DNA from: an uncultured Eubacteriales bacterium
GTDB lineage: Bacteria > Bacillota > Clostridia > Christensenellales > CAG-138
DNA: 64,000 nucleotides
NCBI GenBank assembly: GCA_902798825.1
Contig: CADBYI010000009.1
Location: 4,721 to 68,720, forward strand
Direction: 5' to 3'
In this document: positions 1-64,000 of the stretch, in pieces
Numbering within the stretch: position 1 is the first letter of the stretch
Layout of the letters: each line of letters begins with the position of its first letter
Program-made: the position numbers and the translations under genes
Notes under the pieces: model-generated
The model's database searches: none
What the model was told of the DNA's origin: nothing
What the model saw: the letters and a program-made list of their open reading frames with translations, nothing else

Positions 1-396
1 GATCCTGTTCTTCACGTACAGCTGCCGCTTCATGAGGGCGGCCTCGTGGACGCTCATGAGGCCGGCCAGCTTCCGGATCAGCTGCATGGTCTTGCGCTCG
101 GTGATGAACTTGCTGGACTGGACGCTGTCGATGAGGAGCTTGATCTCCGGCAGCTCGAAGTCCCTGAGGCCCACGTAGTATCCGGCGGACCGGCCCCGGG
201 TGCCGTGGACGTCCAGGCCGAAGGCGCGCAGGGTCTCGATGTCGCTGTAGATGCTCTTGCGCTCGGCCTTGATGCCCTGCTCCCCCAGCTTGTCGATGAT
301 CTCCTCCGTGGACAGGGGGTGCTCCTCGTCGGTCTCCTGGAGCAAAATGCGCATGACGTACAGCAGCTTTCCCTTTTGGTTGGTCGTTTTGGGCAT
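1..396 (-). CDS. HTH/WYL-family transcriptional regulator, N-terminal 132 codons (gene continues past the left edge)
   Basis: Own minus-strand translation from ATG 396, with an AAGGAGGAAGG RBS just upstream: MPKTTNQKGKLLYVMRILLQETDEEHPLSTEEIIDKLGEQGIKAERKSIYSDIETLRAFGLDVHG... The winged-helix N-terminus is typical of WYL regulators. It is absent from the ORF track because it is open at the edge. Confidence 0.6.
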   Translation of the reverse strand, partial: MPKTTNQKGKLLYVMRILLQETDEEHPLSTEEIIDKLGEQGIKAERKSIYSDIETLRAFGLDVHGTRGRSAGYYVGLRDFELPEIKLLIDSVQSSKFITERKTMQLIRKLAGLMSVHEAALMKRQLYVKNRI

Positions 397-409
397 GGTT
401 CCTTCCTCC

Positions 410-2542
410 TTATATGAGTCGAATGGGGCCGTGGGCGCGGATGGTCCGCTCTCGGCCGGAGTCGAAGCGGATGGCAAGGCACTGCTGCTCCCGGTCCACC
501 TCCAGCACGGTGCCCTTGCCGAAGAGGGCGTGCTCCACCCGGACCCCGGGCCCCAGGGGGTCCGATGGGGGCGCCATGCGCTTTTGGGTGCCCCGGATGT
601 AGCTTTGGGCCTCCCGGACCCAGGCCGGGTCCAGCTCCACCAGATAGTTCAGATTCTCCTTCCCCATCTCGAACAGGAACCGGGAGGGGTAGCGGGCCGT
701 GCCCTCGTGGGAGACCCCGGCGGCCTCGGTGAGGGTCAGGGTCCTCTCCGCCCGGGTGGCGGCCACGTAGCAGAGGCGGCGCTCCTCCTCCATGCGCTCC
801 CGGGTGTCGGTCTTGCGGCTGGGGAAGACGCCCTCGTTCAGGCTGGCCACGATCACGTGGGGGAACTCCAGCCCCTTGGCGTTGTGAACGGTCATGAGCT
901 TCACGGAGTCCTTCCGATCCTCCCGGTCCCGATCCGTGAACAGGGCCACCTCCGAGAGAAAGTCCTCCAAGGTGGTGTGCTCCCCGGCGCTGCTCTCGTA
1001 CTCCTCCAGGCTTTGCAGCAGCTCGGCGATGTTGTCCAGCCGATCCCCGTCCCCCAGGGTCCTGAGCATCTTCATATATCCGCTCTCGTTCAAGAGGTGG
1101 CTCAGCAGCTCGCTCATCTTCATCTCCCCATAGCCCTCGTAGGCCTTCAGAAGGCTCACGAAGGCGGCGGCGTCCGAGGAGGCGATGAGGGGATGGTCCA
1201 GATTGTCCAGCAGGGCCCCATAGAGGGTGCGGCCCCTGGCCTGGGCATAGGAGCGAAGGAAGGCCATGCGCTTTTTGCCCACGCCCCGCCGAGGCTCGTT
1301 CACCACCCGGGCGAAGGCCAGATCGTCCCCCTGGACCAGCATGCGCAGATAGCAGATGGCGTCCTTGATCTCCTTGCGGCCGTAGAACTCCATGCCCCCG
1401 TAGACGGCGTAGGGTATCTTGGCGTGCAAAAGGGCGTCCTCCAAACTCCGGGACACGTAGTGGGCCCGATAGAGGACGGCCATGTCCCGCCAGTCGTTCC
1501 CCTGTTCCTTCAGCTCCTTCAGCCGGGAGACGATGAACTTGGCCTCCGCCCCCACGTCCTTGGCGTGGTAGTAGGGGGGCACGGGGCCCGCCGGGTTCAC
1601 GGCGTGAAGCTGGCGCTCCACCCGCTGCTGGTTCTTCTCGATGAGGGCGTTGGAAGCGGCCAAAATCTGGGGGGTGCTGCGGTAGTTCTCGGTGAGGACC
1701 ACGGTCTGGGCGTCGGGATACTTGTTGGGGAAGTCCAGGATGAAATGGACGTCCGCCCCCCGCCAGGTGTAGATGGTCTGGTCCGGGTCCCCCACCACGA
1801 AGAGGTTTTTGTGGCAGGAGGAGAGCATGTCGCAGAGCTCGTACTGCTTGCCGTCGATGTCCTGGAACTCGTCCACCATCACGTATTCGAACCGCCGGGC
1901 CCACTTCTCCCGGACCTCCCGATTCCCCCGCAGCAGGGCCACGGCCATGTCCACCAGATCCTCGAAGTCCAGGGCGTAGATCTTCCGCTGCTCATAGAGG
2001 TAGCGGTAGAACATCTGCTTTTTCCGGTTCTGCTCCCGCTGGATCAGGTCCAAAAGGGGCTCGTCCGATTCCCCGGTGAGCAGCGGCACATAGGCCAGAT
2101 CCCACTTCATGTCGTCGGTCAAGTCCGCCGCCTTGTGGAGGCTCATCTCCTTCAGCGTCATGCCCATGTCCTCGAACACGGTGCGCAGCAGGGAATCCTT
2201 GTCCTCCTCGTCCAGGACCAGAAAATTTTGAGGCCAGCCCAGGGTATGCAGATCCTCCTTCAGGATCATGAGCCCCAGGGCGTGGAAGGTGCAGATATAG
2301 CCCGTGTCCCCGTCCCCCACCATGGACCGGACCCGTTGCTTCATCTCGTTGGCCGCCTTGTTGGTGAAGGTCACGGCCAGGATGTGGCCGGGGCTCACGC
2401 CGCCCGCCTCCACCAGATACCCATAGCGCCGGGTCAGGGTCCGGGTCTTGCCCGTGCCGGCCCCGGCCACCACCCGGATATACCCCTCGGTGGCCTGCAC
2501 GGCCTGCAGCTGCTCCCTGTTCAATCCCGCCAAACTGTCCAT
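410..2542 (-). CDS. UvrD/PcrA-type superfamily-1 ATP-dependent DNA helicase
   Basis: 710-aa ORF with Walker A AGAGTGKT and the helicase motifs TFTNKAANEM, DEFQD, VGDPDQTIYTWRGA, ENYRS, TVHNAKGLEF and VAATRA. Its stop lies 14 nt before the WYL-regulator start. Confidence 0.9.
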   Translation of the reverse strand: MDSLAGLNREQLQAVQATEGYIRVVAGAGTGKTRTLTRRYGYLVEAGGVSPGHILAVTFTNKAANEMKQRVRSMVGDGDTGYICTFHALGLMILKEDLHTLGWPQNFLVLDEEDKDSLLRTVFEDMGMTLKEMSLHKAADLTDDMKWDLAYVPLLTGESDEPLLDLIQREQNRKKQMFYRYLYEQRKIYALDFEDLVDMAVALLRGNREVREKWARRFEYVMVDEFQDIDGKQYELCDMLSSCHKNLFVVGDPDQTIYTWRGADVHFILDFPNKYPDAQTVVLTENYRSTPQILAASNALIEKNQQRVERQLHAVNPAGPVPPYYHAKDVGAEAKFIVSRLKELKEQGNDWRDMAVLYRAHYVSRSLEDALLHAKIPYAVYGGMEFYGRKEIKDAICYLRMLVQGDDLAFARVVNEPRRGVGKKRMAFLRSYAQARGRTLYGALLDNLDHPLIASSDAAAFVSLLKAYEGYGEMKMSELLSHLLNESGYMKMLRTLGDGDRLDNIAELLQSLEEYESSAGEHTTLEDFLSEVALFTDRDREDRKDSVKLMTVHNAKGLEFPHVIVASLNEGVFPSRKTDTRERMEEERRLCYVAATRAERTLTLTEAAGVSHEGTARYPSRFLFEMGKENLNYLVELDPAWVREAQSYIRGTQKRMAPPSDPLGPGVRVEHALFGKGTVLEVDREQQCLAIRFDSGRERTIRAHGPIRLI

Positions 2543-2618
2543 ACGCTTCCCCTCGTCCCTCGTTTTTCTATACTATAGCACACTATCTGTCCCATAAACA
2601 GGATTCTTACACTCATTT

Positions 2619-2633
2619 TGCAATTTATTTGCA
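2619..2633. promoter_or_regulatory. Inverted repeat TGCAA-N5-TTGCA, candidate operator
   Basis: tgcaatttatttgca lies in the divergent uvrD/rrf2 intergenic region and has perfect 5-nt arms. Confidence 0.3.
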
Positions 2634-2698
2634 AAAACAGCGGGAGGGGCAAGCCCCTCCCCTACGGGTGCGTTGGAGTCCAAATGGTGTAGCCCCCC

Positions 2699-2727
2699 TT
2701 GCCAACCCATAAACCTTGTGATATAGT
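2699..2727 (+). promoter_or_regulatory. Sigma-A-type promoter of rrf2
   Basis: TTGCCA (2699-2704), 17-nt spacer, TATAGT (2722-2727), 35 nt upstream of the rrf2 ATG. Confidence 0.45.
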
Positions 2728-2762
2728 AGGTTGAAGAAAGCCACAGGAAGGAGGCCACGGCC

Positions 2763-3176
2763 ATGATGATCTCCACACGGGGGCGGTACGCCCTGCGGGT
2801 GATGCTGGACTTAGCCATGAACGAAGGGGGCAGCTACGTGCCCCTGGACGACATCGCCCAAAGGGAGGGCATCTCGGAAAAATATCTGGAGAACATCATC
2901 GTGAGTTTGAGCCGGGCGGGTCTCGTGAAGGCCCTGCGGGGCAAGGGCGGCGGCTATATGCTGTCCCGGCGTCCCGCGGAGTACCCCATCGGCGAGATAC
3001 TGCAGCTGACGGAAAAGACGTTGGCCCCGGTGACCTGCCTCGAATCGGGGGCTGCCTGCCCCCACGCGGCGGACTGCCTGACCCTGCCCTTCTGGCAGGG
3101 GTTGGACCGGGTCATCGACGACTACCTGATGGCCCACACCCTGGCGGACCTGCTGCCGAAGGGCAAGTCAGTCTGA
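2763..3176 (+). CDS. Rrf2-family transcriptional regulator (IscR/CymR-like)
   Basis: MMISTRGRYALRVMLDLA... is an Rrf2 winged-helix N-terminus. The C-terminal Cys residues (CLESGAACPHAADC) are compatible with a cluster-ligating IscR type. Confidence 0.9.
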   Translation: MMISTRGRYALRVMLDLAMNEGGSYVPLDDIAQREGISEKYLENIIVSLSRAGLVKALRGKGGGYMLSRRPAEYPIGEILQLTEKTLAPVTCLESGAACPHAADCLTLPFWQGLDRVIDDYLMAHTLADLLPKGKSV

Positions 3177-3425
3177 TGAAAACTGCGCTTTCATCAGACT
3201 GAGGCTCCGCCTTCGCTTCGCTCGCAGGCCCCGCCTATGACCTTAAAGGCCACCGGGCACGCGATGCGTTAAGCAAACATGCCAGTGGCATGTTTGTAGC
3301 GGAGCGGGGAGCAATCTATGATTGCGACCTGGTCCTGCAGGTGTGTCGATAAGAACGCATTGCGTTCTTATATCCACACGCACATGTCGCTGGATTTGAC
3401 ATATTCGAAGCCGCCTGTTCTTCCT
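3169..3425. repeat. Hairpin-rich non-coding insert between rrf2 and nifS
   Basis: Three perfect stems: cagtctgatgaaa/tttcatcagactg (3169-3201), caaacatgcc/ggcatgtttg (3274-3296) and ataagaacgca/tgcgttcttat (3349-3371). The cores catgtcgctggattt (3383-3397) and gttcttcct (3417-3425) recur with the same spacing at 34750-34791. Confidence 0.6.
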
Positions 3426-3505
3426 CCGCAAGTTGAGTTCGCTCGGCTACACCTCGCTTATGTCGCCCGGTGAGTCGACTTCTTTGCAGAGAAAAAATAA
3501 ACCTA

Positions 3506-3533
3506 TTGACAAGGTAGGTTAATATGGTATACT
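3506..3533 (+). promoter_or_regulatory. Sigma-A-type promoter of nifS-iscU
   Basis: TTGACA (3506-3511), 16-nt spacer ending in TGg, TATACT (3528-3533). Confidence 0.5.
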
Positions 3534-3565
3534 GTAGCTGACCGAAAACAGAAAGGACCCATTGT

Positions 3566-4678
3566 ATGATATACGCAGACAACGCGGCCACCACCAAGCT
3601 GAGCCCCCACGCCCTGGAGGTGATGGTGGAGACCGCCCAGACCGCCTGGGGAAACCCCTCCAGCCTCTACGGGCTGGGGCAAGCCGCCCAGGAGGCCCTG
3701 TCCGACGCCCGGGCGCGCATGGCGAAGATTTTGGGGGCGGAGGCAAAGGAGATCTACTTCACCTCCGGCGGCAGCGAAAGCGACAACCAGGCCATCCGTT
3801 CCTGTGCCCGGCTGGGGGCGGCCAAGGATAAGAAGCACATCGTGTCCACCGCCTTCGAGCACCACGCCGTGCTCCACACCCTCAAGCGCCTGGAAAAGGA
3901 GGGCTATGAGGTCACCTATCTGCCCGTCCACGAGAACGGCATCGTCACCGCAGAGGAGGTAGCGGCGGCCATCCGGCCCGACACCTGCCTGGTCACAATT
4001 ATGTTCGCCAACAACGAGATCGGCACCATCCAGCCCATCCGGGAGATCGGCGCGGTGTGCCGGGCGGCCAAGGTCCCCTTCCACACGGACGCGGTCCAGG
4101 CCGCGGGCCACGTGAAGATCGACGTGAAGGACATGAACATCGACCTTCTCTCCCTCTCCGCCCACAAGTTCCACGGCCCAAGGGGCGTGGGCGCCCTCTA
4201 CTGCAGGACCGGCCTCCCCCTCTACCCCCTCATCGAGGGCGGCGCCCAGGAGCGCAACCGCCGGGCGGGCACGGAGAACCTCATGGGCATCCGGGCCATG
4301 GTCACGGCCCTGGAGGACATGGCAAAGGACATGGACAAAAACGCCGCCTATGTGCAAGGGCTCCGGGATCGGCTGATCGCCGGCCTCTCCGCCATCCCCC
4401 ACAGCGCCCTGAACGGGGATCGGGTGAACCGGCTCCCCGGCAACGTGAACTTCTGCTTCGAGGGCATCGAGGGCTTGGACCCCAGCCACGTGCTCCTGGC
4501 CATCGGCCGGCCCCACGAGGTGGCCCACGGGTCCCTTCGACTGACCCTGTCGGAGGAGAACACCCAGGCGGAGGTGGACGCCATCATAAAGGCGGTGCCC
4601 GAGATCGTGTCGTATCTGCGGGGCTTCTCCCCCATCTGGCAGGACCTTGAGGCCGGACGCCGTCAGCACCTGCTTTGA
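3566..4678 (+). CDS. nifS: NifS/IscS-type (class I) cysteine desulfurase homologue lacking the catalytic-Cys loop
   Basis: MIYADNAATTKL..., FTSGGSESDN and SLSAHKFHGPRGVGAL (PLP-Lys region) are present. The sequence reads EGIEG|LDPSHVLLAIG, so the SSGSAC(T/S)SG segment is missing (see finding). Confidence 0.85.
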   Translation: MIYADNAATTKLSPHALEVMVETAQTAWGNPSSLYGLGQAAQEALSDARARMAKILGAEAKEIYFTSGGSESDNQAIRSCARLGAAKDKKHIVSTAFEHHAVLHTLKRLEKEGYEVTYLPVHENGIVTAEEVAAAIRPDTCLVTIMFANNEIGTIQPIREIGAVCRAAKVPFHTDAVQAAGHVKIDVKDMNIDLLSLSAHKFHGPRGVGALYCRTGLPLYPLIEGGAQERNRRAGTENLMGIRAMVTALEDMAKDMDKNAAYVQGLRDRLIAGLSAIPHSALNGDRVNRLPGNVNFCFEGIEGLDPSHVLLAIGRPHEVAHGSLRLTLSEENTQAEVDAIIKAVPEIVSYLRGFSPIWQDLEAGRRQHLL

Positions 4679-4698
4679 GAGAAGAAAGGAAGGAACCT

Positions 4699-5133
4699 AT
4701 GGCATTATACAGTGAAAAAGTGATGGATCATTTCCTGCACCCCCGGAACGTGGGCGTCATCGAGGACGCGGACGGCGTGGGCGAGGTGGGCAACGCCAAG
4801 TGCGGCGACATCATGAAGATCTTTCTGAAGATCGAGGGCGGCATAGTCACCGACGCCAAGTTCTCCACCTTCGGCTGCGGCAGCGCCATCGCCAGCAGCT
4901 CCATGGCCACGGAGATGATCAAGGGCCAGCCCATCGATAAGGTCATGGAGCTGACCAACAAGGCCGTGGTGGAGGCCCTGGACGGGCTCCCGGCCTATAA
5001 GCTCCACTGCTCGGTCCTGGCCGAGGAGGCGGTGAAGGCGGCCCTGAAGGACTATTTTGACAAGAACAACATCCCCTACGACCCGGCCCAGTTCCCCGAC
5101 GCCCCCTCCTGCGCCTCCTGCGATATGGAATAA
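4699..5133 (+). CDS. iscU: IscU/NifU-type Fe-S cluster scaffold
   Basis: ATG 4699 is preceded by AAGGAAGGA. MALYSEKVMDHFLHPRNVG..GNAKCGD..FGCGSAIASSS..LHCSVLA carries the three conserved scaffold Cys residues. Confidence 0.9.
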   Translation: MALYSEKVMDHFLHPRNVGVIEDADGVGEVGNAKCGDIMKIFLKIEGGIVTDAKFSTFGCGSAIASSSMATEMIKGQPIDKVMELTNKAVVEALDGLPAYKLHCSVLAEEAVKAALKDYFDKNNIPYDPAQFPDAPSCASCDME

Positions 5134-5152
5134 ATGAGCGATCAACGACAGC

Positions 5153-5178
5153 AAAGCACGGCTCCGGCCGTGCTTTTT
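5153..5178 (+). terminator. Rho-independent terminator after iscU
   Basis: Stem agcacggc/gccgtgct, loop tccg, followed by TTTTT. Confidence 0.7.
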
Positions 5179-5212
5179 GTATGTCCGACCCCTATGGTTC
5201 CTAAAAGGAGAA

Positions 5213-5326
5213 AACCAGTGGTTTGCCAAATGAAGAACCAGTGGTTTTGCAAATAAAAAACCTAAAGAAAAGGAAAAGGAAAATGAAAATGAAAATGAAA
5301 AAGAAAAAGAAAAGGAGAAGGAAAAG
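5213..5326. repeat. 23-nt tandem duplication followed by an A/G-rich low-complexity tract
   Basis: aaccagtggtttgccaaat (5213-5231) and aaccagtggttttgcaaat (5236-5254) are followed by aaagaaaaggaaaaggaaaatgaaaatgaaaatgaaaaagaaaaagaaaaggagaaggaaaag (5264-5326), which includes (gaaaat)x3. Confidence 0.8.
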
Positions 5327-5376
5327 TTTTTCTTTTTTCTATGGGAGAAAAGAAAAACCAGGCCCCCTTGGGGGGA

Positions 5377-6960
5377 TCAGAACTGCCCGTAGATGAAGTC
5401 GGAGGCGGTGTAACCGGGTCCGTAGGCCCCCAGCAGAAGGCAGAGAAGCAGCAGCGCCAGGGCGGCCAGCCAGAGCTTCCAGGGGGTGTTGATAAAGCGG
5501 GTGCGGAAGGAGCCCTCCCCCTTCAGCAGGCTGACCAGGAGCATCAGGGCGGCCATGGAGAGGACGATGGCCCAGGCGCCCCCGGAGAGGCCCAGGACGG
5601 AGAGGCCACGGGCCACGGCGCCGTAGTTGAAGGTGGTGAACAGGGACGAGAAGGCCCGCCACACGCCCCGGGGGCCGGCGTAGCAATCCCAGAGGCGGAT
5701 GAGGCACAGGAGCAAAAAGGTGCGAATTGTCTCGAAGGCCCCGTAGCCCCCGGTGGCCTTCAGGCCCGGGAAGCGGCTGTGGAAGCCCTCGTAAAGGGGC
5801 TTCAATGTGAGGGAAAGGAGGATGACCAGGCCGTTGGTCAGTCCCCACAGGGCATAGTTCCAGCCCGCCCCGTGCCAGACGCCGGTGGCCAGCCACACCA
5901 GAAGGGTGGCCCCATACAGGGGCAGGCGGGACAAAAAGCCGTTGCCGAACCGGCCCCGGAGGGCCTTGGTCCAGCGGAGGAAGGGCTTGGACACGTTCAG
6001 GGGATAGAACAGGTAATCCCGAAACCAGCTGCCCATGGTCATGTGCCAGCGGGTCCAGTATTCCTCGATGTTTTTGGACAGATAGGGCCTATCGAAGTTT
6101 TCGGCCAGGGTGACGCCGAAGAGCTCCCCCACCCCCAGGGCCATGTCGATGCCGCCGGTGAAGTCGGCGTAGAGCCTAAGGGCGTAGAGGACCATGCCAA
6201 GCAGCACCCAGCCGCCCCGGAAGCTGTCCGCCTCCGCCCCAAAGAGCAGGGCCAGGCCGGGGGCCAGCCGATCGGCCACCAGCAGCTTCTTGGCCGCGCC
6301 CCACAGGATGCGGACCAGGCCCCGGCCCAGCCGGTCGAAATCGAAGTTTGCCCCCCCATAGAGGGTTTCGGACAGGCTGTCGTAGCGGCTGATGGGGCCC
6401 TGGATCATCTGGGGGAAGAAGGAGGCGAAGAGGGCGTATTTGAGGAAGTTATCCTCCGGCGGGTACTTGCCCCGCTTCACGTCCATCAGATAGCCCAGGG
6501 ATTGGAAGGTATAGAAGGAGATGCCCAGGGGCAGCACCCAGTGGACCTGAAAGGGGGCGCGAAGGGCCGAGAGCAGAAAGGCCGTGTATTTCAACGCCCC
6601 CAGGAGCCCCAGATTGACCAGGAGGCACAGGAGGAACAGGATGTTGCGCTTTCGGCCCTGGGCCTTCTTATAGGCGGTCAGAGCCTCCCGGGACAGGTCC
6701 TTTTTGTGCTCGGCCACATAGGCCTTTTGCCGCTGCAGGCTCCGACCCAGGAGCCGAGCGGTGCCATAGACGGTGACGACGGTGACCAAAAGGAAGGGCA
6801 GATACCCCTTCCCCGCCAGGGCATAGAACGCCAGGCTCCCCGCCAGCAGAACGAGATAGCGGAAGCGCCTGGGAAGGATATAGTAGACTGTCAGCAGCCC
6901 CAGCACCAGCAGGAGGAAGCCGCCGGAGAGAAAGGTCATGTAGGAAAGCACCTCATCCAC
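5377..6960 (-). CDS. MBOAT-family membrane O-acyltransferase (DltB/AlgI-like)
   Basis: 527-aa polytopic ORF. The N-terminus [19 protein letters not shown] and the blocks [21 protein letters not shown]-like ([20 protein letters not shown]) and [12 protein letters not shown] are typical MBOAT His-containing blocks. Confidence 0.85.
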   Translation of the reverse strand: [527 protein letters not shown]

Positions 6961-7068
6961 CGCCTGTGGCGGTCCCCCTTCCCCTCAAGGGGAAGGCTTA
7001 TATATCACCGCCTGTGGCGGTCCCCTCTTCCCTGCAATGCTTCGCAATGCTTAGGGGAAGGCTTATGG
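6957..7068. repeat. Two tandem REP-like units (double stem-loops) inside the dlt-like operon
   Basis: Unit 1 is caccgcctgtggcggtcccccttcccctcaaggggaaggcttata. Unit 2 is the same, but the tcaa loop is replaced by tgcaatgcttcgcaatgcttag, which itself contains a gcaatgctt duplication. Stems are ccgcc/ggcgg and ccttcccc/ggggaagg. Confidence 0.75.
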
Positions 7069-7073
7069 TTCGA

Positions 7074-7307
7074 TCATTCCTCTTCGATGCGCTCGATCAG
7101 GGCGAAGAGGGCCCGGGCGCTGTTGAAGTTCTCGGGCACGATGTCCACCGCCCCCAGCTCCACACCGTAGGTCTCGGAAAGCTCCGCCACGATGGACACC
7201 ACGTCGAAGGAGGTCAGGATATGGCCGTCGATGAGCCCCTCCGCCGTCAAAAAGTCGATGTCGGGATGCATGTCCCGCAGCATGTCCAACAGTTGTTCAA
7301 AGGTCAT
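7074..7307 (-). CDS. D-alanyl-carrier-protein-like acyl carrier protein (DltC-like)
   Basis: 77 aa starting at the internal ATG 7307: MTFEQLLDMLRDMHPDIDFLTAEGLIDGHILTSFDVVSIVAEL... The start overlaps the ligase stop (ATGA). Confidence 0.75.
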   Translation of the reverse strand: MTFEQLLDMLRDMHPDIDFLTAEGLIDGHILTSFDVVSIVAELSETYGVELGAVDIVPENFNSARALFALIERIEEE

Positions 7308-8803
7308 TTTCCATACTCCTTCTGTTCGATGGCCCGCCGGTCGATCTTCCCGTTGGGCAGGTGGGCCAATTCGCTGCGCTGCTCGGTCCGATTGGGGGTC
7401 ATGTAGCCGGGCAGCTTCTGCTTGAGGCCGATGACCAGGTCCCAGGGCTGGGCCGGGCCGGTGTAGAAAAGGTCGATCCGCTGTCGGTCCGCCACATAGA
7501 GGCACACGGCCTCGTGGACCCCGTTCAGGCTCAGGGCGGCGCTTTCGATCTCCCCCAGCTCCACCCGATGGCCCATGTGCTTGATCTGCTGGTCCCGGCG
7601 GCCGATGAAGATCAGATCCCCGTTCTCGTCCAGGCGCCCCCTGTCCCCGGTGCGGTAGCAGACCGCCCCGCTGTCCGGGTCCTCAGGGTCGGGGATCAAA
7701 GCGGCGGCGGTCCGGTCCGGGTCGTGATAGTAGCCCGCCATGACCGAGGGGCCGCCGATGAGGATCTCCCCCTCCCTGTCCAGCTTGCCCTCGTCGTTGA
7801 TTAGATACAGCTTCGTGCCCGGAAAGGGCTTGCCCACGGGGATGGGCTTTGCCGCATCCTGTGGCCCCACGACGGGGTGATAGAAGCTCATGCCCGTGCA
7901 CTCCGTAGCCCCGTACAGCTGGAAGATCCGGGCGTCGGGGCAGGCCTTTTGCCAGGCCGCCAGGTGCTTTGGGGGGAAGGTCTCGCTGCCGAAGCACATG
8001 AGCTTCAGATGCTCCGGCACGATGGCGTAGAAGGTCCGAAGCCGGGCCACCAGGCTGAAGGCGGAGGACACCCAGCACAGGGCGTTGATCCTCCGCTCGT
8101 TGATATATTCGATCAGGGCCATGGGGTTCACGAACAGCTCCCGGGGCAGCAGGTAGGCCGTGGCCCCCTTCACCATGACCCCCAGCAGCTCCTTGAGCCA
8201 GGCGTCGAAATACAGGGGGGACTGGATGCCGAAGATCAGGCTCTCGTCGAAGCCCAAAGCTTCCGGCAGGGTGGCGGCGTAGTCGAGCAGGCTCCTTTCC
8301 CGGATGGACACCCCCTTCGGTTCCCCGGTGGAGCCGGAGGTGAACACCACGTAGGACAGGGCGTCCCCGTCGCTTTCCTCCCGCAGCCGCGCCGGGCCCG
8401 GGAAGGCCGCCGCCTGGGTGTAAACCATATGCCGGGCCGCCGGGCAAAGGCCCTGAGCGGCGGTGAGATTCTTTTCGTCCGTCAGGATGAACCGGGGGCT
8501 CAGGGTGCGCACGATCCGCTCCAGCCGCTCCCGGGGCATCTGCTCGTCCAGAGGCACATAGAAGCAGCCCGCCTCCATGACCCCCAGAAAGGCCGCGATC
8601 TGGTGGGCGCTGCGCTCCATGAGGACCCCCACGGGCTCCCCCTGGGCGCCGCCGTTTTTCAGGCAGGCCCCCACGTTGGCCGCCGCCTGCCGCAGCTCAC
8701 GGAAGCTTAGCCCCCGCTCCCCGTCGGCAAAGGCCAGCTTGTCCGGGAGCCGATCGGCGGTGGCGTTGAGATAGGATAAAAAGCTTTTCATATGAATCCC
8801 CAT
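7304..8803 (-). CDS. AMP-forming adenylation enzyme, DltA-like carrier-protein ligase
   Basis: FTSGSTGEPKGV, YGATE and YRTGDRG are ANL-superfamily motifs, and the ~495-aa size matches DltA. The alternative start ATG 8791 (MKSFLSYL) has the better RBS. Confidence 0.8.
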   Translation of the reverse strand: MGIHMKSFLSYLNATADRLPDKLAFADGERGLSFRELRQAAANVGACLKNGGAQGEPVGVLMERSAHQIAAFLGVMEAGCFYVPLDEQMPRERLERIVRTLSPRFILTDEKNLTAAQGLCPAARHMVYTQAAAFPGPARLREESDGDALSYVVFTSGSTGEPKGVSIRERSLLDYAATLPEALGFDESLIFGIQSPLYFDAWLKELLGVMVKGATAYLLPRELFVNPMALIEYINERRINALCWVSSAFSLVARLRTFYAIVPEHLKLMCFGSETFPPKHLAAWQKACPDARIFQLYGATECTGMSFYHPVVGPQDAAKPIPVGKPFPGTKLYLINDEGKLDREGEILIGGPSVMAGYYHDPDRTAAALIPDPEDPDSGAVCYRTGDRGRLDENGDLIFIGRRDQQIKHMGHRVELGEIESAALSLNGVHEAVCLYVADRQRIDLFYTGPAQPWDLVIGLKQKLPGYMTPNRTEQRSELAHLPNGKIDRRAIEQKEYGK

Positions 8804-8865
8804 TCTTTATAAGCTTTTACGTTCAGAGATCCCTCGCTCGACGCTCGGGATGACAAGAGGGGGCC

Positions 8866-9531
8866 TTACTGGTCCGCGGCCACCCGATACTCCATGGAGG
8901 CGATGCGGCGCGGGCCCCCGTCGATCTCCTTCACCTGGACCAGCAGCAGAACGCCGCCCGCCCGGTAGGTGTAGAGCCCGTTCACGTCCTCCCCGCCCAG
9001 GGTGTCCAGGAGTTTCTCCTCCTCGTCGTAGATGCGCAGCCCCTGAGGTATGGTCACGGTGTCGTCCGCCACGGTGATGGCGGTGATGCGCTCCACGCCC
9101 TCCACCTCGTTCACCGTCAGCTCGAAGCCCGGATAGTAGTAGAACAGGTCCTTGCCGATGTAGGCGCAGCTGTCGGCCTCGAAGCTCCCCATGGGGGCCC
9201 CCAGGGCCTCCAGCACCGGCGCGGCCTCCATCATGGGCTCCATGCGCACGCCCTTGCTTTCAAAGTACAGCTCCAAAGCGGGCTCCGCTTCCGACTCCTC
9301 TGCCGCCGCAGGCTCGGCCGATTCAGCCGCCGCCTGGGGGACCGCCTCCGCCGCCTGGGGCTGGGCCGCCGGGGCCGGGGCCTCCGTGGGGGCCGCCGTA
9401 GCCTGGACGGCGTTGGGGTCCAGATAGACCACCCCTTCCTTCTCGGCGGGCCGGGGGGCCGGTTCGCCGCCGCAGCCTATTAAACAAGCCAGCAGCACCA
9501 GGGCCAGGGCCCAGATCATCCCTTTTTTCAT
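8866..9531 (-). CDS. Putative lipoprotein with an Ala/Pro/Glu-rich linker
   Basis: The start at the internal ATG 9531 overlaps the upstream stop (ATGA). MKKGMIWALALVLLACLIGCGG carries a lipobox. I recognised no family. Confidence 0.55.
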   Translation of the reverse strand: MKKGMIWALALVLLACLIGCGGEPAPRPAEKEGVVYLDPNAVQATAAPTEAPAPAAQPQAAEAVPQAAAESAEPAAAEESEAEPALELYFESKGVRMEPMMEAAPVLEALGAPMGSFEADSCAYIGKDLFYYYPGFELTVNEVEGVERITAITVADDTVTIPQGLRIYDEEEKLLDTLGGEDVNGLYTYRAGGVLLLVQVKEIDGGPRRIASMEYRVAADQ

Positions 9532-10565
9532 CCGTCTACCTCCGCTTTCGCCCGCTTCTCCCGGGCATATCGCTCCGACAAATCGCTGTATTGGGCGGCC
9601 GCCACCGGGTCCAGCCGCTGATCCTCGATGAGTCCCCTTTCCTTCAGGTGCTCCCCCAGCCAACGGGTGTACTTCTCCGCCCCGTATACGTTCAGGTGAA
9701 TGCCCCCGTCGTAGGTGTCGGTGCTAAGGTCGATGCCCATGTCCTCCATGAGGGGGATGGCGTTGATATACTCCACCCGGTTCTGTTCGGCGTAATCCGC
9801 CAGCCACAAATCCCACTCCGGATACCAGGCCGGATACAGGCAGGGGCTCTTCACCAGGATCAGGGCGATGTCCTTCTCCCGGCACAGGGAGACGATCCGA
9901 TTCAGATACTCCACCGGCTTGTCCCCGAAGGACGGTTCCTGGAGCGCCGGCGCCGCGGGGAGCCGGGTGTAGGGCACCTGCTCCGTCCGCATGAGATAGC
10001 CGTTGTAGGTGAGCTCCGGCCCCTGAAAGAGGTACAGGGTGTCCTCCGCCGTAAGCTCGAACAGCCGGTCGTGATACCGCAAAAGGGGCAGATAATAGCT
10101 GATCTCGCTTTCCCCCTCCGTCAGGGAAGCCCGGACGGCCTCGAACTTTTCTTTGCTCAGGCGCATGCCGTCCAGGGTCATCCGGTTGTAGGCTTCGCTC
10201 TGGGGCTCGGCATAGCGCAGGGAGCAGACGGACAGGACCACCGCCCGGGGGGTCTCGACCTTCAGCATCTCGCTGAGCAGATAGTAGCTCTGCCACATGA
10301 GCTGCTGGGCGCTGCCCCGGATATAGCTGGTGGCCCCGAACTCCTCGAACAGGGTCACCGGGGAGAAGCTTTCGTATACCTCGCAGTCCCCCACGAAGAG
10401 GACTTGGTGCCCCTCGTTCCGGTGGGTGTACCAGTTCTCCACCATGCTCCCCTCCAACGTGACGCCGGAGGCGTACTTGGGCCGGACCAGGCGGCCCAGG
10501 CCCCACAGCAGCAGACCGGCCAGCACCAGGGTGAACACCGGGGCGATCCAACGGTTACGTTTCAT
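9528..10565 (-). CDS. Membrane-anchored SGNH/GDSL-like protein (DltD-like position)
   Basis: There is an N-terminal TM helix (WIAPVFTLVLAGLLLWGL). Block I is LFVGDCEVYE (Cys where GDS has Ser) and block V is DGGIHLN. It is the first gene of the operon. Confidence 0.5.
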   Translation of the reverse strand: MKRNRWIAPVFTLVLAGLLLWGLGRLVRPKYASGVTLEGSMVENWYTHRNEGHQVLFVGDCEVYESFSPVTLFEEFGATSYIRGSAQQLMWQSYYLLSEMLKVETPRAVVLSVCSLRYAEPQSEAYNRMTLDGMRLSKEKFEAVRASLTEGESEISYYLPLLRYHDRLFELTAEDTLYLFQGPELTYNGYLMRTEQVPYTRLPAAPALQEPSFGDKPVEYLNRIVSLCREKDIALILVKSPCLYPAWYPEWDLWLADYAEQNRVEYINAIPLMEDMGIDLSTDTYDGGIHLNVYGAEKYTRWLGEHLKERGLIEDQRLDPVAAAQYSDLSERYAREKRAKAEVDG

Positions 10566-10629
10566 AGATGTCTCCCATCATGCGCCAAAGGCGCAGCGTC
10601 CTATAAAGATAAGCCTTCCGGCCAAATTT

Positions 10630-12714
10630 TCACCAATCCCTGACGAACCGCTTCGTGGCCGTCTCGGGATAGACCTTGTGGTCGTACTTCCAGAAGAAGG
10701 GGTACAGATCCAGAACCTCCTCCGTGGTGAGCATGAAGCACTCGAACTTCCGGCTGGGGCCGCTGTTCAGGGGGTCGAAGTGGTACCAGCCCGAGCCCAG
10801 GTCCACCATGAGCCAGTAGTGGCGGTTGGCGCTGTATCTCGTCACGAACATGACCTTGGCCCCGATATCCTCCAGCAGCTTTTTGGCCGCCGCGCAGAAG
10901 GTGAAGCAGTCCCCCCTCCGGGTGGTGAGCCCCCGCCAGGCCTCGTACTTCCAGTCCCGCTTGTTGGACCGCTCCCGGAAGGTGAAGGTGTCGTACACGT
11001 AGCGATAGATGGCGTAGGCCTTCTGCCCGCGGGTCATGTCGTCGGTGACGATCTTGGCCAGGACCTTGTCCGCCGCCGCCTGCAGCTCCTCGTCGGTGAC
11101 CGTGGGGCGGATGATGTACAGATACACCCGCTTCTCGGCGGTGTTCCCCGCCCGGTCCGTGGCCCGGTAGGTCACCGGGTACACGCCCACCCTGGACATG
11201 TCCACGGCGGAGTTGTCCACGGTCAGGGGCACCGGCCCGTCCGCTTCGTCCATGGCCGTGGCCTGGGCGAAGTAGGCCACCGCCTCTCCCATATACACGT
11301 ATTGGGTCACGGCCCCCAGGATCTTCGGGGGCTCCGTGTCCTGTATCACGTCCACCGTGCCCTCGATCTCGGTGCGGTTGCCGCTGCCGTCCACCGCCGC
11401 CACGGTCACGGGCTGGGGGCCCTCCCGTGTCCAGTCGGGCTCCGCCACATAGGAGAAGGTCAGGGCGGTCTCGTCCTCCGCCACGGACAAAAGGGCCTCC
11501 GGGGCCAGGGGATGATCCACATAGGCCCGAAGCTGTCTCGGGAAGGCCAGCAGGGGCGCCGTGGTGTCCACCACGTAGAGCCGCTGGATGGAAAGCTCCT
11601 CGTCCACCATGGCGTTGATGTCGTAGCAGCCCACGGCCTTGGGCACGAACCGGGCCACCTTCACCTCGCCGGTGAAGCCGGCGTCCAGCTCCCGCTGCCG
11701 CTGGGCCAGGGCGGGGCCCGTCACGCTCCGGCGGCTGGCCTCCCAGACCAGGGGCGCTAAATCGGAGATGAGGACGGTGACCTGTCCCTCGGTCCGGTTG
11801 CCCCCCGCGTCCGTCACGGCCACGGTCAGGGTCTGATACCCCCGCCGGGTCCAGTCCGGGTCGGGATCGAAGGCCACGGTCAGGGCGGAGGCGTCCGCGG
11901 CATCCGTCACCAGGCTTTCGGCCGACAGGGCCTGGCCCGGTTTGGTCCAGGGTATCTCGGCGGAAAAGGCGCAGACCGGCGGGACCGTGTCAGCGACCAG
12001 CAGGGCGGTCTCGTACACCTGTCCCTCGGCCTCCACCTCGATCATATGGACCCCGGGCACGGCGGTGTCCACGGTGCTAAGGTCCGTGACGAACCGGCCG
12101 GCCATGGTGTCGTTGGGCAAAAAATCTTCCAGGGGCGGCACCGGCTCCCCGGCCTCGATGCTAAGGCGGGCCACCGGGCCCAGAACGGTGCAGGTGCTGT
12201 CCACGAAGCTCACGTTCCCGGACATATCCTCGAGCCGCACCACCACTGGCCACTCCCCCGCCTGATGAAACTTCGGCGCTGTCTCGAAGGACACGCCCAC
12301 CAGCTGGGCGTCCGCCAGGTCCGCGATGAACCGATCGGCCCCGCATTCCTCGTCCACCCCCAGCACCTGCTCTACGCCCCGGGCCGCCGGGGCCGTGGTG
12401 TCCACCAGGCGGACCTTGGCGATTCGGGGGCCGTCCTTCCCGGCCACCAGGACCAGCGCCTCGCCGGGCCGGGTCCAGTCGATCCGATCGGTGTCGAAGC
12501 ACCAGCGGCCCTCGCCCCCGTCCTTCAACAGGGCGGACGCGGAGGGCAGGGCGCCGGTGAGCTCCAGCACCGTCAGGGGCCGGACTTGCCGATACAGCCA
12601 ACGATAGGCCCCCACCGGCACGGCCACCAAAAGCAGCAGGCCCATGAGCAGGAGCCATGGCCATTGAACCCTATGCGCTTGTCGCTCCTGTACGTCTTCC
12701 ACCGCCGCCTCCAA
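10630..12714 (-). CDS. Membrane-anchored surface protein with Ig-like repeats and a C-terminal transglutaminase-like cysteine-protease core
   Basis: 694 aa with an N-terminal TM segment. There are repeated ~90-aa segments (...DTTAP...), and the C-terminus RGDCFTFCAAAKKLL...HYWLMVDLGSGWYHFDP shows a Cys-His-Asp arrangement. Confidence 0.7.
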   Translation of the reverse strand: MEAAVEDVQERQAHRVQWPWLLLMGLLLLVAVPVGAYRWLYRQVRPLTVLELTGALPSASALLKDGGEGRWCFDTDRIDWTRPGEALVLVAGKDGPRIAKVRLVDTTAPAARGVEQVLGVDEECGADRFIADLADAQLVGVSFETAPKFHQAGEWPVVVRLEDMSGNVSFVDSTCTVLGPVARLSIEAGEPVPPLEDFLPNDTMAGRFVTDLSTVDTAVPGVHMIEVEAEGQVYETALLVADTVPPVCAFSAEIPWTKPGQALSAESLVTDAADASALTVAFDPDPDWTRRGYQTLTVAVTDAGGNRTEGQVTVLISDLAPLVWEASRRSVTGPALAQRQRELDAGFTGEVKVARFVPKAVGCYDINAMVDEELSIQRLYVVDTTAPLLAFPRQLRAYVDHPLAPEALLSVAEDETALTFSYVAEPDWTREGPQPVTVAAVDGSGNRTEIEGTVDVIQDTEPPKILGAVTQYVYMGEAVAYFAQATAMDEADGPVPLTVDNSAVDMSRVGVYPVTYRATDRAGNTAEKRVYLYIIRPTVTDEELQAAADKVLAKIVTDDMTRGQKAYAIYRYVYDTFTFRERSNKRDWKYEAWRGLTTRRGDCFTFCAAAKKLLEDIGAKVMFVTRYSANRHYWLMVDLGSGWYHFDPLNSGPSRKFECFMLTTEEVLDLYPFFWKYDHKVYPETATKRFVRDW

Positions 12715-12839
12715 ATCTTGACTTCGTTATCATAGAAGAAAACGCCCCCGATGTCAATAAAACGGGAAAAGTTGACTTGTAAATTGCTGTCAAAAGGGCG
12801 TATACTGATGGCGAAAAAGCAAAGAAAAAGGAGGCACCC

Positions 12840-14303
12840 ATGCCCTGCACCACCATCTTAGTCGGCAAGCGCGCCAGCAACGACGCGTCCACCATGATCG
12901 CCCGGACCGACGACGGCCATTTCGACGTGAAGAAGCTGGTCGTCGTGGAGCCGAAGGACCAGAAGAAAAAGTATAAGAGCGTCATCTCCCATGTGGAGGT
13001 GGACCTGCCCGAAGAACCCCTCCGCTACACCGCCTGCCCCAGCGTGGACCTTTCCCACGGCGTCTGGGCGGCCACGGGCATCAACGCCGCCAACGTGGGC
13101 ATGACCGCCACCGAGACCATCACCTCCAATCCCCGGGTCCTGGCGGCGGACCCGCTGGTGGTCTATCAAAAGGCCCAAAAGCGGGGCGAAAAGGACGTGC
13201 CCGGCGGCATCGGCGAGGAGGACATCATCGTGCTGGTGCTGCCCTATATCCGCACCGCCCGGGAGGGGGTGCTGCGCCTTGCCTCCCTGCTCGAGAAGTA
13301 CGGCACCTATGAAAGCAACGGCATCGCCTTCAACGACGAGAACGAGGTGTGGTGGATGGAGACCGTGGGCGGCCACCACTGGCTGGCAAGGCGGGTCCCC
13401 GACGAGCAGGTGGTCATCGCCCCCAACCAGTTCGGCATGGACGGGTTCAATTTGGACGACGCCTTCGGTGAAAAAAAGGCCCACCTGTGCTCGGCGGACC
13501 TTCGGGCGTTCATCGCCGAGAACCGGCTGGACTGCAACCAGGGCGGCCGGTTCAATCCCCGGGACGTGTTCGGCTCCCATCGGGACATGGACCACATCTA
13601 CAACACGCCCCGGGCCTGGTTCATGGGAAGGTATCTGTGCCCCTTCTCCCACAGCTGGGAGGGGCCTGACGCCGAGTTTGGCCCGGAGAGCGATGACATC
13701 CCCTGGGCCCTGGTGCCGGATCGGAAGGTGTGCGTGGAGGACGTGAAGTATCTGCTGTCCGCCCACTTCCAGGGCACGGAATATGACCCCTACACCAACC
13801 GGGACACGGGCAAGCGGGGCATGTACCGGTCCATCGGCATCAACCGGACGGGGGTGGCCGCCCTGTGCCAGGTCCGCAGCCATGTGCCGGAGCCCATCAA
13901 GGGTCTCGAATGGGTCTGCTTCGGGCCCACCACCTTCGACGCGCTGCTGCCCGTGTACACCAACGTGGCGAAGATGCCCGCCTATCTGTCCCAGGTCACC
14001 ATGGACGTGTCCACGGACAATTTCTATTGGTCCAGCCGGCTGCTGGCCGCCCTTTCGGACCCCCACTTCGCCCAGACGGCCCAGCTCATGGAGCGGTATC
14101 AGGACGCGGTGATCACCAAAGGTCGGCAGATCGTGAGGGAATACGATCTAAAGGTGGCCGAATCCGGGGACTTCTCCCTGACCGCAGAGGCCAACGAGGC
14201 CCTGGCCGCCATGGCCCGCCGGGAGACCGCCAAGGCCCTGAACGGGATCGTCCAGGTGGCCAGCGAGCGCATGCGGGACGGCTACGACCGGGCGGATAAT
14301 TGA
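12840..14303 (+). CDS. C69-family dipeptidase
   Basis: MPCTTILVGKRASNDASTMIARTDDG has an N-terminal nucleophile Cys at position 3. The 487-aa size is typical of PepD-type C69 peptidases. Confidence 0.85.
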   Translation: MPCTTILVGKRASNDASTMIARTDDGHFDVKKLVVVEPKDQKKKYKSVISHVEVDLPEEPLRYTACPSVDLSHGVWAATGINAANVGMTATETITSNPRVLAADPLVVYQKAQKRGEKDVPGGIGEEDIIVLVLPYIRTAREGVLRLASLLEKYGTYESNGIAFNDENEVWWMETVGGHHWLARRVPDEQVVIAPNQFGMDGFNLDDAFGEKKAHLCSADLRAFIAENRLDCNQGGRFNPRDVFGSHRDMDHIYNTPRAWFMGRYLCPFSHSWEGPDAEFGPESDDIPWALVPDRKVCVEDVKYLLSAHFQGTEYDPYTNRDTGKRGMYRSIGINRTGVAALCQVRSHVPEPIKGLEWVCFGPTTFDALLPVYTNVAKMPAYLSQVTMDVSTDNFYWSSRLLAALSDPHFAQTAQLMERYQDAVITKGRQIVREYDLKVAESGDFSLTAEANEALAAMARRETAKALNGIVQVASERMRDGYDRADN

Positions 14304-14387
14304 GAGGAAGGATTGAAAGCATGCCCCCTTTCTTGTAAGAAAGGGGGCCCCAAAGAACTTTTATTTGAGATAAGCTGTTGAATTGCT

Positions 14388-14418
14388 AAGCCTATTATCC
14401 CAATAGGCTTTTCTTTTT
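14388..14418 (+). terminator. Rho-independent terminator after the dipeptidase gene
   Basis: Stem aagcctatt/aataggctt, loop atccc, followed by TTcTTTTT. Confidence 0.6.
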
Positions 14419-14474
14419 GCGCCGCTTTTTCCTCTTTCTCCAAAGAGAAATAGCGGCAAAAGAAATACTGTTTC

Positions 14475-15920
14475 TTATATATCCGTCTCGGCGGTCAGTA
14501 TCCGCACATGCTTGCCCAGGTGCCGGACCAGGGCGGCGTAGTAGTCCTCCTCGTGCTCCGCCATGGTGCGGAAGAAGGCGTCCTTGAACCAGGGCTGCTC
14601 CAGCAGCAGGCCATAGGTGATGTGCACGGTCTGGCGGGCGGCGGGCAGGTTCATATACTCGGGCAGATAGGCGTCGTTTTCAAGATCAATGTTGGGGATC
14701 TCGTTCACGTCGGTGGACACGTGGTAATACTTCTCCGCCTCGGGGCGATGCTCCAGGGCGAACTTGTGGGCCCGGCGATACAGGTCCGGATTCACCTCGC
14801 TGACCACCCGCATGGCCTCCAGCCAGCTGGTGCCGGCAGTCTTCACGTGGATGTGCCCCTTGGTGACCCGGCCCACGGTGGAGAACACGGCGAACTTGTC
14901 GGAGCCGGAGTGGAGGGACAGCTTGTAGCCGAAGTGGTCGGCGATCTGCTGATGGACCACGAAATCGCGGGCGAAGTCGTTGAGATTGCCCGCGTACTCG
15001 ATGCCCTTCTCGAAGGCGCCGGAGAAGTGGGGCGCCACGCTGATGGGGGTGATGCCCGCGGCGTGGAGCTCGTTGCCCACCACGAAATGCTCGGCGGGGG
15101 TGGTGATGGTCAATGTCTCGTCGATGGACAGCTCGAAGTCCACGGGCACGGTCTTGATCTCGTCGATGTAGCGATAGCACTCTATGGCGTGGTCGATGCC
15201 CTTATGGAACACGATGACGATCCGGCGCAGCTCCTCGGCGGACAGGCTCCCGATGATGGGCAGGTCCTTGTCCAGATAGACATCCTCGTAGTGGGCGCGG
15301 ACGGCCTCGGGCAGGGCGGCGTAGAGGGCGTCGATCTCCGCCTGGGGGAAGGTGACGGCCTTCTGGTTGATCTGCTCGGAGCAGTCCAGCGTCACCATGG
15401 TGCAGCCGGCGGAAAGGGCGTATTGGATCTCAGCCTTGGTCTTCAGATGGTCGCCGTCGGCGCCGTAGCCCTTCTTGTAGCCCTCCTGGAACACGTTGAA
15501 GGCGGCGGCACTGATCACGTCCTGGAAGGTCCGGTGGGTCAAATTCAGCTCCCGGATGGACTGCTGGGCCAGGACCGGATAGATGTCGTGGTCCCCCAGG
15601 GCCCGGATATGGCCGGGGCTGGCCAGGCCCAGCCGATCGCCGAAGCCCATGGTGAACCTGTGCCCCTTGTGGCTGGCGGGCTTGGTGTAGGGGAAGAGCC
15701 CCATCAGCGCCGCGGCGTTCTCGTTGGACAGGGGGCAGAGTCTGAGCCCCTTCTCCTCCGTGCCGGAAAAGGCGTCGGCCCTCTCCCCCGCCACGGCCAG
15801 GCACTTGTCAAGGCCCCGGCGGACCAGGGCGGCCACGGTCCCCTCGCTCTCGTCCACGGAGCGCTCGTATACGAACAGATCGGTCTCGGCCAGCAGGGCC
15901 CGGAACATATCCACGGTCAT
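14475..15920 (-). CDS. uxaE: Tagaturonate/fructuronate epimerase-like protein (UxaE family)
   Basis: 481 aa. The blocks FTMGFGDRLGLASPGHI, VLAQQSIRELNLT, GYGADGDHLK and HSGSDKF are as I remember for UxaE-type TIM-barrel epimerases. This is a family call from memory only. Confidence 0.55.
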   Translation of the reverse strand: MTVDMFRALLAETDLFVYERSVDESEGTVAALVRRGLDKCLAVAGERADAFSGTEEKGLRLCPLSNENAAALMGLFPYTKPASHKGHRFTMGFGDRLGLASPGHIRALGDHDIYPVLAQQSIRELNLTHRTFQDVISAAAFNVFQEGYKKGYGADGDHLKTKAEIQYALSAGCTMVTLDCSEQINQKAVTFPQAEIDALYAALPEAVRAHYEDVYLDKDLPIIGSLSAEELRRIVIVFHKGIDHAIECYRYIDEIKTVPVDFELSIDETLTITTPAEHFVVGNELHAAGITPISVAPHFSGAFEKGIEYAGNLNDFARDFVVHQQIADHFGYKLSLHSGSDKFAVFSTVGRVTKGHIHVKTAGTSWLEAMRVVSEVNPDLYRRAHKFALEHRPEAEKYYHVSTDVNEIPNIDLENDAYLPEYMNLPAARQTVHITYGLLLEQPWFKDAFFRTMAEHEEDYYAALVRHLGKHVRILTAETDI

Positions 15921-15937
15921 CTTTTTTCGTCTCCTTT

Positions 15938-15951
15938 TGCAATCGATTTTA
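15938..15951. promoter_or_regulatory. LacI-family-type operator (site 1) upstream of uxaE
   Basis: tgcaatcgatttta matches TGNAANCGNTTNCA at 13/14 positions. It lies 18 nt upstream of the uxaE start. Confidence 0.5.
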
Positions 15952-16047
15952 TACGATCAGTATAGGGAATCCCGGCAAAAAAGTCAAGAGCGCCCATGGG
16001 GCCGCCGTCCGGGGCCGGCCCCCCGGTGCAACAGGTTTCTGCACGTG

Positions 16048-16076
16048 TTGACAATTCCAAATTTTCCCTGTAAAAT
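16048..16076 (+). promoter_or_regulatory. Sigma-A-type promoter of the LacI-family regulator
   Basis: TTGACA (16048-16053), 17-nt spacer, TAAAAT (16071-16076). Confidence 0.55.
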
Positions 16077-16107
16077 GGGGTAGAAATAACTGAAAAAGGC
16101 GGCAGAT

Positions 16108-17118
16108 ATGCAGATCACGATCTACGATATCGCCCGAATGGCGAATGTTTCGGCAAGCACGGTTTCACGGGTGGTGAACAACAAGCCCAACGTGAACCCC
16201 AAGACCCGGGCCCGCATCCTGAAGCTCCTGGCCGAGCACAACTATGTGCCCAACGAAGCCGCCCGGGGGTTGGTCACCCAGAACAGCCACATGATCGGCA
16301 TCCTTCTCACCGACATCCGCACCACCCATCACACCCAGGGCGTCTACTATATCGAGCAGGAACTGAGCCGCCATGGGTATTCCTGCATCATCCACAACAC
16401 GGGCCGGGACGAGCAGAACTGGGTCCACTACATCCAGGAGCTGCGCCAGCGGAAGGTGGAGGCCCTGATCCTCATGGGGTCCATCTACCAGAGCGACACC
16501 ATGAAGGAGGCCATCGCCCTGTATCTGCCGGATCTGCCCGTGGTCATCTGCAACGGCTACTTCTCCGCCCCCAACGTATACGGGATCGTGTCCGACGAGC
16601 AGGGCGGCGTGATGGAGTGCACGGGCCTGCTGCAGCGAACGGGCTGCCGCCGCCCCGCCTTCCTCATGAGCCGGTCCACCCCCAGCAACGAGCTGAAGAA
16701 GCAGGGCTATCTGGACGGCATGGGCCGATACTTTCCGGGCCTTGCCCCCCTGGCCCGGGAGATCGAGCCCGGGGCCGAATCCACCATCGCCGGCACCCGG
16801 GCCCTGCTCGGGGAGCATCCGGACGTGGACGGGATCATCTTCTCCGACGACAACATGGCCATGGTGGGGCTTCGGGCCCTGGTGGACCTTGACAAGCGGG
16901 TGCCCGAGGACGTGCAGGTCATCGGCATCAACAACGCCCCCTTCTCCAGCCTCACCATCCCCTCCCTGACCTCCCTGGACAACATGCTCTACGACGTGTC
17001 CATGACCGCCGTGCGCCACGTGCTGGCCCTGCTTTTGGGCCAGCGGGTCAGCAAGAAGATGTTCATCAGCACCGAGGTGGTGGTCCGCGCGTCCACCCTG
17101 CCCCAGGCTGCATATTGA
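16108..17118 (+). CDS. LacI-family transcriptional regulator
   Basis: The N-terminal HTH is MQITIYDIARMANVSASTVSRVVNNKPNV. The rest is a periplasmic-binding-protein-like sugar-binding core (336 aa). Confidence 0.9.
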   Translation: MQITIYDIARMANVSASTVSRVVNNKPNVNPKTRARILKLLAEHNYVPNEAARGLVTQNSHMIGILLTDIRTTHHTQGVYYIEQELSRHGYSCIIHNTGRDEQNWVHYIQELRQRKVEALILMGSIYQSDTMKEAIALYLPDLPVVICNGYFSAPNVYGIVSDEQGGVMECTGLLQRTGCRRPAFLMSRSTPSNELKKQGYLDGMGRYFPGLAPLAREIEPGAESTIAGTRALLGEHPDVDGIIFSDDNMAMVGLRALVDLDKRVPEDVQVIGINNAPFSSLTIPSLTSLDNMLYDVSMTAVRHVLALLLGQRVSKKMFISTEVVVRASTLPQAAY

Positions 17119-17178
17119 CACAGCCGCCGAAAGGCGGGTATACTCTATTCGATTTTCGATCATCAGGAGGAATTGAAC

Positions 17179-17529
17179 ATGATCCGCAAAGGCAGCGACC
17201 GCATCGTGGAAAAGCCCCAGCGCAAGTTTGGCGCCCCCGGGTTCATCACCGTCCGACAGCTCATCAACGACCCCGCCGAGCTCAACGGCAAGGGCCGGGT
17301 CTTCGCCCACACCACCGTCCTTCCCGGCAACGGCATCGGCTACCACGTGCACGTGGGCGACGCCGAGATCTATTATGTCTACAGCGGCAAGGGCGAATAC
17401 AACGACAACGGCACCATCGTCCCCATCGAGGCCGGGGACGTGACCTTCTGCCCCGCGGGCTCCGGCCACGGGGTCATGTGCGTGGGCGACGAGCCCCTGG
17501 AGCTCATCGCGCTGATCCTGTACGAGTAA
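17179..17529 (+). CDS. Cupin-domain protein
   Basis: ATG 17179 lies 8 nt after AGGAGG. GIGYHVHVGDAEIYYVYSGKGEY...FCPAGSGHGV carries the two cupin His motifs. Confidence 0.8.
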   Translation: MIRKGSDRIVEKPQRKFGAPGFITVRQLINDPAELNGKGRVFAHTTVLPGNGIGYHVHVGDAEIYYVYSGKGEYNDNGTIVPIEAGDVTFCPAGSGHGVMCVGDEPLELIALILYE

Positions 17530-17580
17530 GACTATAGCCACTTTTTCTCTTTAGGAAAAAGCAGAGCAAGAAGATAAAAG

Positions 17581-17622
17581 AAGGGGATCATGGTTTCGTG
17601 CGAAAGCCTGATCCCCTTTTGA
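17581..17622. terminator. Hairpin terminator between convergent cupin and ICL/PEPM-A genes
   Basis: Stem aaggggatca/tgatcccctt is followed by TTTT on the plus strand and a U-rich stretch on the minus strand. A second hairpin gcacctttctt/aagaaaggtgc (17631-17654) is followed by a T-run. Confidence 0.6.
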
Positions 17623-17675
17623 AAGTGGTTGCACCTTTCTTACAAGAAAGGTGCGTGCCTTTTTTATTCCTACCT

Positions 17676-18578
17676 TTAAAAATCTCGTTCCATACCCATG
17701 ATGGTCTTGAGCTGATCATGGGTCAGCAGGCCGTCCATGTCATAGGTATTGGTGAAGACGGTGTTCCGGTTGGGGTAGTCCTTGAGGCCGTACTTGAGCA
17801 TGCCGTAGAGGGCGGACTTTTCGAACACGTGCATGGTGACGAAGTTGTACCCCAGCTTCTTCACGTCCTCCAGTTCCACCGCGGGCTTGCCGTCGATCAA
17901 GGTCACGTCGGGCCACATCTTCCAGCCCTTGTCCACCGCCGCCTGCTTCACGCCGTCCGCCAGGACCCGGGTACCGCCCAGCATGGTCATGGGCGCCCCC
18001 AGCTCCCGGGCCAGCTGGCACCGGAGCAGGGCCTCCTCCTCGCCGTAGGCGCTCTTGGCATGGGTCCGGGCGATGCAGACGCAGTCGGTCCCCTCGCAGG
18101 CCGCCAGGGCCGCCTTGATCCGGGCGAGCCAGGCTTCCCGGGAGATGATGACGGTCTCGGGGTGCTTGCGGGCCGGGTTCTCCTCCTGAGGGTTGGCCAT
18201 ATAGTACTCCATCCGCTCGAAACCCCGGATGCCCGTGGCGTCCTCCAAGGTGAAGCCGGAGGCGCCGGCCCGAATGAGCCGCTTCACGTTTCGATAGATG
18301 ACGGCGGGGCTCTCGGCGTAGCCGTCGTCAAAGTCCGCGATCAGGGGGATGTCCACGGCGTTGGTGATGGCCTCCACCACGGTGATGACCTCGTCCAACG
18401 TGCCGAAGGCCATGTCAGGCTGGCCGTCCATGCTGTAGGCAATGGCGCCGCCGGAGAGCATGAGACACTTATAGCCGCTGTTCTGGGCCGCCCGGGCGCT
18501 CATGCAGTCGTACACACAGGGGGCGAAGATCTGTTCGCCGCTTTCAAAAAGCTCCTTGGCCGTTACTTTCCGTTTCAT
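17676..18578 (-). CDS. ICL/PEP-mutase-superfamily protein, paralogue A
   Basis: 300 aa with FAPCVYDCMSARAA, LMLSGG, IPLIADFDDGYAE (D-x-D metal motif) and FTLEDATG. Confidence 0.8.
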   Translation of the reverse strand: MKRKVTAKELFESGEQIFAPCVYDCMSARAAQNSGYKCLMLSGGAIAYSMDGQPDMAFGTLDEVITVVEAITNAVDIPLIADFDDGYAESPAVIYRNVKRLIRAGASGFTLEDATGIRGFERMEYYMANPQEENPARKHPETVIISREAWLARIKAALAACEGTDCVCIARTHAKSAYGEEEALLRCQLARELGAPMTMLGGTRVLADGVKQAAVDKGWKMWPDVTLIDGKPAVELEDVKKLGYNFVTMHVFEKSALYGMLKYGLKDYPNRNTVFTNTYDMDGLLTHDQLKTIMGMERDF

Positions 18579-18594
18579 GCTGCACCTCCCGCTC

Positions 18595-19518
18595 TTAGTC
18601 CCGCTTGAACTGATAGGCCCGCTGGCCCAGGGCGTCTAAATCCATGAATGCCTTCTCCATGGGCATCCACTTCTTCCAATAGCTGAAGATCACGTGGTAG
18701 TCCACCAGGTTCCCCTTCTCGTCCCGCAGATACCCGTCGAAGTCGTGGAGGTCGGCGTACATGGTGTTGCCGTTTCTGAAGTTCTTGATGCCGAAGTCCA
18801 TGTCGCCGAACCAGGCCGCCTGCTCCATGAAGGTCATGAACACCAGGCCGTAGCCCAGGTCCTTCAGTTCCTTGGCCGTGACCTCGGGCTCCCCGTCCAC
18901 AACGGTCAGATCGTTCCAAAGCTTCTCCCCCGGCACCGCCGCGGCAAAGGCCGCCGCGTCCGCCGGTGTGTGGGCGTAGGCCGCGCCTACGATCTCGGCC
19001 CCCGCCGCCTGGGCCAGCTTGACCCGCTCGATAGCCTCCTGGGCCTCCGGGGCAAAGGAACGGGCCAGGATCATGCAGTCGGTATTCTCCGCCGCCTGCT
19101 TCGCGATGGCCACCTTCCGGGCGAACACCTCCCGGGAAACCAGCGTCAGCTCCGGGGAATCCGAGCCGCAGCCATAGGCCCGATCGTCCAGCAGGATGGC
19201 CGCCGCTCCCGCCTTCACGATGCGCTCCAGATCGTAGGGGAGAATGCGCAGATTGTCGGAAAAGCCGCTGCGCACGTCGATGATGAGGGGGATGGAGCAG
19301 TTGTCCTCCACCACCCGGGACACCATCCAAACCATCTCGGCCACGCCCAGGACCCCCTCGTCGGGGATGCCCCGGACCGCGTGGGCAAGGGCGCGGGCGC
19401 TGAAGCGGGCCAGGGTGCAGCCCAGCTTCTCCGCCGCCCGGGTGGAGATGCCGTCCCAGGTATCCGGCGCAAACTGCTGCCCCTGGGCCAGCACGGAACG
19501 TAAAGTCGCGATGCTCAT
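18595..19518 (-). CDS. ICL/PEP-mutase-superfamily protein, paralogue B (degenerate metal motif)
   Basis: Starts at the internal ATG 19518 (MSIATLRSVLAQGQQFAPDTWDGISTRAA). IPLIIDVRSGFSD replaces D-x-D with D-V-R, and ILLDDRAYG is also present. Confidence 0.7.
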   Translation of the reverse strand: MSIATLRSVLAQGQQFAPDTWDGISTRAAEKLGCTLARFSARALAHAVRGIPDEGVLGVAEMVWMVSRVVEDNCSIPLIIDVRSGFSDNLRILPYDLERIVKAGAAAILLDDRAYGCGSDSPELTLVSREVFARKVAIAKQAAENTDCMILARSFAPEAQEAIERVKLAQAAGAEIVGAAYAHTPADAAAFAAAVPGEKLWNDLTVVDGEPEVTAKELKDLGYGLVFMTFMEQAAWFGDMDFGIKNFRNGNTMYADLHDFDGYLRDEKGNLVDYHVIFSYWKKWMPMEKAFMDLDALGQRAYQFKRD

Positions 19519-19584
19519 GTGTGTATATCCCCCCTGCTTTTTTCTGTCGTGGGATCGAGCTTCGACGCCGGAGATACGGGACGA

Positions 19585-19598
19585 TGCAATCGATACCA
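19585..19598. promoter_or_regulatory. LacI-family-type operator (site 2) upstream of ICL/PEPM pair A/B
   Basis: tgcaatcgatacca matches TGNAANCGNTTNCA at 13/14 positions. It shares TGCAATCGAT with site 1. Confidence 0.45.
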
Positions 19599-19720
19599 AC
19601 CTATACGGGTATGGTATCACGGTGCGACAAAAAAAGCAAGCCCCCTCCTGCCTTTTCGGGCTCCCAGGGGTCCGCCCTGCCCCTTCCGTTTTTTCCCTGT
19701 TCCGGCGTTGTAAAAAAATG

Positions 19721-19749
19721 TTGCAAAATTGTGACTACGGTCTTATAAT
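19721..19749 (+). promoter_or_regulatory. Sigma-A-type promoter of the panE-like/ABC/PEPM operon
   Basis: TTGCAA (19721-19726), 17-nt spacer, TATAAT (19744-19749). Confidence 0.6.
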
Positions 19750-19754
19750 GATGT

Positions 19755-19768
19755 TGCAAGCGATTGCA
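19755..19768. promoter_or_regulatory. LacI-family-type operator (site 3) overlapping the transcription start region
   Basis: tgcaagcgattgca matches TGNAANCGNTTNCA at 14/14 positions with palindromic arms TGCAA/TTGCA. It lies 6 nt downstream of the -10 box. Confidence 0.6.
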
Positions 19769-19813
19769 AACAACCCTTCGTTTCGTTCCACCATGAACTG
19801 TACAGGAGGCCAT

Positions 19814-20734
19814 ATGAAGATTGCGGTATTGGGCGCAGGCGCCATGGGGATGCTCTTTGGGGGGTATCTGTCCCAGAAGAACGAGGTCTATCTCATCGAG
19901 GTCAACGAGGATCGGGTCCGGTTCATCAACGAAAACGGGCTCCAGGTCCGGGAGAAGGACGGGAGCGACGGCCGGTACTACCCCAAGGCCGTGTCGAATA
20001 CCGACGGGATCGGTCCCGTGGATTTGATCATCGTCTTCGTGAAGGCCATGTTCACCGTGGACGCCCTGACCAGCAACCGGGGTCTCATCGGGCCGGACAC
20101 CTATATCATGACGTTGCAGAACGGCGCCGGCCACGAGGCGAAGCTGTTGCAGTTCGCCGACGAAAAGCACGTCATCATCGGCTCCACCCAGCACAACAGC
20201 TCCATCATCGAGAACGGCCACGTGAACCACGGCGGCTCCGGCAAGACCAGCATCGGCCTGCCGGGCGGCGGCAGCCAGGTGCTCCAGCCCATCGCGGACG
20301 CCTTCACCGCCTGCGGATTCGAATGCGTCACCAGCAACGAGGTGAAGAAGCAGATCTGGACGAAGCTGTTCACCAACACCGCCGCCAGCTCCCTGACGGC
20401 CGTGCTCCAGGTGCCCCTTGGGTATATCTACAGCGACCCCGCCGCCCACGAGCTCATGATCAAGCTCTGCAAAGAGGCCGTGGCCGTGGCCAACGCGGAG
20501 GGCTTTGCCCGATTCGACGAGGCCGAGGTCATCGCCGGGGTGGAGACCGTCTGCAAGAACGCCCCCAACGGCTACACCTCCATCTATGCGGACGTCCGGG
20601 ACGGCCGAAGGACCGAGGTGGACACCATCAGTGGGAGCGTGGTGGACGCGGCCCATGCCCTAGGCGTGTCCGTGCCCTGCCATGAAATGATCGTATCCCT
20701 TATTCACGCCCTGGAGCGCCGGCCCCGGGCGTGA
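19814..20734 (+). CDS. 2-dehydropantoate 2-reductase-like (PanE/ApbA family) oxidoreductase
   Basis: ATG 19814 follows AGGAGG. MKIAVLGAGAMGMLFGGYL is a Rossmann fold, and the C-terminal block is EVDTISGSVVDAAHALGVSVPCHEMI. Confidence 0.8.
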   Translation: MKIAVLGAGAMGMLFGGYLSQKNEVYLIEVNEDRVRFINENGLQVREKDGSDGRYYPKAVSNTDGIGPVDLIIVFVKAMFTVDALTSNRGLIGPDTYIMTLQNGAGHEAKLLQFADEKHVIIGSTQHNSSIIENGHVNHGGSGKTSIGLPGGGSQVLQPIADAFTACGFECVTSNEVKKQIWTKLFTNTAASSLTAVLQVPLGYIYSDPAAHELMIKLCKEAVAVANAEGFARFDEAEVIAGVETVCKNAPNGYTSIYADVRDGRRTEVDTISGSVVDAAHALGVSVPCHEMIVSLIHALERRPRA

Positions 20735-20793
20735 TTTTGTTTTGCCCATTCCGTAACCATCCGTGACTATATAATAGAAAAGGAGATTTTGTC

Positions 20794-21534
20794 ATGTCAG
20801 ACTACAACTGGGTCGCAGGATACCCCACCCGTCGCCCCCAAGAGATGCCCCCCAAGGAGTACACCCTGGGGAATCTGCACATCGTGGATTTGACCAAGGT
20901 CCTGGACCCCGCCAGCGAGAGCCGTCGCTGCCGTCTGTGGCGGTTCAACACCGGCGGTTCCATCCCGGATTTCCACACCATCATGGACCTGACCAGTCAT
21001 CTGGGCACCCACTGCGAGTGCCCCTATCACCACAGCGAGGATTGGCCCAGCGTGGCGGAGCTGCCCCTGACCAACTTCATGGGCCGGGGCATCTATGTGA
21101 CTCTGGATCTGCCGGAGAATCATCAGATCACCGGTGAGGACCTGGAAAAGGCCATCGGGGACAGGATGCAGCCCGGGGACACGGTCATTCTCGACAGCCC
21201 CCACAAGCTCCCCCCCTTCACCCCCGCCACCAACGGACCCGACGACCATCGGCTCCTGATCGGCGAAGACTCCGCCCGTTGGCTGGCCGCCCGGGGCGCC
21301 AAGTGCGTGGGCTTCGGCGACGGCGTGTCCATCGAGGATTCCAACGAGAACGTGAGGCCCTTCCACGACATCCTCATGGCCCAGAACTGCCTGTTCCTGG
21401 AGGTGCTGCAGAACCTGGACCTTTTGAAGACCGACACCTTCTTCATCAGCTATGCGCCGCTGCCCATCATCGGCCTGGACTCCTGCCCCGTGCGGGTCTA
21501 CGCCATCGAGGGGTTGGGCGAGTTTTCCAAGTAA
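20794..21534 (+). CDS. Cyclase-family (kynurenine-formamidase-like) metal hydrolase
   Basis: SHLGTHCECPYHH is a variant of the HxGTHxDxPxH motif. Length is 246 aa. Confidence 0.65.
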   Translation: MSDYNWVAGYPTRRPQEMPPKEYTLGNLHIVDLTKVLDPASESRRCRLWRFNTGGSIPDFHTIMDLTSHLGTHCECPYHHSEDWPSVAELPLTNFMGRGIYVTLDLPENHQITGEDLEKAIGDRMQPGDTVILDSPHKLPPFTPATNGPDDHRLLIGEDSARWLAARGAKCVGFGDGVSIEDSNENVRPFHDILMAQNCLFLEVLQNLDLLKTDTFFISYAPLPIIGLDSCPVRVYAIEGLGEFSK

Positions 21535-21605
21535 CGTCAGTATCCAACCGGAGATATCCGGATGAACATTTGGGAATACCCCAAAATACAAAGGAGGAAC
21601 GAAAC

Positions 21606-23171
21606 ATGAAAAAGACCCTATCTCTGCTCATCGCTCTGGTGATGGTCCTCAGCTGCTTCGCCTTTGCGAGCACCGCTTCCGCTGAGGAACGCGTCATGGG
21701 CGGCACCGTCACCGGCGCTATGAACGTGGACGTCAACACCTATGCCAGTTGGCGTATCCGCAGCCAGCAGGAGAAGACTGCTCTGTCCCCTGTGTACGAA
21801 ACGCTGATGCGCTTCGATGCCGAAGGCAACCTGCAGCCCTATCTGGCGGAGTCTCTGACGGCTGACCAGGCCAACCTGACCTACACCGTGAAGCTCCGTG
21901 ACGGCATCACCTTCTCCGACGGCTCCAAGCTGGACGGGGACGCCCTGCTCTGGAACTTCGAGAACTTCAAGGAGAATTCTCAGACCTCCGCGACCCACTT
22001 CGGCAGCGTGGATCACTTTGAGAAAACCGACGATCTGACCGTTGTCATCCACCTCAAGGAGTGGAACACCCAGATTCCCTTCTCCCTGAACTCCGTTGCC
22101 GGCCTCATGTACTCCAAGAAGGCCTTTGACGAGAACGGCTACGACTGGTGCCTCGAGCACGCCGTCGGCACCGGCCCCTATGTGATGACCGAGTACATCT
22201 CCGACGATCACAAGACCTATGAGAAGAACCCCACCTACTGGAATGCGGAAGCTGAACCCGCCACCTTCGACAAGATCACGCTGAAGATCATCGCCGACAC
22301 CATGTCCGCTCAGGCTGCTCTGCTCAGCAAAGAAATCGACTTCTATCTGGGCAGCGACAATCAGATGAAGGACACTCTTCAGTCCATGGGCTACAATCTG
22401 TATCACAACAAGATGTGGTACACCATTTACTTCCTGATCTTCGGCAGCGCCGTGGAAGGCTCCCCCCTGGCTGACGTGAAGGTGCGCCAGGCCATCGCCT
22501 ACGCCATCGACTCCGACGCCATCTCCAAGAACCTGGACTACGGCATGTCCTTCGTGTCCAACCAGTACGCCGTGGAGGGGACCCCCTTCTACAGCAGCGA
22601 AGTCAAGGGCTATGAGTACAACGTGGAAAAGGCCAAGCAGCTCCTGGCGGAAGCCGGTTATCCCGATGGCTTCTCCACCAAGATCTCCGTGGGCGTGGAC
22701 CAGAGACTGGACCGCTACATGGTCGCCCTGCAGGGCTATCTGCAGAAGGTGGGCATCACTGTGGAGCTGGATTATCAGGAGACCGCCATCTGGACCTCCA
22801 AGGGCATCTATGAGACCGACGAAGGCATGATCCTGGCCGGCCATGGCTTCGGCGCCAATCTGGTCAACCAGGCTGTGAACAACTTCTCCAAGCGGGCCAT
22901 CTCCGGCGTGGGCATGCTGAAGAACAGCAAGCTCCATCCGGACGATCTGGATGCCGCCCTGATGGCCGCCCTCAGCGCCGCCGACAACGACATCATGCTG
23001 GAGAACATGCATGAGGCCGAGCGCCTGATCATCGACGAGTACTGCCTTGGCTATCCTGTGGTCATGGGCTACGGCGGCGAGATCATCACCCAGCCCGACA
23101 TCATTGACAGCGGCTTCTTCGCCGACTTCAACGAGATGCATACCTGGACCAACCTGTATCGCGTCAAATAA
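21606..23171 (+). CDS. ABC transporter substrate-binding protein, family 5 (peptide/opine/oligosaccharide type)
   Basis: ATG 21606 follows AAGGAGGAA. The signal peptide is MKKTLSLLIALVMVLSCFAFASTASA. The 521-aa protein resembles DppA/OppA. Confidence 0.85.
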   Translation: MKKTLSLLIALVMVLSCFAFASTASAEERVMGGTVTGAMNVDVNTYASWRIRSQQEKTALSPVYETLMRFDAEGNLQPYLAESLTADQANLTYTVKLRDGITFSDGSKLDGDALLWNFENFKENSQTSATHFGSVDHFEKTDDLTVVIHLKEWNTQIPFSLNSVAGLMYSKKAFDENGYDWCLEHAVGTGPYVMTEYISDDHKTYEKNPTYWNAEAEPATFDKITLKIIADTMSAQAALLSKEIDFYLGSDNQMKDTLQSMGYNLYHNKMWYTIYFLIFGSAVEGSPLADVKVRQAIAYAIDSDAISKNLDYGMSFVSNQYAVEGTPFYSSEVKGYEYNVEKAKQLLAEAGYPDGFSTKISVGVDQRLDRYMVALQGYLQKVGITVELDYQETAIWTSKGIYETDEGMILAGHGFGANLVNQAVNNFSKRAISGVGMLKNSKLHPDDLDAALMAALSAADNDIMLENMHEAERLIIDEYCLGYPVVMGYGGEIITQPDIIDSGFFADFNEMHTWTNLYRVK

Positions 23172-23207
23172 GAATCTCGACATGCGTCACCATCCAATGT
23201 GATTCGC

Positions 23208-23240
23208 GGGGGCTCTCCGAGGATCGGAGAGCCCCCTTTT
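23208..23240 (+). terminator. Intra-operon attenuator/terminator after the binding-protein gene
   Basis: 13-bp stem gggggctctccga/tcggagagccccc, loop gga, followed by TTTT. Confidence 0.65.
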
Positions 23241-23273
23241 CACAAAGGACCTTTGCCCATAAGGAGTTAAGAT

Positions 23274-24236
23274 ATGGGATCTTATTTCAAGTTTATAGCT
23301 AAAAAGCTGCTTCTGGCACTGCTGACGATCTTTGCCATTTCCGTGTTTGCCTTTTTGATCGTCCATCTCATGCCCGGCGACCCGGTCCGCGTCATGCTGG
23401 GCGCGGAAGCGGATGAAGCGGCGGTAGAGGCCATGCGAATCCAGCTCCACATGGACCGACCCCTGGTCACGCAATACCTCATATGGATCGGCAACATTTT
23501 CAAGGGGGAGTTTGGCAAATCGCTGGTTCTCAACCTGAGCATCCGCAGCCTGATCGCGGAGCGCTTGCCGGTGACCCTGTCTCTGACCGTGCCCGCCATG
23601 GTCATCTCCATCGTCTTCGGCATCCTGATCGGCATCGTCTGTGCCACGCATCGCGGCTCCTTCATCGATCAGCTTCTCACCGTTTTGATGACGACGATGA
23701 ACGGCGTGCCTGTGTTCTGGATCGGAATCATGCTGATGTACCTGCTGGGCGTGAACTGGAAGATTTTGCCCCTGATGGGGTATGTGAGCCCCAAAGCAGA
23801 TTTTGCGGACTATGTGAAGCACGCCATATTGCCCGTCTTTATCATGTGCTTCGGCCCCATGTCCTCCATCGCGCGACAGGTGCGCACCAATATGCTGGAC
23901 GTGATCAACCAGGATTATATTCGTACCGCCACCGCCTATGGTCTGCCGGTATCGAAGATTCGATATAAATACGCGCTGAAGAACGTGTTGATCCCCGTCA
24001 TCACCCTGATCGCCCTGCAGATCCGCTCCATCGTGGGCGGCTCCCTGCTGGCGGAGCAGGTGTTTTCCATCGCCGGCATCAGCCGGCTCATCACCATGTC
24101 GGTCATGAACAACGACTTTTTGACCGTACAGGCTTTGGTCCTGGTGATTTCAACGTTCGTGGTCGTGGCCAACCTTCTGCTGGATATTGCCTACGGTTTC
24201 GTTGATCCACGCATCCGTCTGACAGGAGGGAAATGA
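23274..24236 (+). CDS. ABC transporter permease (DppB/OppB type)
   Basis: 320 aa. The N-terminus MGSYFKFIAKKLLLALLTIFAISVFAFLIVHLMPGDP is typical of this family. Confidence 0.9.
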   Translation: MGSYFKFIAKKLLLALLTIFAISVFAFLIVHLMPGDPVRVMLGAEADEAAVEAMRIQLHMDRPLVTQYLIWIGNIFKGEFGKSLVLNLSIRSLIAERLPVTLSLTVPAMVISIVFGILIGIVCATHRGSFIDQLLTVLMTTMNGVPVFWIGIMLMYLLGVNWKILPLMGYVSPKADFADYVKHAILPVFIMCFGPMSSIARQVRTNMLDVINQDYIRTATAYGLPVSKIRYKYALKNVLIPVITLIALQIRSIVGGSLLAEQVFSIAGISRLITMSVMNNDFLTVQALVLVISTFVVVANLLLDIAYGFVDPRIRLTGGK

Positions 24237-25099
24237 CCATGACGAAACGATCTATAAAAGTTCAGAGCTTCCTCAAGACCTTCTTCGGCCGTGGCTTTAT
24301 CGTGTATGCAGCCGCCCTCATCGCGCTGATGTTCATCCTGTTCGCCATCTTCGCCGACGTTTTGAGCAAATATGATCCCAACGAGATCGATCTGATGCAG
24401 TCCCTAGCCCTGCCCAGCTCCGAGCATATCTTTGGCTGTGATCTGCACGGCCGGGACGTGTTCGCCCGCATCCTCTACGGCGCGCGCATCTCCATGCTGA
24501 TCAGCGTGTTCTCCTGTATCGTAGGCGCCATTATCGGCATGCTGCTGGGCCTGGTCGCGGGATACCGGGAGGGATTCATCGGCACGCTCATCATGCGGTA
24601 CGTGGATCTGCAGCTGGCCATTCCGCCCATGCTGTTCACCATCATCATCGGCATGCTGGCGGGGCACAACATGTTTGGCCTGGTATTCGCTTTGAGCTTC
24701 GGCATGCTGCCCGGCTTTATCCGGCTGATGTACGGCCTGGTGCTCAGCCTGAAGCAAAACGACTATATCGTGGCGCTGAAGTTTGCCAGGATACCCACAT
24801 GGAAGATCATTCTGGGCCATCTTCTGCCCAACGCGTTCCCCACGATGCTCGTCACCTTCACCATGAACCTGGGGTCCACCATCATGCTGGAATCCACGCT
24901 GAGCTTCCTTGGCATCGGCATACAGCAGCCCACGGCGTCCTGGGGCAGCATGGTTTCAGACGGCTATTCCTACATCTTCACAAGACCATTCCTGGCCTTC
25001 GTTCCGGGCATCTGCATCCTGCTGCTGGTGCTTTCGTTCAACATCCTGGGCGACAGCCTTCGGGATGCGATCGATCCTCGCCTGAAAGGAAAACTGTGA
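24233..25099 (+). CDS. ABC transporter permease (DppC/OppC type)
   Basis: 288 aa. Its start overlaps the upstream stop (ATGA). The C-terminus is FNILGDSLRDAIDPRLK. Confidence 0.9.
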   Translation: MTMTKRSIKVQSFLKTFFGRGFIVYAAALIALMFILFAIFADVLSKYDPNEIDLMQSLALPSSEHIFGCDLHGRDVFARILYGARISMLISVFSCIVGAIIGMLLGLVAGYREGFIGTLIMRYVDLQLAIPPMLFTIIIGMLAGHNMFGLVFALSFGMLPGFIRLMYGLVLSLKQNDYIVALKFARIPTWKIILGHLLPNAFPTMLVTFTMNLGSTIMLESTLSFLGIGIQQPTASWGSMVSDGYSYIFTRPFLAFVPGICILLLVLSFNILGDSLRDAIDPRLKGKL

Positions 25100-25100
25100 T

Positions 25101-26093
25101 ATGGAAAAAGAGAGATTATTGGAATGCACGGATTTGCACACCTCCTTCTTTATGGAGGGAGATCGCGAGGTCAAAGCAGTCAACGGCGTCTCCTACTACA
25201 TAGATAAGGGGGAGGTCGTCGCCGTGGTGGGCGAAAGCGGCTGCGGCAAGTCCGTGACCCAGATGTCCGTGATGCAGCTCATCAAGGCGCCGGGCAAGGT
25301 GCTGTCCGGAAACGTGACCTTCAACGGCGCGCCGCTGATGCAGGACGGAAAGCACGTGGCGGATATGAACAAGATCCGCGGCAACCAGATCGCCATGATC
25401 TTTCAGGAGCCCATGACCTCCCTGAACCCGGTGTTCACCGTGGGCGAGCAGATCGTGGATATCATCCGTCAACACAAAAAGCTCAGCAAGCGGGAAGCGT
25501 GGAAACTGGGCGAAAGCTCTCTGGCGGCCGTGGGCATTCCCGATGCGCCCGCCCGCATGAAGAACTATCCCTTTGAGATGAGCGGCGGTATGCGGCAGCG
25601 GGTGCTCATCGCCTTTGCCGTCGCGCTGGAATCGGAGCTGATCATCGCGGACGAGCCCACCACCGCCCTGGACGTGACCGTTCAGGCTCAGGTCATGGAG
25701 CTGCTGATGGACATCAAGCGCCGGAACAATTCCAGCATCATCGTCGTCACCCACAACCTGGGCCTGGTGTCCCGGTATGCGGACCGCATTTACGTCATGT
25801 ACGCCGGCCGCATCATCGAGTCGGGCACCAAGGAGCAGATACTCACCGATCCCAAGCACCCCTACACCAAGGGACTGCTGGCGGCAGTCCCCAAGCTGGA
25901 GAACAAGAAGCGGGATGCTCTCGTTCCCATCGACGGAGCGCCGCCCAGCCTGGTGGATCTGCCGGATCGCTGCGCATTCTATCCCAGGTGCACCTTCGCC
26001 GACGCAACCTGCGAGAAGCAGGGCTATCCCTGCCTCCGCCCCGTGGGGAAGAATCATTATGCAGCCTGCCATCTGGCCGCGGAGGAGGAGTGA
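25101..26093 (+). CDS. ABC transporter ATP-binding protein (DppD/OppD type)
   Basis: Walker A GESGCGKS, signature MSGGMRQRV, Walker B LIIADEPT, and an oligopeptide C-terminal domain with Cys residues. Confidence 0.9.
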   Translation: MEKERLLECTDLHTSFFMEGDREVKAVNGVSYYIDKGEVVAVVGESGCGKSVTQMSVMQLIKAPGKVLSGNVTFNGAPLMQDGKHVADMNKIRGNQIAMIFQEPMTSLNPVFTVGEQIVDIIRQHKKLSKREAWKLGESSLAAVGIPDAPARMKNYPFEMSGGMRQRVLIAFAVALESELIIADEPTTALDVTVQAQVMELLMDIKRRNNSSIIVVTHNLGLVSRYADRIYVMYAGRIIESGTKEQILTDPKHPYTKGLLAAVPKLENKKRDALVPIDGAPPSLVDLPDRCAFYPRCTFADATCEKQGYPCLRPVGKNHYAACHLAAEEE

Positions 26094-26095
26094 CC

Positions 26096-27106
26096 ATGGA
26101 TGCACAGAACAACATTATCCTCAGCGTACAGGGGCTGAAGGTACACTTCCCCCTGACCAAAGGCATCGCAAAGAAGCAAATCGGCTACGTGCGCGCGGTG
26201 GAGAACATCTCCTTCGATGTGGAACGGGGCAAGACGGTGGGCATCGTGGGGGAAAGCGGCTGCGGCAAGACCACCACGGGCAAGGCCATTTTGCGCATGG
26301 TGAAAGCCACCGAGGGCAGCATCTATCTGAACGGGCAGAACCTGCTGACCATGACGCCCCGTGAGCACGATCAGATCAAGCGAAAGGTTCAGATGATCTT
26401 CCAGGACCCCTACGGTTCCTTGGACCCCCGGCAGAAGGCCAGCTCCATCATTCGTGAAATACTGAGGGAGGATGGGGCCCATCACACGGCCAAGGAGCTG
26501 GACGACGAGGCCCTGCGCCTGCTGACCATGGTGGGCCTTTCGGAGGAGATTGGCGAACGGTATCCCCATGAGATGAGCGGCGGCCAGCGTCAACGGGTGG
26601 GCATCGCCCGGGCTCTTGCCTGCAACCCCGAACTGATCATCTGCGACGAGCCGGTCTCCGCCCTGGACGTTTCTATCCAGGCTCAGATCATCAATCTGTT
26701 GACCAGGCTCCAGAAGGAGCTGGGCCTCACCTACCTGTTCATCGCCCATGATCTGGCGGTGGTGCGGCATATTGCTGACACGGTATACGTGATGTATTTG
26801 GGCCAGTTCGTGGAGAAGATGAGCTCCGACGAGATGTTCAGCTCCCCCCTGCACCCCTATACGAAGGCTCTGCTCTCCGCCATCCCCGTGGTGGACTGCG
26901 AGGTGGAGAAGACGCGCAAGCGCATCGAGCTCTCCGGCGAGGTGCCGAGCCCCATCAACTGCCCCAGCGGCTGCCCCTTCCATCCCCGTTGCCCCTACGC
27001 CACGGATATATGCCGGGAAAAGATGCCGGATAGGGAAGTTGCCTTTGGGGACCATGAGGTGGCTTGCCATCACTATAAGGAACTGCTGCCCGTCAAGCAG
27101 CCATAA
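26096..27106 (+). CDS. ABC transporter ATP-binding protein (DppF/OppF type)
   Basis: ATG 26096. Walker A GESGCGKT, signature MSGGQRQRV, Walker B LIICDEPVSALD, and C-terminal SPINCPSGCPFHPRCPYA. Confidence 0.9.
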   Translation: MDAQNNIILSVQGLKVHFPLTKGIAKKQIGYVRAVENISFDVERGKTVGIVGESGCGKTTTGKAILRMVKATEGSIYLNGQNLLTMTPREHDQIKRKVQMIFQDPYGSLDPRQKASSIIREILREDGAHHTAKELDDEALRLLTMVGLSEEIGERYPHEMSGGQRQRVGIARALACNPELIICDEPVSALDVSIQAQIINLLTRLQKELGLTYLFIAHDLAVVRHIADTVYVMYLGQFVEKMSSDEMFSSPLHPYTKALLSAIPVVDCEVEKTRKRIELSGEVPSPINCPSGCPFHPRCPYATDICREKMPDREVAFGDHEVACHHYKELLPVKQP

Positions 27107-27128
27107 TCTTTCAAGGAGGAAAAACAGT

Positions 27129-28106
27129 ATGCCAGCACAAAAGAGTTTTCAGCAGTTGTTTGCCGAGAAGAAGGAGCTTCTCTGGGCCCCCTGCATCTAT
27201 GACTGCGTCAGCGCCAAGACGGCGGAGGACATCGGCTTCGAGGCTCTGACCATTTCCAGCTATGAGCAGCGGCATTCCTATTTGGGCTTCCCCAGCATGA
27301 CCCAGGATGAAATGTATGTCAGCGCGTCCTATATCCTGCGCTGCTCCAATCTGCCCATTCTGGTGGACGGAGAGGATGGCGGTGGCACGCCCATGGAGGT
27401 CTACAAAAACGTGAAGCGCTTTGCGGAAGCCGGCGCCAAGGCCATCTCCATCGAGGACATGTTCAACGATTCCGCCATCGGCCTTAGGGTGATCGGGGTC
27501 AAGACCTCCGGCAAAACCTACTCCATCCGGGACAGGATCATCCCCAGGGAGATCTGGGCCGCCAACGTGCAGGCGGCGGTGGAGGCCTGTAAGGGCACGG
27601 ACTGCATGGTCATCGCCCGGGTGGATTCCACCGAGACCATGGACCGGGGCCCCATCAAGATGCGGGGCAGGGCCGGCATCTCCTTTGACGAGGCCATCGA
27701 GCGGGCCAAGCTGGGCGTGAAGATGGGCGCCCCCATGACCATGATCCAGAACATATGCTATCCCGGCGGCGACGAGGAATGGAAGCGCATTCAGCGGGAG
27801 GTCCCCGGCTTCCACTGCTATCCCGACATCCACGGCGACAACGGCGTCAGCGATGTGGACGACGTGAGCAAGCTCTACGATCTGGGCTTCCAGATGATCA
27901 CCTGCCACGCCTTCATGAAGGGCGCCTGGAAGGGCATGCTGGAATACGGCCGTCACGTCTTTGAGGATAAGAACACGATCTTCACCGAAAACGACGACTT
28001 CGGCTATCCGATCTATCAGATCAGCCCCATCACCAATCCGGAAATCGCCCAGATGTCCGATCGTTGGGTGAATACCATTTTGACCCTGAAGGGCGAAAAC
28101 AACTGA
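27129..28106 (+). CDS. ICL/PEP-mutase-superfamily protein, paralogue C
   Basis: ATG 27129. WAPCIYDCVSAKTAEDIGF, LPILVDGEDGGG and ISIEDM. Length is 325 aa. Confidence 0.8.
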   Translation: MPAQKSFQQLFAEKKELLWAPCIYDCVSAKTAEDIGFEALTISSYEQRHSYLGFPSMTQDEMYVSASYILRCSNLPILVDGEDGGGTPMEVYKNVKRFAEAGAKAISIEDMFNDSAIGLRVIGVKTSGKTYSIRDRIIPREIWAANVQAAVEACKGTDCMVIARVDSTETMDRGPIKMRGRAGISFDEAIERAKLGVKMGAPMTMIQNICYPGGDEEWKRIQREVPGFHCYPDIHGDNGVSDVDDVSKLYDLGFQMITCHAFMKGAWKGMLEYGRHVFEDKNTIFTENDDFGYPIYQISPITNPEIAQMSDRWVNTILTLKGENN

Positions 28107-28125
28107 ATCCAAGGAGGAAACGAAA

Positions 28126-29076
28126 ATGGCAGCAGAAAAATCGATCAAACAGCTTCTGGAAGCGGGCGAATTTGTCTGGGCGCCCTGCATCTATGATTGC
28201 GTCAGCGCCCGGGTCGTGGAGATGGTTGGCTACAACGCCTGCCTGGTGTCAAGCTGCGAGCTGGAGTTCGCCATGAACGGCATTCCCGCGGGCCTGTATA
28301 ACTGGGAGGAGTATATCTGGGCGGCAGAGCGCATCTGCAACGCCACCAAGCTTCCCGTCATCATGGACGGAGAAAACGGCGGCGGCACGCCCATGCAGGT
28401 CTATCGCAACTGCAAGCGTCTGGCGGAGGCCGGCGTAATGGCCATCTCCATTGAGGACACCCTCTCCGGTGCCGTGGCGGTGGATTACGCCTACGGCCAC
28501 GGCCGCGGGTATATGGACAGGGAGCTGTGGGCCACCAACGTGGCGGCTGCCTGCGACGCCGTGAAGGGCACGGAGTGCATGATCATCGCCCGGACCGACT
28601 GCAAGGGCGGCGGCGCGGCCCAGACCGGCGCCATCGCTGACAACGAGTTTTGCCTGGGGCTGGACGAAGCCATCCTGCGGGCCCAAATGGGCGTTGCGGC
28701 AGGCGCACCCATCACCATGATCCAGAACATCTGCCATGCGGGCTGCAAGGATGAGTGCCTGCGCATTGCGCGGGAGGTTCCGGGATATCACTTTTATCCC
28801 GATGTGCACGCCACCAACGGGGTGCCGGATGCCACCCTGGAGGAGATGCAGGAATGGGGCTTCCAGCTGGTTTCCAACCATGCGGCCATGAAGGGCGCCA
28901 CCAAGGGCATGCTGGAATACTTCAGCAACAACTTCAAAAACCGCAACTCCGTCTACTCTGAAAACGACGAGTTCGGCTTGGGCCACGTGTTCACGCCCTT
29001 CAAGATGGAGAGCTGGATCGAGCGGGATAAGAAGTATATCGCCTACGAAAAGCAGTTGAGACAAGCCCGGAAATAA
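28126..29076 (+). CDS. ICL/PEP-mutase-superfamily protein, paralogue D
   Basis: WAPCIYDCVSARVVEMVGY, LPVIMDGENGGG and ISIEDT. Length is 316 aa. It lies 19 nt after paralogue C. Confidence 0.8.
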   Translation: MAAEKSIKQLLEAGEFVWAPCIYDCVSARVVEMVGYNACLVSSCELEFAMNGIPAGLYNWEEYIWAAERICNATKLPVIMDGENGGGTPMQVYRNCKRLAEAGVMAISIEDTLSGAVAVDYAYGHGRGYMDRELWATNVAAACDAVKGTECMIIARTDCKGGGAAQTGAIADNEFCLGLDEAILRAQMGVAAGAPITMIQNICHAGCKDECLRIAREVPGYHFYPDVHATNGVPDATLEEMQEWGFQLVSNHAAMKGATKGMLEYFSNNFKNRNSVYSENDEFGLGHVFTPFKMESWIERDKKYIAYEKQLRQARK

Positions 29077-29102
29077 CGGGACGGTTATTCTGCAGAAGGA
29101 GC

Positions 29103-29125
29103 GGGCCCCGTCCCGGGGCCCTTTA
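29103..29125 (+). terminator. GC hairpin after paralogue D (possibly a partial terminator)
   Basis: Stem gggccccg/cggggccc, loop tcc, followed by TTTaT. The MFS gene starts only 6 nt later. Confidence 0.4.
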
Positions 29126-29130
29126 TCTAT

Positions 29131-30300
29131 ATGCGAAACAATCAAAAGCTCAAATCCATCCTGGCGATCCTGGCCATGTCCTTCATCACCCTGGCCGCCT
29201 CCGCCACCTCACCGGCCCTGGCGACGATCTCCAAAAGCTTTCCGGAGGCGTCGCCCACGGCCATCGCCTCCATCGCGACCCTGTCCAGTCTGACGGCGGT
29301 CCCCTGCACCATCCTCTCCGGCATGATCGCCGGACGCCGGGTGCGGTTCAGGACCCTGACCGCCCTCGGGCTCATCGTCACGTTCCTGGGGGGACTGCTG
29401 CCCGTGTTCGCCGGGAGCATCTATGAGATCCTGCTGGGCCGGGCCATCCTGGGCGTGGGCACGGGGCTCATCGCGCCGCTGACCAGCACCCTGGTTTTGT
29501 ATCTGTTCTCCGGGGACGAGGTCCCCAAGCAGCTGGGTCGAAACGCCATGGCCACCAACGTGGGCGCGGTGATCTTCCAGCTGCTGGGCGGGTATCTGTG
29601 CAACTACAGCTGGCGGATGCCGTTTTTGGCGTATCTGGCCATCCTGCCGGTACTGCTCATCGTGATCCTCTGCCTGCCGGAGCCCGAGAAGGGACCGGAG
29701 CAGGCGCGACAGAAGATCCAGCTTCGGCAGGTGGTGACCTTCCACGTGGTGGGCTGGGGCCTGTTCTACGCGGCCCACATGATCTTCTTCTACCCCATCG
29801 TCACGGAGATGTCCGGGATCGTGCTGCACAACGGGTACGGCGACGCCACCATGACCGCCCTGATCCTGTCGGTGATGACGGGCACGGGGGTGCTGGGCGG
29901 GTATCTCTTCTATCCCATCCACCGAAGGTGCGCCCTGATCACCTTCAGCGTGGGCTTCGGCCTCTGCGCCGCCGGGTACGTGCTCATGCTCCTGGCGGGC
30001 AGCGCATGGGGGCTGCTGCTGGCGGCGGCGGTGTTCGGGGTGGGGTACGGCCTGCTGGCGCCCACGTTCACCTACTATCTGGGGGTGCCGCTGAAGCCGG
30101 AGCTGCGGGCCGCGTCCCTTTCCGTGTACCACATCTGCTCCTCCCTGGGCTCCTTCGGCTCCGCCTTCGTGCTGAGCTTCCTGCGGCAGCTGGCGGGCAG
30201 CGGTCAGGAGCGCTTCTCCTTCGGGGTGGGGCTGGCGTTCTATGGGTTGGCCGCGGCGGCCGTCCTGCTTTGTTCCCTGCTGAAGCGGGACCGGGCCTGA
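29131..30300 (+). CDS. MFS transporter
   Basis: 389-aa hydrophobic protein with about 12 predicted helices and an MFS-like G-R-R loop (MIAGRRVRFR). Confidence 0.75.
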   Translation: MRNNQKLKSILAILAMSFITLAASATSPALATISKSFPEASPTAIASIATLSSLTAVPCTILSGMIAGRRVRFRTLTALGLIVTFLGGLLPVFAGSIYEILLGRAILGVGTGLIAPLTSTLVLYLFSGDEVPKQLGRNAMATNVGAVIFQLLGGYLCNYSWRMPFLAYLAILPVLLIVILCLPEPEKGPEQARQKIQLRQVVTFHVVGWGLFYAAHMIFFYPIVTEMSGIVLHNGYGDATMTALILSVMTGTGVLGGYLFYPIHRRCALITFSVGFGLCAAGYVLMLLAGSAWGLLLAAAVFGVGYGLLAPTFTYYLGVPLKPELRAASLSVYHICSSLGSFGSAFVLSFLRQLAGSGQERFSFGVGLAFYGLAAAAVLLCSLLKRDRA

Positions 30301-30367
30301 TTTGATCCCTCACTGAAACAGTTTTTGTGCGCCCTTCGCCAAGAGGAGTGCGTGGTTTTTACGTCCG

Positions 30368-31762
30368 ATGCAAACCGATCGCTCCAGCCAAAACTTGGAA
30401 TCCATGCTGCATCTGTCCGACGGACGGCTGCTGCTGCGCCTCGCCCTGCCCATCATCGCGTCGCTGATGGTCCAGGGCCTCTACAGCCTGGTGGACAGCG
30501 TGTTTTTGTCCCGGCTGGGAGAGCACGCCCTGTCCGCGGTGAGCCTGTCCTTCGTGGTCCAAAGCCTGGCCGCCGCCTTCTTCTCCGGCATCGCCACGGG
30601 CATCAACGCCCTGCTGTCCCGGGCCCTGGGGCGGCGGGACGAGGCGGGCGCCCGGCGGGTGGTGGTAAGCGGGCTTTTGATCCAGGGGGCGTTCGTGCTG
30701 GCGTTCACATTGTTCGGCCTCTTCGGCACCCGGCTCTACTTCTCCCGGTCCACCACCGACGGGGAGGTCGTGGCCCAGGGCATGCGCTATCTTGGGCCCT
30801 GCATGGCGCTGGTCCTCTTCTCCGCCGCCCAGGTGACGCTGGAGCGGACGCTGCAGGCCACGGGCATCACCAAGTATGTGCTCTATATCCAGGTCGCCGG
30901 CACCGCCGTGAACCTGATCCTGGACCCCACCCTCATCTTCGGGTATCTGGGCTGCCCGGCCCTGGGCATGTCCGGCGCCGCCTGGGCCACCGTGCTGGGG
31001 CAGTTCACCGCCGCGGCCCTGGCCCTGTACTTCAACCAAAAGCACAACGGCCCCCTGTTTCGGGGGCTGCTGGAGGGCGTTCGGCCGGACCCGGCCCTCA
31101 TGGGGGAGGTCTGCCGGATCGGCATTCCCTCGGCCATGGCGGGGGTGGGCTCCTCCCTGGGCAACTATTGCATCAACCGGATCCTCATCGACTTCTCCGC
31201 CACCGCCAACGCCGCCTTCGGGGTCTACACCAAGGTCCAGGCCGTGGCCGTGCTGCCCGTCCAGGGCCTGTCCATGGCCCTGGTGACCCTGCTCTCCTTC
31301 TTTTACGGACGGCGGGACAGGGACCGGTTCCGGGGCACGCTGCGGATGGGCGAGACATATCTGGGCATATGGGGCCTGTTCTGCGTGGTGATGTTCACGG
31401 TCTTTCCCGGGGCGCTCATGGCCATCTTCTCCCCCTCGGAGCAGATGCTGCGGGTGGGCATCCCCTGCTTTCGGCTCATCGGCACCACCTATTTCTTCTC
31501 CTCCCTCATGAGCGGCTGCGGCTCCTATTTCCAAACCTCGGGCAAGCCCCTGTACCCGCTGATCATCACCCTGTCCCGGCAGGTGCTGATCCGCATCCCC
31601 GTGGCGGTGTATCTGGCCACCCTTGGGGTCATCGACTGGATTTGGTGGTGCTGGCCCATCTCGGAGATCGTGTCCGACGGGGTGTGCCTTGTCCTGTTCC
31701 TCCACGCGTATCCGCCCTTTTTGCGGGCGTTTGCAACCAAAAAATCTATAGAAACGGAGTAA
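30368..31762 (+). CDS. MATE-family efflux transporter
   Basis: 464 aa with LALPIIASLMVQGLYSLVDSVFLSRLGEHALSAV, a typical MATE N-terminal repeat. Confidence 0.85.
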   Translation: MQTDRSSQNLESMLHLSDGRLLLRLALPIIASLMVQGLYSLVDSVFLSRLGEHALSAVSLSFVVQSLAAAFFSGIATGINALLSRALGRRDEAGARRVVVSGLLIQGAFVLAFTLFGLFGTRLYFSRSTTDGEVVAQGMRYLGPCMALVLFSAAQVTLERTLQATGITKYVLYIQVAGTAVNLILDPTLIFGYLGCPALGMSGAAWATVLGQFTAAALALYFNQKHNGPLFRGLLEGVRPDPALMGEVCRIGIPSAMAGVGSSLGNYCINRILIDFSATANAAFGVYTKVQAVAVLPVQGLSMALVTLLSFFYGRRDRDRFRGTLRMGETYLGIWGLFCVVMFTVFPGALMAIFSPSEQMLRVGIPCFRLIGTTYFFSSLMSGCGSYFQTSGKPLYPLIITLSRQVLIRIPVAVYLATLGVIDWIWWCWPISEIVSDGVCLVLFLHAYPPFLRAFATKKSIETE

Positions 31763-31768
31763 AACAAC

Positions 31769-32221
31769 ATGAACTTTGGAACCATCGGCACCGAATACAG
31801 GTATGATTTTACCAATGCGGCCTTTCGGACCGCCTTCGCCTTTTTGAACCGGAACGATCTGGCCAGCCTGCCCGAGGGCTGGGTGGAGCTGGGCAACGGG
31901 GTCCGGGCGGACGTGCAGCGGTACACCACCAGCCCCGCCGGGGAGCTGTCCTTCGAGACCCACGAGAAGTTTTTCGACATCCAGTACCTCATCGAGGGCG
32001 AGGAGTATCTGGGCGTCTGCACCCGCAAGGGCCTCGTGCCCAAGACCGGGTATGAGGCGGCCCGGGACGTGACCTTCTACCATGACCCGGCCCAGGCGGG
32101 CCAGGTGCTGCTCCGGGACGGGGACTACGTGATCTTCGCCCCCGAGGACGCTCATAAGCCCCGTTGTCTGGTGAACGGGGCTATGGAGGTCCGCAAGATC
32201 GTGGTGAAGGTGCCGGTCTGA
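31769..32221 (+). CDS. YhcH/YjgK/YiaL (EbgC-like) family protein
   Basis: 150 aa with HEKFFDIQYLIEGEEYLG and VIFAPEDAHKP, motifs characteristic of this beta-barrel family. Confidence 0.75.
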   Translation: MNFGTIGTEYRYDFTNAAFRTAFAFLNRNDLASLPEGWVELGNGVRADVQRYTTSPAGELSFETHEKFFDIQYLIEGEEYLGVCTRKGLVPKTGYEAARDVTFYHDPAQAGQVLLRDGDYVIFAPEDAHKPRCLVNGAMEVRKIVVKVPV

Positions 32222-32236
32222 TCGGGAACTGTTTAC

Positions 32237-32764
32237 TTATACGTACTGTACGATTTCCTCCAGCGGCTTCCGGGGCCGGGGATTGGGGTCCTGGTCCCGG
32301 TAGCCCAGGGCGATGACGGAGAAAACGGCCTGGCTGTCGGGGATGCCGGCAGCGGCGCGGATGGCGTCCCCGTCCCGGATGCCCATGATCAGGGTGTCCA
32401 GCCCCAGCTCCCGGGCCCGCAGGCACAGGAGCATATTCTGGAGCCCCAGATCGTAGGCCCCCCACTGGTCCCCCAGCTCATTCACCGGCTCCGTCCCGCT
32501 GAACCCGGACACGCCCTTCTCATAGGCGGTGACGATCAGGGCCGCCTGGGCGCTGCTCTTTTGGTTGTAGGAGGGGAGGCAGGCGCGGATCTTCTCCTGG
32601 GCCTCGGGGGTCAGCGCCACATAATAGCGGCCCGTTTGCGCGTTTTTCCAGCTGGGAGCCAACTGAGCCGCCCGAAGGATTTCCTCCACCAGCGCCCGGT
32701 CCACGGGCGCATTTTTGTACGCGCGGACGCTCCGCCGCTCCTTCATGAGTGCCACAAATTCCAT
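32237..32764 (-). CDS. Nitroreductase-family protein
   Basis: MEFVALMKERRSVRAYKNAPV... and PSWKNAQ. Length is 175 aa. Confidence 0.85.
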   Translation of the reverse strand: MEFVALMKERRSVRAYKNAPVDRALVEEILRAAQLAPSWKNAQTGRYYVALTPEAQEKIRACLPSYNQKSSAQAALIVTAYEKGVSGFSGTEPVNELGDQWGAYDLGLQNMLLCLRARELGLDTLIMGIRDGDAIRAAAGIPDSQAVFSVIALGYRDQDPNPRPRKPLEEIVQYV

Positions 32765-32791
32765 CTGTTTTTCCTCCTTTGGATGCTCTGT

Positions 32792-33658
32792 TTATAAGCT
32801 GTGCAGCTCTAAATATGCCGACGGCGACATGCCGTATTCCTTGCGGAAGGCCCGGTAGAAGGCGGAGTAGTCCCCGAACCCCCACTGCCGATAGACCTCC
32901 CCCACGGCGGCGCCTCCCTGCATGGCGTCGCAGCAGGCGGCCAGCCGCTTTTTCAAAATGTACTGGTGGACCGACAGGCCCGTGTTCTCCCGGAACAGGT
33001 GGACCAGATAGTATTTGCTGAGATAGAATTCCCGCCCCAGGGCGTCCAGCGACAGGGGCTCGTCCAGGTGCTCGTCCACATAGTGGGTAATGGCCTCATA
33101 CCGGCTCAGCTGCTCCTTCCGGTTCCGGCGCTGCTCCTGCTCGTGGACGGTCCGGGACAAAAACAGCAGCAGCTCCGAGATGGTCAGGTCGATGGCCGTT
33201 TCCCGGGCGAACCGGTCCGCGTGTATCTCGTCCAGAAGGGTGAAGAGCCGGGTCCGAATGGCGTTGAAGGTGGGCGGGTCGAAGTGGTAGACGTACTTGC
33301 CCCGGTCCTCCGCCCGCCGCAGCAGATACCCATAGTCCGGGGACCGGCTCTCCAGGGCCTCCAAAAACGCCTTGCGCTGCCAGAAGACGAACCGGCGATA
33401 GGGCGTCTCGGAGTCGGACAGGATGGCCCTGTGATCCATGCCCGGGCGGATGACGATCACGTCCCCGGGGCGCAGGGGGTAGGCCTTTGCGCCGATGACC
33501 ATGGTCACGGCCCCCTCCTCGAAAAAGTACAGCTCGTAGTAGTCGTGGCTGTGGCTGCCCACGCTGCGAAAATGGGTGTCGCTGTAGTAGTACACCTCGT
33601 ATTGCTCGCTCAGCATATACTGGCGGGTGTTGAACTTGCTGCTCTGTCTTTTGGGCAT
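32792..33658 (-). CDS. AraC-family transcriptional regulator with N-terminal cupin sensor domain
   Basis: Starts at the internal ATG 33658 (MPKRQSSKFNTRQYML). The cupin region is HSHDYYELYFF, and the C-terminal AraC HTH is LSKYYLVHLFRENTGLSVHQYILKKRL. Confidence 0.9.
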   Translation of the reverse strand: MPKRQSSKFNTRQYMLSEQYEVYYYSDTHFRSVGSHSHDYYELYFFEEGAVTMVIGAKAYPLRPGDVIVIRPGMDHRAILSDSETPYRRFVFWQRKAFLEALESRSPDYGYLLRRAEDRGKYVYHFDPPTFNAIRTRLFTLLDEIHADRFARETAIDLTISELLLFLSRTVHEQEQRRNRKEQLSRYEAITHYVDEHLDEPLSLDALGREFYLSKYYLVHLFRENTGLSVHQYILKKRLAACCDAMQGGAAVGEVYRQWGFGDYSAFYRAFRKEYGMSPSAYLELHSL

Positions 33659-33695
33659 GGGCCACCGTCCTTTCCACCCCCCATTATAGCAACTT

Positions 33696-33710
33696 TTGCA
33701 ATATATGCAA
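33696..33710. promoter_or_regulatory. Inverted repeat TTGCA-N5-TGCAA in the araC/SDR divergent region
   Basis: ttgcaatatatgcaa has perfect 5-nt arms. It is a candidate operator. Confidence 0.3.
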
Positions 33711-33782
33711 CAATCAAAACAATAGATTGTGACGATTCTTTTCGATACAATGTTTTCATAAACCAAGAGGAGGTTTTATATC

Positions 33783-34634
33783 ATGATGCCCAATGTTCTC
33801 AACACCGATTTGACCGGCAAGGTGGCCGTGGTCACAGGCGCGGGCGGCGTGCTCTGCTCCGCATTTGCCAAGGTCCTGGCCCGGGCCGGCGCCAAGGTGG
33901 CTTTGCTGGATCTGAACTACGACGCCGCGGACAGATTCGCCCAGGAGATCGTGGCGGAGGGCGGCGTGGCCAAGGCCTACAAGTGCAACGTGCTGGACAA
34001 GGATATCTGCTACGCCGTGGCGGATCAGGTCCTTTCCGACCTGGGCCCCTGCGACATCCTGCTCAACGGCGCCGGCGGCAACAACCCCCGGGCCACCACG
34101 GACAAGGAGTATTTCGAGCTGGGCGACATCGAAGCGGACACCAAGAGCTTCTTCGATCTGGACAAGTCCGGGGTGGAGTTCGTGTTCAACCTGAACTTCA
34201 TCGGCACCCTGATCCCCACCCAGGCCTTCGCCCGCCAGATGGTGGGCCGGGAGGGGGGCAACATCCTGAACATCAGCTCCATGAACGCCTATACGCCGCT
34301 GACCAAGATCCCCGCCTATTCCGGCGCCAAGGCCGCCATCAGCAACTTCACCCAGTGGCTGGCCGTCCACTTCTCCAAGGTGGGCATCCGGGTCAACGCC
34401 ATCGCCCCCGGGTTCTTCTCCACGGCCCAGAACGCGGCCCTGCTGTGGAACCCAGACGGCACCCCCACCGCCCGCACCGGCAAGATCCTGGCCGCCACGC
34501 CCATGGGCCGCTTCGGCCAGCCCGAGGAGCTGAACGGCGCCCTGCTGTTCCTGCTCAACAACGAGGCCGCGGGCTTCGTCACCGGCGTGACCATCCCCAT
34601 CGACGGCGGTTTCTCCGCTTACTCCGGCGTCTAA
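33783..34634 (+). CDS. SDR-family oxidoreductase (candidate fructuronate/mannonate oxidoreductase)
   Basis: TGKVAVVTGAGGVLC is the Rossmann motif and YSGAKAA is the catalytic YxxxK. Length is 283 aa. The substrate call rests on context only. Confidence 0.8.
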   Translation: MMPNVLNTDLTGKVAVVTGAGGVLCSAFAKVLARAGAKVALLDLNYDAADRFAQEIVAEGGVAKAYKCNVLDKDICYAVADQVLSDLGPCDILLNGAGGNNPRATTDKEYFELGDIEADTKSFFDLDKSGVEFVFNLNFIGTLIPTQAFARQMVGREGGNILNISSMNAYTPLTKIPAYSGAKAAISNFTQWLAVHFSKVGIRVNAIAPGFFSTAQNAALLWNPDGTPTARTGKILAATPMGRFGQPEELNGALLFLLNNEAAGFVTGVTIPIDGGFSAYSGV

Positions 34635-34637
34635 GAT

Positions 34638-34663
34638 CCATCGAAAAACAAGTTTTTCGATGG
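34638..34663 (+). terminator. 12-bp hairpin after the SDR gene
   Basis: Stem ccatcgaaaaac/gtttttcgatgg, loop aa. No clear T-run follows. Confidence 0.4.
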
Positions 34664-34749
34664 GGTCAGCTGCGGCTGGGCTTTGCACCGTTGCCTAAAA
34701 TGCTGTGCATTTTCGGGCGGCAACGGCGAAAGGTGTAAAATTCACCGCG

Positions 34750-34791
34750 CATGTCGCTGGATTTTACGGATCGGCAGCAGACGTTCTTCCT
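34750..34791. repeat. Second copy of the intergenic repeat cores seen at 3383-3425
   Basis: catgtcgctggattt (34750-34764) and gttcttcct (34783-34791) are separated by 18 nt, against 19 nt in the rrf2/nifS insert. Confidence 0.6.
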
Positions 34792-34881
34792 TTGCAGCTG
34801 ACCAGCGGGCGTCTACAACGCCCTTGCGTTGCCCGCCAAAGATACATTACATTTTCCAAGTTTGATTGATTTAAGAAAGGC

Positions 34882-35961
34882 ATGTGTATCACCATGAAAA
34901 AGAATTACAAGTACGCCATCGCCTGCCCCACCAGCATGGGCCTTCGGATCACCCCCCAGGATCGCATGGCGGTCCACAACAGCAACCTGTTCTATCTGCA
35001 GGCCACCAGCGCCGAGAGCAACGTGCTGAACGTGTCCTCCTCCCTGGGCAAGGAGTGTCTGGTGCTGACCAAGTTCGTGGAGGGCAGCCCCATGGCCGCC
35101 TTCATCAAGGCCCAGCTTCGGGCCCGGAACATCCGCTACGAGGGCCTGGACGTGGCCCAGGGCGGCCCCTGGGGCTATCGCCACCAGTTCAACATCGCCG
35201 ACTCCGGCTTCGGCCTCCGGGCTCCCCGGGTGTGGAACGATAGGGCCGGTGAAGTGGGCCGGACCCTTAGCGCCGACGACTTCGATCTCGACAGGATCTT
35301 CGGCCAGGAGGGCGTGGGCATCCTGCATCTCTCCGGCCTCATCGCGGCCATGAGCGAAGATACCACCAAGTGCTGCCTGGAGCTGGCCCGCGTGGCCAAG
35401 AAGTACGGCACCCTGGTCAGCTTCGACCTCAATTACCGGGCCACCTTCTGGGCCGGCCGGGAGGCGGAGCTGAAGGCGGCGTTCCACGAGATCGCCTCCG
35501 TGGCCGATATCCTCATCGGCAACGAGGAGGACTTCCAGCTGTGCCTGGGCTTTGCCGGTCCCGAAGCGGGCGGCAAGGAACTGGGGAGCAAGATCGACCG
35601 GTTCAAGGGCATGATCGAGCAGGTCAGGGCCAAGTACCCCAACGCCAAGGCCTACGCCACCACCCTGCGGCAGGTGATCTCCGCCAACGAGCACCTCTGG
35701 GGCGCCATCCTCTACGCGGACGGCCAGTGGTTCGTGGAGGAGCCCCGGCCCATCCAGGTCATGGACCGGATCGGCGGCGGCGACGGGTTCTCCGGCGGCC
35801 TGCTGTATGCCGTGCTCCAGGGCTGGGACGCCGAGAAGTGGCTCCAGTTCGGCTGGGCCTCGGGCGTGCTGGCGGCCTCCAGTCTCAACGATTACGCCGA
35901 GCCCGCCGACGAGAAGCAGGTTTGGGATGTGTATAAGGGCAACGCCCGTGTTCAGCGATAA
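34882..35961 (+). CDS. PfkB-family sugar-acid kinase (KdgK-like)
   Basis: 359 aa. [16 protein letters not shown] is the PfkB signature 2. There is an alternative start at 34894 (MKKNYKY). Confidence 0.8.
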
Positions 35962-35980
35962 AGAAAAGGAGAAAAGTTTT

Positions 35981-37432
35981 ATGAAGAAAGCAGACATCGG
36001 CCTTATCGGCCTGGCCGTCATGGGCGAAAATTTGGTCATGAACATGGAGAGCAAGGGCTTCACCGTGGCCGTCTTCAACCGGACCACCTCCAAGGTGGAC
36101 GCCTTTGTGGAAGGCCGGGCCGCCGGCAAGAACATCATCGGCTGCCACAGCCTGGAGGAGTTGGTGGCAAACCTGGAAAAGCCCCGGAAGGTCTTCATGA
36201 TGGTGAAGGCCGGCAGCGCCGTGGACAGCATGATCGACCAGCTGCTGCCCCTGCTGGAGGACGGGGACATCCTCATCGACGGCGGCAACAGCCACTTCCC
36301 CGACACCATCCGGCGGACGGAGTATGTGGAATCCAAGGGCAAGCTCTACATCGGCACCGGCGTGTCCGGCGGCGAGGAGGGCGCCCTGAAGGGACCCTCC
36401 ATGATGCCCGGCGGCTCCCCCGCGGCCTGGCCCTATGTGAAGCCCATCTTCCAGGCCATCTGCGCCAAGGTGGAGGACGGCTCCCCCTGCTGCGACTGGG
36501 TGGGCGAGAACGGCGCGGGCCACTTCGTGAAGATGGTCCACAACGGCATCGAGTACGGCGATATGCAGCTCATCTGCGAGGCCTATCAGCTCATGCGGGA
36601 TCTGCTGGGCCTCTCCTATGAGGAGATGCACGACATCTTCACCAAGTGGAACGAGACGGAGCTGGACTCCTATCTGATCGAGATCACCCGGGACATCCTG
36701 GGCTTCAAGGACGAGGACGGCTCCCCCCTGGTGGAGCACATCCGGGACACCGCGGGCCAGAAGGGCACCGGCAAGTGGACCGGCATCGCGGCCCTGGACG
36801 AGGGCGTGCCCCTGACCCTCATCGGCGAGGCCGTGTTCGCCCGGTGCCTGTCCGCCATGAAGGAGGAGCGGGTGGAGGCCGCCAAGGTCTTCGATCGGAA
36901 GATTCCCGCCTTCACCGGCGACAAGGAAGCCTTCATCGAGGCCATCCGGCAGGCCCTCTTCGCCTCCAAGATCATCTCCTACGCCCAGGGCTACACCCTG
37001 ATGCGCACGGCGGCGGAGCACTACGGCTGGAATCTGAACTACGGCGGCATCGCCCTCATGTGGCGGGGCGGCTGCATCATCCGCAGCGTCTTCCTGGGCA
37101 AGATCAAGGAAGCCTACGACAAGAACCCCGACCTCAGCAATCTGCTGCTGGACCCCTACTTCAAGGAGACCATCGAGAAGCTGGTGCCGTCTTGGCGCAC
37201 CGTGGCCGCCGCCGCCCTATCCTACGGGGTGCCCGCCCCGGCCATGACCTCCGCGCTGAGCTACTTCGACGGCTACACCACCGAGCGGCTGCCCGCCAAC
37301 TTGCTGCAGGCCCAGCGGGACTACTTCGGCGCCCACACCTATGAGCGGCTGGACGCGCCCCGGGGCCAGTTCTTCCACACCAACTGGACCGGCCACGGCG
37401 GCAACACGGCGGCCACCACCTATAACGCGTAA
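35981..37432 (+). CDS. gnd: 6-phosphogluconate dehydrogenase (decarboxylating)
   Basis: ATG 35981. [48 protein letters not shown] and [19 protein letters not shown] are classic Gnd blocks. Confidence 0.9.
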
Positions 37433-37444
37433 GCGGAGCCGTTT

Positions 37445-38731
37445 ATGAACGACATCTATCTCTATGCAAAAACCGACGCGGGTCTCTCCCTGGACGAGAT
37501 CCGCGTCGCCCTGCTGGAAAGTCTGGAGGGCCGGGACCTTCACAAGGTGCTGATCCTGCCCCCGGACTTCACCCGCTTCCACTCGAACGCGGGCTTCATC
37601 ACCAACGTCTACTATCACGCCCTGGTGGACAGCGGCGTCCAGGTGGACATCCTGCCGGCCCTGGGCACCCACGTGCCCGTGACCCGGGAGCAATGGGCGA
37701 CCATGTTCGGAGATATTCCCTACGAGCGGATGCTGGTCCACAACTGGCGGACGGACGTGGTCCAGCTTGGCCAGATCCCGGCGGACTTCGTGTCCGAGAT
37801 CACCGAGGGCCTTTGGACCGACCCCGTGGTGGCGGAGGTGAACCGGCGGGTCATGGACGAAAGCTATGACCTCATCATCTCCCCGGGCCAGGTGGTGCCC
37901 CACGAGGTCATCGGCATGGCCAACCATGCCAAGAACCTGTTCGTGGGCGTGGGCGGCAGTGACATGATCAACAAGTCCCACATGATCGGCGCGGTCTACG
38001 GCATGGAGCGGATGATGGGCAAGGACAACACCCCTGTCCGCAAGCTCTTCGACTATGGCATGGCGCACTTTTTGAACCGGCGGCCCCTCCTCTTCGTGCT
38101 GACGGTGAACACCGCCCCCGGCGGGCACATCCACACCCACGGCCTGTTCATCGGCGAGGGCCGGGACTGCCTCACCGAGGCCGTGAAGCTGGCCCAACAG
38201 AAGAACATCGACTTCGTGCCCCACGGGCTCAGGAAGTGCGTGGTGTATCTGGACCCCTCGGAGTTCAAGAGCACCTGGCTGGGCAACAAGGCGGTGTATC
38301 GGACCCGCATGGCCATGGCCGACGGCGGCGAGCTCATCGTGCTGGCCCCCGGCGTGGAGCGCTTCGGAGAGGACGACCAGGTGGACAAGCTCATCCGCAA
38401 GTACGGCTATCGGGGGCGGCTCCACACCCTGGAGGCGTTCAGGAAGCCCGAGAATCAGGACCTTCGGGACAACATGGGCGCCGCGGCGCACCTGATCCAC
38501 GGGTCCTCCGACGGCCGGTTCACCATCACCTACGCCGTGAAAAACATCACTAAGGAAGAGGTGGAGGGCGTGGGCTTCGTGGCCGCGGATTACGACGAGA
38601 TGGCGAAGAAATACGATCCCCATGCCCTGCAGTACGGCTACAACACCGTGGACGGGGAGCAGATCTACTTTATCCCCAACCCGGCCCTGGGTCTTTGGAT
38701 CGACCGGGAGCGCTTTGAAAAGGAGAACTAA
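37445..38731 (+). CDS. LarA-like (lactate racemase N-terminal/DUF2088 superfamily) putative nickel-pincer 2-hydroxyacid epimerase
   Basis: 428 aa with PPDFTRF and ALGTHVP. PHEVIGMANHAKNLFVGVGGSDMINKSH gives H-10-K-16-H spacing, like LarA His174/Lys184/His200. Confidence 0.6.
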   Translation: MNDIYLYAKTDAGLSLDEIRVALLESLEGRDLHKVLILPPDFTRFHSNAGFITNVYYHALVDSGVQVDILPALGTHVPVTREQWATMFGDIPYERMLVHNWRTDVVQLGQIPADFVSEITEGLWTDPVVAEVNRRVMDESYDLIISPGQVVPHEVIGMANHAKNLFVGVGGSDMINKSHMIGAVYGMERMMGKDNTPVRKLFDYGMAHFLNRRPLLFVLTVNTAPGGHIHTHGLFIGEGRDCLTEAVKLAQQKNIDFVPHGLRKCVVYLDPSEFKSTWLGNKAVYRTRMAMADGGELIVLAPGVERFGEDDQVDKLIRKYGYRGRLHTLEAFRKPENQDLRDNMGAAAHLIHGSSDGRFTITYAVKNITKEEVEGVGFVAADYDEMAKKYDPHALQYGYNTVDGEQIYFIPNPALGLWIDRERFEKEN

Positions 38732-38734
38732 GCT

Positions 38735-40117
38735 ATGAAGCCCTTTATGGACAAGGATTTTCTGCTGGAAACGGACACCGCGAAGCATCTGTTCCATGAC
38801 ATCGCGGACAGCATGCCCATCATCGACTACCACTGCCATCTGATCCCCCGGGAGATCTATGAGGATCGGCAGTTTGAGAACATCACCCAGGTCTGGCTGG
38901 GGGGCGACCACTACAAGTGGCGGCTCATGCGCAGCTTCGGCGTGGAGGAGCGGTTCATCACCGGCGACGCCTCGGACCGGGAGAAGTTCCAGAAGTGGGC
39001 CGAGACCTTGAGCCTGGCCATCGGGAACCCCCTGTATCATTGGAGCCATCTGGAGCTTCAGCGGTACTTCGGCTATGAGGGGATTTTGAACGGCGACACC
39101 GCCCAGGCGGTGTGGGACCTGTGCAACGCCAAGCTCCGGGAGAGGGATTTCTCTGCCCGGAATCTGATCGTCAAGTCCAACGTGAAGGTGGTCTGCACCA
39201 CCGACGATCCGGCGGACACCCTGGAATGGCATCAGAAGATCGCGGCGGACGGCTTCCCCGTGAAGGTGCTGCCCAGCTTCCGGCCCGACAAGGCCATGAA
39301 TCTGGAGAAGCCCGAGTATCTGGACTACCTTTCCAAGTTGGGCAGCCCCAGGACCTACGCCCAGTTGGTGCAGGTGCTCCAGGAAAAACTGGCCTTCTTC
39401 GTGTCCCTCGGCTGCCGGGTCAGCGACCACGCCGTGGAGTCCGTGCCCTATGCCCCCGCCACCGAGGCGGAGCTGGAGGCCATCTTCCAAAAGCGGCTCT
39501 CCGGGACCATCCCCACCGCCCAGGAGCAGAAGCAGTTCAAGACCGGCCTGCTGCTCATGCTGGGCCGGTGCTACGCCAAATACGGCATCGCCATGCAGCT
39601 CCACTTCGGCTGCATCCGGGACAACAACCAGTACATCTACCGGCTGTTGGGCCCCGACACGGGCGTGGATTCCATCGGCGACCCCTCGTCGATGAAGGAG
39701 CTGGTGGGGCTGCTGAACGCGTTGGCGGAGAAAAACGAGCTCCCCAAGACCATCCTCTACTCCCTGAACCCCACGGAGAACGCGGCCATCGGCACCATCA
39801 TCGGCTGCTTCCAGGGTCCCGAAGCCCGGGGCAAGATCCAGCACGGCAGCGCCTGGTGGTTCAACGATCATGAGAAGGGGATGCTGGATCAGATGACCAC
39901 CCTGGCTTCCGAGGGCGCCCTGGCCGCCTTTGTGGGCATGCTCACCGATTCCCGCAGCTTCCTCTCCTACGCCCGGCACGAGTATTTCCGCCGGCTTTTG
40001 TGCAACCTCATCGGCAACTGGGTGGAGAAGGGCGAGTTCCCCAACGACGAGAAGGCTCTGAGAACCATCGTGGAAGGCATCTGCTACAACAACGCCAAGG
40101 CGTATTTCGGCTTTTGA
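38735..40117 (+). CDS. uxaC: Glucuronate isomerase
   Basis: MKPFMDKDFLLETDTAKHLFHD..PIIDYHCHL..GDHYKWRLMR is a UxaC hallmark N-terminus. Length is 460 aa. Confidence 0.9.
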   Translation: MKPFMDKDFLLETDTAKHLFHDIADSMPIIDYHCHLIPREIYEDRQFENITQVWLGGDHYKWRLMRSFGVEERFITGDASDREKFQKWAETLSLAIGNPLYHWSHLELQRYFGYEGILNGDTAQAVWDLCNAKLRERDFSARNLIVKSNVKVVCTTDDPADTLEWHQKIAADGFPVKVLPSFRPDKAMNLEKPEYLDYLSKLGSPRTYAQLVQVLQEKLAFFVSLGCRVSDHAVESVPYAPATEAELEAIFQKRLSGTIPTAQEQKQFKTGLLLMLGRCYAKYGIAMQLHFGCIRDNNQYIYRLLGPDTGVDSIGDPSSMKELVGLLNALAEKNELPKTILYSLNPTENAAIGTIIGCFQGPEARGKIQHGSAWWFNDHEKGMLDQMTTLASEGALAAFVGMLTDSRSFLSYARHEYFRRLLCNLIGNWVEKGEFPNDEKALRTIVEGICYNNAKAYFGF

Positions 40118-40180
40118 TTCGCAGCGGCAGCTGCCAAAATGACAAGGGGGAAGGGACCGCAAAGTCCCCTCCCCCTTTTG

Positions 40181-40978
40181 TTATGCAAGCGTGACGGAGG
40201 CGATGTATTCCACCCCGTCCGGGGCGGCGATGGCCGGGTCGCTGACGTCCACGGCGGGAGAAAGACCCTTCTCCCTGGCCCCCAGGACGAAGTGGCAGAG
40301 GGCGATGCCCAGATCGATCTTCTGCATATCCCCCACGGCGTCGCTGACGTAGCCCCTGTCGTGCTTGAGATAGAAGTGATAGGTCCCGTTCCGTAGGATC
40401 ACCCGCCAGGGCTGTTTGTTCACCGCCGAGGGGGCCCACCGGACCAGCTCCAGCAGATCGTCCGCCGCCGAAAGGGGGGTGTCGAAGTTCTCCTGGAAGA
40501 ACAGCTTCTCCCGGGGCAGGCGGCTGTCCGCGTCGACGCCCCGGCGCATGATGGCCTCCCGCAGCGAGCGCTTGGCCGCCGGATACCCCAGGGGGCTGAC
40601 GCAGGGCATCCTCTCCCCCTCCCCCAGCTCTGCGGCCGCCGCGAACAGCTCCCGCTTCATGGTGCCGCCGATCCACACGGAGCCCACGCCCAATGACCAG
40701 GCGTATAGGAGCAGCGCCTCCATGGAGAAGCCGCAGGCCACGTCCCCATAGGGAACCTTGGGGACCTTCCCCGCCACATACAGGGGTTCGCCGGTCAGCA
40801 CCGGGCTGGAAAGGCCCTTTTCCTTGGCGTCCAGGAACACGAAGGTCACCGGGATGTCGAAGGGGTTCTCCGCCCCGGCGGCGAAGGTTTTGAGCTTTTG
40901 CGCTGTCGCCTCCTCCAGGGGTCGTCCGTCGAAGGTGCGCACGCTCTTGCGCGTCAGCATGGTGTCCGCTGTGATCAT
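40181..40978 (-). CDS. Nitroreductase-family protein (long form)
   Basis: Starts at the internal ATG 40978 (MITADTMLTRKSVRTFDG). APSAVNKQPWRV is also present. Confidence 0.75.
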   Translation of the reverse strand: MITADTMLTRKSVRTFDGRPLEEATAQKLKTFAAGAENPFDIPVTFVFLDAKEKGLSSPVLTGEPLYVAGKVPKVPYGDVACGFSMEALLLYAWSLGVGSVWIGGTMKRELFAAAAELGEGERMPCVSPLGYPAAKRSLREAIMRRGVDADSRLPREKLFFQENFDTPLSAADDLLELVRWAPSAVNKQPWRVILRNGTYHFYLKHDRGYVSDAVGDMQKIDLGIALCHFVLGAREKGLSPAVDVSDPAIAAPDGVEYIASVTLA

Positions 40979-41090
40979 GTTCGTCGCTCCTTTGGGATTT
41001 TTATATATTGTACTATGGCCCCTGCCTGCCGTCAACCGCAGACAAAGGACGGACTGCTTTGCAGTCCGTCCTTCATGATTTCGTCCTATA

Positions 41091-41291
41091 TCACTGGAAT
41101 CGGGTGAAGAAGGCGTAGGCCAGGAAACAGATGAGCGCCAGCACCAGCATGATGGGCAGGATGAAGTTGAGGAAGGCGGCGATGAGCAGGGCGGGCAAAT
41201 CGCCCTTCTCCAGCTTCACCTTGGGCTTTTCCGCCTTTGCGCCCTCGGGCGCCGGCTCCTGTTCAGCTGTGTTCTTCTCCAAGGGGTCCAT
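41091..41291 (-). CDS. Small membrane protein, unknown function
   Basis: 66 aa with a GGGAGGA RBS. A charged N-terminus is followed by one TM helix (LPALLIAAFLNFILPIMLVLALICFLAYAFF). Confidence 0.5.
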   Translation of the reverse strand: MDPLEKNTAEQEPAPEGAKAEKPKVKLEKGDLPALLIAAFLNFILPIMLVLALICFLAYAFFTRFQ

Positions 41292-41315
41292 CCGTTTCCT
41301 CCCGTCCAGGGTCGA

Positions 41316-41579
41316 TCAGTCCTTCTTTTCCTTCCACTTGTCCTGCAGCTCATACATATGATGGCAGGCGGCGTAGTGGCCGGGGGATACCTCCTCCCAG
41401 GTGGGGACCACGTGGCGGCAGATCTCCGTGCAATGCTCGCAGCGGGTGTGGAACTTGCAGCCGTCGGGGGGATTCACGGGGCTGGGGATGTCGCCCTCCA
41501 GGATGTGCAGCTCCTTCTCCGAAAGAATGTGTTGTATGGTCTCAGCAGAAACGCTGATACACGCCGTTGAATACGCCAT
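41316..41579 (-). pseudogene. Remnant of an Opp/Dpp ABC ATPase C-terminal domain
   Basis: [48 protein letters not shown] matches the oligopeptide-ATPase C-terminal domain (compare 26940-27070). There is no Walker region and no RBS, and it overlaps the fchA-like 3' end. Confidence 0.5.
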
Positions 41580-42159
41580 CGGCCATCTGGGTATAGTGGG
41601 TCAGAGCTTCGTTTACATGGGCGTCGATGGCGTCCGCATAGGGCCGATCCTTCATGAGACGGGTGTTCACCTTCACGTTGACGGCGGCGCCCATGAGGGC
41701 GGCCCGGCAGAAGCTGACGCCGGTGGCCGCGTCGGATATGACCAGCTTGCTGCCCTTTTCGGCGAAGTCCCGCTGTATCTCGATGGCTTCGCACACGAGA
41801 TCGAAGATCTCCAGGGGCACGGCCGCCGCGTCGTGGAGGCAATTTTCCATGATCCCGTCCCGGGCGGGGTCGTCCTTGGGGATGCCGTAGGCCCGGCTCA
41901 GAGGCTCGAAGGCTACGGCGTCCTTCTCCACGCAACCAAGGAGCCGGACCCGAAGATCCTGGGCCCGGGCCATGAGGCAGCGGAGGTCCCCCTCCACGTT
42001 GGCATACTTCTTCTTGCCCACGGTGAGCTCCCCCACCATGTCGCCCAGCGCGATGCCCACGGCCCCCACCAGGGCGCAGGCCCCGCCGCCGCCGGGAACC
42101 GGTGCGGGGGAAGCCAGCTGCTCCGTAAACGCTGCGACGCTGCCGTTGATCATCTCCAT
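41542..42159 (-). CDS. Cyclodeaminase/cyclohydrolase-family protein (FchA-like methenyl-THF cyclohydrolase)
   Basis: ATG 42159 follows [32 protein letters not shown] is the family hallmark. It lies immediately downstream of fhs. Confidence 0.75.
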
Positions 42160-42175
42160 AGGATGCCTCTCCAAA

Positions 42176-43852
42176 TCAGAACAGGCCGGAAATGACGCCG
42201 TTCTCGTCCACGTCGATCTTCTCCGCCGCGGGGACCTTGGGCAGGCCCGGCATGGTCATGATGTCGCCGGTGTAGCAGACGATGAAGCCCGCGCCGGCGC
42301 AGACCTTCAGATCCGTCACGGTCAGGGTGAAGTCCTGGGGCGCCCCCAGGAGCTTGGGATCGTCGGAGAAGCTGTACTGGGTCTTGGCCATGCAGATGGG
42401 GAATTTGTCGAAGCCCAGATCCGTCAGCAGCTGGGCCTTTTTCTTAGCAGCAGGCATAAACTCCACGTCCTTGGCGTGATAGACCCGCTGGGCGATGGCG
42501 GTGATCTTGCTGAGGATGGGCTGCTCGAGATCGTAGACGAAGGAGAAATGGTTCTCCTGCTCGCAGAGCCGGACCACTTCCTCAGCGAGAGCCTTGCCGC
42601 CCTCGCCGCCCTTTGCCCAAACTTCGGAAAGGGCCACGTTCACGCCCAGCTCCCGGCACTTTTCGGCCACAAGATCCAGCTCCGCCTTGGTATCCGTGGG
42701 GAAGGCGTTGACGGCCACCACGCAGGGCACGCCGTAGACGCTGCGGACGTTGCTCACGTGCTGCAGCAGATTCGGCAGGCCCTTCTCCAGCGCTGCCAGG
42801 TTTTCCACGCCCAGATCGGCCTTAGCCACGCCCCCATGATACTTGAGGGCCCGGACCGTGGCCACGATGACCACCGCCGAGGGCTTGAGGCCCGTCATGC
42901 GGCACTTGATGTCCACGAACTTTTCCGCCCCCAGATCCGCGGCGAAGCCGGCCTCGGTGACGGCGTAGTCGGCCAGCTTCAGCGCCAGGCGGGTGGCCAT
43001 GACGCTGTTGCAGCCGTGGGCGATGTTGGCGAAGGGGCCGCCGTGGATGAAGGCGGGGGTGCCCTCCAGGGTCTGGACCAGGTTGGGCTTGATGGCGTCC
43101 TTCAAAAGGGCCGCCATGGCGCCTTCGGCCTTCAGATCATGGGCGGTGACGGGCTTGCCGGCGTAGGTGTAGCCCACGATGATGCGGCCAAGGCGCTCCT
43201 TTAGATCGGTGATGCTGCCGGAGAGGCACAGGACCGCCATGACCTCGCTGGCCACGGTGATTTCAAAGCCGTCCTCCCGGGGCACGCCCTGGACCTTGCC
43301 GCCCAAGCCGTCCACGATGTGGCGGAGCTGGCGGTCGTTCATGTCCACGGCCCGCTTCCAGGTGATCTGCTTGGGGTCGATACCCAGGGCGTTCCCCTGC
43401 TGGATGTGGTTGTCCAGCATGGCCGCCAGCAGGTTGTTGGCCGCGCCGATGGCGTGGAAGTCCCCGGTGAAGTGGAGGTTGATGTCCTCCATGGGCACCA
43501 CCTGGGCATAGCCGCCGCCGGCGGCGCCGCCCTTGACGCCGAACACGGGGCCCAAGGAGGGCTCCCGCAGGGCCACCATGGCGTTCTTGCCGATCTTGCG
43601 CAGGCCGTCCGCCAGCCCCACGCTGGTGGTGGTCTTCCCCTCCCCCGCGGGGGTGGGGGTGATGGCGGTGACCAGTATGAGCTTGCCGTCGGGCCGGTCG
43701 CTGAGGTCCCGCAACAGGGACAGATCGATCTTGGCCTTGTAGTTGCCGTACTGTTCCAGATACTTTTCCTCGATGCCCGCGCGGGCGGCGATGCTGCGGA
43801 TGGGCTGCTTCTCACAGGCCTGGGCGATCATGATGTCGGATTTGTATTCCAT
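42176..43852 (-). CDS. fhs: Formate--tetrahydrofolate ligase
   Basis: 558 aa with [19 protein letters not shown] and other canonical Fhs blocks. Confidence 0.95.
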
Positions 43853-43921
43853 GTGATTTCCTCCAAAGAATCCAATACTGTTCAGGCGTTTACACGCCGC
43901 AAAAACCGTCGGACGACGGGC

Positions 43922-44368
43922 TCACTCCCCGTCCTCGCCAAGGGGCAGATCCTTGGTCTTGAAAAGGCATTTGAGCTCCACGGAGGTCCGGGAGTCACCG
44001 TAGGTCTTGATGACGGACAGCAGCTCGTCCAGTTCGTCCGTGTCCCGAACGTAAAAGTGGAGCAGGGCGTTGTAGGTGCCGATCAGATGGTGATGCTCCG
44101 TGATGGCCGGGTGCTTCTCGCAGAAGGCGCAGAAGGCGGCGTACTTGGTGGGCTCCGGCGATGCCATGATGTATCCGCCCACGGCATAGCCGATCTTCTC
44201 CCGATTGATGGCGATGCTGTATCCCTCGATGATCCCCTCGTCCTCCAGCTTGTGGATGCGCTCGGAGACCGAAGGCGGGGTCAGGTTCACCCGTTCGCCG
44301 ATCTCCCGCAGGGTCATGCGGGCTTCCGCCTGCAACAAGTTCAGTATCCTTTGATCGGTGGCGTCCAT
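43922..44368 (-). CDS. Lrp/AsnC-family transcriptional regulator
   Basis: MDATDQRILNLLQAEARMTLREIGERVNLTPPSVSERIHKLEDEGII. Length is 148 aa. Confidence 0.9.
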   Translation of the reverse strand: MDATDQRILNLLQAEARMTLREIGERVNLTPPSVSERIHKLEDEGIIEGYSIAINREKIGYAVGGYIMASPEPTKYAAFCAFCEKHPAITEHHHLIGTYNALLHFYVRDTDELDELLSVIKTYGDSRTSVELKCLFKTKDLPLGEDGE

Positions 44369-44380
44369 ATCGTTTCTCCT

Positions 44381-45607
44381 TTAGATGATCTTTTGTCCCT
44401 TTTTGATGACGGTGTTCACCAGATTGCTGCCCATGCGGTAGCAGATGTAGTTCAAATCCTCCGCGTTCCAAATGACCAGATCCCCCTGCTTGCCCACCTC
44501 CAGGGAGCCCAGCCTGTCCGCCCGGCGGATGGCGGCGGCGCCGTTCAGGGTGACGGCGGTCAGCACCTCCTCGGGGGTCAGCCTGTAGCGAAGGCAGCCC
44601 AGGTTCATGACGAACTGCAGATTCAAGCTGGGGCAGGAGCCGGGGTTGAAGTCCGAGGCCATGGCCACGGCCACGCCCTTTTCGATCATGGCCCGGGCCG
44701 GGGCGAAGGTGGAGCCCAGATAGAAGCTGGTGGCGGGCAGCAGGCAGGCCACGGTGCCCGCCTTCGCCATGGCGGCGATGCCCTCCGGGGGGCAGACGAT
44801 AAGGTGCTCGGCGGAGACGGCGCCCACCGCCTCCGTGAGCTGGGAGCCGCCGATGGGATCGATCTCGTCGGCGTGAATCTTGGGGATAAGGCCATAGCGC
44901 TTGCCCGCCTCCAGGATCGTTTGGGACTCCTGGGCGGAGAAGACGCCGGTCTCACAGAACACGTCGCAGAATTCAGCGAGCTTTTCCTCGGCCACGGCGG
45001 GGATGAGCTCCTCACGCAGGAGGCGAATGTACCCTTCCCTGTCCTCCTTATATTCCTTGGGCACCGCGTGGGCCCCCAGGAAGGTGGGAACCAGGTCCAC
45101 GGGGTGGGTCTCGCTGAGGCGGCGGATGGTGCGAAGCTGCTTGAGCTCGTTGTCCATATCGAGGCCGTAGCCGCTCTTGGCTTCCACGGTGGTGACGCCC
45201 AGGGAGAGCATCTCATCCAGAGCTTCCCGGGCCTTCTCCGTCAGCTCCTCCTCGCTGGCGGCTCTCGTGGCGTTGACGGTGGACAGGATGCCGCCGCCCA
45301 TGGCCAGGATGTCCAGATACGTGGCGCCGTGGAGCTTGAGCCCCAGCTCGTTCTGCCGCCAGCCGCCGAAGATCAGGTGGGTGTGGGCGTCCACGAGGCC
45401 CGGGGTCACCAGCTTGCCGCCGGCGTCGATGACCTGGCCCCCCCCTTCGTCGGGCGCGTCGGTGCCGATCTTCGTGACGAGGCCGTCCTCGATCTCCACA
45501 TACGCGTTCTTCAGCACCCGGATCTGGCCCTGCTCCGGCCCGCGGCGGGCGGTTTTGCCCTCCGGGGTGGCCAGCATGCCGATATTCTTGACGATCATCT
45601 TCTGCAT
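44381..45607 (-). CDS. hutI: Imidazolonepropionase
   Basis: 408 aa with PGLVDAHTHLIFGG, HADE and other amidohydrolase/HutI blocks. Confidence 0.9.
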   Translation of the reverse strand: MQKMIVKNIGMLATPEGKTARRGPEQGQIRVLKNAYVEIEDGLVTKIGTDAPDEGGGQVIDAGGKLVTPGLVDAHTHLIFGGWRQNELGLKLHGATYLDILAMGGGILSTVNATRAASEEELTEKAREALDEMLSLGVTTVEAKSGYGLDMDNELKQLRTIRRLSETHPVDLVPTFLGAHAVPKEYKEDREGYIRLLREELIPAVAEEKLAEFCDVFCETGVFSAQESQTILEAGKRYGLIPKIHADEIDPIGGSQLTEAVGAVSAEHLIVCPPEGIAAMAKAGTVACLLPATSFYLGSTFAPARAMIEKGVAVAMASDFNPGSCPSLNLQFVMNLGCLRYRLTPEEVLTAVTLNGAAAIRRADRLGSLEVGKQGDLVIWNAEDLNYICYRMGSNLVNTVIKKGQKII

Positions 45608-45671
45608 GGATGTGTCCTTTCAAACAGCAGGAGGGGAGAGGACAGTCCCTGCCCTCTCCCTCGATTCAATT

Positions 45672-47644
45672 TCAGGCCTTCATGCCCCGGACCGCTTCGG
45701 CTACCAGCTCGTCGTCGGCCACATAGGGCATGGTGATATGATCCGTGCCGGCGTTCAGGCGGTTGTACTCCGCCGCGGTGGCCATGGCGTTCTCGTTCCG
45801 GGCCCAGCTGCGGCGGGCCACGCCCACCATGGTGTCCCAGGGCATGGCCATCCGAAGGATGGTGTCCACCCGCTCGGAGCCGTCCAGCACCATGCCGAAG
45901 CCCCCGTTGATGGCCCGGCCGATGCCCGTGCCGCCGCCGTTGTGGAGGGCGATGTAGCTCATGCCCCGGGCCGCGTTGCCGGCATAGCACTGGGTGGCCA
46001 TTTCGGCCATGATGTTGGAGCCGTCCTTGATGTTGGAGGTCTCCCGGAAGGGGGCGTCGGTGCCGCCGGTGTCGTGATGGTCACGGCCCAGGATCACGGG
46101 GCCGATCTCCCCGTTGCGCACCATTTCGTTGAACTTCAGGGCGATGTTCATGCGGCCCATGGCGTCCTGATAGAGGATGCGGCACTGGGTGCCCACCACC
46201 AGCTTGTTCTTCTTGGCGTCCCGGTGATGTATTCCGCGGCGGCCGCGTCGGTCTTGTCCAGATCCTCCGGGTTCCGGGAAAGGCAGCACCAGCGGAAGGG
46301 ACCGTAGCCGAAGTCGAAGAGCTGGGGCCCCAGGATGTCCTCCACGTAGGAGGGGAACACGAAGCCGTCCAGATCGTTTTCGCCGTTCTTGCAGACGCTC
46401 TTCACGCCGGAATCGTAGACGGCCTTCAAAAAGCTGTTGCCGTAGTCGAAGAAGTAGGTGCCCTTCTCGTGGAACTTGCAGATCATCTCATAGTGATGGT
46501 GCAATGTCTTGTCCACCAGCTTGCGGAAGGTGTCGGGATCCTTGTCCAGCATCTCGGTGCGCTCTGCGAAGGTAAGGCCCTGGGGGCAGTAGCCGCCGTC
46601 ATAGGGCACGTGGCAGGAGGTCTGGTCGCTCATAAGGTCCACATGGACGTTCTTCTCATAGAGGTACTCCAGCAGATCCACGATGTTGCCGTTGTAGGCC
46701 ACGGCGCAGGGCTCCCCGGCCTTCTGGTGATCGAGGGCGATCTGCACGGCCTCCTCCAGGCTGCCGGTCCGGTGGCTCACCCAGCCCTGGGTATAGCGGG
46801 TGTCGATGCGGGAGTCGTCCACCTCGGCGATGATGGAGGCGGCGCCGGCGATCATGGCCGCCTTGCCCTGGGCGCCGCTCATGCCGCCCAAGCCCGCGGA
46901 AACGAACAGCTTCCCGGCCAGGTTCTCATCGTTGGGGATGCCCAGCTTCAGCCGGCCTGCGTTCAGCAGGGTGTTGAAGGTGCCGTGGACGATGCCCTGG
47001 GGCCCGATGTACATCCAGCCGCCGGCGGTCATCTGGCCGTAGTTGGCCACGCCCAGGGCCGCCGCCCGGTTGAAGTTCTCCTGATCGTCGAAGGTGCCCA
47101 CCATGAGGCCGTTGGTGATGATGACCCGGGGGGCCAGCTTGTGGGAATGGAACAGGCCCAGCGGATGGCCGGACATGACCACCAGGGTCTGCTCATCGGT
47201 CAGGGCCTCCAGATACTTCTTGATGAGCCGATACTGCATCCAGTTCTGGCAGACCTGGCCGGTCTCGCCGTAGGTGGTGAGCTCGTAGGGATAGAGGGCC
47301 ACGTCGAAGTCCAGGTTGTTGTCGATCATGACCTGGATGGCCCGACCTTCGATGCAGTTGCCCTTGTACTCATCGATGGGCTTGCCGTAGAGCTTGCCGG
47401 CGGGGCGGAAGCGATAGCCGTAGATGCGGCCGTGCTCCTCCAGCTCCTGGGCGAACTCACGGGCCATCTGGGCGTGATGGTCGGGGTGGATGTACCGAAG
47501 GGCGTTCTTGATGGCCAGGGCCTTGTCGGCCTCGGTCAGATGGGACTCCCGGCGGGGGGCCCGGCGATAGCCCGGCTCCAGAGCGGGGTATTCAGGAAGA
47601 TCGTAATCCAGGGTAAGAGTTTCTGCCGTGTTGAGATCAGTCAT
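45672..47644 (-). pseudogene. hutU: Urocanate hydratase, reading frame disrupted near 46221-46240
   Basis: The N-terminal ~470 codons (MTDLNTAETL... to ...PEDLDKTDAAAAE) lie in the frame of ORF 46148-47731. The C-terminal ~183 codons (HHRDAKKNKLVVGTQCRILYQD...GRDHHDTGGTD...) lie in the frame of ORF 45672-46289. Total length is 1973 nt, which is not divisible by 3. Confidence 0.85.
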
Positions 47645-47700
47645 CCATGTGTCCTCTCTTTCGAAAGATATAAATGAAGAGTCAAATTGGCTTTTCCACC

Positions 47701-47728
47701 TTGTATTATACCGTACCTGTGATATAAT
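47701..47728 (+). promoter_or_regulatory. Sigma-A-type promoter of the LysR-family gene
   Basis: TTGTAT (47701-47706), 16-nt spacer ending in TGa, TATAAT (47723-47728). Confidence 0.45.
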
Positions 47729-47781
47729 CAAAAATATTTAGTCGGTATTTTTACAATACTTTTTGGGTATGGAGGTGTCCC

Positions 47782-48675
47782 ATGACCATTCGACAGCTGG
47801 AATACTTCTGCGCCACGGTGGAGGAGGGCAGCGTTTCCGCCGCCGCCCGGAAGCTCCACGTGGCCCAGCCCCCCGTCTCCCGGCAGATCGCGCTGCTGGA
47901 ACAGGAGTTCGGCACGATCCTGTTCCACCGGGGCAACAAGGGCATGAGGCTCACCGAAGCCGGGGAAAGCCTCTATCAGCAGGGGCGCCAGTACATCGCC
48001 GACATGCAGCAGCTGGCGGAGCAGGTCCGCTCCTTGGGCACCGGCGTCAGGGGCCTGGTCCGGGTGGGGCTGCTCTACTCCACCGTCCCCTATGCCCTGC
48101 CCTATCTGCAAGCCTATCACGCGGCCTACCCCCACGTGGAGCTGTACATCCGCCTGGGCTCCCCCCAGGATCTGATGGCGGACATCAACCGGGGCACCCT
48201 GAACGCCCTGTTCTTGCGCAGCGGCGTCCGGGAGACCCTGTCCCTCAGCGGCCGGGTGCTGGGGGACGACGAATTGAAGCTCATCGTCACCGCCCGGACG
48301 GACCCGGCCCCGGAGCTGGACGTGGTCCCCATCGAGCGGCTGCGAGGGGTGCCCATGTGCCTGTTGAGCAGCGACGATCTGTGGGGCTACAACGAGCCTT
48401 TGGTGAAGGAGTGTCAGCGCTGCGACTTCTCCCCCAACATCGTCTGCCAGTGCTACGACACCCCCATGGTCATGCAGCTGGTCCAATCGGGCTTCGGCGT
48501 CAGCTTCCTGCCCGAAACCATCGTGAAAACCATGCCCCGCTCGGGCATCTATACCAAGGGCATCGAGGGGCTGCGGGCCACCCTCTCGGTGGTGCTGGCC
48601 TGGGACAAAAACGCCTACCGTTCCGGCAGCGTGGAGCGCTTTTTGCACTTTCAGGAGAAGGACCAAAACCCCTAA
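47782..48675 (+). CDS. LysR-family transcriptional regulator
   Basis: MTIRQLEYFCATVEEGSVSAAARKLHVAQPPVSRQIALLEQEFG. Length is 297 aa. Confidence 0.9.
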   Translation: MTIRQLEYFCATVEEGSVSAAARKLHVAQPPVSRQIALLEQEFGTILFHRGNKGMRLTEAGESLYQQGRQYIADMQQLAEQVRSLGTGVRGLVRVGLLYSTVPYALPYLQAYHAAYPHVELYIRLGSPQDLMADINRGTLNALFLRSGVRETLSLSGRVLGDDELKLIVTARTDPAPELDVVPIERLRGVPMCLLSSDDLWGYNEPLVKECQRCDFSPNIVCQCYDTPMVMQLVQSGFGVSFLPETIVKTMPRSGIYTKGIEGLRATLSVVLAWDKNAYRSGSVERFLHFQEKDQNP

Positions 48676-48789
48676 AAAAAGAAGGCCGCGGCGGATAAGG
48701 AGCGAACGATGTTCATTAACACCGGCCGCCGACTGTGCTATGATAGGTATAATCCCAAGAAAAGAATCGAATATCAGGAGGAAACACCC

Positions 48790-49704
48790 ATGGCTAAACT
48801 GGTCGAGACCATCCCCAATTTCAGCTGCAGCCGCGAAAAGGATGAGGCTGCCTACAACGCCCTCGTCAAGACCGCCAACAGCGTCCCCGGCTGCACTCTC
48901 TTCGACGCCCAGACCGACGGCAACCACAACCGCTGCGTCTTCACCCTCATCGGCTCCCCCGAAGCCATCGAGGAGGTGGCCTTCCAGCTGACCAAGACCG
49001 CTTCCGAAGTCATCGACATGACCAAGCACCACGGCGAGCACAAGCGCATGGGCGCCACCGACGTGATCCCCTTCGTGCCCCAGATGGACGTCACCGTCCA
49101 GGAGTGCATCGAAATGAGCCGTCGCCTGGGTCAGCGGATCTGGGACGAGCTCAAAATCCCCTCCTTCCTCTATGAGGACAGCGCCACCCGGCCCGAGCGC
49201 CGGAATCTGGCCACCTGCCGCAAGGGCGAGTTCGAGGGCATGCCCGAGAAGCTCCTGCAGCCCGAGTGGGCCCCCGACTTCGGCGAGCGGAAGATCCATC
49301 CCACCGCCGGCATCACCGCCATCGGCGCCCGGATGCCCCTCATCGCCTTCAACTGCAATCTGGCTACCTCCGACGTGGAGATCGCCAAGAAGATCGCCAA
49401 GGCCATCCGCGGCTCCTCCGGCGGCTTCCGCAGCTGCAAGGCCATGGGCTTCATGCTGGAGGACAGGGGCATCGCCCAGGTGTCCATGAACATGGTGAAC
49501 TATGAGGACACGCCCCTCTTCCTGACCTATGAGATGATCAAGTCCCTGGCCGAGCGGTACGGCACCCGGGTCATCGAAAGCGAGATCGTGGGTCTCACCC
49601 CTGCCAAGGCCCTTATCGACTGCGCCGAATACTACCTGAAGGCCAAGGATTTCGACTGCAAGAACCAGGTGATGGAGTATCACCTGATCGACATGAACCA
49701 TTGA
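48790..49704 (+). CDS. Glutamate formimidoyltransferase
   Basis: ATG 48790 follows AGGAGGAA. MAKLVETIPNFSCSREKD (the PNFSEGR-type N-terminus), HHGEHKRMGATDVIPFVP. Length is 304 aa. Confidence 0.85.
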   Translation: MAKLVETIPNFSCSREKDEAAYNALVKTANSVPGCTLFDAQTDGNHNRCVFTLIGSPEAIEEVAFQLTKTASEVIDMTKHHGEHKRMGATDVIPFVPQMDVTVQECIEMSRRLGQRIWDELKIPSFLYEDSATRPERRNLATCRKGEFEGMPEKLLQPEWAPDFGERKIHPTAGITAIGARMPLIAFNCNLATSDVEIAKKIAKAIRGSSGGFRSCKAMGFMLEDRGIAQVSMNMVNYEDTPLFLTYEMIKSLAERYGTRVIESEIVGLTPAKALIDCAEYYLKAKDFDCKNQVMEYHLIDMNH

Positions 49705-49714
49705 AGGTGACGCC

Positions 49715-50347
49715 ATGAAGCTGTGTGATATGACCGTCACGGAATTCGTGAATACCGTGGCCTCCGACGCCCCCGCCCCCGGCGGCGGCTCCGTGGCCGC
49801 CCTGGCCGGCTCCATCGGCGCCGCCCTCACCGCCATGGTGGGGAATCTGACCCAGGGCCGGAAGAAGTACGCCGAATACGCCGCCTTCGCCGCCCAGGTG
49901 GAGACCAGGGGCAACCAGCTCAAGGCCCAGCTTTTGGACGTCATGGACCGGGACACGGAGGCGTTCCTGCTGGTCAGCAACGCCTTTGCCATGCCCAAGG
50001 CCACCGACGAGGAGAAGGCCGCCCGCTCCGCCGCCATCCAGGCCGGGCTCAAAGCCTGCACCAAGACCCCCATGGAGATGATGGAGCTGTGCGCGGACGC
50101 GGCCAAGCTGGCCGCCGATTTTGCGGACAACGGCTTTAACGACTCCTCCGCCAGCGATCTGGGTGTGGCGTTTTTGAGCCTGTCCGCCGCCATTCGGGGC
50201 GCCTGGCTGAACGTGCTCATCAACATCTCCTCCATCAAGGACCAAGCCTTCGCCGACGAGTACCGTCAAAAGGGCCAGGCCCTGCTGGACGCCACCCTCC
50301 CCCTGTGCGACGCAGGGTATGCCAAGGTGTTGGGGATGGTCCAATGA
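49715..50347 (+). CDS. Formimidoyl-THF cyclodeaminase-family protein
   Basis: FVNTVASDAPAPGGGSVAALAGSIG. It is a paralogue of 41542-42159 and sits adjacent to the formimidoyltransferase gene. Confidence 0.8.
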   Translation: MKLCDMTVTEFVNTVASDAPAPGGGSVAALAGSIGAALTAMVGNLTQGRKKYAEYAAFAAQVETRGNQLKAQLLDVMDRDTEAFLLVSNAFAMPKATDEEKAARSAAIQAGLKACTKTPMEMMELCADAAKLAADFADNGFNDSSASDLGVAFLSLSAAIRGAWLNVLINISSIKDQAFADEYRQKGQALLDATLPLCDAGYAKVLGMVQ

Positions 50348-50913
50348 CCCTGACCCACCTGACAGGCAAGGACTATACCACCACCCGCTGGTCCGGCGGC
50401 ACCACCACGGAGCTCCTCATTCGGCCCCGGGGCGCCGCATACGGCCAGCGGGCCTTTCTGTGCCGGATCAGCTCCGCCACGGTGGAGCTGGAGGAATCCA
50501 CCTTCACGGCCCTGCCGGACTACACCCGGCTCATCGCCACCCTGGAGGGGACCATCACCCTCGCCCACGACGGCGGCGAGCCCCTGACATTGGAGCCCTA
50601 TACGGTCCATACCTTCGACGGGGCCAGCGAAACGGTGTCCCACGGCCGATGCCGGGACTTCAATCTGATGCTCCGCAAGGGCCAGGCCACGGGGAGCCTC
50701 CGGGCCCTGCAGGTGACCGGGACCGTCGCCTGCCCCCTCTCCCCCGGCGCCCAAACGGCCCTGCTCTATTGCGCCGAGGGCCATTGCACCGCCGCAGGCG
50801 TCCGGCTTTCGCCCGGGGAAAGCCTGCTGCTGGAGGACGTGGACACGGACGCCCTCACATTGGAGGCCGCGCCCCAGGCCCGGCTCATGCTGGCCCAGGT
50901 CGGCCGTCTTTGA
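50344..50913 (+). CDS. hutD: HutD-family protein
   Basis: Starts at the internal ATG 50344, overlapping the upstream stop (ATGA). TTTRWSGGTTTELLIRP. Length is 189 aa. Confidence 0.65.
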   Translation: MTLTHLTGKDYTTTRWSGGTTTELLIRPRGAAYGQRAFLCRISSATVELEESTFTALPDYTRLIATLEGTITLAHDGGEPLTLEPYTVHTFDGASETVSHGRCRDFNLMLRKGQATGSLRALQVTGTVACPLSPGAQTALLYCAEGHCTAAGVRLSPGESLLLEDVDTDALTLEAAPQARLMLAQVGRL

Positions 50914-50929
50914 TCCCGTCATTCCTTCA

Positions 50930-51044
50930 GGAGCCCGCATCTGCGGGTTCCTTTTTGTTTTGCATGTTTTTCAATCCGTGGCAAAGCAAAGTAAGAAGAA
51001 AAACGAAAGGAAACGGAAGATGAAGCAAGCCGGCAGTGCCACGC
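50930..51044 (+). repeat. Direct repeat copy A (terminator hairpin, spoVAD 5' region and first 8 codons)
   Basis: About 90% identical to 52247-52362 by hand alignment. It includes ...gtaagaagaaaaacgaaaggaaacggaagATGAAGCAAGCCGGCAG(t/c)GCCACGC. The copy A ATG (51020) opens only a 29-codon ORF. Confidence 0.85.
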
Positions 51045-51232
51045 CCTTCCTCTACACCGGCTTCGGCCCCATCTCCTACCAAATGGAACGTGGCGCCCGT
51101 TACCTGTAAACTTCAGCTGAGATTTAGTCAAGTATGATTTACCAAATCGTACTTGACTATATTTTTATTGAGCGAATAGTCCTTGCCTCCGCAGGCGCTT
51201 TTGTGTACAATGGCAGGCAGGAGGAACAGCAT

Positions 51233-52189
51233 ATGGGGCGTGTTTCTAAAGAAAAGAAAAAACGGGTCTTCGAGATCATCCAAATCGGCAATAAGGAGGA
51301 TGGGCCCAGCCGGCTTTTCGATTATTTTATCGTGGCGGTGATCCTCTGCAACATCGCCGTCCTGTTTCTGGAGACGTTCGACGAGCTGGACGCATATCGG
51401 CCCCTCTTCAAGATGATAGAAAACGTGACCGTCGCCATCTTCTGCGCCGAGTACGCCCTTCGGATCTGGACGGCGGATCTGCTGTACCCGGAGGACACCC
51501 GGCCCCGGGCGGTGCGGCGGTTTTTGTTCTCCTTTGACGGGCTTGTGGACCTGCTCACCATTTTGCCGTTCTTCTTCCTGTCCGGGTTCGGGGCCTTCCG
51601 CATCCTTCGCGTCGCCCGCATCCTGCATCTGTTTCGCATCAACACACAGTACGATTCCTTCCACGTCATCACATCCGTCGTGAAGGAGAAGAAGAGCGCG
51701 ATCCTGTACTCGGTCTTTATCATTCTGGTGCTGGTGCTGGCCGCTTCGCTGAGCATGTACAGCGCGGAGCACGCGGCCCAGCCGGAGGTGTTCCGCAATG
51801 CGCTCACCGGCATCTGGTGGAGCGTTTCCACCGTGTTTACCGTGGGCTACGGGGACATCTACCCGGTGACCCTTCTGGGCCGGATCATGGGGGTGATCAT
51901 CACCTTCCTGGGCGTGGGCGCGGTGGCGATCCCCACCGGCATCCTCTCCGCCGGCTTTGTGGAGCATTACACGCGCCTGCAGCGCATGCAGGACGCGGAG
52001 GCGTACAAAAAGAGCACCGCCGCGATCCTGGTGGAGCCGAATTCCAGCTTTTCCCAGCGGACCATCAAAGAGCTGGAAACCATGCATCAGATCTGCACGA
52101 CGGCCCTGATCCGCGGGGATCTGGTGGTGATCCCGGAGGACAACGTGAAGGTCCAGCCGGGGGATGTGCTGATCTATATGAGGCTCTGA
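51233..52189 (+). CDS. Voltage-gated-type K+ channel with C-terminal RCK_C/TrkA_C domain
   Basis: ATG 51233 follows GGAGGAA. The S4-like segment is FRILRVARILHLFRI and the selectivity filter is TVGYGD. The C-terminus is ILVEPNSSFSQRTIKELE...VQPGDVLIYM. Confidence 0.85.
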   Translation: MGRVSKEKKKRVFEIIQIGNKEDGPSRLFDYFIVAVILCNIAVLFLETFDELDAYRPLFKMIENVTVAIFCAEYALRIWTADLLYPEDTRPRAVRRFLFSFDGLVDLLTILPFFFLSGFGAFRILRVARILHLFRINTQYDSFHVITSVVKEKKSAILYSVFIILVLVLAASLSMYSAEHAAQPEVFRNALTGIWWSVSTVFTVGYGDIYPVTLLGRIMGVIITFLGVGAVAIPTGILSAGFVEHYTRLQRMQDAEAYKKSTAAILVEPNSSFSQRTIKELETMHQICTTALIRGDLVVIPEDNVKVQPGDVLIYMRL

Positions 52190-52246
52190 CGGCCGCCCCG
52201 TCAGCAGATCGTTAACGAGGACCCAAATCCTTTTTGGAATACTTGG

Positions 52247-52362
52247 GGAGCCCGCAGTTGCTGCGGGCTTCCTTTTTGTTTCGCATAGTTTTTCGATCCC
52301 GTGGCAAAGTAAGAAGAAAAACGAAAGGAAACGGAAGATGAAGCAAGCCGGCAGCGCCACGC
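52247..52362 (+). repeat. Direct repeat copy B (functional spoVAD upstream region and start)
   Basis: See copy A. It contains a 9-bp terminator stem agcccgcag/ctgcgggct followed by a T-run, then the spoVAD RBS and ATG 52338. The offset between copies is 1318 bp. Confidence 0.85.
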
Positions 52363-53363
52363 TGCTTTTTGAGAACCGTCCCTATGTGCTCTCCGCCGCC
52401 AGCACGGCGGGCAAGGCCGAGGAAAAAGGGCCCTTCGGTCACGTCTTCGACGAGATCATGGAGGACGATCGGCTGGGGGAAAAGACCTTTGAGCTGGGGG
52501 AGCGAAAGATGCTGTTGAAGACCCTCCTCCGGGCCATGAAGCGGGTGGGCCTGTCCATGGAGGAGGCGGGCTGCCTGCTGGCCGGGGATTTGCTGAACCA
52601 GATCGTCACCGCCAGCTTCGCCGCCCGGGAGCTGGCCATCCCCTACCTGGGCCTCTACGGCGCCTGCTCCACCATGACGGAAGCGCTGCTTTTGGGGGCC
52701 GCCCTGGTGGACGGCGGCTACCGGGACAGGGCCCTGTGCGCCGCCTGCTCCCACTTCTCCACCGCCGAGCGCCAATACCGCTTTCCCCTGGAGATGGGCA
52801 CCACCGCCCCGCCTCACGCCCAGCGGACCGTCACCGGCGCCGGGGCCGTGCTCCTGGGCGCCGCGCCCCTCCCCCACACCGGCTTTCGCCACGTTCGCCT
52901 GGAGGCGGCCACGGTGGGCCGGGTCCTGGATTTGGGCATCACCGACGCCAACAACATGGGGGCGGCCATGGCCCCTGCCGCCTGCGACACCATAGAGCGG
53001 CATCTGACGGACAGGGGGATGAGCGAAGGGGCGTTCGATTGGATCGTCACCGGGGACCTGGGGGACTTTGGCAGCCGGATGCTGGCGGAGCTGTGGACGG
53101 AGGCGGGGCTCGATTTGAAGGGGCGGCACATGGACTGTGGCAGCATGATCTTCAGCCCCCAGCAGAAGTATAACTGCGGCGGCTCCGGCTGCGGCTGCAG
53201 CGCGGTGATGCTGGCCGGATACGTGCTGCCCCAGCTGGAAAAGGGGGCGGTGAAACGGGTGCTGTTTTTGTCCACAGGCGCCCTGATGAGCCCCCTCTCC
53301 GCCTGTCAGGGGGAGAGCATCCCGGGCATCGCCCACGCGGTGTCCCTGGTTTTTGAGGAGTGA
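52338..53363 (+). CDS. spoVAD: Stage V sporulation protein AD
   Basis: 341 aa, thiolase-like. FENRPYVLSAASTAGKAEEKGPFGHVFD and GLYGACST are typical of SpoVAD. Confidence 0.85.
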   Translation: MKQAGSATLLFENRPYVLSAASTAGKAEEKGPFGHVFDEIMEDDRLGEKTFELGERKMLLKTLLRAMKRVGLSMEEAGCLLAGDLLNQIVTASFAARELAIPYLGLYGACSTMTEALLLGAALVDGGYRDRALCAACSHFSTAERQYRFPLEMGTTAPPHAQRTVTGAGAVLLGAAPLPHTGFRHVRLEAATVGRVLDLGITDANNMGAAMAPAACDTIERHLTDRGMSEGAFDWIVTGDLGDFGSRMLAELWTEAGLDLKGRHMDCGSMIFSPQQKYNCGGSGCGCSAVMLAGYVLPQLEKGAVKRVLFLSTGALMSPLSACQGESIPGIAHAVSLVFEE

Positions 53364-53366
53364 AGT

Positions 53367-53732
53367 ATGGATTGGATCCTGTATGGAAAGGTGTTTTTGA
53401 TCGGCGGGCTGCTGTGCCTCTTTGGCCAGCTGGGCCTGTCCCTGACGAGGCTCACCACCGCCCGCATCCTGGTCGTCTATGTGACCGCCGGGGTCGTCCT
53501 GGGTGCCCTGGGCCTCTATGAGCCTTTGGTGGACTGGGCCGGCGCCGGCGCCACGGTGCCCCTGACCGGCTTTGGGTACGCCCTGTCTCAGGGAGCCAGA
53601 AAGGCCGTGGCGGAGCAGGGGCTGCTGGGGGCCTTCACCGGCGGCATCACCGCCACCGCCGGGGGCATCGCCGCCGCCATTTTGTTCGGCTATCTGTTCT
53701 CCCTGCTGGCCCGGCCCCAAACCAAGATGTGA
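53367..53732 (+). CDS. spoVAE: Stage V sporulation protein AE (SpoVAEB type)
   Basis: 121-aa membrane protein with VPLTGFGYALSQG and GGITATAGGIAAAI. It lies 3 nt after spoVAD. Confidence 0.8.
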   Translation: MDWILYGKVFLIGGLLCLFGQLGLSLTRLTTARILVVYVTAGVVLGALGLYEPLVDWAGAGATVPLTGFGYALSQGARKAVAEQGLLGAFTGGITATAGGIAAAILFGYLFSLLARPQTKM

Positions 53733-53742
53733 AGGGGCGGCC

Positions 53743-54483
53743 TCACAGGCGCTCCGCGTACTCGGACAGGCTCATGTCCGTGACCAGGCTGGGGGAGGAA
53801 AAGGCCAGCACCCGCCGGCTGCACAGGCTGTAGACGGCGCCGCGGCCCAGAATAAACTGGTCCGCCACCCCGATGCCCACCGCCTCCGCCGCGCTTTCGA
53901 TGCGCAGGGCCGCCGCCTCGTCCTCCCGGGAGGGCGTCACGTCCCCGGAGGGGTGGTTGTGGCTGACGGCGATGAAGCAGGCCTTGTGGACCAGGGCCGT
54001 TTCCAAAATGGGACGGGGATCGGCCAGCACCTCCGTGAGGGAGCCGGAGGAGACGACGCCCTCGTAGATGAGCTCATACCTTTTGTTGAGGCACACCAGC
54101 CGCAAGGTCTCATACCGATCGGACAGGGACAGGGCCAGCATATAGCCGCCCAGGGCCGACGGCGTCCCCAGGACGGGGCGCTTGCTTCGGCCGGAGAACC
54201 GCTGCAGCAGCAACCGCCGATCCACCTGCCCCAGGAGGCTCAGGAACACGGCGGCGGAAGGCCCGACGCCCGGGACCTGCTGCAGCTGCCCGGGGGAGGC
54301 GGAGAACACCTCCGTCAGGGACCCGAACCGTTCCAGCAGCCGATGGGCCAGGGGATTCACGTCCACCCGGGGCAGGGCATAGGTCAGCAGCAGCTCCAGC
54401 ACCTGATGATCCGCCATGCCCTCAATGCCGTTTTGCCGGAACGCGTCCCGCAGCCGGTTCCTATGTCCCGCGTGCTCGTTCAT
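53743..54483 (-). CDS. radC: RadC-family JAB/MPN-domain protein
   Basis: Starts at the internal ATG 54483 (MNEHAGHRNRLRDAF). There is an HhH region GVGPSAAVFLSLLG and a JAMM motif AVSHNHPSGDVTPSREDE. Confidence 0.85.
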   Translation of the reverse strand: MNEHAGHRNRLRDAFRQNGIEGMADHQVLELLLTYALPRVDVNPLAHRLLERFGSLTEVFSASPGQLQQVPGVGPSAAVFLSLLGQVDRRLLLQRFSGRSKRPVLGTPSALGGYMLALSLSDRYETLRLVCLNKRYELIYEGVVSSGSLTEVLADPRPILETALVHKACFIAVSHNHPSGDVTPSREDEAAALRIESAAEAVGIGVADQFILGRGAVYSLCSRRVLAFSSPSLVTDMSLSEYAERL

Positions 54484-55274
54484 ATCCGTGCCTCCAGATC
54501 GTTTCGCAGCTTCAAAACATATGCCAGGGGGAACCCGTCCTCGCTTAGAGCCGATTCTCCCGTGATGCCGTCGATGAGGCCCGCCTCTGTGCAGAGACGG
54601 TAGGCCGCCAGCAGGTCTGATTCCGTGGGCAGCTGGCCCAGGGCCCCGCAAAGGCCCAGGGCGCCCCAGTTGGACACGGTGGCGATGACGAGCCGGCCCG
54701 CCCTCACCGCGCAGGGCACCCTGCCCAGCCGCCGGGCAACGGCGTCCGCCAAATTCCCCATGCCTATCTCGTTCCCCCCGTCGCCGATGCCCACGGTGGG
54801 GCCGTCGAAGGACAGGAATAGCTCGTCCAAGGGGGCCATGGTGTCCCGGATATCCCTGCCCTTGGCGTTGACATATCGGCCGTCGGCTGTCCGGCCGCAC
54901 CGCTCCACGGCGATGAGGCCCACGGGCTGCTCCGAGGCCAGCAGGTCCCGCAGCTCCCTCTCCCCCGCCGTCCGTTCGAACACGGCGCAGGGCAAGCCCG
55001 ACATTCGAAAGTAGGCTTCGCAGAAGGGGTCCGTCACCACCATAGGGGAAAAGCCCAGCTTCACAAGGGCGTCGAACAGGAGCCTGGTCCCCGGCGGGCC
55101 GTCGGTCTCCCCCCGGCCGTCCACATAGAAGCCGGTGACCAGCAGCACCCGGCCCCGGGGCCAGGACAGCACGTACCGTCCGGCCTGGGCGCAAAAATCC
55201 GCCGGCAGCAGGTCTGCCAGGCGATCCATGCCCCGTCGGGAATTCCCCAGGATCAGTTCTTCCAGCCGTCCCAT
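54480..55274 (-). CDS. DUF4392-like protein (family also fused in eukaryotic D-glutamate cyclase)
   Basis: 264 aa with LVTGFYVDGRGETDGPPG and GIGDGGNEIGMGN. The family assignment is from memory. Its stop overlaps the radC start (ATGA). Confidence 0.4.
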   Translation of the reverse strand: MGRLEELILGNSRRGMDRLADLLPADFCAQAGRYVLSWPRGRVLLVTGFYVDGRGETDGPPGTRLLFDALVKLGFSPMVVTDPFCEAYFRMSGLPCAVFERTAGERELRDLLASEQPVGLIAVERCGRTADGRYVNAKGRDIRDTMAPLDELFLSFDGPTVGIGDGGNEIGMGNLADAVARRLGRVPCAVRAGRLVIATVSNWGALGLCGALGQLPTESDLLAAYRLCTEAGLIDGITGESALSEDGFPLAYVLKLRNDLEARI

Positions 55275-55275
55275 A

Positions 55276-56533
55276 TCAAGCCTTCCCTTCCGCTCCTTTG
55301 CGCTGACGCTCGTACAGTTGGTATAGCTCCTCCGTGGCCAAAGCCAGCTTGGTCACGGCAAACAGACAGTCCTTCGGGTAGACGTAGAGGGTGTCCCGGT
55401 CCGTGTTCAAATCCACACAGTCCCCGAATTTGCCCAGATATTCATACTCGATGTGGACGGAATAGAGGGATGCAGCGGGAATATGGACGTGATACGCCTC
55501 CCCCTGATACGTTCCGTCCAGGGTAAAGCCGGTCATGTCGTGGGTCAGGGTGGCCATGCCCAGGTCCATATACCCCCTGGCGTTGGGCAGGGCGTCCACC
55601 CTGGCCCGGCAGGTGAAGGAATAGGTCCCTGCCTCCACCTCCCGGCGAACGTTCCCCCGCTCCCACTCATACCAGTCGGGGATGTGGGAAAACTCCGTCT
55701 CCCCCTCCAGGGCGTGGAGCTGAGACAGCTGGTCCATCTCCCAGACCTTCCCGCAGCTTTCGCAGAAAAGGCGGGCGCCCCTGGTGTTCATCCGGTACTC
55801 CGCGCCGCAGTGGGGACACTGATAGAGGACCTTGTGGAGGCCCTCCGCCCGTCCCGCGTAGGAGATGCGGATGCCCCGGTCCTTCTGCCAGGCGAAGTCG
55901 TCGTACCGGAAGCTCTGCCGAATGGCCTCGTTCACCTCCTCCACGGAGGCCGCCGCCAGGCCCTCCCGGGTGAACAGGCAGGTCATCTCCGCCTCGGTGG
56001 GCTTCACCTTTCGATCGTGGAGATTCCAGAAGGGAGAGTTCACATGGTGGCCGTGGCACATTAACGTCACCACCGGCACCTTCAACAGCTTGCACAGCTT
56101 TCCCAGGGAGTCCGGCAGAACCGCCGTGGTGCCGCACAGGGAGTAGCGGGCCTCGGGATAGAGGACGGCGATGTCGCCCCGATCCACCACCCGCTTCAGC
56201 TGGCGGATGAGGGTCACGTCACGGGTGAACTTCCGCTTGCAGATGCAGCCGATGAACCGCAGCAGCCATTCCCGCTTCAAGAAGCCGTCGATGGCCACCA
56301 CATAGTTGGCCCGGTGGGGAAAGACGGCCCGGGTGGCCACGGAGAAGTCCATGAAGGCGTTGTGGTTGCACAGCAGCAGATAGGGGGGCTTCACACACAC
56401 CCTCCATGTTCACCTTCGTCAGCTTGTTTTTATGGGGGATCAGCGTTCCCGCCGCCAGGACCCAGGCCAGGGGCAGCAGGTGCTGCCGCAGGGGCGGCCG
56501 CTGCATATCGAAGCGCTTCACATGATCCAGCAT
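55276..56533 (-). pseudogene. PlsC-like acyltransferase with C-terminal zinc-ribbon/beta domain, frame-shifted after codon ~46
   Basis: The N-terminal MLDHVKRFDMQRPPLRQHLLPLAWVLAAGTLIPHKNKLTKVNMEGV is in one frame (start 56533). The body (V)CVKPPYLLLCNHNAFMDF (HX4D) and CPHCG..CESCG is in the +1 frame (55276-56400). The junction lies at cacacacac 56392-56400. Confidence 0.7.
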
Positions 56534-56626
56534 GATCGATTCTCCGCTGTTTCGATTCGTTTTTGTATAAAAAGTATAGCGGACCCCCCGCCCGCTGTCA
56601 ATGCGGCGGGGCCATTTTGACGGCTC

Positions 56627-56642
56627 CGTAAAATATTTTACG
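56627..56642. promoter_or_regulatory. Perfect 16-bp palindrome CGTAAAATATTTTACG
   Basis: It lies in the acyltransferase/DUF2975 divergent region. CGTAAA/TTTACG half-sites recur at 56647 and 56722. Confidence 0.4.
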
Positions 56643-56660
56643 TTATTCGTAAAAAAAGTA

Positions 56661-56689
56661 TTGACAAGCGAAAAGGACAGGTGTATACT
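56661..56689 (+). promoter_or_regulatory. Sigma-A-type promoter of the DUF2975-HTH operon
   Basis: TTGACA (56661-56666), 17-nt spacer ending in TGt, TATACT (56684-56689). Confidence 0.6.
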
Positions 56690-56700
56690 GCGTCCAGAAG

Positions 56701-56717
56701 TTAACGATAATCGTTAA
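56701..56717. promoter_or_regulatory. Perfect 8+1+8 palindrome TTAACGAT-A-ATCGTTAA, candidate operator
   Basis: It lies 12 nt downstream of the -10 box and 33 nt upstream of the DUF2975 ATG. Confidence 0.5.
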
Positions 56718-56749
56718 TAAATTTACGAAAGCGAACGGAGGAAACAGCT

Positions 56750-57469
56750 ATGGAAAACAGTATCCAAACCAAAGTCAACAAGATCGGCAGGGCCGGCAGG
56801 ATCGTTTCTATCGTCCTGATCGTGCTGCTCTCCATCGGGGCCTTCTCCCTCCTGCTGGCGGGGGGCGTCTGCGCCGTCCTGCCCGAGGACACGGTGGAGG
56901 TATCCTTCCGGCCCAACGCAGACGTGCTGGTGGGCAGGTCTATCCTGGGTCAGGAATGGAGCCGGATCGACGAAATCGTCGCCGAAGCTCAGGAAGCGCT
57001 GACCGGGAAATACGGCGAAGTCATCCAATTTGATAAGACGGACCGGGGCCTCCTGATCCGCCTGGATCGCCTGATGGAGGAGGGCGAGGTCTTTCGTCTC
57101 AGAAACGCCCTCGGCGCCATCTGGGCGGGTCTCGTGGGCATCGCCAGCGCCATCGTGGCCCTGGTCATGTTCCTGAAGCTCTCCGACGCCTTCCGGGTCT
57201 GCCGCTCCCCCTTCGACGAGGCCGTGATCCGGCGGATGAACATCTTCGCCTGGACGCTGATCGTCTGCGCCGTGGTGGGCTCCTTCGCCGGCTCCGCCGC
57301 CCAGAGCGCGGTGATGGCCTTCCAGAACGCGGGCATCCACGTGGGGGCCAAGAACTTCGGCGTCTCCCTGGACCTCTACCCCATCTTCGCCGCCCTCATC
57401 GTGTTCTTCCTCTGCATGATCTTCCGCTACGGGGCCCAGCTCCAGCAGGAAGCCGACGAGACCCTGTGA
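56750..57469 (+). CDS. DUF2975-like membrane protein
   Basis: 239 aa with 4 predicted TM helices. It shows the typical pairing with a downstream small HTH gene. Confidence 0.55.
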   Translation: MENSIQTKVNKIGRAGRIVSIVLIVLLSIGAFSLLLAGGVCAVLPEDTVEVSFRPNADVLVGRSILGQEWSRIDEIVAEAQEALTGKYGEVIQFDKTDRGLLIRLDRLMEEGEVFRLRNALGAIWAGLVGIASAIVALVMFLKLSDAFRVCRSPFDEAVIRRMNIFAWTLIVCAVVGSFAGSAAQSAVMAFQNAGIHVGAKNFGVSLDLYPIFAALIVFFLCMIFRYGAQLQQEADETL

Positions 57470-57477
57470 GGCGCGCC

Positions 57478-57699
57478 ATGGGTAAGATCATCCTTAGGCT
57501 CGATCGGGTCATGGCCGATCGAAAGATGAGCCTCAACGAGCTGTCGGAGAAGGTGGGCGTGGCCAACGTGAACCTCTCCAAGCTGAAGAACGGCCACATC
57601 AGCGCCATCCGCTTCTCCACCCTCATCGCCATCTGCGAAGCCCTCCACTGCCAGCCGGGAGACATCCTGGAATACGCGCCGGACACTCAGGAGGAATGA
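57478..57699 (+). CDS. XRE/YozG-type helix-turn-helix transcriptional regulator
   Basis: ATG 57478. MGKIILRLDRVMADRKMSLNELSEKVGVANVNLSKLKNGHISAIRFSTLIAICEALHCQPGDILEY. Confidence 0.85.
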   Translation: MGKIILRLDRVMADRKMSLNELSEKVGVANVNLSKLKNGHISAIRFSTLIAICEALHCQPGDILEYAPDTQEE

Positions 57700-57781
57700 G
57701 CCACTGAACGCACGGAGCCGGCAGGGACCCATATAGTCCCTGCCGGCTCGTTTCAGCTGTGTCACGGTTTTCGTATCTTCC

Positions 57782-58480
57782 CTAATACTCCAGCGCAGAC
57801 AGCCAGGCCTTTACCTTTTCCTGTACGCCGTCCCGATCGTTCTGGGCGTCGGCGCCGCGGATCGCCAGGCCCTGGAGGACCGTGCTGTTGGGGCAGGCGG
57901 CGGAAAGCTTTTTGTCGAAGCCGGAGAGCCCGCTGCCCTCATGGGTGGAGAACGGGATCAGCGTCTTCCCCGCCAGGGCGTCCCCGTTGGTTTCAAAGAA
58001 GGTGTACAGGATCATGGGCCAGTCGCCCCACCACACCGGCGCGCCGATGAAGATAGCGGTATAGGGCGCAAGGTCGGGTACCTGTCCCGTATAGCCGGGG
58101 CGGGCGTTCTCCCTCTGCTCGCGCTTGGCCACATCTGTGAGCTCGTTGTACGTCAGAGGGTAATGATCGTCCGTGGGCAGGATTTCAAAGAGGTCCGCGC
58201 CGGTCTCGGCGGCGATCATCCGGGCCACGATGGCCGTGTTGCCCTCCTCGATGACGCCCACGTTGTACTGCTCGCCGGTGCGGGAAAAATACACCACCAG
58301 AACGTCGCTTTTTTGATTTGCTTCGGCGGGTGCGCCTTCCTCCTCAGCGGGAGCCGCCGCAGGGGATGGCTGGGGTTCATCCGCCTGCAGGGAACCGTCC
58401 GCCGCGGCGGATCGGGTGCAGCCCATCAGGGTCAGCAGCAGGACGACTGCCAGAAGAATCGATCCGATTCTTTTCATCAT
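57782..58480 (-). CDS. Exported flavodoxin-like lipoprotein
   Basis: Starts at the internal ATG 58480. MMKRIGSILLAVVLLLTLMGC carries a lipobox, followed by a Pro/Ala/Glu linker. The flavodoxin-like core is VLVVYFSRTGE...FIGAPVWWGDWP...IPFSTHEGSG. Confidence 0.75.
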   Translation of the reverse strand: MMKRIGSILLAVVLLLTLMGCTRSAAADGSLQADEPQPSPAAAPAEEEGAPAEANQKSDVLVVYFSRTGEQYNVGVIEEGNTAIVARMIAAETGADLFEILPTDDHYPLTYNELTDVAKREQRENARPGYTGQVPDLAPYTAIFIGAPVWWGDWPMILYTFFETNGDALAGKTLIPFSTHEGSGLSGFDKKLSAACPNSTVLQGLAIRGADAQNDRDGVQEKVKAWLSALEY

Positions 58481-58509
58481 ACGCTTCTCCTTTTCGATTC
58501 GTGTTGCGG

Positions 58510-59658
58510 TCAATACCCAAATACCTGGGCTGCCTTTTTCATGTTCTCCCGAATGGAGACGCCGAAGGGACACCGGGCCTCGCAGGCCCCGCACCGGACG
58601 CATTCGCCGGCGTGATGGAGCAGCGCTTTATAGTGCTCCCGCACGGTCTCGGGCACCTCCCCCTGCGCTTCGGCCAGGTGGAGGAACTTGGTCACGTCCG
58701 CCACGCTGATCCCCTTCGGACACGGCGCGCAATGGCTGCAATACATGCAGTGCCCCTCCCAGTGGATGCGGGGGAAGGACGCCAGGGCGGCGGCATAGTC
58801 CCGCTCCGCTTCGCTGGCCTCGCAGTAGGCGGCGCTCTGCTCCAGCTGCTCCACCGAATGGGCCCCCGCCAGGACCACCGACACCGCCGGCCGGGAAAGG
58901 GCATAGGAGATGCACTGGTGGGCCGTCAGGGCCACCCCCGCCGGGGACAGCTCCGCGTTCAGCAGATCGCCGCCCGCAAAGGCCTTCATGACCGTGATGC
59001 CCACGCCCAGGCGCTGGCAGGTTTCATAGAGCCGCTGACGGTCAGGGTCCATGTTGGTGAGCACGCCGGCGTAGGCCTCGTCCGCCCACAGATCGTCCAC
59101 GTCCTCGCTGGCGGGCTGCAGATCGTAGCAGGGGTTGACGGAGAACATCAGCACCTCGATGCCGCCCTCCAAAACGGCGCGCTCGGCCACAAGGGGGTTG
59201 TGACTGGAGAGCCCGATATGCCGGATGAAGCCCTGCTGTTTCAGCTTTCGGGCATAGTCCAGGATGCCGTTGTTCACGATGGCCTCCCAATCCGACATGG
59301 CGTCGCAATAGTGGATCATGCCCACGTCGATGTAGTCCGTGCCGAGAAGCTGCAGCATTTCCTCAAAGCCCCGCTTCGTCTCGTCAAGGTCGCGGGTGCG
59401 GAGATACTGTCCGTTCTTCCAGACGGAGCAGAGATGGGATTGGATGACGAACTTCTCCCTGCGCCCCGAAAGCGCCCTGCCGACGGCGGCGCGCAGCTCC
59501 GGATCAGAGGCATAGAGGTCGAAATAGTTGATCCCCAGCCCCTCCGCCGCGTCGAAGAGCCGGCCGGTCATCCCGTAGTTGTCCTCGTTCATGCCCTCAC
59601 AGCCCATGCCGATGACGCTGACGGACAGGCCGGTGTTTCCCAATGTGCGATATTCCAT
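58510..59658 (-). CDS. Aldo/keto reductase fused to a C-terminal 2x[4Fe-4S] ferredoxin-like domain
   Basis: ATG 59658 (MEYRTLGNTGLSVSVIGMGC). The C-terminus has CMYCSHCAPCP and CVRCGACEARCP. Confidence 0.85.
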   Translation of the reverse strand: MEYRTLGNTGLSVSVIGMGCEGMNEDNYGMTGRLFDAAEGLGINYFDLYASDPELRAAVGRALSGRREKFVIQSHLCSVWKNGQYLRTRDLDETKRGFEEMLQLLGTDYIDVGMIHYCDAMSDWEAIVNNGILDYARKLKQQGFIRHIGLSSHNPLVAERAVLEGGIEVLMFSVNPCYDLQPASEDVDDLWADEAYAGVLTNMDPDRQRLYETCQRLGVGITVMKAFAGGDLLNAELSPAGVALTAHQCISYALSRPAVSVVLAGAHSVEQLEQSAAYCEASEAERDYAAALASFPRIHWEGHCMYCSHCAPCPKGISVADVTKFLHLAEAQGEVPETVREHYKALLHHAGECVRCGACEARCPFGVSIRENMKKAAQVFGY

Positions 59659-59670
59659 ATTTCTCACCTC

Positions 59671-59763
59671 TCAAATGTTGTGGTAAACGTCCTGCATGGG
59701 CAGGCCCATGCAGCCGAAGCCGCTATCCCAGCGGATCTCGGGAAAGAACTTGTTTTCTGCCAT
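59671..59763 (-). CDS. 30-codon small ORF with a strong RBS, unknown function
   Basis: AAGGAGGAG lies 5 nt before ATG 59763. It encodes MAENKFFPEIRWDSGFGCMGLPMQDVYHNI. It sits 18 nt after the permease stop and 12 nt before the AKR start. Confidence 0.35.
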   Translation of the reverse strand: MAENKFFPEIRWDSGFGCMGLPMQDVYHNI

Positions 59764-59781
59764 GGTCTCCTCCTTGTTCCC

Positions 59782-60693
59782 TTACAGCACAAGATTTATG
59801 AGCAGGCCGGAGAGCAGCGAAAACAGCATCACATAGCCCAGATACAGCAAAAACCGCCTCCAGCCCATGCAAATCTTCAGGGCGCCCAGGTTGGTGATCT
59901 TGGTGGCGGGGCTGGTGATCATGAACGCCGCCGCGGAGCCCAGGCTCATACCCTCCGCGAGCCAGCTTTGCAGCAGGGGGATGGTCCCGCCGCCGCAGGC
60001 GTAGAGGGGCACGCCGATGGTGGCCGCCATCAAAACGCCCCAGGCCTCGTTGCCGCCGAAGGCCCGGACCATCCAGGCTTGGGGCACGTATCGCTGAAAC
60101 AGGGCGGAGAGCAGCACGCCCAAGAGGAAGTATAGGCCCGTGGCCTTCACGTTCCGCCACAGGTTCAACAGATACCGGACGAAAAGATTCGGGTGGGTGT
60201 CCCGGCTGGCGCCCGCTTCGAACCCCTCGAAGTTGAAAAACGGCTTCCGGCGATAAAACAGGTGCACCAGCAGGCCCGCCCCGCAGCCACAGAAAAAGCA
60301 GGTGACGATCCGCACGACAAGGGCCATCGTGCCGAGCGCAGCGCTGTAGACCATGAGCTGGGGATTCAGCAGGATGGACCCCATCATGAAGGCCGCCAGC
60401 CAATCCTCCCGCATGCCCTGTTTTCGGAACGACGCGGCGATGGGGATCGTGCCGTACATGCATAGCGGTGAAGCGATGCCCAGCAGGCAGGCGGGCACGA
60501 TGCCCGCCAGGCCCCATGTTTTGCTCTGCATCCGGGCGAACAGGCTGTGAATCCTATCCTTGGCGAACACGGAGATCAGGGACCCGATCCCCATGCCCAG
60601 CACCCAGTACCAGAAGATCTGCTTCAGCTGCAGGTCAAAATAGTACCAGATATAAACGAATTCACGCCGGAGGATGGCCCAGAGATCAGCCAT
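59782..60693 (-). CDS. Permease (DUF318/ArsP-like two-repeat family)
   Basis: Starts at the internal ATG 60693 (MADLWAILRREF). The repeats are GIASPLCMYGTIPIAASF and GVPLYACGGGTIPLLQSW. It overlaps the DUF362 stop by 8 nt. Confidence 0.55.
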   Translation of the reverse strand: MADLWAILRREFVYIWYYFDLQLKQIFWYWVLGMGIGSLISVFAKDRIHSLFARMQSKTWGLAGIVPACLLGIASPLCMYGTIPIAASFRKQGMREDWLAAFMMGSILLNPQLMVYSAALGTMALVVRIVTCFFCGCGAGLLVHLFYRRKPFFNFEGFEAGASRDTHPNLFVRYLLNLWRNVKATGLYFLLGVLLSALFQRYVPQAWMVRAFGGNEAWGVLMAATIGVPLYACGGGTIPLLQSWLAEGMSLGSAAAFMITSPATKITNLGALKICMGWRRFLLYLGYVMLFSLLSGLLINLVL

Positions 60694-61756
60694 CGATATC
60701 GACCAACGTATAGGTCCGGCTGCCCAGGCCGATCTCCTCAGCGTGCTCCAGGGTGTGGATGCCGTGCTGCCGCTCCATGCGGCGAACCAGGGAGGCGCTG
60801 TCCGGCGCGGCGTAGACCAGGTCCACACAGGCCTGATCGAGGGCCACCGGGTCCGTCGAAGCCAGAATACCGATGTCGTGCATATCCGGCTCGGCGGGGT
60901 TGCCGTCGCAGTCGCAGTCCACGGAGAGGCGATTCATCACGTTGATGTAGACGATGTGCTCCGCCCCCACGTGATCCCGGACGCCGGTGACCATCTCGCC
61001 CAAGGCCTCCAGCCAGGCGTCCTGGTCGCTGTACCAGATGCTGCCCTTGGTCTTGGTGCCGGCGGTGTGGACATAGACCTTGCCGCTGGGAGAGGACATG
61101 CCGATGGCCACGTTCTTGATGGCGCCGCCGAAGCCCGCCATGGCGTGGCCCTTGAAGTGGGAGAGGACGACCCAGTCCCTGTAGTTCTCGGCGTGGCTGC
61201 CCACAATGGCCCGGTTCAGCCGGGTGCCCCCGGTGACCGGCCATTCCATCTCCCCCTCCTCGTCCAGCAGGTCAAACGGCGCTATGGCCGTGAAGCCGTG
61301 ATCCGCAGCCACCTGCTTATGGAGGGCCGCGCTGGAACGGGAGCCGCCGTAGGCGGTGTTGCATTCCACGATGGTGCCGCTGAGCTTCTGTACCAGCTGG
61401 CCGATGAGCTCCGGCCGCAGATAGTTGCTGGCCGGGGGCTCGCCGGTGGAGATCTTCACCGCCACCGGGCCCGTGGGCTGCCAGTTCAGGGCCTCATAGA
61501 CCTTCACCAGCCCCGCCGCGGAGATATCCGAGGTGAAGTAGACCACAGGCGCGCCGTTGACGGTCGCCTGCGGCTCGGCCCCTTCCGCCGATCGCTGGGA
61601 CAGGGCGGTGACGGTCAGGCGGCTCGAACCGGCATCGCCTTGGGTCGGTGCGTCCGTCGGGCGGGCTGCGGAGGCTTCCGGCCGGCCGGCACACCCGGCG
61701 AGCAGAAGCACCGCCGCCAGCAAGCACATCCATGCCTTTTTCGTAAGGTGTTTCAT
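60686..61756 (-). CDS. Exported DUF362-like lipoprotein
   Basis: ATG 61756. MKHLTKKAWMCLLAAVLLLAGC carries a lipobox. ECNTAYGG, HFKGHAMAGFGGAIKN and LSVDCDCDGNP are as I recall for DUF362. Confidence 0.5.
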   Translation of the reverse strand: MKHLTKKAWMCLLAAVLLLAGCAGRPEASAARPTDAPTQGDAGSSRLTVTALSQRSAEGAEPQATVNGAPVVYFTSDISAAGLVKVYEALNWQPTGPVAVKISTGEPPASNYLRPELIGQLVQKLSGTIVECNTAYGGSRSSAALHKQVAADHGFTAIAPFDLLDEEGEMEWPVTGGTRLNRAIVGSHAENYRDWVVLSHFKGHAMAGFGGAIKNVAIGMSSPSGKVYVHTAGTKTKGSIWYSDQDAWLEALGEMVTGVRDHVGAEHIVYINVMNRLSVDCDCDGNPAEPDMHDIGILASTDPVALDQACVDLVYAAPDSASLVRRMERQHGIHTLEHAEEIGLGSRTYTLVDIDG

Positions 61757-61811
61757 CTGCATCCTTCCTTTCGTATGCGTCTTGTCTTCAGCGGATGCCG
61801 TTTGCATCGAG

Positions 61812-62489
61812 CTAGGCCGTTACGTCGCCCGGCATGGACCCGGCGGCGGGCCGGATCAGCGACGCCACACAGGCACCAAAGCAGGCGAACGCCGCCAGCA
61901 TAGCCAGGTTTTCCAGGAAGACGAGGACGGCGGATTTGTCGTAGTCAAAGAAGGCGAACGGGGCGCGAAACAGCATATAGTCCGTGATGCCGTTTCTATA
62001 AAACAGCCATGCCCCGACGCCCGCCCCTGCGGCGAAAAGGATCGCCAGGGTCGTTTTGAGCCTGCCGTTCCACCTGGCCGTCATGGCGGGCAGGTGCAGG
62101 CCCAGGTGGACCCCCATGAGCACGAACGACCAATAGGACAGGGCGAGATGGACCTGCCGCGCGAAGGACACGGGCAGCATCCCATAGAGGAACGGCACCG
62201 CGTGGGCGCTCATGGCCATGCCGCAAAGGGCCGTCAGCGCGATGGAGGCGAGCAGCAGCGTGTTGACGAGAGTCGTGAGGGTCCGATAGGCGGTGTATTT
62301 GCCCCTGAACAGGGCCCCATACCACCTGCGGTTCAGGACGTGGTGGAGGATCAGCAGGGCGGTCATGCCGATGCCGAACCATTCGTGGAGCGATTCGCCG
62401 GTCGCCTGATACGCCGTGAGGCACAGGAGAAGGGCCGTCATGCCCGCGTCCACGATCAGTTTTATGGATTTTGTCCGGTTTGCCCCCAT
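61812..62489 (-). CDS. DUF4405-like polytopic membrane protein with intramembrane His residues
   Basis: 225 aa with about 6 predicted TM helices. The His residues occur in LHEWFGIGMTALLILHHVLNRRW and QVHLALSYWSFVLMGVHLGLHL. Confidence 0.45.
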   Translation of the reverse strand: MGANRTKSIKLIVDAGMTALLLCLTAYQATGESLHEWFGIGMTALLILHHVLNRRWYGALFRGKYTAYRTLTTLVNTLLLASIALTALCGMAMSAHAVPFLYGMLPVSFARQVHLALSYWSFVLMGVHLGLHLPAMTARWNGRLKTTLAILFAAGAGVGAWLFYRNGITDYMLFRAPFAFFDYDKSAVLVFLENLAMLAAFACFGACVASLIRPAAGSMPGDVTA

Positions 62490-62505
62490 GGCGGCCTCCG
62501 CCCGT

Positions 62506-63258
62506 TTAGTCTAGTCCCTTGATCCAGTCGGCAAGGTCGCTTTCCGACACGCCGCCCGAAAACCGCCTGCCGTCCAGCCAGTTGCCGCCCTTGGCGTGCT
62601 CGGCCAGGTTCTTGCCGCTTCTGCCGATGCCGCTGCTGGCGGAGGTGCAGAACGGGATCATGGTGATTGTGCCGAAATCATAGCTTTCCACGAATGTGTC
62701 GAGGATCCGGGGCTCCTCGCCCCACCAGATGGGATAGCCCACATAGATGCGCTCATAGCCGGAAAGGTCCAGGGGTTCGCTGGCGATGGCGGGGCGAACC
62801 GCGGCGTCGTTCTGCTCCTTGGTGGTGCGGCTGCTCCGATCGTTCCAGTTCAGGTCCGCCTCGGAATAGGGCTCGGCGGCCAGTATCTCATACAGGTCGG
62901 CGTCCTCCAGGGCGGCTATTTTCTCAGCGACGCCTTTTGTGGTGCCGGTGGCGGAGAACACCACCACCAGCACGGTTTTGTGCGTCGCCGGAGCCTCCGT
63001 AGGCTCCGCAGCCGACGCTTGGATGGGCTCGGCGGGCAGCTCCGCCGTGGGCTCCTCCGGCGCAGCCGCAGGCTCGGCTGGCTCGACATCGATCGTCGGT
63101 TCAGCCGTCTCTGCCGCAGACGCTTCGGCCGCGGTGCTCTTCGGCACCTCGGTGGCTATGGCGGGCGCGGCGGAGACCTGGGGTCCAGCGGGCTTGCTGC
63201 AGGCAAGGATGCCCATGGTCAACAGGGCGAACAGCAGGATGGAAATTGTTTTTTTCAT
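62506..63258 (-). CDS. Exported flavodoxin-like lipoprotein (second copy)
   Basis: Starts at the internal ATG 63258. MKKTISILLFALLTMGILAC carries a lipobox, followed by a long Ala/Pro/Glu linker. The core is VLVVVFSATGTTK...YVGYPIWWGEEP...IPFCTSASSG. Confidence 0.75.
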   Translation of the reverse strand: MKKTISILLFALLTMGILACSKPAGPQVSAAPAIATEVPKSTAAEASAAETAEPTIDVEPAEPAAAPEEPTAELPAEPIQASAAEPTEAPATHKTVLVVVFSATGTTKGVAEKIAALEDADLYEILAAEPYSEADLNWNDRSSRTTKEQNDAAVRPAIASEPLDLSGYERIYVGYPIWWGEEPRILDTFVESYDFGTITMIPFCTSASSGIGRSGKNLAEHAKGGNWLDGRRFSGGVSESDLADWIKGLD

Positions 63259-63269
63259 AGGAAGGCTCC

Positions 63270-63614
63270 TTATTTCAGATTCTCGTCTTTCTCGCCCCAT
63301 ACCTCTTTGGCCAGACGGAACACCGCCCAACCCTTGGGCCAGCCCACGTACATGGCGGCGTGGGTGATGATGGCGGCGATCTCCTCCTTCGTCACGCCGT
63401 GGGCCTTGGCGTTCTGCAGGTGATAGATGAGAGAGCTGTCCGTGATCCCGGACGCCATCAGGGAGACCACTGTGACGATGCACCTGGTCTTCACGTCGAT
63501 GGCTTCGTCGTTCCAAACCTCGCCGAAGAGCACGTCGTCGTTCAGGTGGGCGAATAGAGGCGCAAAGGAACCCAGCTGGTTCCGGCCGGCCGTTTGGACT
63601 ATTTTTTCACTCAT
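63270..63614 (-). CDS. Carboxymuconolactone decarboxylase (AhpD-like) family protein
   Basis: ATG 63614 follows GGAGGA. LFGEVWNDEAIDVKTRCIVTVVSLMASG...HLQNAKAHGVTKEEIAAIITHAAMYVGWP. Confidence 0.75.
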   Translation of the reverse strand: MSEKIVQTAGRNQLGSFAPLFAHLNDDVLFGEVWNDEAIDVKTRCIVTVVSLMASGITDSSLIYHLQNAKAHGVTKEEIAAIITHAAMYVGWPKGWAVFRLAKEVWGEKDENLK

Positions 63615-63631
63615 ATGCAAATCCTCCGTTC

Positions 63632-63955
63632 CTATTTTCGGATATATTTATCGTCCGATTGAGGCGCGTCCAGGGAAGTGAACCGCGCCGCCTCCATGTG
63701 CAGGTCGTATTTCTCCCGCAGGGCCGCCAGCTGCCCCATCATGGGGCTTTTATGATGCCGGTCGATGGCCCCCTGATCCGCCCAGGAATCGATCAAAAGC
63801 ACCGTTTCGGGATCGTCCAGGGGAACGAAGTACCGATATTGCAGGTTGCCCGTTTCGGCCCGGATGGCGTTTGCGATGCCCGAGTGCTCCATCTCCTCGG
63901 CAAAGGCCCGCGCGCTGCCGTTCCGGCCATGATATAGCAGATGGACCGTGATCAT
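63632..63955 (-). CDS. Antibiotic-biosynthesis-monooxygenase (ABM/Dabb) domain protein
   Basis: 107 aa with LLIDSWADQGAIDRHHKSPMM. Its ATG overlaps a TGA of an upstream open frame that runs off the right edge. Confidence 0.7.
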   Translation of the reverse strand: MITVHLLYHGRNGSARAFAEEMEHSGIANAIRAETGNLQYRYFVPLDDPETVLLIDSWADQGAIDRHHKSPMMGQLAALREKYDLHMEAARFTSLDAPQSDDKYIRK

Positions 63956-64000
63956 CGTCCTTCCTCCCCCTCTCCCAACAGGCCGCAGATGCAGGTGCGG

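Follow-up and report, generated by a model that had tools for sequence, protein, structure and literature searches.

Two-gene NifS-NifU systems (NIF-like or minimal ISC), found in Clostridia and other anaerobes, bring together an Rrf2 regulator, nifS and a single-domain nifU (TIGR03419), and the locus described here has the same operon. Engineered active-site mutants of the desulfurase, NifS C325A and IscS C328A, were reportedly described by Zheng et al. in 1994 and in later work. The class I desulfurase consensus SSGSACTS surrounds the persulfide-forming cysteine and lies on an extended flexible loop (PMC8300815). C-DES proteins form a distinct, conserved and monomeric family, with pyruvate, ammonia, and sulfide or cysteine persulfide as products (PMC8300815). 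A. fulgidus IscS (PDB 4HVK/4EB5) is a naturally inactive desulfurase paralogue that pairs with IscU; its PLP-binding lysine is replaced (Asp199) and its loop cysteine is retained as a cluster ligand (PMC8918507). The two-gene ISC system of M. acetivorans is functional and not essential, and the use of sulfide has been proposed for A. fulgidus IscS-IscU (PMC8918507); a minimal SUF system using inorganic sulfide is reported in a bioRxiv abstract (10.1101/2024.03.20.586028).

The DNA analysed here, referred to as the window, is a 64-kb stretch of a rumen Clostridia contig with dense coding, a GC content of 62.6% and no Ns. On its plus strand, genes for an Rrf2-family regulator, NifS and NifU follow one another (Table 1), with the start of nifU 21 nt downstream of nifS, and the whole is an ordinary NifS-NifU system of the standard two-gene kind, accompanied by an Rrf2 regulator. 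Exact copies of the Rrf2 protein were found on at least 21 contigs, with a 394-aa NifS following it in each, and exact copies of the NifU protein on 7 other contigs. A promoter-like site 5' of nifS is kept across sister species (alignment A5), and its conservation and consensus match suggest a putative promoter role.

Table 1. Features of the nifS locus and of the gene set downstream of it (positions in the 64-kb window)
Feature	Position	Strand	Basis or group
Rrf2-family (IscR/CymR-like) transcriptional regulator, 137 aa	2763..3176	+	PF02082 119.5 bits; TIGR00738 130.3 bits vs cutoff 73.3
Promoter-like TTGACA-16-TATACT, 11/12 matches, TG-extended	3506..3533	+	Consensus scan; conserved block in alignment A5
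nifS, class I (NifS/IscS-type) PLP cysteine desulfurase gene; a 24-codon internal gap shortens the product from 394 to 370 aa	3566..4678	+	PF00266, TIGR03402, NF002806, alignment A1
PLP-binding Lys201 codon (SAHK motif), intact	4166..4168	+	Direct reading; H200 and K201 invariant in A1 and A4
Deletion junction, break between 4473 and 4474; the absent 72 nt read TGAAAG…GGGCTC in same-strain contigs	4473..4475	+	Alignments A2, A3; blastn breakpoints in L086-L101
nifU, single-domain U-type Fe-S scaffold, 144 aa, intact	4699..5133	+	TIGR03419 NifU_clost 203.8 bits vs cutoff 187.9; PF01592 165 bits
Terminator-like hairpin and T-run 3' of nifU	5153..5176	+	Consensus scan, pattern match only; regional count no higher than in shuffles
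MBOAT membrane acyltransferase	5377-6960	-	dlt-like set
Carrier-protein-like ORF, 77 aa	about 7074-7307	-	dlt-like set
AMP-binding ligase	7304-8803	-	dlt-like set
Weak GDSL-like protein	9528-10565	-	dlt-like set

The NifS protein of the window reads ...RLPGNVNFCFEGIEG/LDPSHVLLAIGRPHEVAHGSLRLTLS, with …NFCFEGIEG/LDPSHVLL… around the break (slash), whereas the 30-odd closest database proteins are 394 aa long, all with the block ESLLLLLDQAGICASSGSACTSGS, and are 85-96% identical to the window protein outside the gap. The absent block is exactly these 24 residues, between G303 and L304 (alignment A1), and in HMMER alignments to all solved class I desulfurases the match breaks at query residue 304, with about 23 target residues skipped. 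ESLLLLLDQAGICASSGSACTSGS includes the SSGSACTS catalytic-cysteine motif, and when the full-length form is aligned with the solved enzymes the block falls on their GSAC motif; the gap also takes 11 conserved residues (ESLLLLLDQAG) upstream of the loop. The protein of the window thus has no catalytic-cysteine loop, and its remaining cysteines (80, 141, 165, 213 and 297) include none in the loop and none that compensates. The first-pass annotation, which had claimed an in-frame loss of 24 codons carrying the catalytic-cysteine loop, with the frame preserved at 370 aa, the PLP-lysine region intact, none of the five remaining cysteines in an equivalent position and the adjacent U-type scaffold unharmed, is upheld on all of these points.

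The rest of the protein is that of a fold-type I PLP enzyme, with the class V aminotransferase domain (PF00266) scoring 240 bits over residues 2-338 and top PDB matches that are all cysteine desulfurases (E 1e-88 to 1e-71). The SxHK lysine that binds PLP is Lys206 in E. coli IscS, and its counterpart K201, in the motif SAHKFHGPRG, is intact and invariant in alignment A1; the conserved His and Arg are also retained. Both curated models score the protein below cutoff (TIGR03402 NifS, 453.3 bits in two pieces against 530.75; NF002806 IscS subfamily, 286.3 against 304), while the full-length allele of the same strain (P0121) passes the second (329.5) and stands less than 3 bits under the first (528.0). 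AlphaFold2 models of the short and full-length forms have pLDDT below 50 across the C-terminal small domain (278-328 and 299-346), and folding of that domain is in doubt for the short form because the gap removes not only the loop but also the 11 conserved residues ahead of it. Under either origin of the gap considered below, the 370-aa product would be a dead desulfurase, with its PLP-lysine kept and its persulfide nucleophile gone; no enzyme persulfide, no conversion of L-cysteine to L-alanine and no sulfur transfer to NifU is predicted, because there is no nucleophile for the PLP-cysteine adduct (mechanism in PMC8300815 and PMC8918507).

Among the described systems, the protein resembles the NifS of the two-gene systems: its 370 shared residues are 94-100% identical to full-length orthologues, the PLP-lysine, His and Arg are present, and a cluster mate bears the NCBI name 'cysteine desulfurase NifS'. 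It falls outside the class I desulfurases in lacking SSGSACTS with the defining catalytic cysteine and in its two sub-cutoff scores. Like NifS C325A and IscS C328A, it keeps the PLP site and has no persulfide cysteine, and would be expected to bind PLP without turnover; unlike these point substitutions, which leave loop and fold intact, it loses the loop entirely, together with the 11 residues that precede it. With C-DES it shares a NifS-like fold devoid of the conserved active-site cysteine, but it belongs to no such family, being a deletion form of a canonical NifS that occurs as a singleton, and the cysteine is not conservedly absent among its relatives, all of which have the loop, down to those at 100% identity. 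Relative to A. fulgidus IscS, the best structural match to its C-terminal region, it is a mirror image, with the lysine kept and the loop cysteine gone, and so it does not have the features of that inactive scaffold.

The distribution of the short form was established from the genomic neighbourhood, where a look-up of exact copies of the Rrf2 and NifU proteins of the window returned 16 loci from independent metagenome assemblies. In all 13 with complete coverage of the gene nifS encodes 394 aa; in the other three it is cut by a contig end, and the two of these that reach the junction both have the 72 nt. Several of these loci are nearly indistinguishable from the window: L087 and L101, from sample SAMEA5383990, are 100.000% identical to window positions 1350-4473 and 99.90% identical to 4474-8455, L086 and L097 (ERZ27280616) are 99.85-99.97% identical and L089 is 99.8% identical, and each carries 72 extra nt exactly at 4473/4474. 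With two further contigs from SAMEA5383990 (L182 and L184), the comparison could be carried to window position 37,094 at 99.97-99.99% identity with no gaps. Across about 35.7 kb (1350-37094), then, about 10 SNPs and no indel other than the 72 nt separate the window from an independently assembled copy of the same strain. The full-length allele is thus found in effectively the same strain from at least three other samples.

Protein collections give the same picture. The 370-aa protein (P0122) occurs on a single contig of 76,948 nt (NCBI and ENA) in a collection of 15 billion proteins, whereas its full-length twin (P0121, 394 aa), identical to it at all 370 shared residues, occurs on five contigs, and all other members listed of their 108-member cluster are 394 aa long. 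An exact look-up of the short protein among contigs returned no match, its one contig being given by the cluster look-up, and a codon-degenerate pattern for the FEGIEG/LDPSHV junction had no match in 185,579 species-representative genomes and none in 241 million metagenome records. The 72-nt gap is private to a single metagenome-derived contig and is no property of the lineage; on the best explanation of the data, this organism carries in its Rrf2-nifS-nifU operon an ordinary nifS that codes for a full-length class I cysteine desulfurase.

In nucleotide alignments (A2 and A3) exactly 72 nt are cleanly missing, as the first-pass annotation had expected of an orthologue alignment. Same-strain contigs read GAGGG/TGAAAG…GGGCTC/CTTGGAC, in codons …GAGGGT GAA…GGC TCC TTG…, and the break against this DNA lies one base off the codon boundary, with GG and C remaking a glycine codon. 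The position given by the first-pass annotation, 4474/4475, therefore stands only against orthologues with GGC at that point, the break against same-strain DNA being at 4473/4474. Microhomology at this blunt junction amounts to 0 nt relative to same-strain DNA, with 1 nt of ambiguity relative to the GGC orthologues, and no direct repeat at the junction, nor any k-mer-length repeat that a de Bruijn assembler could collapse, was found there. Repeat-mediated slippage and assembler repeat collapse were rejected on these grounds, and a hairpin-bypass deletion was rejected on the folding of the 72-nt segment, whose DNA folds, with and without flanks, are no more stable than those of shuffled sequences (z about 0.07-0.8). 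Spontaneous bacterial deletions usually use short repeats, and blunt homology-free junctions are atypical of them; such a junction is what the abutting of two sequence pieces gives.

Irregularities of a similar size recur in other metagenome copies of the gene. Blunt in-frame nifS gaps are present at other positions in three close orthologues, P0035 (69 nt, with removal of the PLP-lysine), P0036 (126 nt) and P0038 (90 nt), all on ENA assemblies with 'scaffold_N'-style names and no Ns (loci including L083, L084 and L085). One of these loci, L085 (ERZ1024287 scaffold_12833, 2501-4237), also contains an insert of 259 nt, and its nifU lacks 72 nt in frame, with loss of the first conserved cysteine (GNAKCGD). 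Also among the closest matches are a protein of 550 aa in which part of the sequence is duplicated internally and another with an insertion of 9 aa (P0027, P0020); of the 38 closest database entries, about 5 are structurally odd. The five gaps each measure 69-126 nt, approximately the scale of a k-mer or a read, with no small in-frame indels seen, and this clustering suggests a technical length scale; the association with 'scaffold_' names consists of three cases chosen because they are gapped. For these other gapped proteins a look-up of full-length twins gave nearest representatives that differ from them at 10-24 residues.

The coding sequence itself evolves under normal purifying selection, as indicated by a pairwise dN/dS of about 0.13-0.24 for nifS in the clade. 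The window NifS has no departures from positions with at least 90% consensus among 113 homologues, and the branch leading to its gene carries 12 silent private codons against one replacement. Gene decay, or pseudogenisation, was rejected on these two counts, and the absence of decay means that the gap is either far younger than the divergence of at most 0.1% from intact strains or not biological. Neither accompanying substitutions nor a compensating cysteine, as repurposing would require, are present in the 370-aa protein.

An artefact at the level of assembly and a very recent, sample-specific null allele are about equally likely as the origin of the gap. An artefact, for which we infer a technical cause, is given a probability of roughly one half. 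Two sequence pieces may have been abutted across a short unassembled stretch, or an aberrant path may have been taken through a mixed population; either route would leave a blunt, homology-free junction, in frame by chance. The restriction of the short protein to one contig against five for its twin, the intact gene in independent assemblies 99.9-100% identical over about 35.7 kb, the lack of any match to the junction pattern in either collection, the undecayed gene, the blunt junction with no unusual hairpin, and the base rate of similar 69-126-nt blunt gaps elsewhere in the same gene on scaffold-style assemblies all argue in this direction. An artefact is harder to reconcile with the contig itself, which has no N run and no k-mer-length repeat to collapse, and which is otherwise perfectly collinear, through 35.7 kb, with the independent assemblies, as a generally sloppy assembly would not be; a contig-level assembler would moreover need reads truly spanning the novel junction, a technical cause has only a one-in-three prior of an in-frame length, and the 'scaffold_' link draws on three cases picked for having gaps. 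Error-prone long-read assembly was rejected as a source, there being no other indels against the same strain in 35.7 kb and the neighbouring genes being full-length in Pfam. The same requirement for junction-supporting reads in k-mer assembly, the same absence of Ns and repeats and the same collinear flank speak for a genuine loss-of-function deletion of very recent date that became fixed or dominant in the rumen population behind the contig, to which we would assign a little less than an even chance. Being in frame, the deletion suits a variant with a less polar effect on the downstream nifU, and the lack of decay fits an event far younger than the divergence of at most 0.1% from intact strains. 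Such an allele is predicted to bind PLP, to form no enzyme persulfide and to abolish NifS-NifU sulfur delivery, with survival depending on another desulfurase or SUF system or on abundant rumen sulfide; the dispensable two-gene ISC of M. acetivorans and the sulfide use proposed for A. fulgidus IscS-IscU (PMC8918507) lend this some plausibility, as does the minimal SUF system with inorganic sulfide in the abstract cited above (10.1101/2024.03.20.586028). A real deletion has to contend with its occurrence on one contig and in no other assembly, the intact gene of the same strain in at least three other samples, the clear purifying selection on the gene in the clade and a microhomology-free blunt junction atypical of spontaneous bacterial deletions. 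No second desulfurase that could act as a backup was found within the 64-kb window (tblastn; Pfam on 20 neighbouring ORFs).

Coexistence of both alleles in the sample, with the assembler reporting the deleted path of a minority structural variant, is improbable: a re-assembly from samples of the same study (STEW19-1_SAMEA5383990, which may not be the source of the window), at 99.97-100% identity, does have the full-length allele, and assemblers retain one path per bubble, but bubble resolution normally keeps the better-covered path, so that a rare allele should go unreported. Artefact, recent null allele and minority variant all mean that the lineage is left with an ordinary NifS. A more far-reaching proposal, that a NifS without its cysteine loop has been repurposed as a C-DES-like C-S lyase, a partner of NifU with a scaffold-only or regulatory role, or an enzyme whose cysteine is supplied in trans, could draw on the intact frame, PLP-lysine, His, Arg, promoter and downstream nifU, on the few replacements on the terminal branch, and on the existence of natural desulfurase-fold proteins without the cysteine (C-DES) or without activity (A. 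fulgidus IscS) (PMC8300815, PMC8918507). It is nonetheless very improbable, since the short form is conserved nowhere and the same-strain and same-species contigs all encode 394 aa; the 370 shared residues are those of the full-length allele, with adaptive changes and a compensating cysteine both absent, and the 11 conserved residues ESLLLLLDQAG are lost besides the loop. A repurposed cysteine-independent enzyme is, on this comparison of sequences, not supported. Among the origins listed in the first-pass annotation, the recent inactivating deletion and the assembly artefact survive, while the repurposed lyase or trans-cysteine partner fails against same-strain contigs (99.9-100%) that are full-length; the short form shared by close relatives together with a compensating cysteine, which would have spoken against a private gap, was looked for, and no relative is short. 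Equally far-fetched is a short allele that is real, expressed and kept in some rumen populations, where it would dimerise and dock NifU in a scaffold-only or dominant-negative role, with sulfur drawn from ambient sulfide; if true, such an allele would bring the strain closer to an Fe-S assembly that depends on sulfide and needs no desulfurase, as has been proposed for some anaerobes.

The biological weight of the case is minor, in that NifS-NifU is normal in this lineage and the gap, seen once, is not new biology. Two cautions follow for the use of such data: annotation pipelines will still name the ORF a cysteine desulfurase despite the missing catalytic residue, and metagenome copies of nifS show a noticeable rate of blunt gaps, duplications and insertions. 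If the allele is real and dominant in its sample, it would represent a natural nifS knockout in an uncultured rumen anaerobe, and a modest hint that the NifS-NifU system is dispensable in a sulfide-rich habitat.

Several further features of the window were recorded. The spacer between the Rrf2 gene and nifS (3177-3565) is 389 nt long, whereas in the sister species L002, L003 and L005 no more than about 60 nt separate the end of the Rrf2 gene from the nifS promoter; the extra sequence differs in length among strains (about 297, 365 or 389 nt) and contains many palindromes (AAACATGCCAGTGGCATGTTT, AAGAACGCATTGCGTTCTT), as well as the motif CATGTCGCTGGATTTGACATATT at 3383-3405, in single copy in the window. 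A piece 82% similar to it is inserted between nifS and nifU in L085 (3595-3875). By these features the extra sequence resembles a mobile intergenic element of small size; it matched no Rfam family, and Rfam and tRNA scans of the window gave nothing relevant. Directly downstream of nifU, on the minus strand, lies a dlt-like (D-alanylation-type) gene set (5377-10565; Table 1).

For the 527-aa product of an ORF on the minus strand (46148-47731) no exact copy is on record, although the other proteins of the window that were looked up do have one, and this region may differ between otherwise near-identical strains. The 775-aa ORF at 251-2578 on the plus strand is antisense to a UvrD-like helicase gene (410-2542, minus strand, 710 aa, PF00580/PF13361); it was rejected as an overlapping gene, the GC3 pattern supporting the minus-strand frame only, and is, judged by that pattern, a spurious long ORF typical of GC-rich DNA. 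Between 19244 and 29076 the third-position GC of ORFs is 0.76-0.83 against about 0.9 elsewhere, and the block may be of different origin; its genes encode a ketopantoate-reductase-like ApbA, an Opp-type ABC peptide transporter and two paralogues of the PEP-mutase/isocitrate-lyase family. Within it, the ORF calls leave 888 nt empty (25100-25987) at the place of a second ABC ATPase gene in related contigs.

Follow-up and report, generated by a model that had tools for sequence, protein, structure and literature searches.

A conserved, uncharacterised locus joining two gene cassettes with ICL/PEPM-superfamily paralogues

Four paralogous genes of the ICL/PEPM superfamily stand in two tandem pairs around an ABC importer in the window, i.e., the whole 64,000-nt stretch of DNA analysed here. 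The ORFs and the Pfam matches of all four to PF13714 (PEP_mutase; E 5e-23 to 6e-29) agree with the earlier note, which had described the paralogues, here called A to D, with gaps of 16 nt (A/B) and 19 nt (C/D). The further genes listed there, namely PanE, a cyclase with HLGTHCECPYH, SBP_bac_5, two permeases, two oligo_HPY ATPases and an MFS transporter, were all found (Table 1). The ORF of B can be extended to a GTG at 19620, while its orthologues are 307 aa long.

Table 1. Features of the locus, with positions in the window
Feature	Position	Strand	Evidence
UxaE-like (tagaturonate/fructuronate epimerase family)	14475..15920	-	L030/L031 orthologues, 87-88% identical, with PF16257 UxaE
LacI-family repressor	16108..17118	+	Pfam LacI HTH, Peripla_BP_1, Peripla_BP_3
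Small single-domain metal cupin (TM1287-like)	17173..17529	+	Cupin_2 E 1.7e-14
ICL/PEPM paralogue A	17676..18578	-	300 aa; PF13714 E 6e-29
ICL/PEPM paralogue B	18595..19518	-	307 aa from ATG; PF13714 E 7e-25
Promoter (TTGCAA, 17-nt spacer, TATAAT) with LacI-type operator TGCAAGCGATTGCA (19755-19768)	19717..19768	+	Sequence, conserved alignment block
PanE/ApbA-family NAD(P)H 2-oxoacid reductase	19814..20734	+	ApbA and ApbA_C, E 1e-33 each
Cyclase-family (PF04199) metal hydrolase, variant motif HLGTHCECPYHH	20794..21534	+	Pfam E 1.9e-15
Family-5 (Dpp/Opp/Nik-type) substrate-binding lipoprotein	21606..23171	+	SBP_bac_5 E 2e-68
Two ABC permeases	23274-24236, 24233-25099	+	BPD_transp_1 on 100%-identical L032 genes
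Two ABC ATPases with oligo_HPY C-terminus	25101-26093, 26096-27106	+	ABC_tran, oligo_HPY on 100%-identical L032 genes
ICL/PEPM paralogue C	27129..28106	+	325 aa; PF13714 E 5e-23
ICL/PEPM paralogue D	28126..29076	+	316 aa; PF13714 E 1e-26
MFS transporter	29131..30300	+	MFS_1 E 3e-35
MATE transporter	30368..31762	+	PF01554 MatE on 98%-identical L032 gene
DUF386 (YhcH/YiaL-like), directly after MATE	31769..32221	+	PF04074 on the gene at the same position in L032/L033 (loci of near-identical strains)

A rare clade of the ICL/PEPM superfamily

The placement of A-D by HMMs and by a tree bears out the undescribed status claimed for them, as they cluster with no characterised enzyme. Their top NCBIfam model is PrpB, with 69-98 bits against a cutoff of 354, and none of the four reaches a curated equivalog cutoff of NCBIfam. 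The best PDB matches share 17-28% identity, and no close solved relative of A-D was found in PDB; an AF2 model of D (pLDDT 93.6) adopts the ICL/PEPM fold, with a top TM of 0.74 at 28% identity. In an NJ tree, types A-E, the fifth type (E) being present in related loci, separate from PDP, OAH, DML, and MICL. Only 31 representative clusters among 1.84 billion (1.84e9) were retrieved at E<=1e-30, and types A-E, judged by sequence, form a rare clade of their own, distinct from the characterised lyases. Because four paralogues of so rare a clade lie within 11.4 kb, a chance arrangement is excluded; the locus is real, conserved, and uncharacterised.

The motifs reported earlier were largely recovered: A, C, and D have APC[IV]YDC[MV]SA in common, all four have P-[LIV]-[LIV]-x-D-x-x-x-G, but the C-terminal N-[TS]-[VIM]-[FY]-x4-D-[FM]-[DG], said to be shared by all, holds for A, B, and C only, D reading NSVYSENDEFG with E replacing D. 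Likewise, neither the lyase signature K[KR]CGH nor the PEP mutase signature EDKx5NS occurs in any of A-D, as had been stated, but B still has Cys-Gly in the lyase loop, where its RAYGCGSD aligns to KRCGH. Ten of the 11 B orthologues have this GCGSD, and one has GCGAD. In these 11 sequences, B also bears Arg at the second metal-Asp position (VRSGF), and SGG is changed to SAx.

The other three paralogues retain Arg158, Asp85, Glu or Asp at position 87, and the ED motif, while Cys123 and Glu188 are missing. In the A orthologues, SGG, PD, DxDDGY, [ED]D, and IART are conserved, as is an RGFER loop; A retains the canonical metal/oxyanion core but no catalytic Cys, with Glu188 replaced by Gly and Asn210 by Asp. 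DGEDGG, IED, and IARVDS are present in C, which has Gln-Asn at the Glu188 position and a long variable loop, with the loss of Asp58. Invariant in D are S42, S43, E45, D81, D111, R156, D226, and H252. An Asp at the Asn210 position and a His..Lys pair are specific for the clade. In the alignment, A, C, and D keep the core for Mg2+ and an alpha-oxo-carboxylate, with the lyase Cys/Glu pair absent.

Two separable cassettes and their regulation

Many Clostridia, and also Spirochaetales, share the neighbourhood, so that neither of the findings which would have spoken against the earlier note (tight clustering with a characterised enzyme, a neighbourhood not kept in other genomes) was obtained. The single module proposed in the earlier note was not recovered as such: a strain with an identical D has no A/B at the corresponding place, and in the close relative L038, which lacks C/D, A/B go with another ABC system. 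In the window, two paralogous cassettes are fused, with one PanE-cyclase pair and one importer in common. The first comprises cupin, LacI or GntR, PanE, cyclase, B-A, Dpp-type ABC, MFS, and MATE; the second comprises PanE, cyclase, Dpp-type ABC, C-D, MFS, MATE, and DUF386. The order PanE-cyclase-B-A-SBP5-perm-perm-ATP-ATP-MFS-MATE, plus cupin and LacI/GntR, recurs in Ruthenibacterium, Hungatella hathewayi, Roseburia, Lachnospiraceae, and Papillibacter, single loci lacking some of these genes or having them elsewhere, and PanE-cyclase-ABC-C/D-MFS-MATE is found in Clostridiales and Spirochaetales. Gut and rumen bacteria are among the carriers, and those in culture include Hungatella hathewayi DSM 13479, H. 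effluvii DSM 24995, and [Clostridium] asparagiforme DSM 15981.

In each of the 11 loci with B-A orthologues, B directly precedes A, and a divergent B-like gene (36-37%) occupies its position in L047 and L048 (Papillibacter, Oscillospiraceae). D is the most widespread type (29 loci); in about 25 loci it comes after an ABC of the Dpp or Liv type, and in Firmicutes it is always directly 3′ of the ABC ATPase genes. It mostly occurs without C, either paired with a distant E-type gene or alone, and most Pseudomonadota MAGs examined (e.g., L009 and L010) carry stand-alone D-type orthologues in an uninformative context. MFS follows the cassette in L025, L026, L028, L038, L041, L043, L045, and L046. 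MATE after MFS is conserved in both cassette types, and in the Spirochaetales locus L026, DUF386 again comes after MATE/MFS.

The most constant companions are the small cupin and the LacI/GntR regulator, both left out of the module as previously drawn. The cupin, whose translation shows both metal motifs (HVHVGDAE and PAGSGH) and whose top PDB match is 1o4t (TM1287; E 2.6e-20), is found in at least 12 related loci of both cassette types. PanE scores 252.6 bits with the TIGR00745 subfamily model (cutoff 141) but passes no equivalog-level model of NCBIfam, and matches ketopantoate reductases in PDB (E 6e-36). The PDB matches of the cyclase are the metal-dependent hydrolases 1r61/8hmo, and HLGTH[CV]ECPYHH is invariant in all 12 cassette-linked copies. 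PanE and the cyclase are accessory to the cassette, because the minimal cassettes of Hungatella hathewayi and H. effluvii, with only cupin, ICL/PEPM gene(s), and ABC, are devoid of both. Cassettes of Subdoligranulum/Gemmiger hold only cupin, three ICL/PEPM genes, ABC, and MATE; in some others, 2-Hacid_dh/Amidohydro_2 replace PanE/cyclase. A Liv-type importer takes the place of Dpp in many loci. The nearest PDB structures of the binding protein in the window, 5u4o and NikA, give no ligand clue.

A LacI or GntR gene stands beside the cassette in most loci. The operator lies, with a conserved promoter, 46 nt upstream of the PanE ATG and is the sole perfect match to its pattern within the window; the pattern also occurs upstream of PanE in L025, L032, L033, and L038. 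Operator-like sites occur in other promoter regions too, including the LacI-UxaE intergenic region: at 15938 in the window (2 mismatches), 12566 in L038 (perfect), and 15688 in L030 (1 mismatch). Six sites with two mismatches were counted in the window versus 2.3 expected, which is a marginal enrichment, as 4 of 100 shuffles reach six. The UxaE-like gene, which is also found beside LacI in L001, L030, and L038, probably belongs to the same LacI regulon. Of the catabolic or salvage role suggested earlier, the catabolic alternative fits, as an inducible system, these regulators and the conserved operator at the PanE promoter.

A candidate pathway and its substrate

By a rather narrow preference, the locus is taken to be a substrate-inducible catabolic island for an imported organic acid, in which two copies of one conserved cassette have recombined. 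Such a unit would consist of a LacI/GntR repressor, a metal cupin, one or two type A-E enzymes, and an ABC importer, usually with MFS and MATE, and often with a PanE-type 2-oxoacid reductase and a variant cyclase-family metal hydrolase. Since no member of clade A-E has been characterised, we infer every chemical step. The importer would take up an organic acid or a lactone or amide of it, which the cyclase-family hydrolase (an Amidohydro_2 enzyme in the Liv-type versions) would open where needed. PanE, or 2-Hacid_dh, may then interconvert the 2-hydroxy and 2-oxo states. A, C, or D would bind the resulting alpha-oxo-carboxylate via Mg2+ and perform enolate chemistry without the lyase Cys/Glu pair, i.e., retro-aldol cleavage, beta-decarboxylation, or isomerisation. 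B, with its Arg at the metal-ligand position and conserved Cys loop, may catalyse a different step or serve as a partner subunit of A. Cyclase-family enzymes perform C-N or C-C hydrolysis, and there is precedent for the pairing of a reductase with a cyclase-family hydrolase (PMC10470551).

Because recurrent neighbour genes point, albeit weakly, in that direction, a sugar-acid or keto-aldonate-type compound is the most likely substrate class. The hints include the LacI/GntR(FCD) regulators, cassette variants with MR_MLE, Amidohydro_2, 2-Hacid_dh, and GntP, the DUF386/YiaL-like gene within the cassette, and UxaE apparently in the regulon. In Papillibacter, 6PGD and LarA-like genes are directly upstream of a homologue of A (55%) paired with a divergent B-like gene (37%), and the same two genes lie 6.7 kb downstream of D in the window; IdnD-like, LacI, gluconokinase, and 6PGD genes adjoin homologues in Sphingopyxis and a Pseudomonadota MAG. 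However, Dpp/Nik-type and Liv-type importers are atypical for sugar acids. Also against this class, the neighbours in Blautia/Lachnospiraceae comprise URO-D methyltransferases, an LpdD-like gene, a pair of glycyl-radical enzymes, and an old-yellow-enzyme, and those on the Agrobacterium vitis plasmid comprise UbiD/UbiX, amidohydrolases, and HutH. The gene content in Subdoligranulum/Gemmiger suits a small di- or tricarboxylate and a sugar acid equally.

Alternative readings

The earlier note took the paralogues for two heteromeric enzymes. It is conceivable, though doubtful, that A with B, and C with D, are obligate hetero-oligomers in which both partners make up a single catalyst. The genes B and A always adjoin, with a spacing between a 4-nt overlap (L043 and L044) and the 16 nt of the window, and their losses are complementary, A having a full metal site and no Cys, B a Cys loop and Arg at the metal-ligand position. 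At least two different paralogue types occur in nearly every Firmicutes locus, and since ICL/PEPM enzymes are helix-swapped oligomers, mixed ones are structurally conceivable. However, D-type genes are mostly without C, being separated from the E-type by a whole ABC operon or standing alone (L003 and L022). To our knowledge, every family member characterised so far is a homo-oligomer whose gating loop shuts over the active site of its own subunit, which likewise argues against hetero-oligomers. Tandem paralogues acting at consecutive steps account for the adjacency equally well.

An unlikely reading is the degradation of a polyphenol- or aromatic-derived cyclic compound, with PanE reducing a ring carbonyl, the cyclase opening the ring by C-C hydrolysis, and the ICL/PEPM enzymes cleaving the oxo-acid. 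Its model is the C-C hydrolytic ring opening in phloroglucinol degradation, where the retro-Claisen dihydrophloroglucinol cyclohydrolase, a cyclase-family enzyme, acts directly after a reductase (PMC10470551). The URO-D, LpdD-like, GRE, and OYE genes adjoining D in Blautia/Lachnospiraceae and the UbiD/UbiX beside the A. vitis homologue would suit it. The LacI/GntR types of regulator speak against it, as does PanE, a member of the 2-oxoacid reductase family and not an SDR like phloroglucinol reductase; moreover, minimal cassettes have neither PanE nor cyclase, and sugar-acid neighbours recur across more lineages.

Catabolism or salvage of pantothenate/pantoate is improbable. Here, a pseudo-dipeptide would be imported by the Dpp-type system, its amide cleaved by the cyclase, pantoate oxidised by PanE, and ketopantoate split by a PanB-like enzyme; PanB-like enzymes belong to the same structural superfamily. 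The apbA_panE subfamily score of PanE, the amidases within the cyclase family, and the importer are all compatible, Dpp-type systems carrying dipeptide-like molecules. A has a Pantoate_transf match (24.2 bits, E 2.7e-5), but a weak one, under the PF02548 cutoff of 28.7 bits, and the failure of PanE at equivalog level, the minimal cassettes and those with 2-Hacid_dh/Amidohydro_2, and the many Liv-type importers all count against this route, which leaves the cupin and LacI-type regulation unexplained.

Even less credit is given to a metallophore system, in which a carboxylate chelator would be made or recycled, leave the cell through MFS/MATE, and return as a metal complex through a Nik/Cnt-like ABC. 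The top curated matches of the binding protein are of NikA and CntA types, all far under their cutoffs, with NikA among its structural matches, and an importer with two exporter-type transporters resembles the layout of the staphylopine cnt operon. However, there are LacI/GntR regulators and a LacI-type operator but no metal-responsive regulator, a nicotianamine-synthase-like or opine-dehydrogenase gene is absent, Liv often replaces Dpp, and the cupin/PEPM core is often found without exporters. Phosphonate metabolism, with at least one paralogue being a PEP mutase or phosphonopyruvate hydrolase, is close to refuted: it is suggested by the Pfam family name and weak model matches of A-D (29-50 bits), but these are far under the cutoffs (320-374 bits), the EDKx5NS motif is missing, and no locus has a phosphonopyruvate decarboxylase, phn, or aminotransferase partner gene.

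The catabolic island for an organic acid is the reading retained here, and the repressor-controlled cassette, which turns up repeatedly in gut and rumen bacteria, stands for a real, uncharacterised metabolic pathway.

A remodelled clade on a well-known fold

The locus is a real, conserved and uncharacterised cassette whose core enzymes belong to a rare clade with remodelled active sites in a well-known superfamily. Its four ICL/PEP-mutase-fold (ICL/PEPM) paralogues, A, B, C and D, lie where the earlier note had located them, and the ORF list confirms the short gaps within the A/B and C/D pairs (16 and 19 nt). Pfam assigns all four to PF13714 (PEP_mutase) with E values of 5e-23 to 6e-29 (101.7, 88.5, 82.4, and 94.5 bits for A, B, C, and D; gathering score 31.5), and the identity of the paralogues to A is only 32–34%. 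When all PDB sequences are searched, the top matches are the petal death protein (PDP), oxaloacetate acetylhydrolase (OAH), 2,3-dimethylmalate lyase (DML), and PrpB, with E values of 1e-13 to 1e-25. D was modelled with AF2 at high confidence (pLDDT 93.6, pTM 0.92), and the top 50 Foldseek PDB matches listed for the model are all ICL/PEPM members (TM 0.58–0.76, identity of at most 28%). Given the PDB sequence matches and a model with only ICL/PEPM structural neighbours, the fold is certain.

The top-scoring NCBIfam model is PrpB, while CPEP mutase, phosphonopyruvate hydrolase, PEP mutase, and ICL score lower. None of the corresponding cutoffs is reached by A–D: they score 69–98 bits with the PrpB equivalog (TIGR02317, NF008455; cutoff 354 bits), 29–46 bits with PEP mutase (TIGR02320; 319.55 bits), and 29–80 bits with phosphonopyruvate hydrolase (TIGR02321) and CPEP mutase (TIGR02319), whose cutoffs are 374 and 420 bits. 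PanB (PF02548, gathering score 28.7 bits) is matched by A alone, below threshold, at 24.2 bits. A–D are outside every characterised enzyme type, and a close solved relative is absent. In a crude, midpoint-rooted NJ tree of 80 paralogues from related loci and four reference enzymes, A, B, C, and D form, together with E, a fifth type found in related loci only, one clade apart from the lyases. This A–E clade is rare in sequence space: phmmer, run exhaustively against 1.84 billion representative proteins, gives only 31 clusters at E ≤ 1e-30, rising to 358 at E ≤ 1e-10. In gut metagenomes, members of the clade are nevertheless frequent.

The comparison with the solved C–C lyases PDP (1zlp), DML (3fa3), OAH (3lye), and PrpB (1mum, 6t4v) illustrates what has been kept and what has been replaced. 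The fold and the length class are common to A–D and these enzymes; by alignment, the proteins also share with them the substrate/oxyanion segment at the N terminus, Asp85 in the metal-binding strand (PrpB numbering here and below), the ED motif, and Arg158. D superimposes on them with TM-scores of 0.66–0.74 (target-normalised) or 0.63–0.67 (query-normalised), but is only 17–28% identical in the structural alignments. The K[KR]CGH gating loop and Glu188 that identify the lyase branch are missing from A, C, and D, whose gating loops are much longer, and B has the C-G alone. The sequence motifs quoted in the earlier note are present, except that the C-terminal tail of D carries E in place of D; its statement that lyase and PEP-mutase signatures are lacking is right for the full K[KR]CGH and EDKx5NS motifs in all four proteins but has to be qualified for B, which retains the Cys-Gly of the lyase loop, HMMER placing its RAYGCGSD opposite KKCGH/KRCGH.

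According to the alignment, A retains the Ser-Gly-Gly oxyanion segment, Asp58, Asp85, Asp87, the [E/D]-D motif (the Glu115 position is E or D among orthologues), and Arg158; it has no Cys, Gly stands for Glu188, and its long loop bears a conserved RGFER. In C and D, Asp85, the ED motif, and Arg158 are still there, but Asp58 is lost, position 87 is Glu, Gln-Asn takes the Glu188 position, and a conserved Glu comes directly after the oxyanion-hole Ser (SSCELE in D). B retains Arg158 and a conserved G-C-G-S-D loop, in which Y/F-G-C-G-S is without the Lys or His; in addition, SGG is changed to Ser-Ala-x, position 85 is Asp or Glu, position 87 is an invariant Arg (VRSGF), and Glu188 is missing too. 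The Asn210 position of the lyases is Asp in all types, and a His..Lys pair near strand 8 is common to A, C, D, and E, with Thr at the His position in B. The His..Lys pair, the Gln-Asn, the Glu after the oxyanion hole, and the change of Asn210 to Asp are features of the clade's own that the C–C lyases do not share.

In lyases, the leaving carbanion is protonated by the Cys/Glu pair, which, given the residue changes in their aligned sites, A, C, and D no longer have. What these three proteins are predicted to retain is the portion of the site responsible for binding Mg2+ and an alpha-oxo- or alpha-hydroxy-carboxylate, with the Mg2+-site residues (Asp58, Asp85, Asp87, and Glu115) and Arg158 assessed by alignment only.

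Companion genes, regulation and two cassettes

The genes reported earlier between and after the pairs are all confirmed: a PanE/ApbA reductase, a cyclase-family protein, a family-5 substrate-binding protein (SBP), two permeases, two oligo_HPY ATPases, and an MFS transporter after D. Four further genes of the same unit were not part of the earlier description and are included in the table.

Genes of the ICL/PEPM unit in the window (an empty cell means that no value is given)
Feature	Position	Strand	Remarks
LacI regulator	16108-17118		not included earlier
Small cupin	17173-17529		not included earlier
ICL/PEPM paralogue A	17676-18578	-	300 aa, ORF list
ICL/PEPM paralogue B	18595-19518	-	307 aa from ATG; orthologues equally long
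PanE/ApbA reductase	19814-20734		ApbA 116.5 bits, ApbA_C 115.9 bits
Cyclase-family protein	20794-21534		HLGTHCECPYH; PF04199 57.8 bits (gathering 23.1)
Family-5 SBP	21606-23171		SBP_bac_5
ICL/PEPM paralogue C	27129-28106	+	325 aa, ORF list
ICL/PEPM paralogue D	28126-29076	+	316 aa, ORF list
MATE transporter	30368-31762		not included earlier
DUF386 (YhcH/YiaL-like)	31769-32221		not included earlier

The reductase belongs to the TIGR00745 subfamily (252.6 bits, cutoff 141), but all equivalog-level models remain under cutoff, so that true ketopantoate specificity is at most putative. The cyclase carries Glu for Asp in the motif HxGTHxDxPxH, a replacement that is invariant in 12 cassette copies, and does not reach the arylformamidase equivalog (41 vs. 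223 bits). The importer is complete, comprising SBP_bac_5, two BPD_transp_1 permeases, and two ABC_tran ATPases with oligo_HPY, and so has the full five-gene architecture of Dpp/Opp/Nik systems; it reaches no substrate-specific NCBIfam equivalog, the SBP being under all curated cutoffs, and the nearest PDB relatives of the SBP, an uncharacterised SBP and NikA, are uninformative as to the ligand. An assignment of the cupin to KdgF is unsupported, since its best PDB match is TM1287 (1o4t) and no KdgF is named among 27 matches at E ≤ 0.01. DUF386 directly follows MATE in the window and MFS in another locus (L026, 13580-14035), a position common to a Clostridiales and a Spirochaetales locus. Farther downstream (33783-40117), there is a separate operon of SDR, PfkB kinase, a 6-phosphogluconate-dehydrogenase-like (6PGD) protein, a LarA-like protein of the Ni-pincer racemase family, and UxaC, preceded by a divergent AraC-type regulator.

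Upstream of PanE, a sigma-70 promoter with near-consensus TTGCAA-17 nt-TATAAT forms, together with an operator, a block at 19717-19768 that is kept in the alignment with L032 (a locus with identical D, near-identical in strain to L033) and the close relative L038. The operator is a palindromic LacI-type 14-mer, TGCAAGCGATTGCA (19755-19768), eight bases past TATAAT and 46 nt before the PanE ATG, and it is the sole perfect match to TGCAANCGNTTGCA in the window. The same pattern is also found upstream of PanE in L025, L032, L033, and L038 and stands at an equivalent promoter in L030. Weaker copies occur in the LacI-UxaE and B-upstream intergenic regions of the window (15938-15951 and 19585-19598, respectively), L038, and L030, with copies at two mismatches only marginally enriched within the window. 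Judging by these candidate operators, the genes look like one LacI-type regulon including the UxaE-like gene, as would suit inducible catabolism. A dipeptidase gene of the peptidase C69 family (12840-14303), located upstream of the UxaE-like gene, is probably unrelated to the cassette because its equivalent is present in L030 yet absent in L031.

Homologous loci were collected with one genome per species (29 with D as a query, 14 with A), and synteny was read from tblastn with defined queries and pre-computed gene calls. The neighbourhood proves to be conserved, but as two cassettes and not as the single module proposed earlier. In cassette 1, the order is (cupin, LacI or GntR)-PanE-cyclase-B-A-SBP5-perm-perm-ATP-ATP-MFS-MATE; it is carried by Ruthenibacterium, Hungatella hathewayi DSM 13479, Roseburia, Lachnospiraceae, and Papillibacter, and its SBP is about 35% identical to that of the window. 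Cassette 2, found in several Clostridiales and two Spirochaetales MAGs, has the order PanE-cyclase-SBP5-perm-perm-ATP-ATP-C and/or D-MFS-MATE(-DUF386). The window arrangement is a hybrid of the two, with one PanE-cyclase pair and one importer. Minimal versions exist in H. effluvii (L022: GntR, cupin-ABC-D only) and H. hathewayi (GntR, cupin-B-A-ABC-MFS-MATE). L038, a rumen Christensenellales MAG containing the protein closest to A (91%), combines B-A with the cassette-1 importer and lacks C/D. In RUG11019, a single row is made up of E, Amidohydro_2, Liv-ABC, C, D, MR_MLE, B, and A. A Liv-type (Peripla_BP_6) importer takes the place of Dpp in many relatives; D-type genes directly follow it, with E-type and Amidohydro_2 genes upstream and, in some loci, 2-Hacid_dh, GntP, and GntR downstream.

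In L032, IclR and an RraA-like gene precede PanE where the window has B/A. At ~1339-1560 of this locus, a second operator copy is followed by a scar of about 40 codons resembling the PanE 5′ end (KIAVLGAG...), which run into a stretch similar to a cupin 3′ end (IVPIEAG). It looks as if two cassettes had recombined here or a deletion between them had left the scar, an event that would account for the missing A/B.

Other relatives depart further from this plan. In Subdoligranulum and Gemmiger (L011-L013, ~2500-3600), the E-type gene and a Liv-type SBP enclose an additional, very divergent ICL/PEPM paralogue (26–28% identity to the E-type), so that these loci have three different paralogues; they have neither reductase nor hydrolase. 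Blautia/Lachnospiraceae loci (L020, L021, L036, L037) contain E-DppABCDF-D followed by SDR, two 815-aa glycyl-radical enzymes (GREs), and an OYE-type reductase, and the short contig L018 shows D, SDR, and one GRE only. Three of these loci (L021, L036, L037) carry a URO-D-type methyltransferase between D and SDR, and L036/L037 have an LpdD-like gene upstream; the whole may be a larger pathway island. In freshwater Pseudomonadota/Gammaproteobacteria MAGs (L007-L010, L024), D-type orthologues about 70% identical to the Firmicutes protein are single genes outside any ABC operon, and such identity across phyla implies lateral transfer or very strong constraint. Their neighbours in L009 and L010 are unrelated (RmuC, Mg-chelatase-like, PQQ dehydrogenase, AraC), and among these loci only L007 has 6PGD, IdnD-like, and LacI neighbours. 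In the plasmid collection, relatives are confined to Agrobacterium vitis-type plasmids and one Sphingopyxis plasmid. On pAtS4e of Allorhizobium ampelinum S4 (L052, 8250-20112), an A-type gene is located between the SBP and the permeases of a Dpp-type operon flanked by UbiD/UbiX, a LysR regulator, two amidohydrolases, and hutH.

Candidate chemistry, substrate and quaternary structure

The constant core of the cassette is probably the cupin, one or more ICL/PEPM proteins, and the importer. The helper slots are interchangeable: PanE or 2-Hacid_dh would provide 2-oxo/2-hydroxy-acid redox, and the cyclase-family or Amidohydro_2 metal hydrolase would open a lactone, amide, or ring. In the simplest scheme, an organic acid would be imported as such or in a cyclic or conjugated form, opened hydrolytically, and adjusted to an alpha-oxo acid, on which A, C, or D could run Cys-independent Mg2+-enolate chemistry (retro-aldol, beta-decarboxylation, or isomerisation), with B performing a separate step or acting as a partner of A. 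The PA4872-type oxaloacetate decarboxylase (3b8i) and PanB handle Mg2+-bound alpha-oxo-acid enolates without the lyase Cys. By analogy, they may serve as a model for decarboxylation or aldol-type chemistry in the Cys-less members; 3b8i has the same fold (TM 0.67–0.74), but in sequence only the N-terminal third is similar to it (E 8e-13 to 4e-9).

A partial parallel is the phloroglucinol pathway, where a catabolic cluster of gut Clostridia encodes the reductase PGR near a PF04199 dihydrophloroglucinol cyclohydrolase; the cyclase family catalyses C–N and C–C hydrolysis and can act directly after a reductase (PMC10470551). The window likewise has a reductase close to a PF04199 metal hydrolase, but the former is PanE-type, not SDR, and the latter has the E-variant motif HLGTH[CV]ECPYHH; moreover, BKACE and 3-hydroxyacyl-CoA dehydrogenase are absent, and there are ICL/PEPM genes and an ABC importer instead. 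The gene set as a whole is not described in the searched literature or PDB.

As to the substrate class, we lean towards a sugar-acid or keto-aldonate-like compound because the regulators are of LacI/GntR(FCD) types, MR_MLE, Amidohydro_2, 2-Hacid_dh, and GntP occur in cassette variants, a DUF386/YiaL-like gene belongs to the cassette, and UxaE is apparently in the regulon. The same direction is indicated by a 6PGD and LarA-like pair near homologues, found in a Papillibacter MAG (L047, 2-2440) directly upstream of an A homologue and its divergent B-like partner, fused to the ABC operon, and in the window 6.7 kb downstream of D, before UxaC; IdnD-like, LacI, gluconokinase, and 6PGD genes also adjoin homologues on the Sphingopyxis plasmid and in a Pseudomonadota MAG. 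Sugar acids would, however, be an unusual cargo for Dpp/Nik- and Liv-type importers, whose presence counts against this class, as do the URO-D, LpdD-like, glycyl-radical, and OYE genes adjoining Blautia-type loci and the A-type gene of the A. vitis plasmid, which lies inside a Dpp operon by UbiD/UbiX, amidohydrolases, and HutH. Within the preferred sugar-acid class, vitamin-C breakdown products, namely 2,3-diketogulonate, branched 2-carboxy-pentonates, and their lactones (PMC11066805), would be chemically attractive, if speculative, candidates.

The earlier note had also proposed that the tandem genes encode heteromeric enzymes. For A/B, a physical hetero-oligomeric complex is a tentative proposition: B-A adjacency is invariant, some pairs overlap by 4 nt, and the complementary losses in A and B are suggestive, but consecutive steps would account for tandem genes equally well, and we know of no heteromeric member of the ICL/PEPM superfamily, which we count against such a complex. 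A C/D complex is more doubtful still, given that D is mostly not beside C and C-D adjacency is not invariant. A more far-reaching reading is improbable, namely that A/B (perhaps also C/D or E/D) are the first hetero-oligomeric ICL/PEPM enzymes, with the Mg2+ ligand of one subunit replaced by Arg and the Cys loop kept, and catalyse an undescribed C–C transformation in a new pathway common in gut and rumen Clostridia; the reaction could then be retro-aldol cleavage, decarboxylation, or carboxyl migration of, for example, keto or branched sugar acids such as the products of vitamin-C breakdown. Little weight is given to phosphonate metabolism, whose signatures and partner genes are absent, to a metallophore system, for which metal regulator and synthase genes are absent, and to pantothenate catabolism, given that the cassette can dispense with PanE and the cyclase and that the PanB match is under threshold.

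Significance for the superfamily and the gut microbiota

The ICL/PEP-mutase fold is a classic case of one scaffold evolving different C–C and P–C chemistry. With the Cys/Glu pair absent, a new Asp, His/Lys, and Gln-Asn in the site, and Arg at a metal-ligand position in one type, the remodelled clade would extend this fold by a new type of reaction or, failing that, a new class of specificity. The exchange of importers (Dpp vs. Liv) and helpers (PanE/cyclase vs. 2-Hacid_dh/Amidohydro_2) around a constant core is clear cassette evolution. Single clusters at 90% identity occur on 130–270 contigs of gut and rumen metagenomes, and cultured carriers include Hungatella hathewayi, H. effluvii, and [Clostridium] asparagiforme; this abundance and these carriers point to the cassette as the mark of a nutrient route in the gut microbiota that has so far gone unrecognised.

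Follow-up and report, generated by a model that had tools for sequence, protein, structure and literature searches.

A gene cluster for a proposed redox-neutral hexuronate route in Clostridia, with a LarA group-18 homolog and a KdgK-like PfkB kinase

Introduction

In the classical Ashwell isomerase pathway, hexuronates are degraded by UxaC, UxuB/UxaB, UxuA/UxaA, KdgK, and Eda. A route from mannonate through gluconate to 6-phosphogluconate has been proposed for Thermotoga (Rodionova 2012, as cited in PMC7583248 and PMC6978723), and a dehydratase-free, redox-neutral route, the hybrid isomerase-phosphoketolase pathway, has been demonstrated in Lactobacillus suebicus (Valk 2020, PMC6978723). The latter runs from galacturonate via tagaturonate, fructuronate, and mannonate to 6-phosphogluconate and ribulose-5-P, and it was shown physiologically that a mannonate kinase acts first, followed by a 6-phosphomannonate 2-epimerase (PMC6978723).

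Mannonate/gluconate epimerase activity of LarA homologs was shown in 2020, when GntE1 and GntE2 were found to convert D-mannonate to D-gluconate (PMC7583248), and again in 2024, probably with a group-18 enzyme (PMC11770544). The initial annotation of the locus described here had pointed to a LarA-type D-gluconate 2-epimerase, correctly. Group 18 itself is listed as a putative hexonate/gluconate 2-epimerase by NCBIfam and Desguin 2020 (PMC7583248). In a COG frequency table covering three genes on each side in 25 genomes, its published gene context comprises SDR (36%), Gnd (32%), a ribokinase-family kinase (16%), and UxaC (12%), reported without a pathway interpretation for Clostridia (PMC7583248).

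Results

Organization of the cluster

The window, i.e., the whole 64-kb stretch of DNA analyzed, contains the following cluster:

32792-33658, (-) strand: AraC-family regulator (HTH_18 69.7 bits, AraC_binding 44 bits)
33783-34634, (+) strand: SDR, predicted D-mannonate oxidoreductase (NCBIfam NF006132 433 bits, cutoff 281)
34635-34893: SDR-kinase spacer of 259 nt, sequence read directly
34894-35961, (+) strand: PfkB-family kinase, here called Kin2 (PF00294 70.8 bits)
35981-37432, (+) strand: gnd (TIGR00873 764 bits, cutoff 427)
37445-38731, (+) strand: LarA-like gene (NF052594 617 bits, cutoff 500)
38735-40117, (+) strand: uxaC (NF002794 606 bits, cutoff 387; PF02614 673 bits)
40144-40177: G+C-rich hairpin of 15 bp from the terminator scan, in the gap separating uxaC from the convergent nitroreductase gene

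The tight operon described in the initial annotation, with gaps of 19 nt between kinase and gnd (35962-35980), 12 nt between gnd and LarA (37433-37444), and 3 nt between LarA and uxaC (38732-38734), an SDR gene upstream, and a divergent AraC gene, was confirmed in every part. Its enzyme assignments also held, as the SDR, Gnd, LarA group-18, UxaC, and UxaE proteins all exceed curated HMM cutoffs.

Judged by these family matches, UxaC is a predicted uronate isomerase that would convert glucuronate to fructuronate and galacturonate to tagaturonate, and Gnd a predicted decarboxylating NADP-dependent 6-phosphogluconate dehydrogenase yielding ribulose-5-P, CO2, and NADPH from 6-phosphogluconate. The SDR, whose model NF006132 stands at subfamily rather than equivalog level, is a putative fructuronate reductase with UxuB function (D-fructuronate + NAD(P)H to D-mannonate).

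In the spacer between the SDR and kinase genes, an A/T-rich hairpin (about 34637-34660) directly follows the SDR stop codon. An Rfam search of the spacer gave no family at E<=1, and the terminator scan gave none matching the consensus; an internal promoter or a site for a regulator is probably located in the spacer. The hairpin at 40144-40177 is likely the operon terminator. The AraC protein (Pfam domains HTH_18, HTH_AraC, and AraC_binding/cupin) is 288 aa long in public gene calls on a same-species contig (L002), and its ORF can be extended to 33766. Encoded divergently from the SDR gene, it is likely the activator of the cluster; six further species have its orthologue next to the cluster, and three have a second type of AraC there.

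Outlying genes

Three genes elsewhere in the window were considered together with the cluster:

14475-15920, (-) strand: uxaE, tagaturonate-fructuronate 3-epimerase (PF16257 554 bits)
16171-17118, (+) strand: LacI-family regulator, divergent from uxaE (Pfam LacI and Peripla_BP_3)
29131-30300, (+) strand: MFS permease (PF07690; no NCBIfam equivalog)

What had been called a UxaE-like epimerase is a genuine UxaE, which by its predicted function would feed galacturonate into the route of the cluster; it lies inside or beside the cluster in three relatives (L008, L011, and L048) and in 13/80 metagenome loci. The LacI-family regulator has an alternative start at 16108, and its NCBIfam LacI-family matches all fall below the equivalog cutoffs. 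The MFS permease is a weak candidate for uronate uptake; in one relative (L006), its orthologue and a DUF386 gene (31769-32221 in the window) adjoin uxaC.

When all genes called in the 64 kb were searched with Pfam and NCBIfam, no UxuA, UxaA, UxaB, Eda/KdgA, conventional GntK, or LarB/C/E was found, and none of UxuA/UxaA/UxaB/Eda/GntK/LarBCE occurred on same-species contigs reaching about 10 kb to the left and 8 kb to the right. The reported lack of UxuA/UxaA and KDPG aldolase in the window thus stands. No dehydratase or KDPG aldolase lies in the window or its roughly 18 kb of flanks. The further claim that the route operates instead of the KDG/KDPG branch goes beyond what a single window can show. 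Both lower branches are found in single loci of four relatives (L075, L102, L122, and L164).

The LarA-like epimerase

The LarA-like protein falls into LarA homolog group 18 (model NF052594, "nickel-dependent putative hexonate epimerase"), and is 61% identical to Clst_2415 and 51% to ACP_2683, both of group 18, as opposed to 27% to GntE1 and 26% to GntE2. Every NPN-binding and catalytic residue is kept, D41, R44, H76, H153, K163, H179, and K282 corresponding to LarA D72, R75, H108, H174, K184, H200, and K298. The protein carries the group-18 signature (E-V; W-L-x-N-K; AAAHLIH), identical to that of the group members at 51-61% identity, and its sole PDB match is 4NAR (TM0442, i.e., GntE2; 1.6e-31). 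From its sequence, we propose a GntE-like, NPN (nickel-pincer)-dependent D-mannonate/D-gluconate 2-epimerase, possibly acting on the 6-phosphates.

LarAH15 of P. nicotianae is a narrow-spectrum GntE that acts on free mannonate with a Km of 9.4 mM and a kcat of 111 s-1 (PMC11770544). The peptide MATLLFAEG, encoded by the primer used to clone it, matches the first residues of the LarA domain in P. infestans PITG_09435, a protein assigned to group 18 in the 2020 dataset. This experimentally verified Phytophthora GntE is therefore probably a group-18 member, the link being a primer match to an orthologue rather than a full sequence. On free mannonate, characterized GntEs have high Km values (9-120 mM; PMC7583248, PMC11770544).

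The kinase

Kin2 appears from its sequence to be a conserved paralogue of KDG kinase and not KdgK itself. Its best PDB match is the T. maritima KdgK 2AFB (5e-34), yet its scores reach none of the KdgK equivalog cutoffs (at best 172 of 700 and 90 of 440). The PfkB fold and GxGD catalytic motif are shared with KdgK (T. maritima TM0067, 2AFB; T. thermophilus 1V1A), at about 35% identity or less. Kin2 retains the catalytic Asp and equivalents of KdgK Tyr89, Arg105, and Arg167, the two arginines being the carboxylate-binding pair. Tyr103 of the KdgKs is replaced by Asn in all 38 orthologues of one alignment; a second alignment showed the same change in Kin2-type sequences, with one outlier having a divergent motif. 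Among orthologues, which share 77-94% identity, W114-N115-D116-R117, R182, and D297 do not vary; the W114-R117 site reads V/I-Y-D-R in KdgK paralogues from the same loci.

Six loci encode both kinases. In L075, the order is uxuA-uxuB-kdgK(475 bits)-eda-Kin2(165 bits)-gnd-LarA, and the two kinases are only 35% identical over a 221-aa local alignment; the others are L102, L122, L131, L154, and L164. Kin2 always lies in the gene run with LarA and gnd, whereas KdgK pairs with eda where present, namely in five of the six. On about 16 long metagenome contigs, a Kin2-like kinase occurs with neither LarA nor gnd nearby. The papers searched contain no description of a PfkB-family gluconate kinase. Kin2 is probably a gluconate kinase (D-gluconate 6-kinase) or, alternatively, possibly a D-mannonate 6-kinase.

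Conservation in relatives

Kinase and gnd genes flank the LarA-like gene in 34/44 loci of other species with enough flank on both sides, and so the arrangement is not due to chance. The most conserved neighbor is gnd, which adjoins the LarA-like gene in 38 of the 49 species with upstream room, while uxaC lies directly 3' of it in 23/80 related loci. An SDR is present in 29/80 related loci and in 27/80 kinase-centered metagenome loci. SDR, UxaC, UxaE, and AraC are recurrent neighbors of the kinase-gnd-LarA core; larE-larB-larC directly follow the LarA-like gene in one relative (L018), and larB/larC/larE adjoin the cluster in two (L059 and L090). Pectinase-like GH28 genes adjoin the pair in L114 and L134.

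Discussion

We propose that the cluster encodes a redox-neutral hexuronate branch ending in the pentose-phosphate pathway, with the epimerase acting before the kinase; this reading as a whole has, in our estimate, an even chance of being right. UxaC would convert D-glucuronate to D-fructuronate and D-galacturonate to D-tagaturonate, the latter being turned into D-fructuronate by UxaE at 14.5 kb. After reduction to D-mannonate by the SDR, the group-18 enzyme would invert C2 to give D-gluconate, with a covalent nickel-pincer nucleotide and two catalytic histidines mediating transient hydride transfer through a 2-keto intermediate. The KdgK-like PfkB kinase would then phosphorylate C6 of D-gluconate, and Gnd would convert 6-phosphogluconate to ribulose-5-P, regaining the NAD(P)H used by the SDR. 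Kinase-gnd-LarA synteny, the SDR, UxaC, and UxaE neighbors, and the downstream larE-larB-larC genes of some relatives are consistent with this route. The glucuronate-mannonate-gluconate-ribulose-5-P sequence of the initial annotation is thus supported by the HMM assignments, group 18, and conserved synteny, although the overall route is already published and the new element is the kinase.

The T. maritima gluconate/hexuronate locus, with GntE (TM0442, LarAH20, PDB 4NAR), gntK, an SDR, and gnd (PMC7583248; Rodionova 2012, as cited there), resembles the window in having a LarA-family C2 epimerase between fructuronate reductase and kinase together with Gnd, leading mannonate to the pentose-phosphate pathway, and in galacturonate entry by UxaE and identical NPN catalytic residues. 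The window differs in its epimerase, which is of group 18 with only 26% identity to TM0442, in having a KdgK-like PfkB kinase rather than an annotated gluconate kinase, in the position of uxaC within the operon, and in its host from mesophilic rumen/gut Clostridia. Homologs of GntK are the candidate kinases for L. suebicus (PMC6978723). The window route would share with that pathway the dehydratase-free, redox-neutral course from galacturonate to ribulose-5-P, and its predicted genes are clustered. With the Ashwell pathway, the window shares the upper part (UxaC and fructuronate reductase), whereas its lower part would run through epimerase, kinase, and Gnd; in some relatives, the genes for the two lower branches lie side by side.

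A kinase-first order, with Kin2 as D-mannonate 6-kinase and the group-18 enzyme as 6-phospho-D-mannonate/6-phospho-D-gluconate 2-epimerase, would account for the two orphan activities of L. suebicus, and we entertain it tentatively. In extracts of that species, ATP was required before any epimerization, 6-phosphomannonate built up, and 6-phosphogluconate and 6-phosphomannonate were converted into each other, but free mannonate was not epimerized; a TM0442 (LarA) homolog was abundant in the proteome (PMC6978723). This behavior and the millimolar-range Km of characterized GntEs on free mannonate (9.4 to 120 mM) suggest that 6-phosphomannonate may be the physiological substrate. Tight co-inheritance of Kin2 with the epimerase, a substrate pocket unlike that of KdgK, and a Cof-type sugar-phosphate phosphatase gene separating gnd from the LarA-like gene in 30/80 relatives point the same way. 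On the other hand, the probable group-18 enzyme LarAH15 turns over free mannonate with a kcat/Km of about 1.2e4 M-1 s-1, similar to T. maritima GntE2, whose gene adjoins the annotated gntK; relative to groups 19 and 20, group 18 has lost an Arg among the listed specificity positions (R replaced by S in the I262 column) and has gained no phosphate-binding residue; and the GntK-type L. suebicus candidates are not PfkB kinases.

It is improbable that Kin2 is a divergent KDG kinase of the classical pathway with uxuA and eda at other genomic sites, LarA and Gnd then serving separate gluconate catabolism or a gluconate-to-mannonate conversion feeding UxuA. KDG kinases are its nearest structures and HMMs, and UxuA and a long-chain UxuB adjoin the cluster in L027, L038, L039, L042, and L075, but the failed KdgK cutoffs, the low identity to the L075 KdgK, the coexistence of both kinases with Kin2 grouped with LarA and gnd, the Tyr103-to-Asn change in every aligned Kin2-type sequence but one outlier, and the translational packing with gnd, LarA, and uxaC all argue against it.

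We likewise doubt that the group-18 enzyme acts on another hexonate or sugar acid (L-gulonate/L-idonate, D-altronate/D-allonate, or an aldarate) with an indirect link to gnd: NCBIfam and Desguin 2020 go no further than "putative hexonate epimerase", a different native substrate was suspected for the group-19 GntE1 (PMC7583248), and the SDR model is a subfamily one, but Gnd is the most conserved neighbor, C2 epimerization of the UxaC/SDR product leads to Gnd without extra enzymes only via gluconate or its 6-phosphate, and LarAH15, probably of group 18, was narrow-spectrum for mannonate/gluconate within the set of substrates tested (PMC11770544).

With the epimerase-first route as the preferred reading, the cluster most likely enables these rumen/gut Clostridia to channel plant-derived uronic acids into ribulose-5-phosphate, with mannonate converted to gluconate by a nickel-cofactor epimerase.

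Organization of the uronate gene cluster

The predicted genes for an isomerase, a reductase, a C2 epimerase, a kinase and a 6-phosphogluconate dehydrogenase all lie within positions 33783-40117 of the window, and a gene for the epimerase UxaE lies at 14475-15920.

Genes of the cluster, flanking regulator and separate uxaE gene (position in the window, strand, gene, best match)
32792-33658, minus strand, AraC-family regulator (Pfam HTH_18, 69.7 bits)
33783-34634, plus strand, SDR, predicted fructuronate reductase (NF006132 "D-mannonate oxidoreductase", 433 bits, cutoff 281)
34894-35961, plus strand, PfkB kinase, here Kin2 (PF00294, 70.8 bits, gathering cutoff 25.8)
35981-37432, plus strand, gnd (TIGR00873 equivalog, 764 bits, cutoff 426.7)
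37445-38731, plus strand, LarA-like gene (NF052594, 617 bits, cutoff 500)
38735-40117, plus strand, uxaC (NF002794, 606 bits, cutoff 387)
14475-15920, minus strand, uxaE (PF16257, 554 bits, profile positions 1-474 of 475)

The initial annotation had placed six genes here, with gaps of 19, 12 and 3 nt from the kinase gene to uxaC; all six were recovered at those positions with Pfam and NCBIfam matches that agree, the gaps are exact, and the UxaE-like epimerase that it had proposed is a full-length match to its family. The product of gnd passes the equivalog cutoff for a decarboxylating 6-phosphogluconate dehydrogenase, and a LacI regulator is divergent from uxaE. The SDR and kinase genes are separated by a 259-nt spacer with no Rfam match and no consensus terminator, and an Rfam scan of positions 32000-41000 at E ≤ 1 returned no RNA element. 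A terminator scan placed a 15-bp G+C-rich hairpin at 40144-40177, the end of the operon. The window has a G+C content of about 63% and carries the sporulation genes SpoVAD and SpoVAC at 52338-53732, and its nearest public relatives are rumen MAGs labelled Clostridiales or Christensenellales.

Pfam and NCBIfam scans covered all called genes of the 64 kb, among which there was no mannonate/altronate dehydratase, KDPG aldolase, conventional gluconate kinase, larB, larC or larE, so the lack of the dehydratases and of the aldolase in the window, as first claimed, holds. Same-species contigs extend the view by about 10 kb to the left and about 8 kb to the right (about 18 kb), and this additional sequence contained no larBCE, uxuA or eda either, nor an altronate dehydratase, a KdgK or a conventional gluconate kinase. 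The same-species contig L166, past the left end of the window, encodes an FecCD/Peripla_BP_2 ABC transporter, a CGGC-domain protein and a CbiK/CbiX-type chelatase at 1031-6084; these genes are not larBCE and could relate to nickel or cobalt handling.

Other gene sets in the window

A histidine-utilization cluster (hutI, FTCD, HutD and FTHFS) contains a urocanase gene, hutU (45672-47644), that is split into two overlapping open reading frames (ORFs) with a junction near 46224/46225. Relative to contig L001 of the same species, which is otherwise 100% identical and has an intact hutU (672 aa), the window is short of 46 bp, through a frameshifting deletion or through an error of assembly. The region 17676-29076 is bounded by PEP-mutase/isocitrate-lyase-superfamily genes, which form one tandem pair at each end (17676-19494 and 27156-29076). 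Between the pairs are genes for an ApbA/PanE-like reductase, a cyclase-family protein and an Opp-type ABC transporter, and these genes, like those of the pairs, score below equivalog cutoffs. The reductase and cyclase genes, together with the MFS and DUF386 genes, recur beside the uronate cluster in the related locus L006. The dlt-like D-alanylation set at 5377-10538 looks ordinary; it comprises genes for an MBOAT protein and an AMP-binding enzyme, a carrier-like ORF of 77 aa and two further ORFs that lack annotation, one of them with a weak GDSL match.

The LarA-like protein and characterized epimerases

With 617 bits over the whole protein, the LarA-like protein clears the curated threshold of 500 bits for NF052594 ("nickel-dependent putative hexonate epimerase"), and the runner-up LarA models score at most 46 bits. 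This model is equivalent to group 18 of the LarA homologs in Desguin et al. 2020 (PMC7583248), who showed that GntE1 (group 19) and GntE2 (group 20, TM0442) epimerize D-mannonate to D-gluconate, in line with the D-gluconate 2-epimerase (GntE) among LarA homologues that the initial annotation had mentioned, and who hypothesized that group 18 epimerizes a hexonate too. A PDB sequence search with the LarA-like protein reached a single structure, 4NAR (TM0442), and did not reach Lactobacillus plantarum LarA, and the residue mapping was therefore taken from Dataset S2 of the same study, whose group 18, 19 and 20 sequences were aligned with our protein. Identity is 61% to Clst_2415 of Clostridium stercorarium and 51% to ACP_2683 of Acidobacterium capsulatum, both in group 18, and only 27% to GntE1 and 26% to GntE2. 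Residues D41, R44, H76, H153, K163, H179 and K282 fall in columns that are invariant across the three groups and correspond to D72, R75, H108, H174, K184, H200 and K298 of LarA, of which H108 and H174 form the catalytic histidine pair, K184 tethers NPN and H200 is a nickel ligand (PMC7583248). The specificity signature of group 18, consisting of E-V after the second histidine, W-L-x-N-K and A-A-x-x-L-I-H, is present as E154-V155, W278-L279-G-N281-K282 and AAAHLIH.

LarAH15 of Phytophthora nicotianae has been characterized as a narrow-spectrum GntE with a Km of 9.4 mM and a kcat of 111 s-1 (Urdiain-Arraiza 2024, PMC11770544). The LarA domain of P. infestans PITG_09435, a protein that Dataset S2 places in group 18 (PMC7583248), begins with "MTLLFAEG", and the cloning primer of LarAH15 encodes the matching M-A-T-L-L-F-A-E-G (PMC11770544). 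Judged by this match, LarAH15 very probably belongs to group 18, and an enzyme of the group has thus very probably been assayed already.

Orthologues in four related loci (L018, L059, L041 and L090) adjoin cofactor-biosynthesis genes: larE-larB-larC directly follow the LarA-like gene in L018, larB and larC are nearby in L059, and larB is nearby in L041, these three cases being confirmed by NCBIfam.

Conservation of the neighborhood

With one genome taken per species, the conservation scan returned relatives at no fewer than 539 loci. The top 80 are 74-89% identical; most are from Clostridia of the rumen and gut (Oscillospiraceae, Christensenellales and Lachnospiraceae), with some from Kiritimatiellae and Lentisphaerae. 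Genes were called by a per-locus codon-usage model with interval scheduling and then clustered; greedy longest-ORF calling was rejected at 63% G+C, where antisense ORFs of up to 981 aa overran real genes. The core order is kinase, gnd, LarA-like, with a Cof-type HAD phosphatase and the SDR optionally between gnd and the LarA-like gene and uxaC optionally at the end. With at least 3.6 kb of upstream sequence (49 loci), gnd was present in 38 and the kinase in 36. Among the 44 loci, each from a different species, with both flanks, 34 have kinase and gnd beside the LarA-like gene, 17 the SDR, 11 uxaC and 10 the full set, which bears out the conservation of the neighborhood; UxaE is within or beside the cluster in L008, L011 and L048. 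Desguin et al. had reported for group 18 the co-occurrence of SDR (36%), 6-phosphogluconate dehydrogenase (32%), ribokinase-family kinase (16%), glucuronate isomerase (12%) and KduI (12%) (Table S1, PMC7583248).

Where gnd is missing (11 loci), the source is labelled Kiritimatiellae, Lentisphaerae (Victivallales among them) or simply "uncultured bacterium", and the LarA-like gene is surrounded by unrelated housekeeping genes. Group-18 genes 75-80% identical to those of Clostridia occur in MAGs with such labels (L028, L057, L058, L064, L065, L071, L073, L074 and L077), beside PPIase, malic enzyme, GNAT and glutamine synthetase-like genes and without kinase or gnd, and could reflect horizontal transfer or a binning artefact.

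In 30 of the 80 related species (for example L020:2699-3532 and L018:9165-9998), though not in the window, a gene for a Cof-type HAD-IIB sugar phosphatase separates gnd from the LarA-like gene; phospho-hexonate proofreading and 6-phosphogluconate phosphatase activity are possible roles. Two GH28-like genes, recognized by eye as right-handed beta-helix, pectinase-type proteins, lie directly upstream of the kinase/LarA-like pair at L114:2254-7943 and L134:5189-7939, and would tie the cassette to pectin breakdown in these organisms. In 12 metagenome loci of low G+C content (for example L148:10366-11493 and L139:6329-7333), the LarA-like gene and gnd are separated by a gene whose product matches PdxB (4-phosphoerythronate dehydrogenase; 450 bits, cutoff 434), accompanied in six by a Gfo/Idh/MocA oxidoreductase. 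Since it passes the true PdxB cutoff, this gene was set aside as a pathway member and is probably lineage synteny; alternatively, it could point to C2 reactions of phosphorylated sugar acids. Gene cluster n17, next to gnd, was considered as a conventional GntK and rejected, as it resembles IMP dehydrogenase when the sequence is read by eye.

A kinase related to but distinct from KdgK

Kin2 belongs to the PfkB family (PF00294, 70.8 against 25.8 bits) and has the GxGD motif as DRIGGGDGF with the invariant D297. Its nearest HMMs and structures are 2-keto-3-deoxygluconate (KDG) kinases (2AFB at 5e-34), but it scores below every KdgK equivalog cutoff (NF041332, 90/440 bits; NF040938, 59/400; NF052444, 32/400) and reaches 172 bits, against a cutoff of 700, with the kinase half of the aldolase-kinase fusion model trifunc_aldol.

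The related locus L075 encodes, in order, uxuA, uxuB, a KdgK-type kinase (475 bits, trifunc_aldol model), eda (267 bits), Kin2 (165 bits), gnd and the LarA-like protein. Its second kinase is 80% identical to that of the window, whereas for the first a local alignment of 221 aa gives only 35% identity; we regard this locus as decisive for Kin2 being other than KdgK. A kinase-centered metagenome scan yielded 80 loci at 61-82% identity, in which LarA is adjacent in 31, gnd in 35, SDR in 27, UxaE in 13 and uxaC in 11. Five further loci (L102, L122, L131, L154 and L164) have both a KdgK-type kinase and a Kin2-type kinase with LarA and gnd, and Eda stands beside KdgK in four of the five. Stand-alone Kin2-like genes on 13 long metagenome contigs had unrelated housekeeping genes as neighbors, which are uninformative on the substrate.

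Aligned with Thermus thermophilus KdgK (1V19), Kin2 retains Tyr89, Arg105, Arg167 and the catalytic Asp, and Asn115 replaces KdgK Tyr103 (T. thermophilus numbering); these KdgK positions, Tyr103 included, are taken to be KDG-binding residues, and the alignment served to check their identities. Asn115 and the W-N-D-R motif are invariant in 38 of 38 Kin2 orthologues, and the Kin2-like metagenome sequences, save for one outlier with a different motif, have R-V-x-N-D-R where the co-resident KdgKs have K-V-V/I-Y-D-R. We conclude that Kin2 probably represents a distinct sugar-acid kinase subfamily dedicated to the epimerase/Gnd branch. This conserved, KdgK-derived kinase is a component that was not previously described; our full-text literature searches returned no description of a PfkB-type gluconate kinase.

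Proposed route and alternatives

With moderate confidence, we favor a route in which UxaC, together with UxaE for galacturonate, would supply fructuronate, the SDR would reduce it to D-mannonate, the NPN-dependent epimerase would convert D-mannonate to D-gluconate, and the PfkB kinase would yield 6-phosphogluconate. Gnd would then form ribulose-5-phosphate and CO2 and give back the reducing equivalent spent by the SDR. The pathway inference of the initial annotation, a possible dehydratase-free conversion of hexuronates to ribulose-5-phosphate, is sound. The genes for the predicted enzymes are encoded together, and their core is widely conserved. The route is re-derived rather than new, having been proposed in 2012 and given biochemical support in 2020 and 2024, with the epimerase family already curated, and as a pathway it is of a known type. 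Entry of mannonate into the pentose-phosphate pathway via an epimerase is an idea of Rodionova 2012, as cited by Desguin et al. 2020 (PMC7583248), and Lactobacillus suebicus converts galacturonate without a dehydratase via mannonate and 6-phosphogluconate to ribulose-5-phosphate (Valk 2020, PMC6978723). Compared with the Thermotoga maritima and L. suebicus route, the window encodes the predicted isomerase, reductase, epimerase, kinase and Gnd together, and of these only the kinase departs from what has been published.

In L. suebicus, a mannonate kinase acts first and is followed by a 6-phosphomannonate 2-epimerase, the genes for both being left unassigned (PMC6978723). The same order is a tentative alternative for the present cluster, less probable than the favored one: the high Km of all assayed GntEs on free mannonate and the sugar-phosphate phosphatase conserved in relatives speak for it, whereas it is mildly disfavored by LarAH15 and GntE2 being similarly efficient on free mannonate and by a group-18 pocket without extra basic residues. 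Beyond Valk 2020, full-text searches returned no paper that assigns these genes, and Kin2 and the group-18 protein may possibly be the missing D-mannonate 6-kinase and 6-phospho-D-mannonate 2-epimerase of L. suebicus, although we hold this only tentatively. If so, every "gluconate 2-epimerase" assayed to date with a millimolar Km for free mannonate would in fact be a phospho-hexonate epimerase. At minimum, Kin2 would add a third family of hexonate 6-kinases, non-homologous to the others and derived from KDG kinase by a Tyr-to-Asn change in the pocket.

A classical pathway, with the kinase as KdgK and uxuA and eda elsewhere in the genome, is improbable, as it is contradicted by the occurrence of KdgK and Kin2 in the same loci. 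It is equally unlikely that the epimerase acts on another hexonate, which is hard to square with gnd as the most conserved neighbor.

Implications for uronate metabolism

Pectin, hemicellulose and host glucuronides supply the rumen and gut with uronic acids, which are major substrates there. The classical uronate route uses up reducing equivalents, whereas the epimerase/Gnd route is redox-neutral. Both branches (UxuA/KdgK/Eda type and epimerase/Gnd) are carried by the relatives L075, L102, L122 and L164, which suggests that mannonate is a branch point for redox balancing. A redox-neutral route alters fermentation balances and is wanted for engineering of pectin conversion (Valk 2020, PMC6978723).

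Public assemblies contain hundreds of such clusters; the cassette is common in MAGs of the Oscillospiraceae, Christensenellales and Clostridia types and occurs on many environmental contigs. Its pairing with one specific kinase provides two clonable candidates, the kinase and the epimerase, which bear on whether free or phosphorylated mannonate is epimerized and on which gene phosphorylates mannonate.
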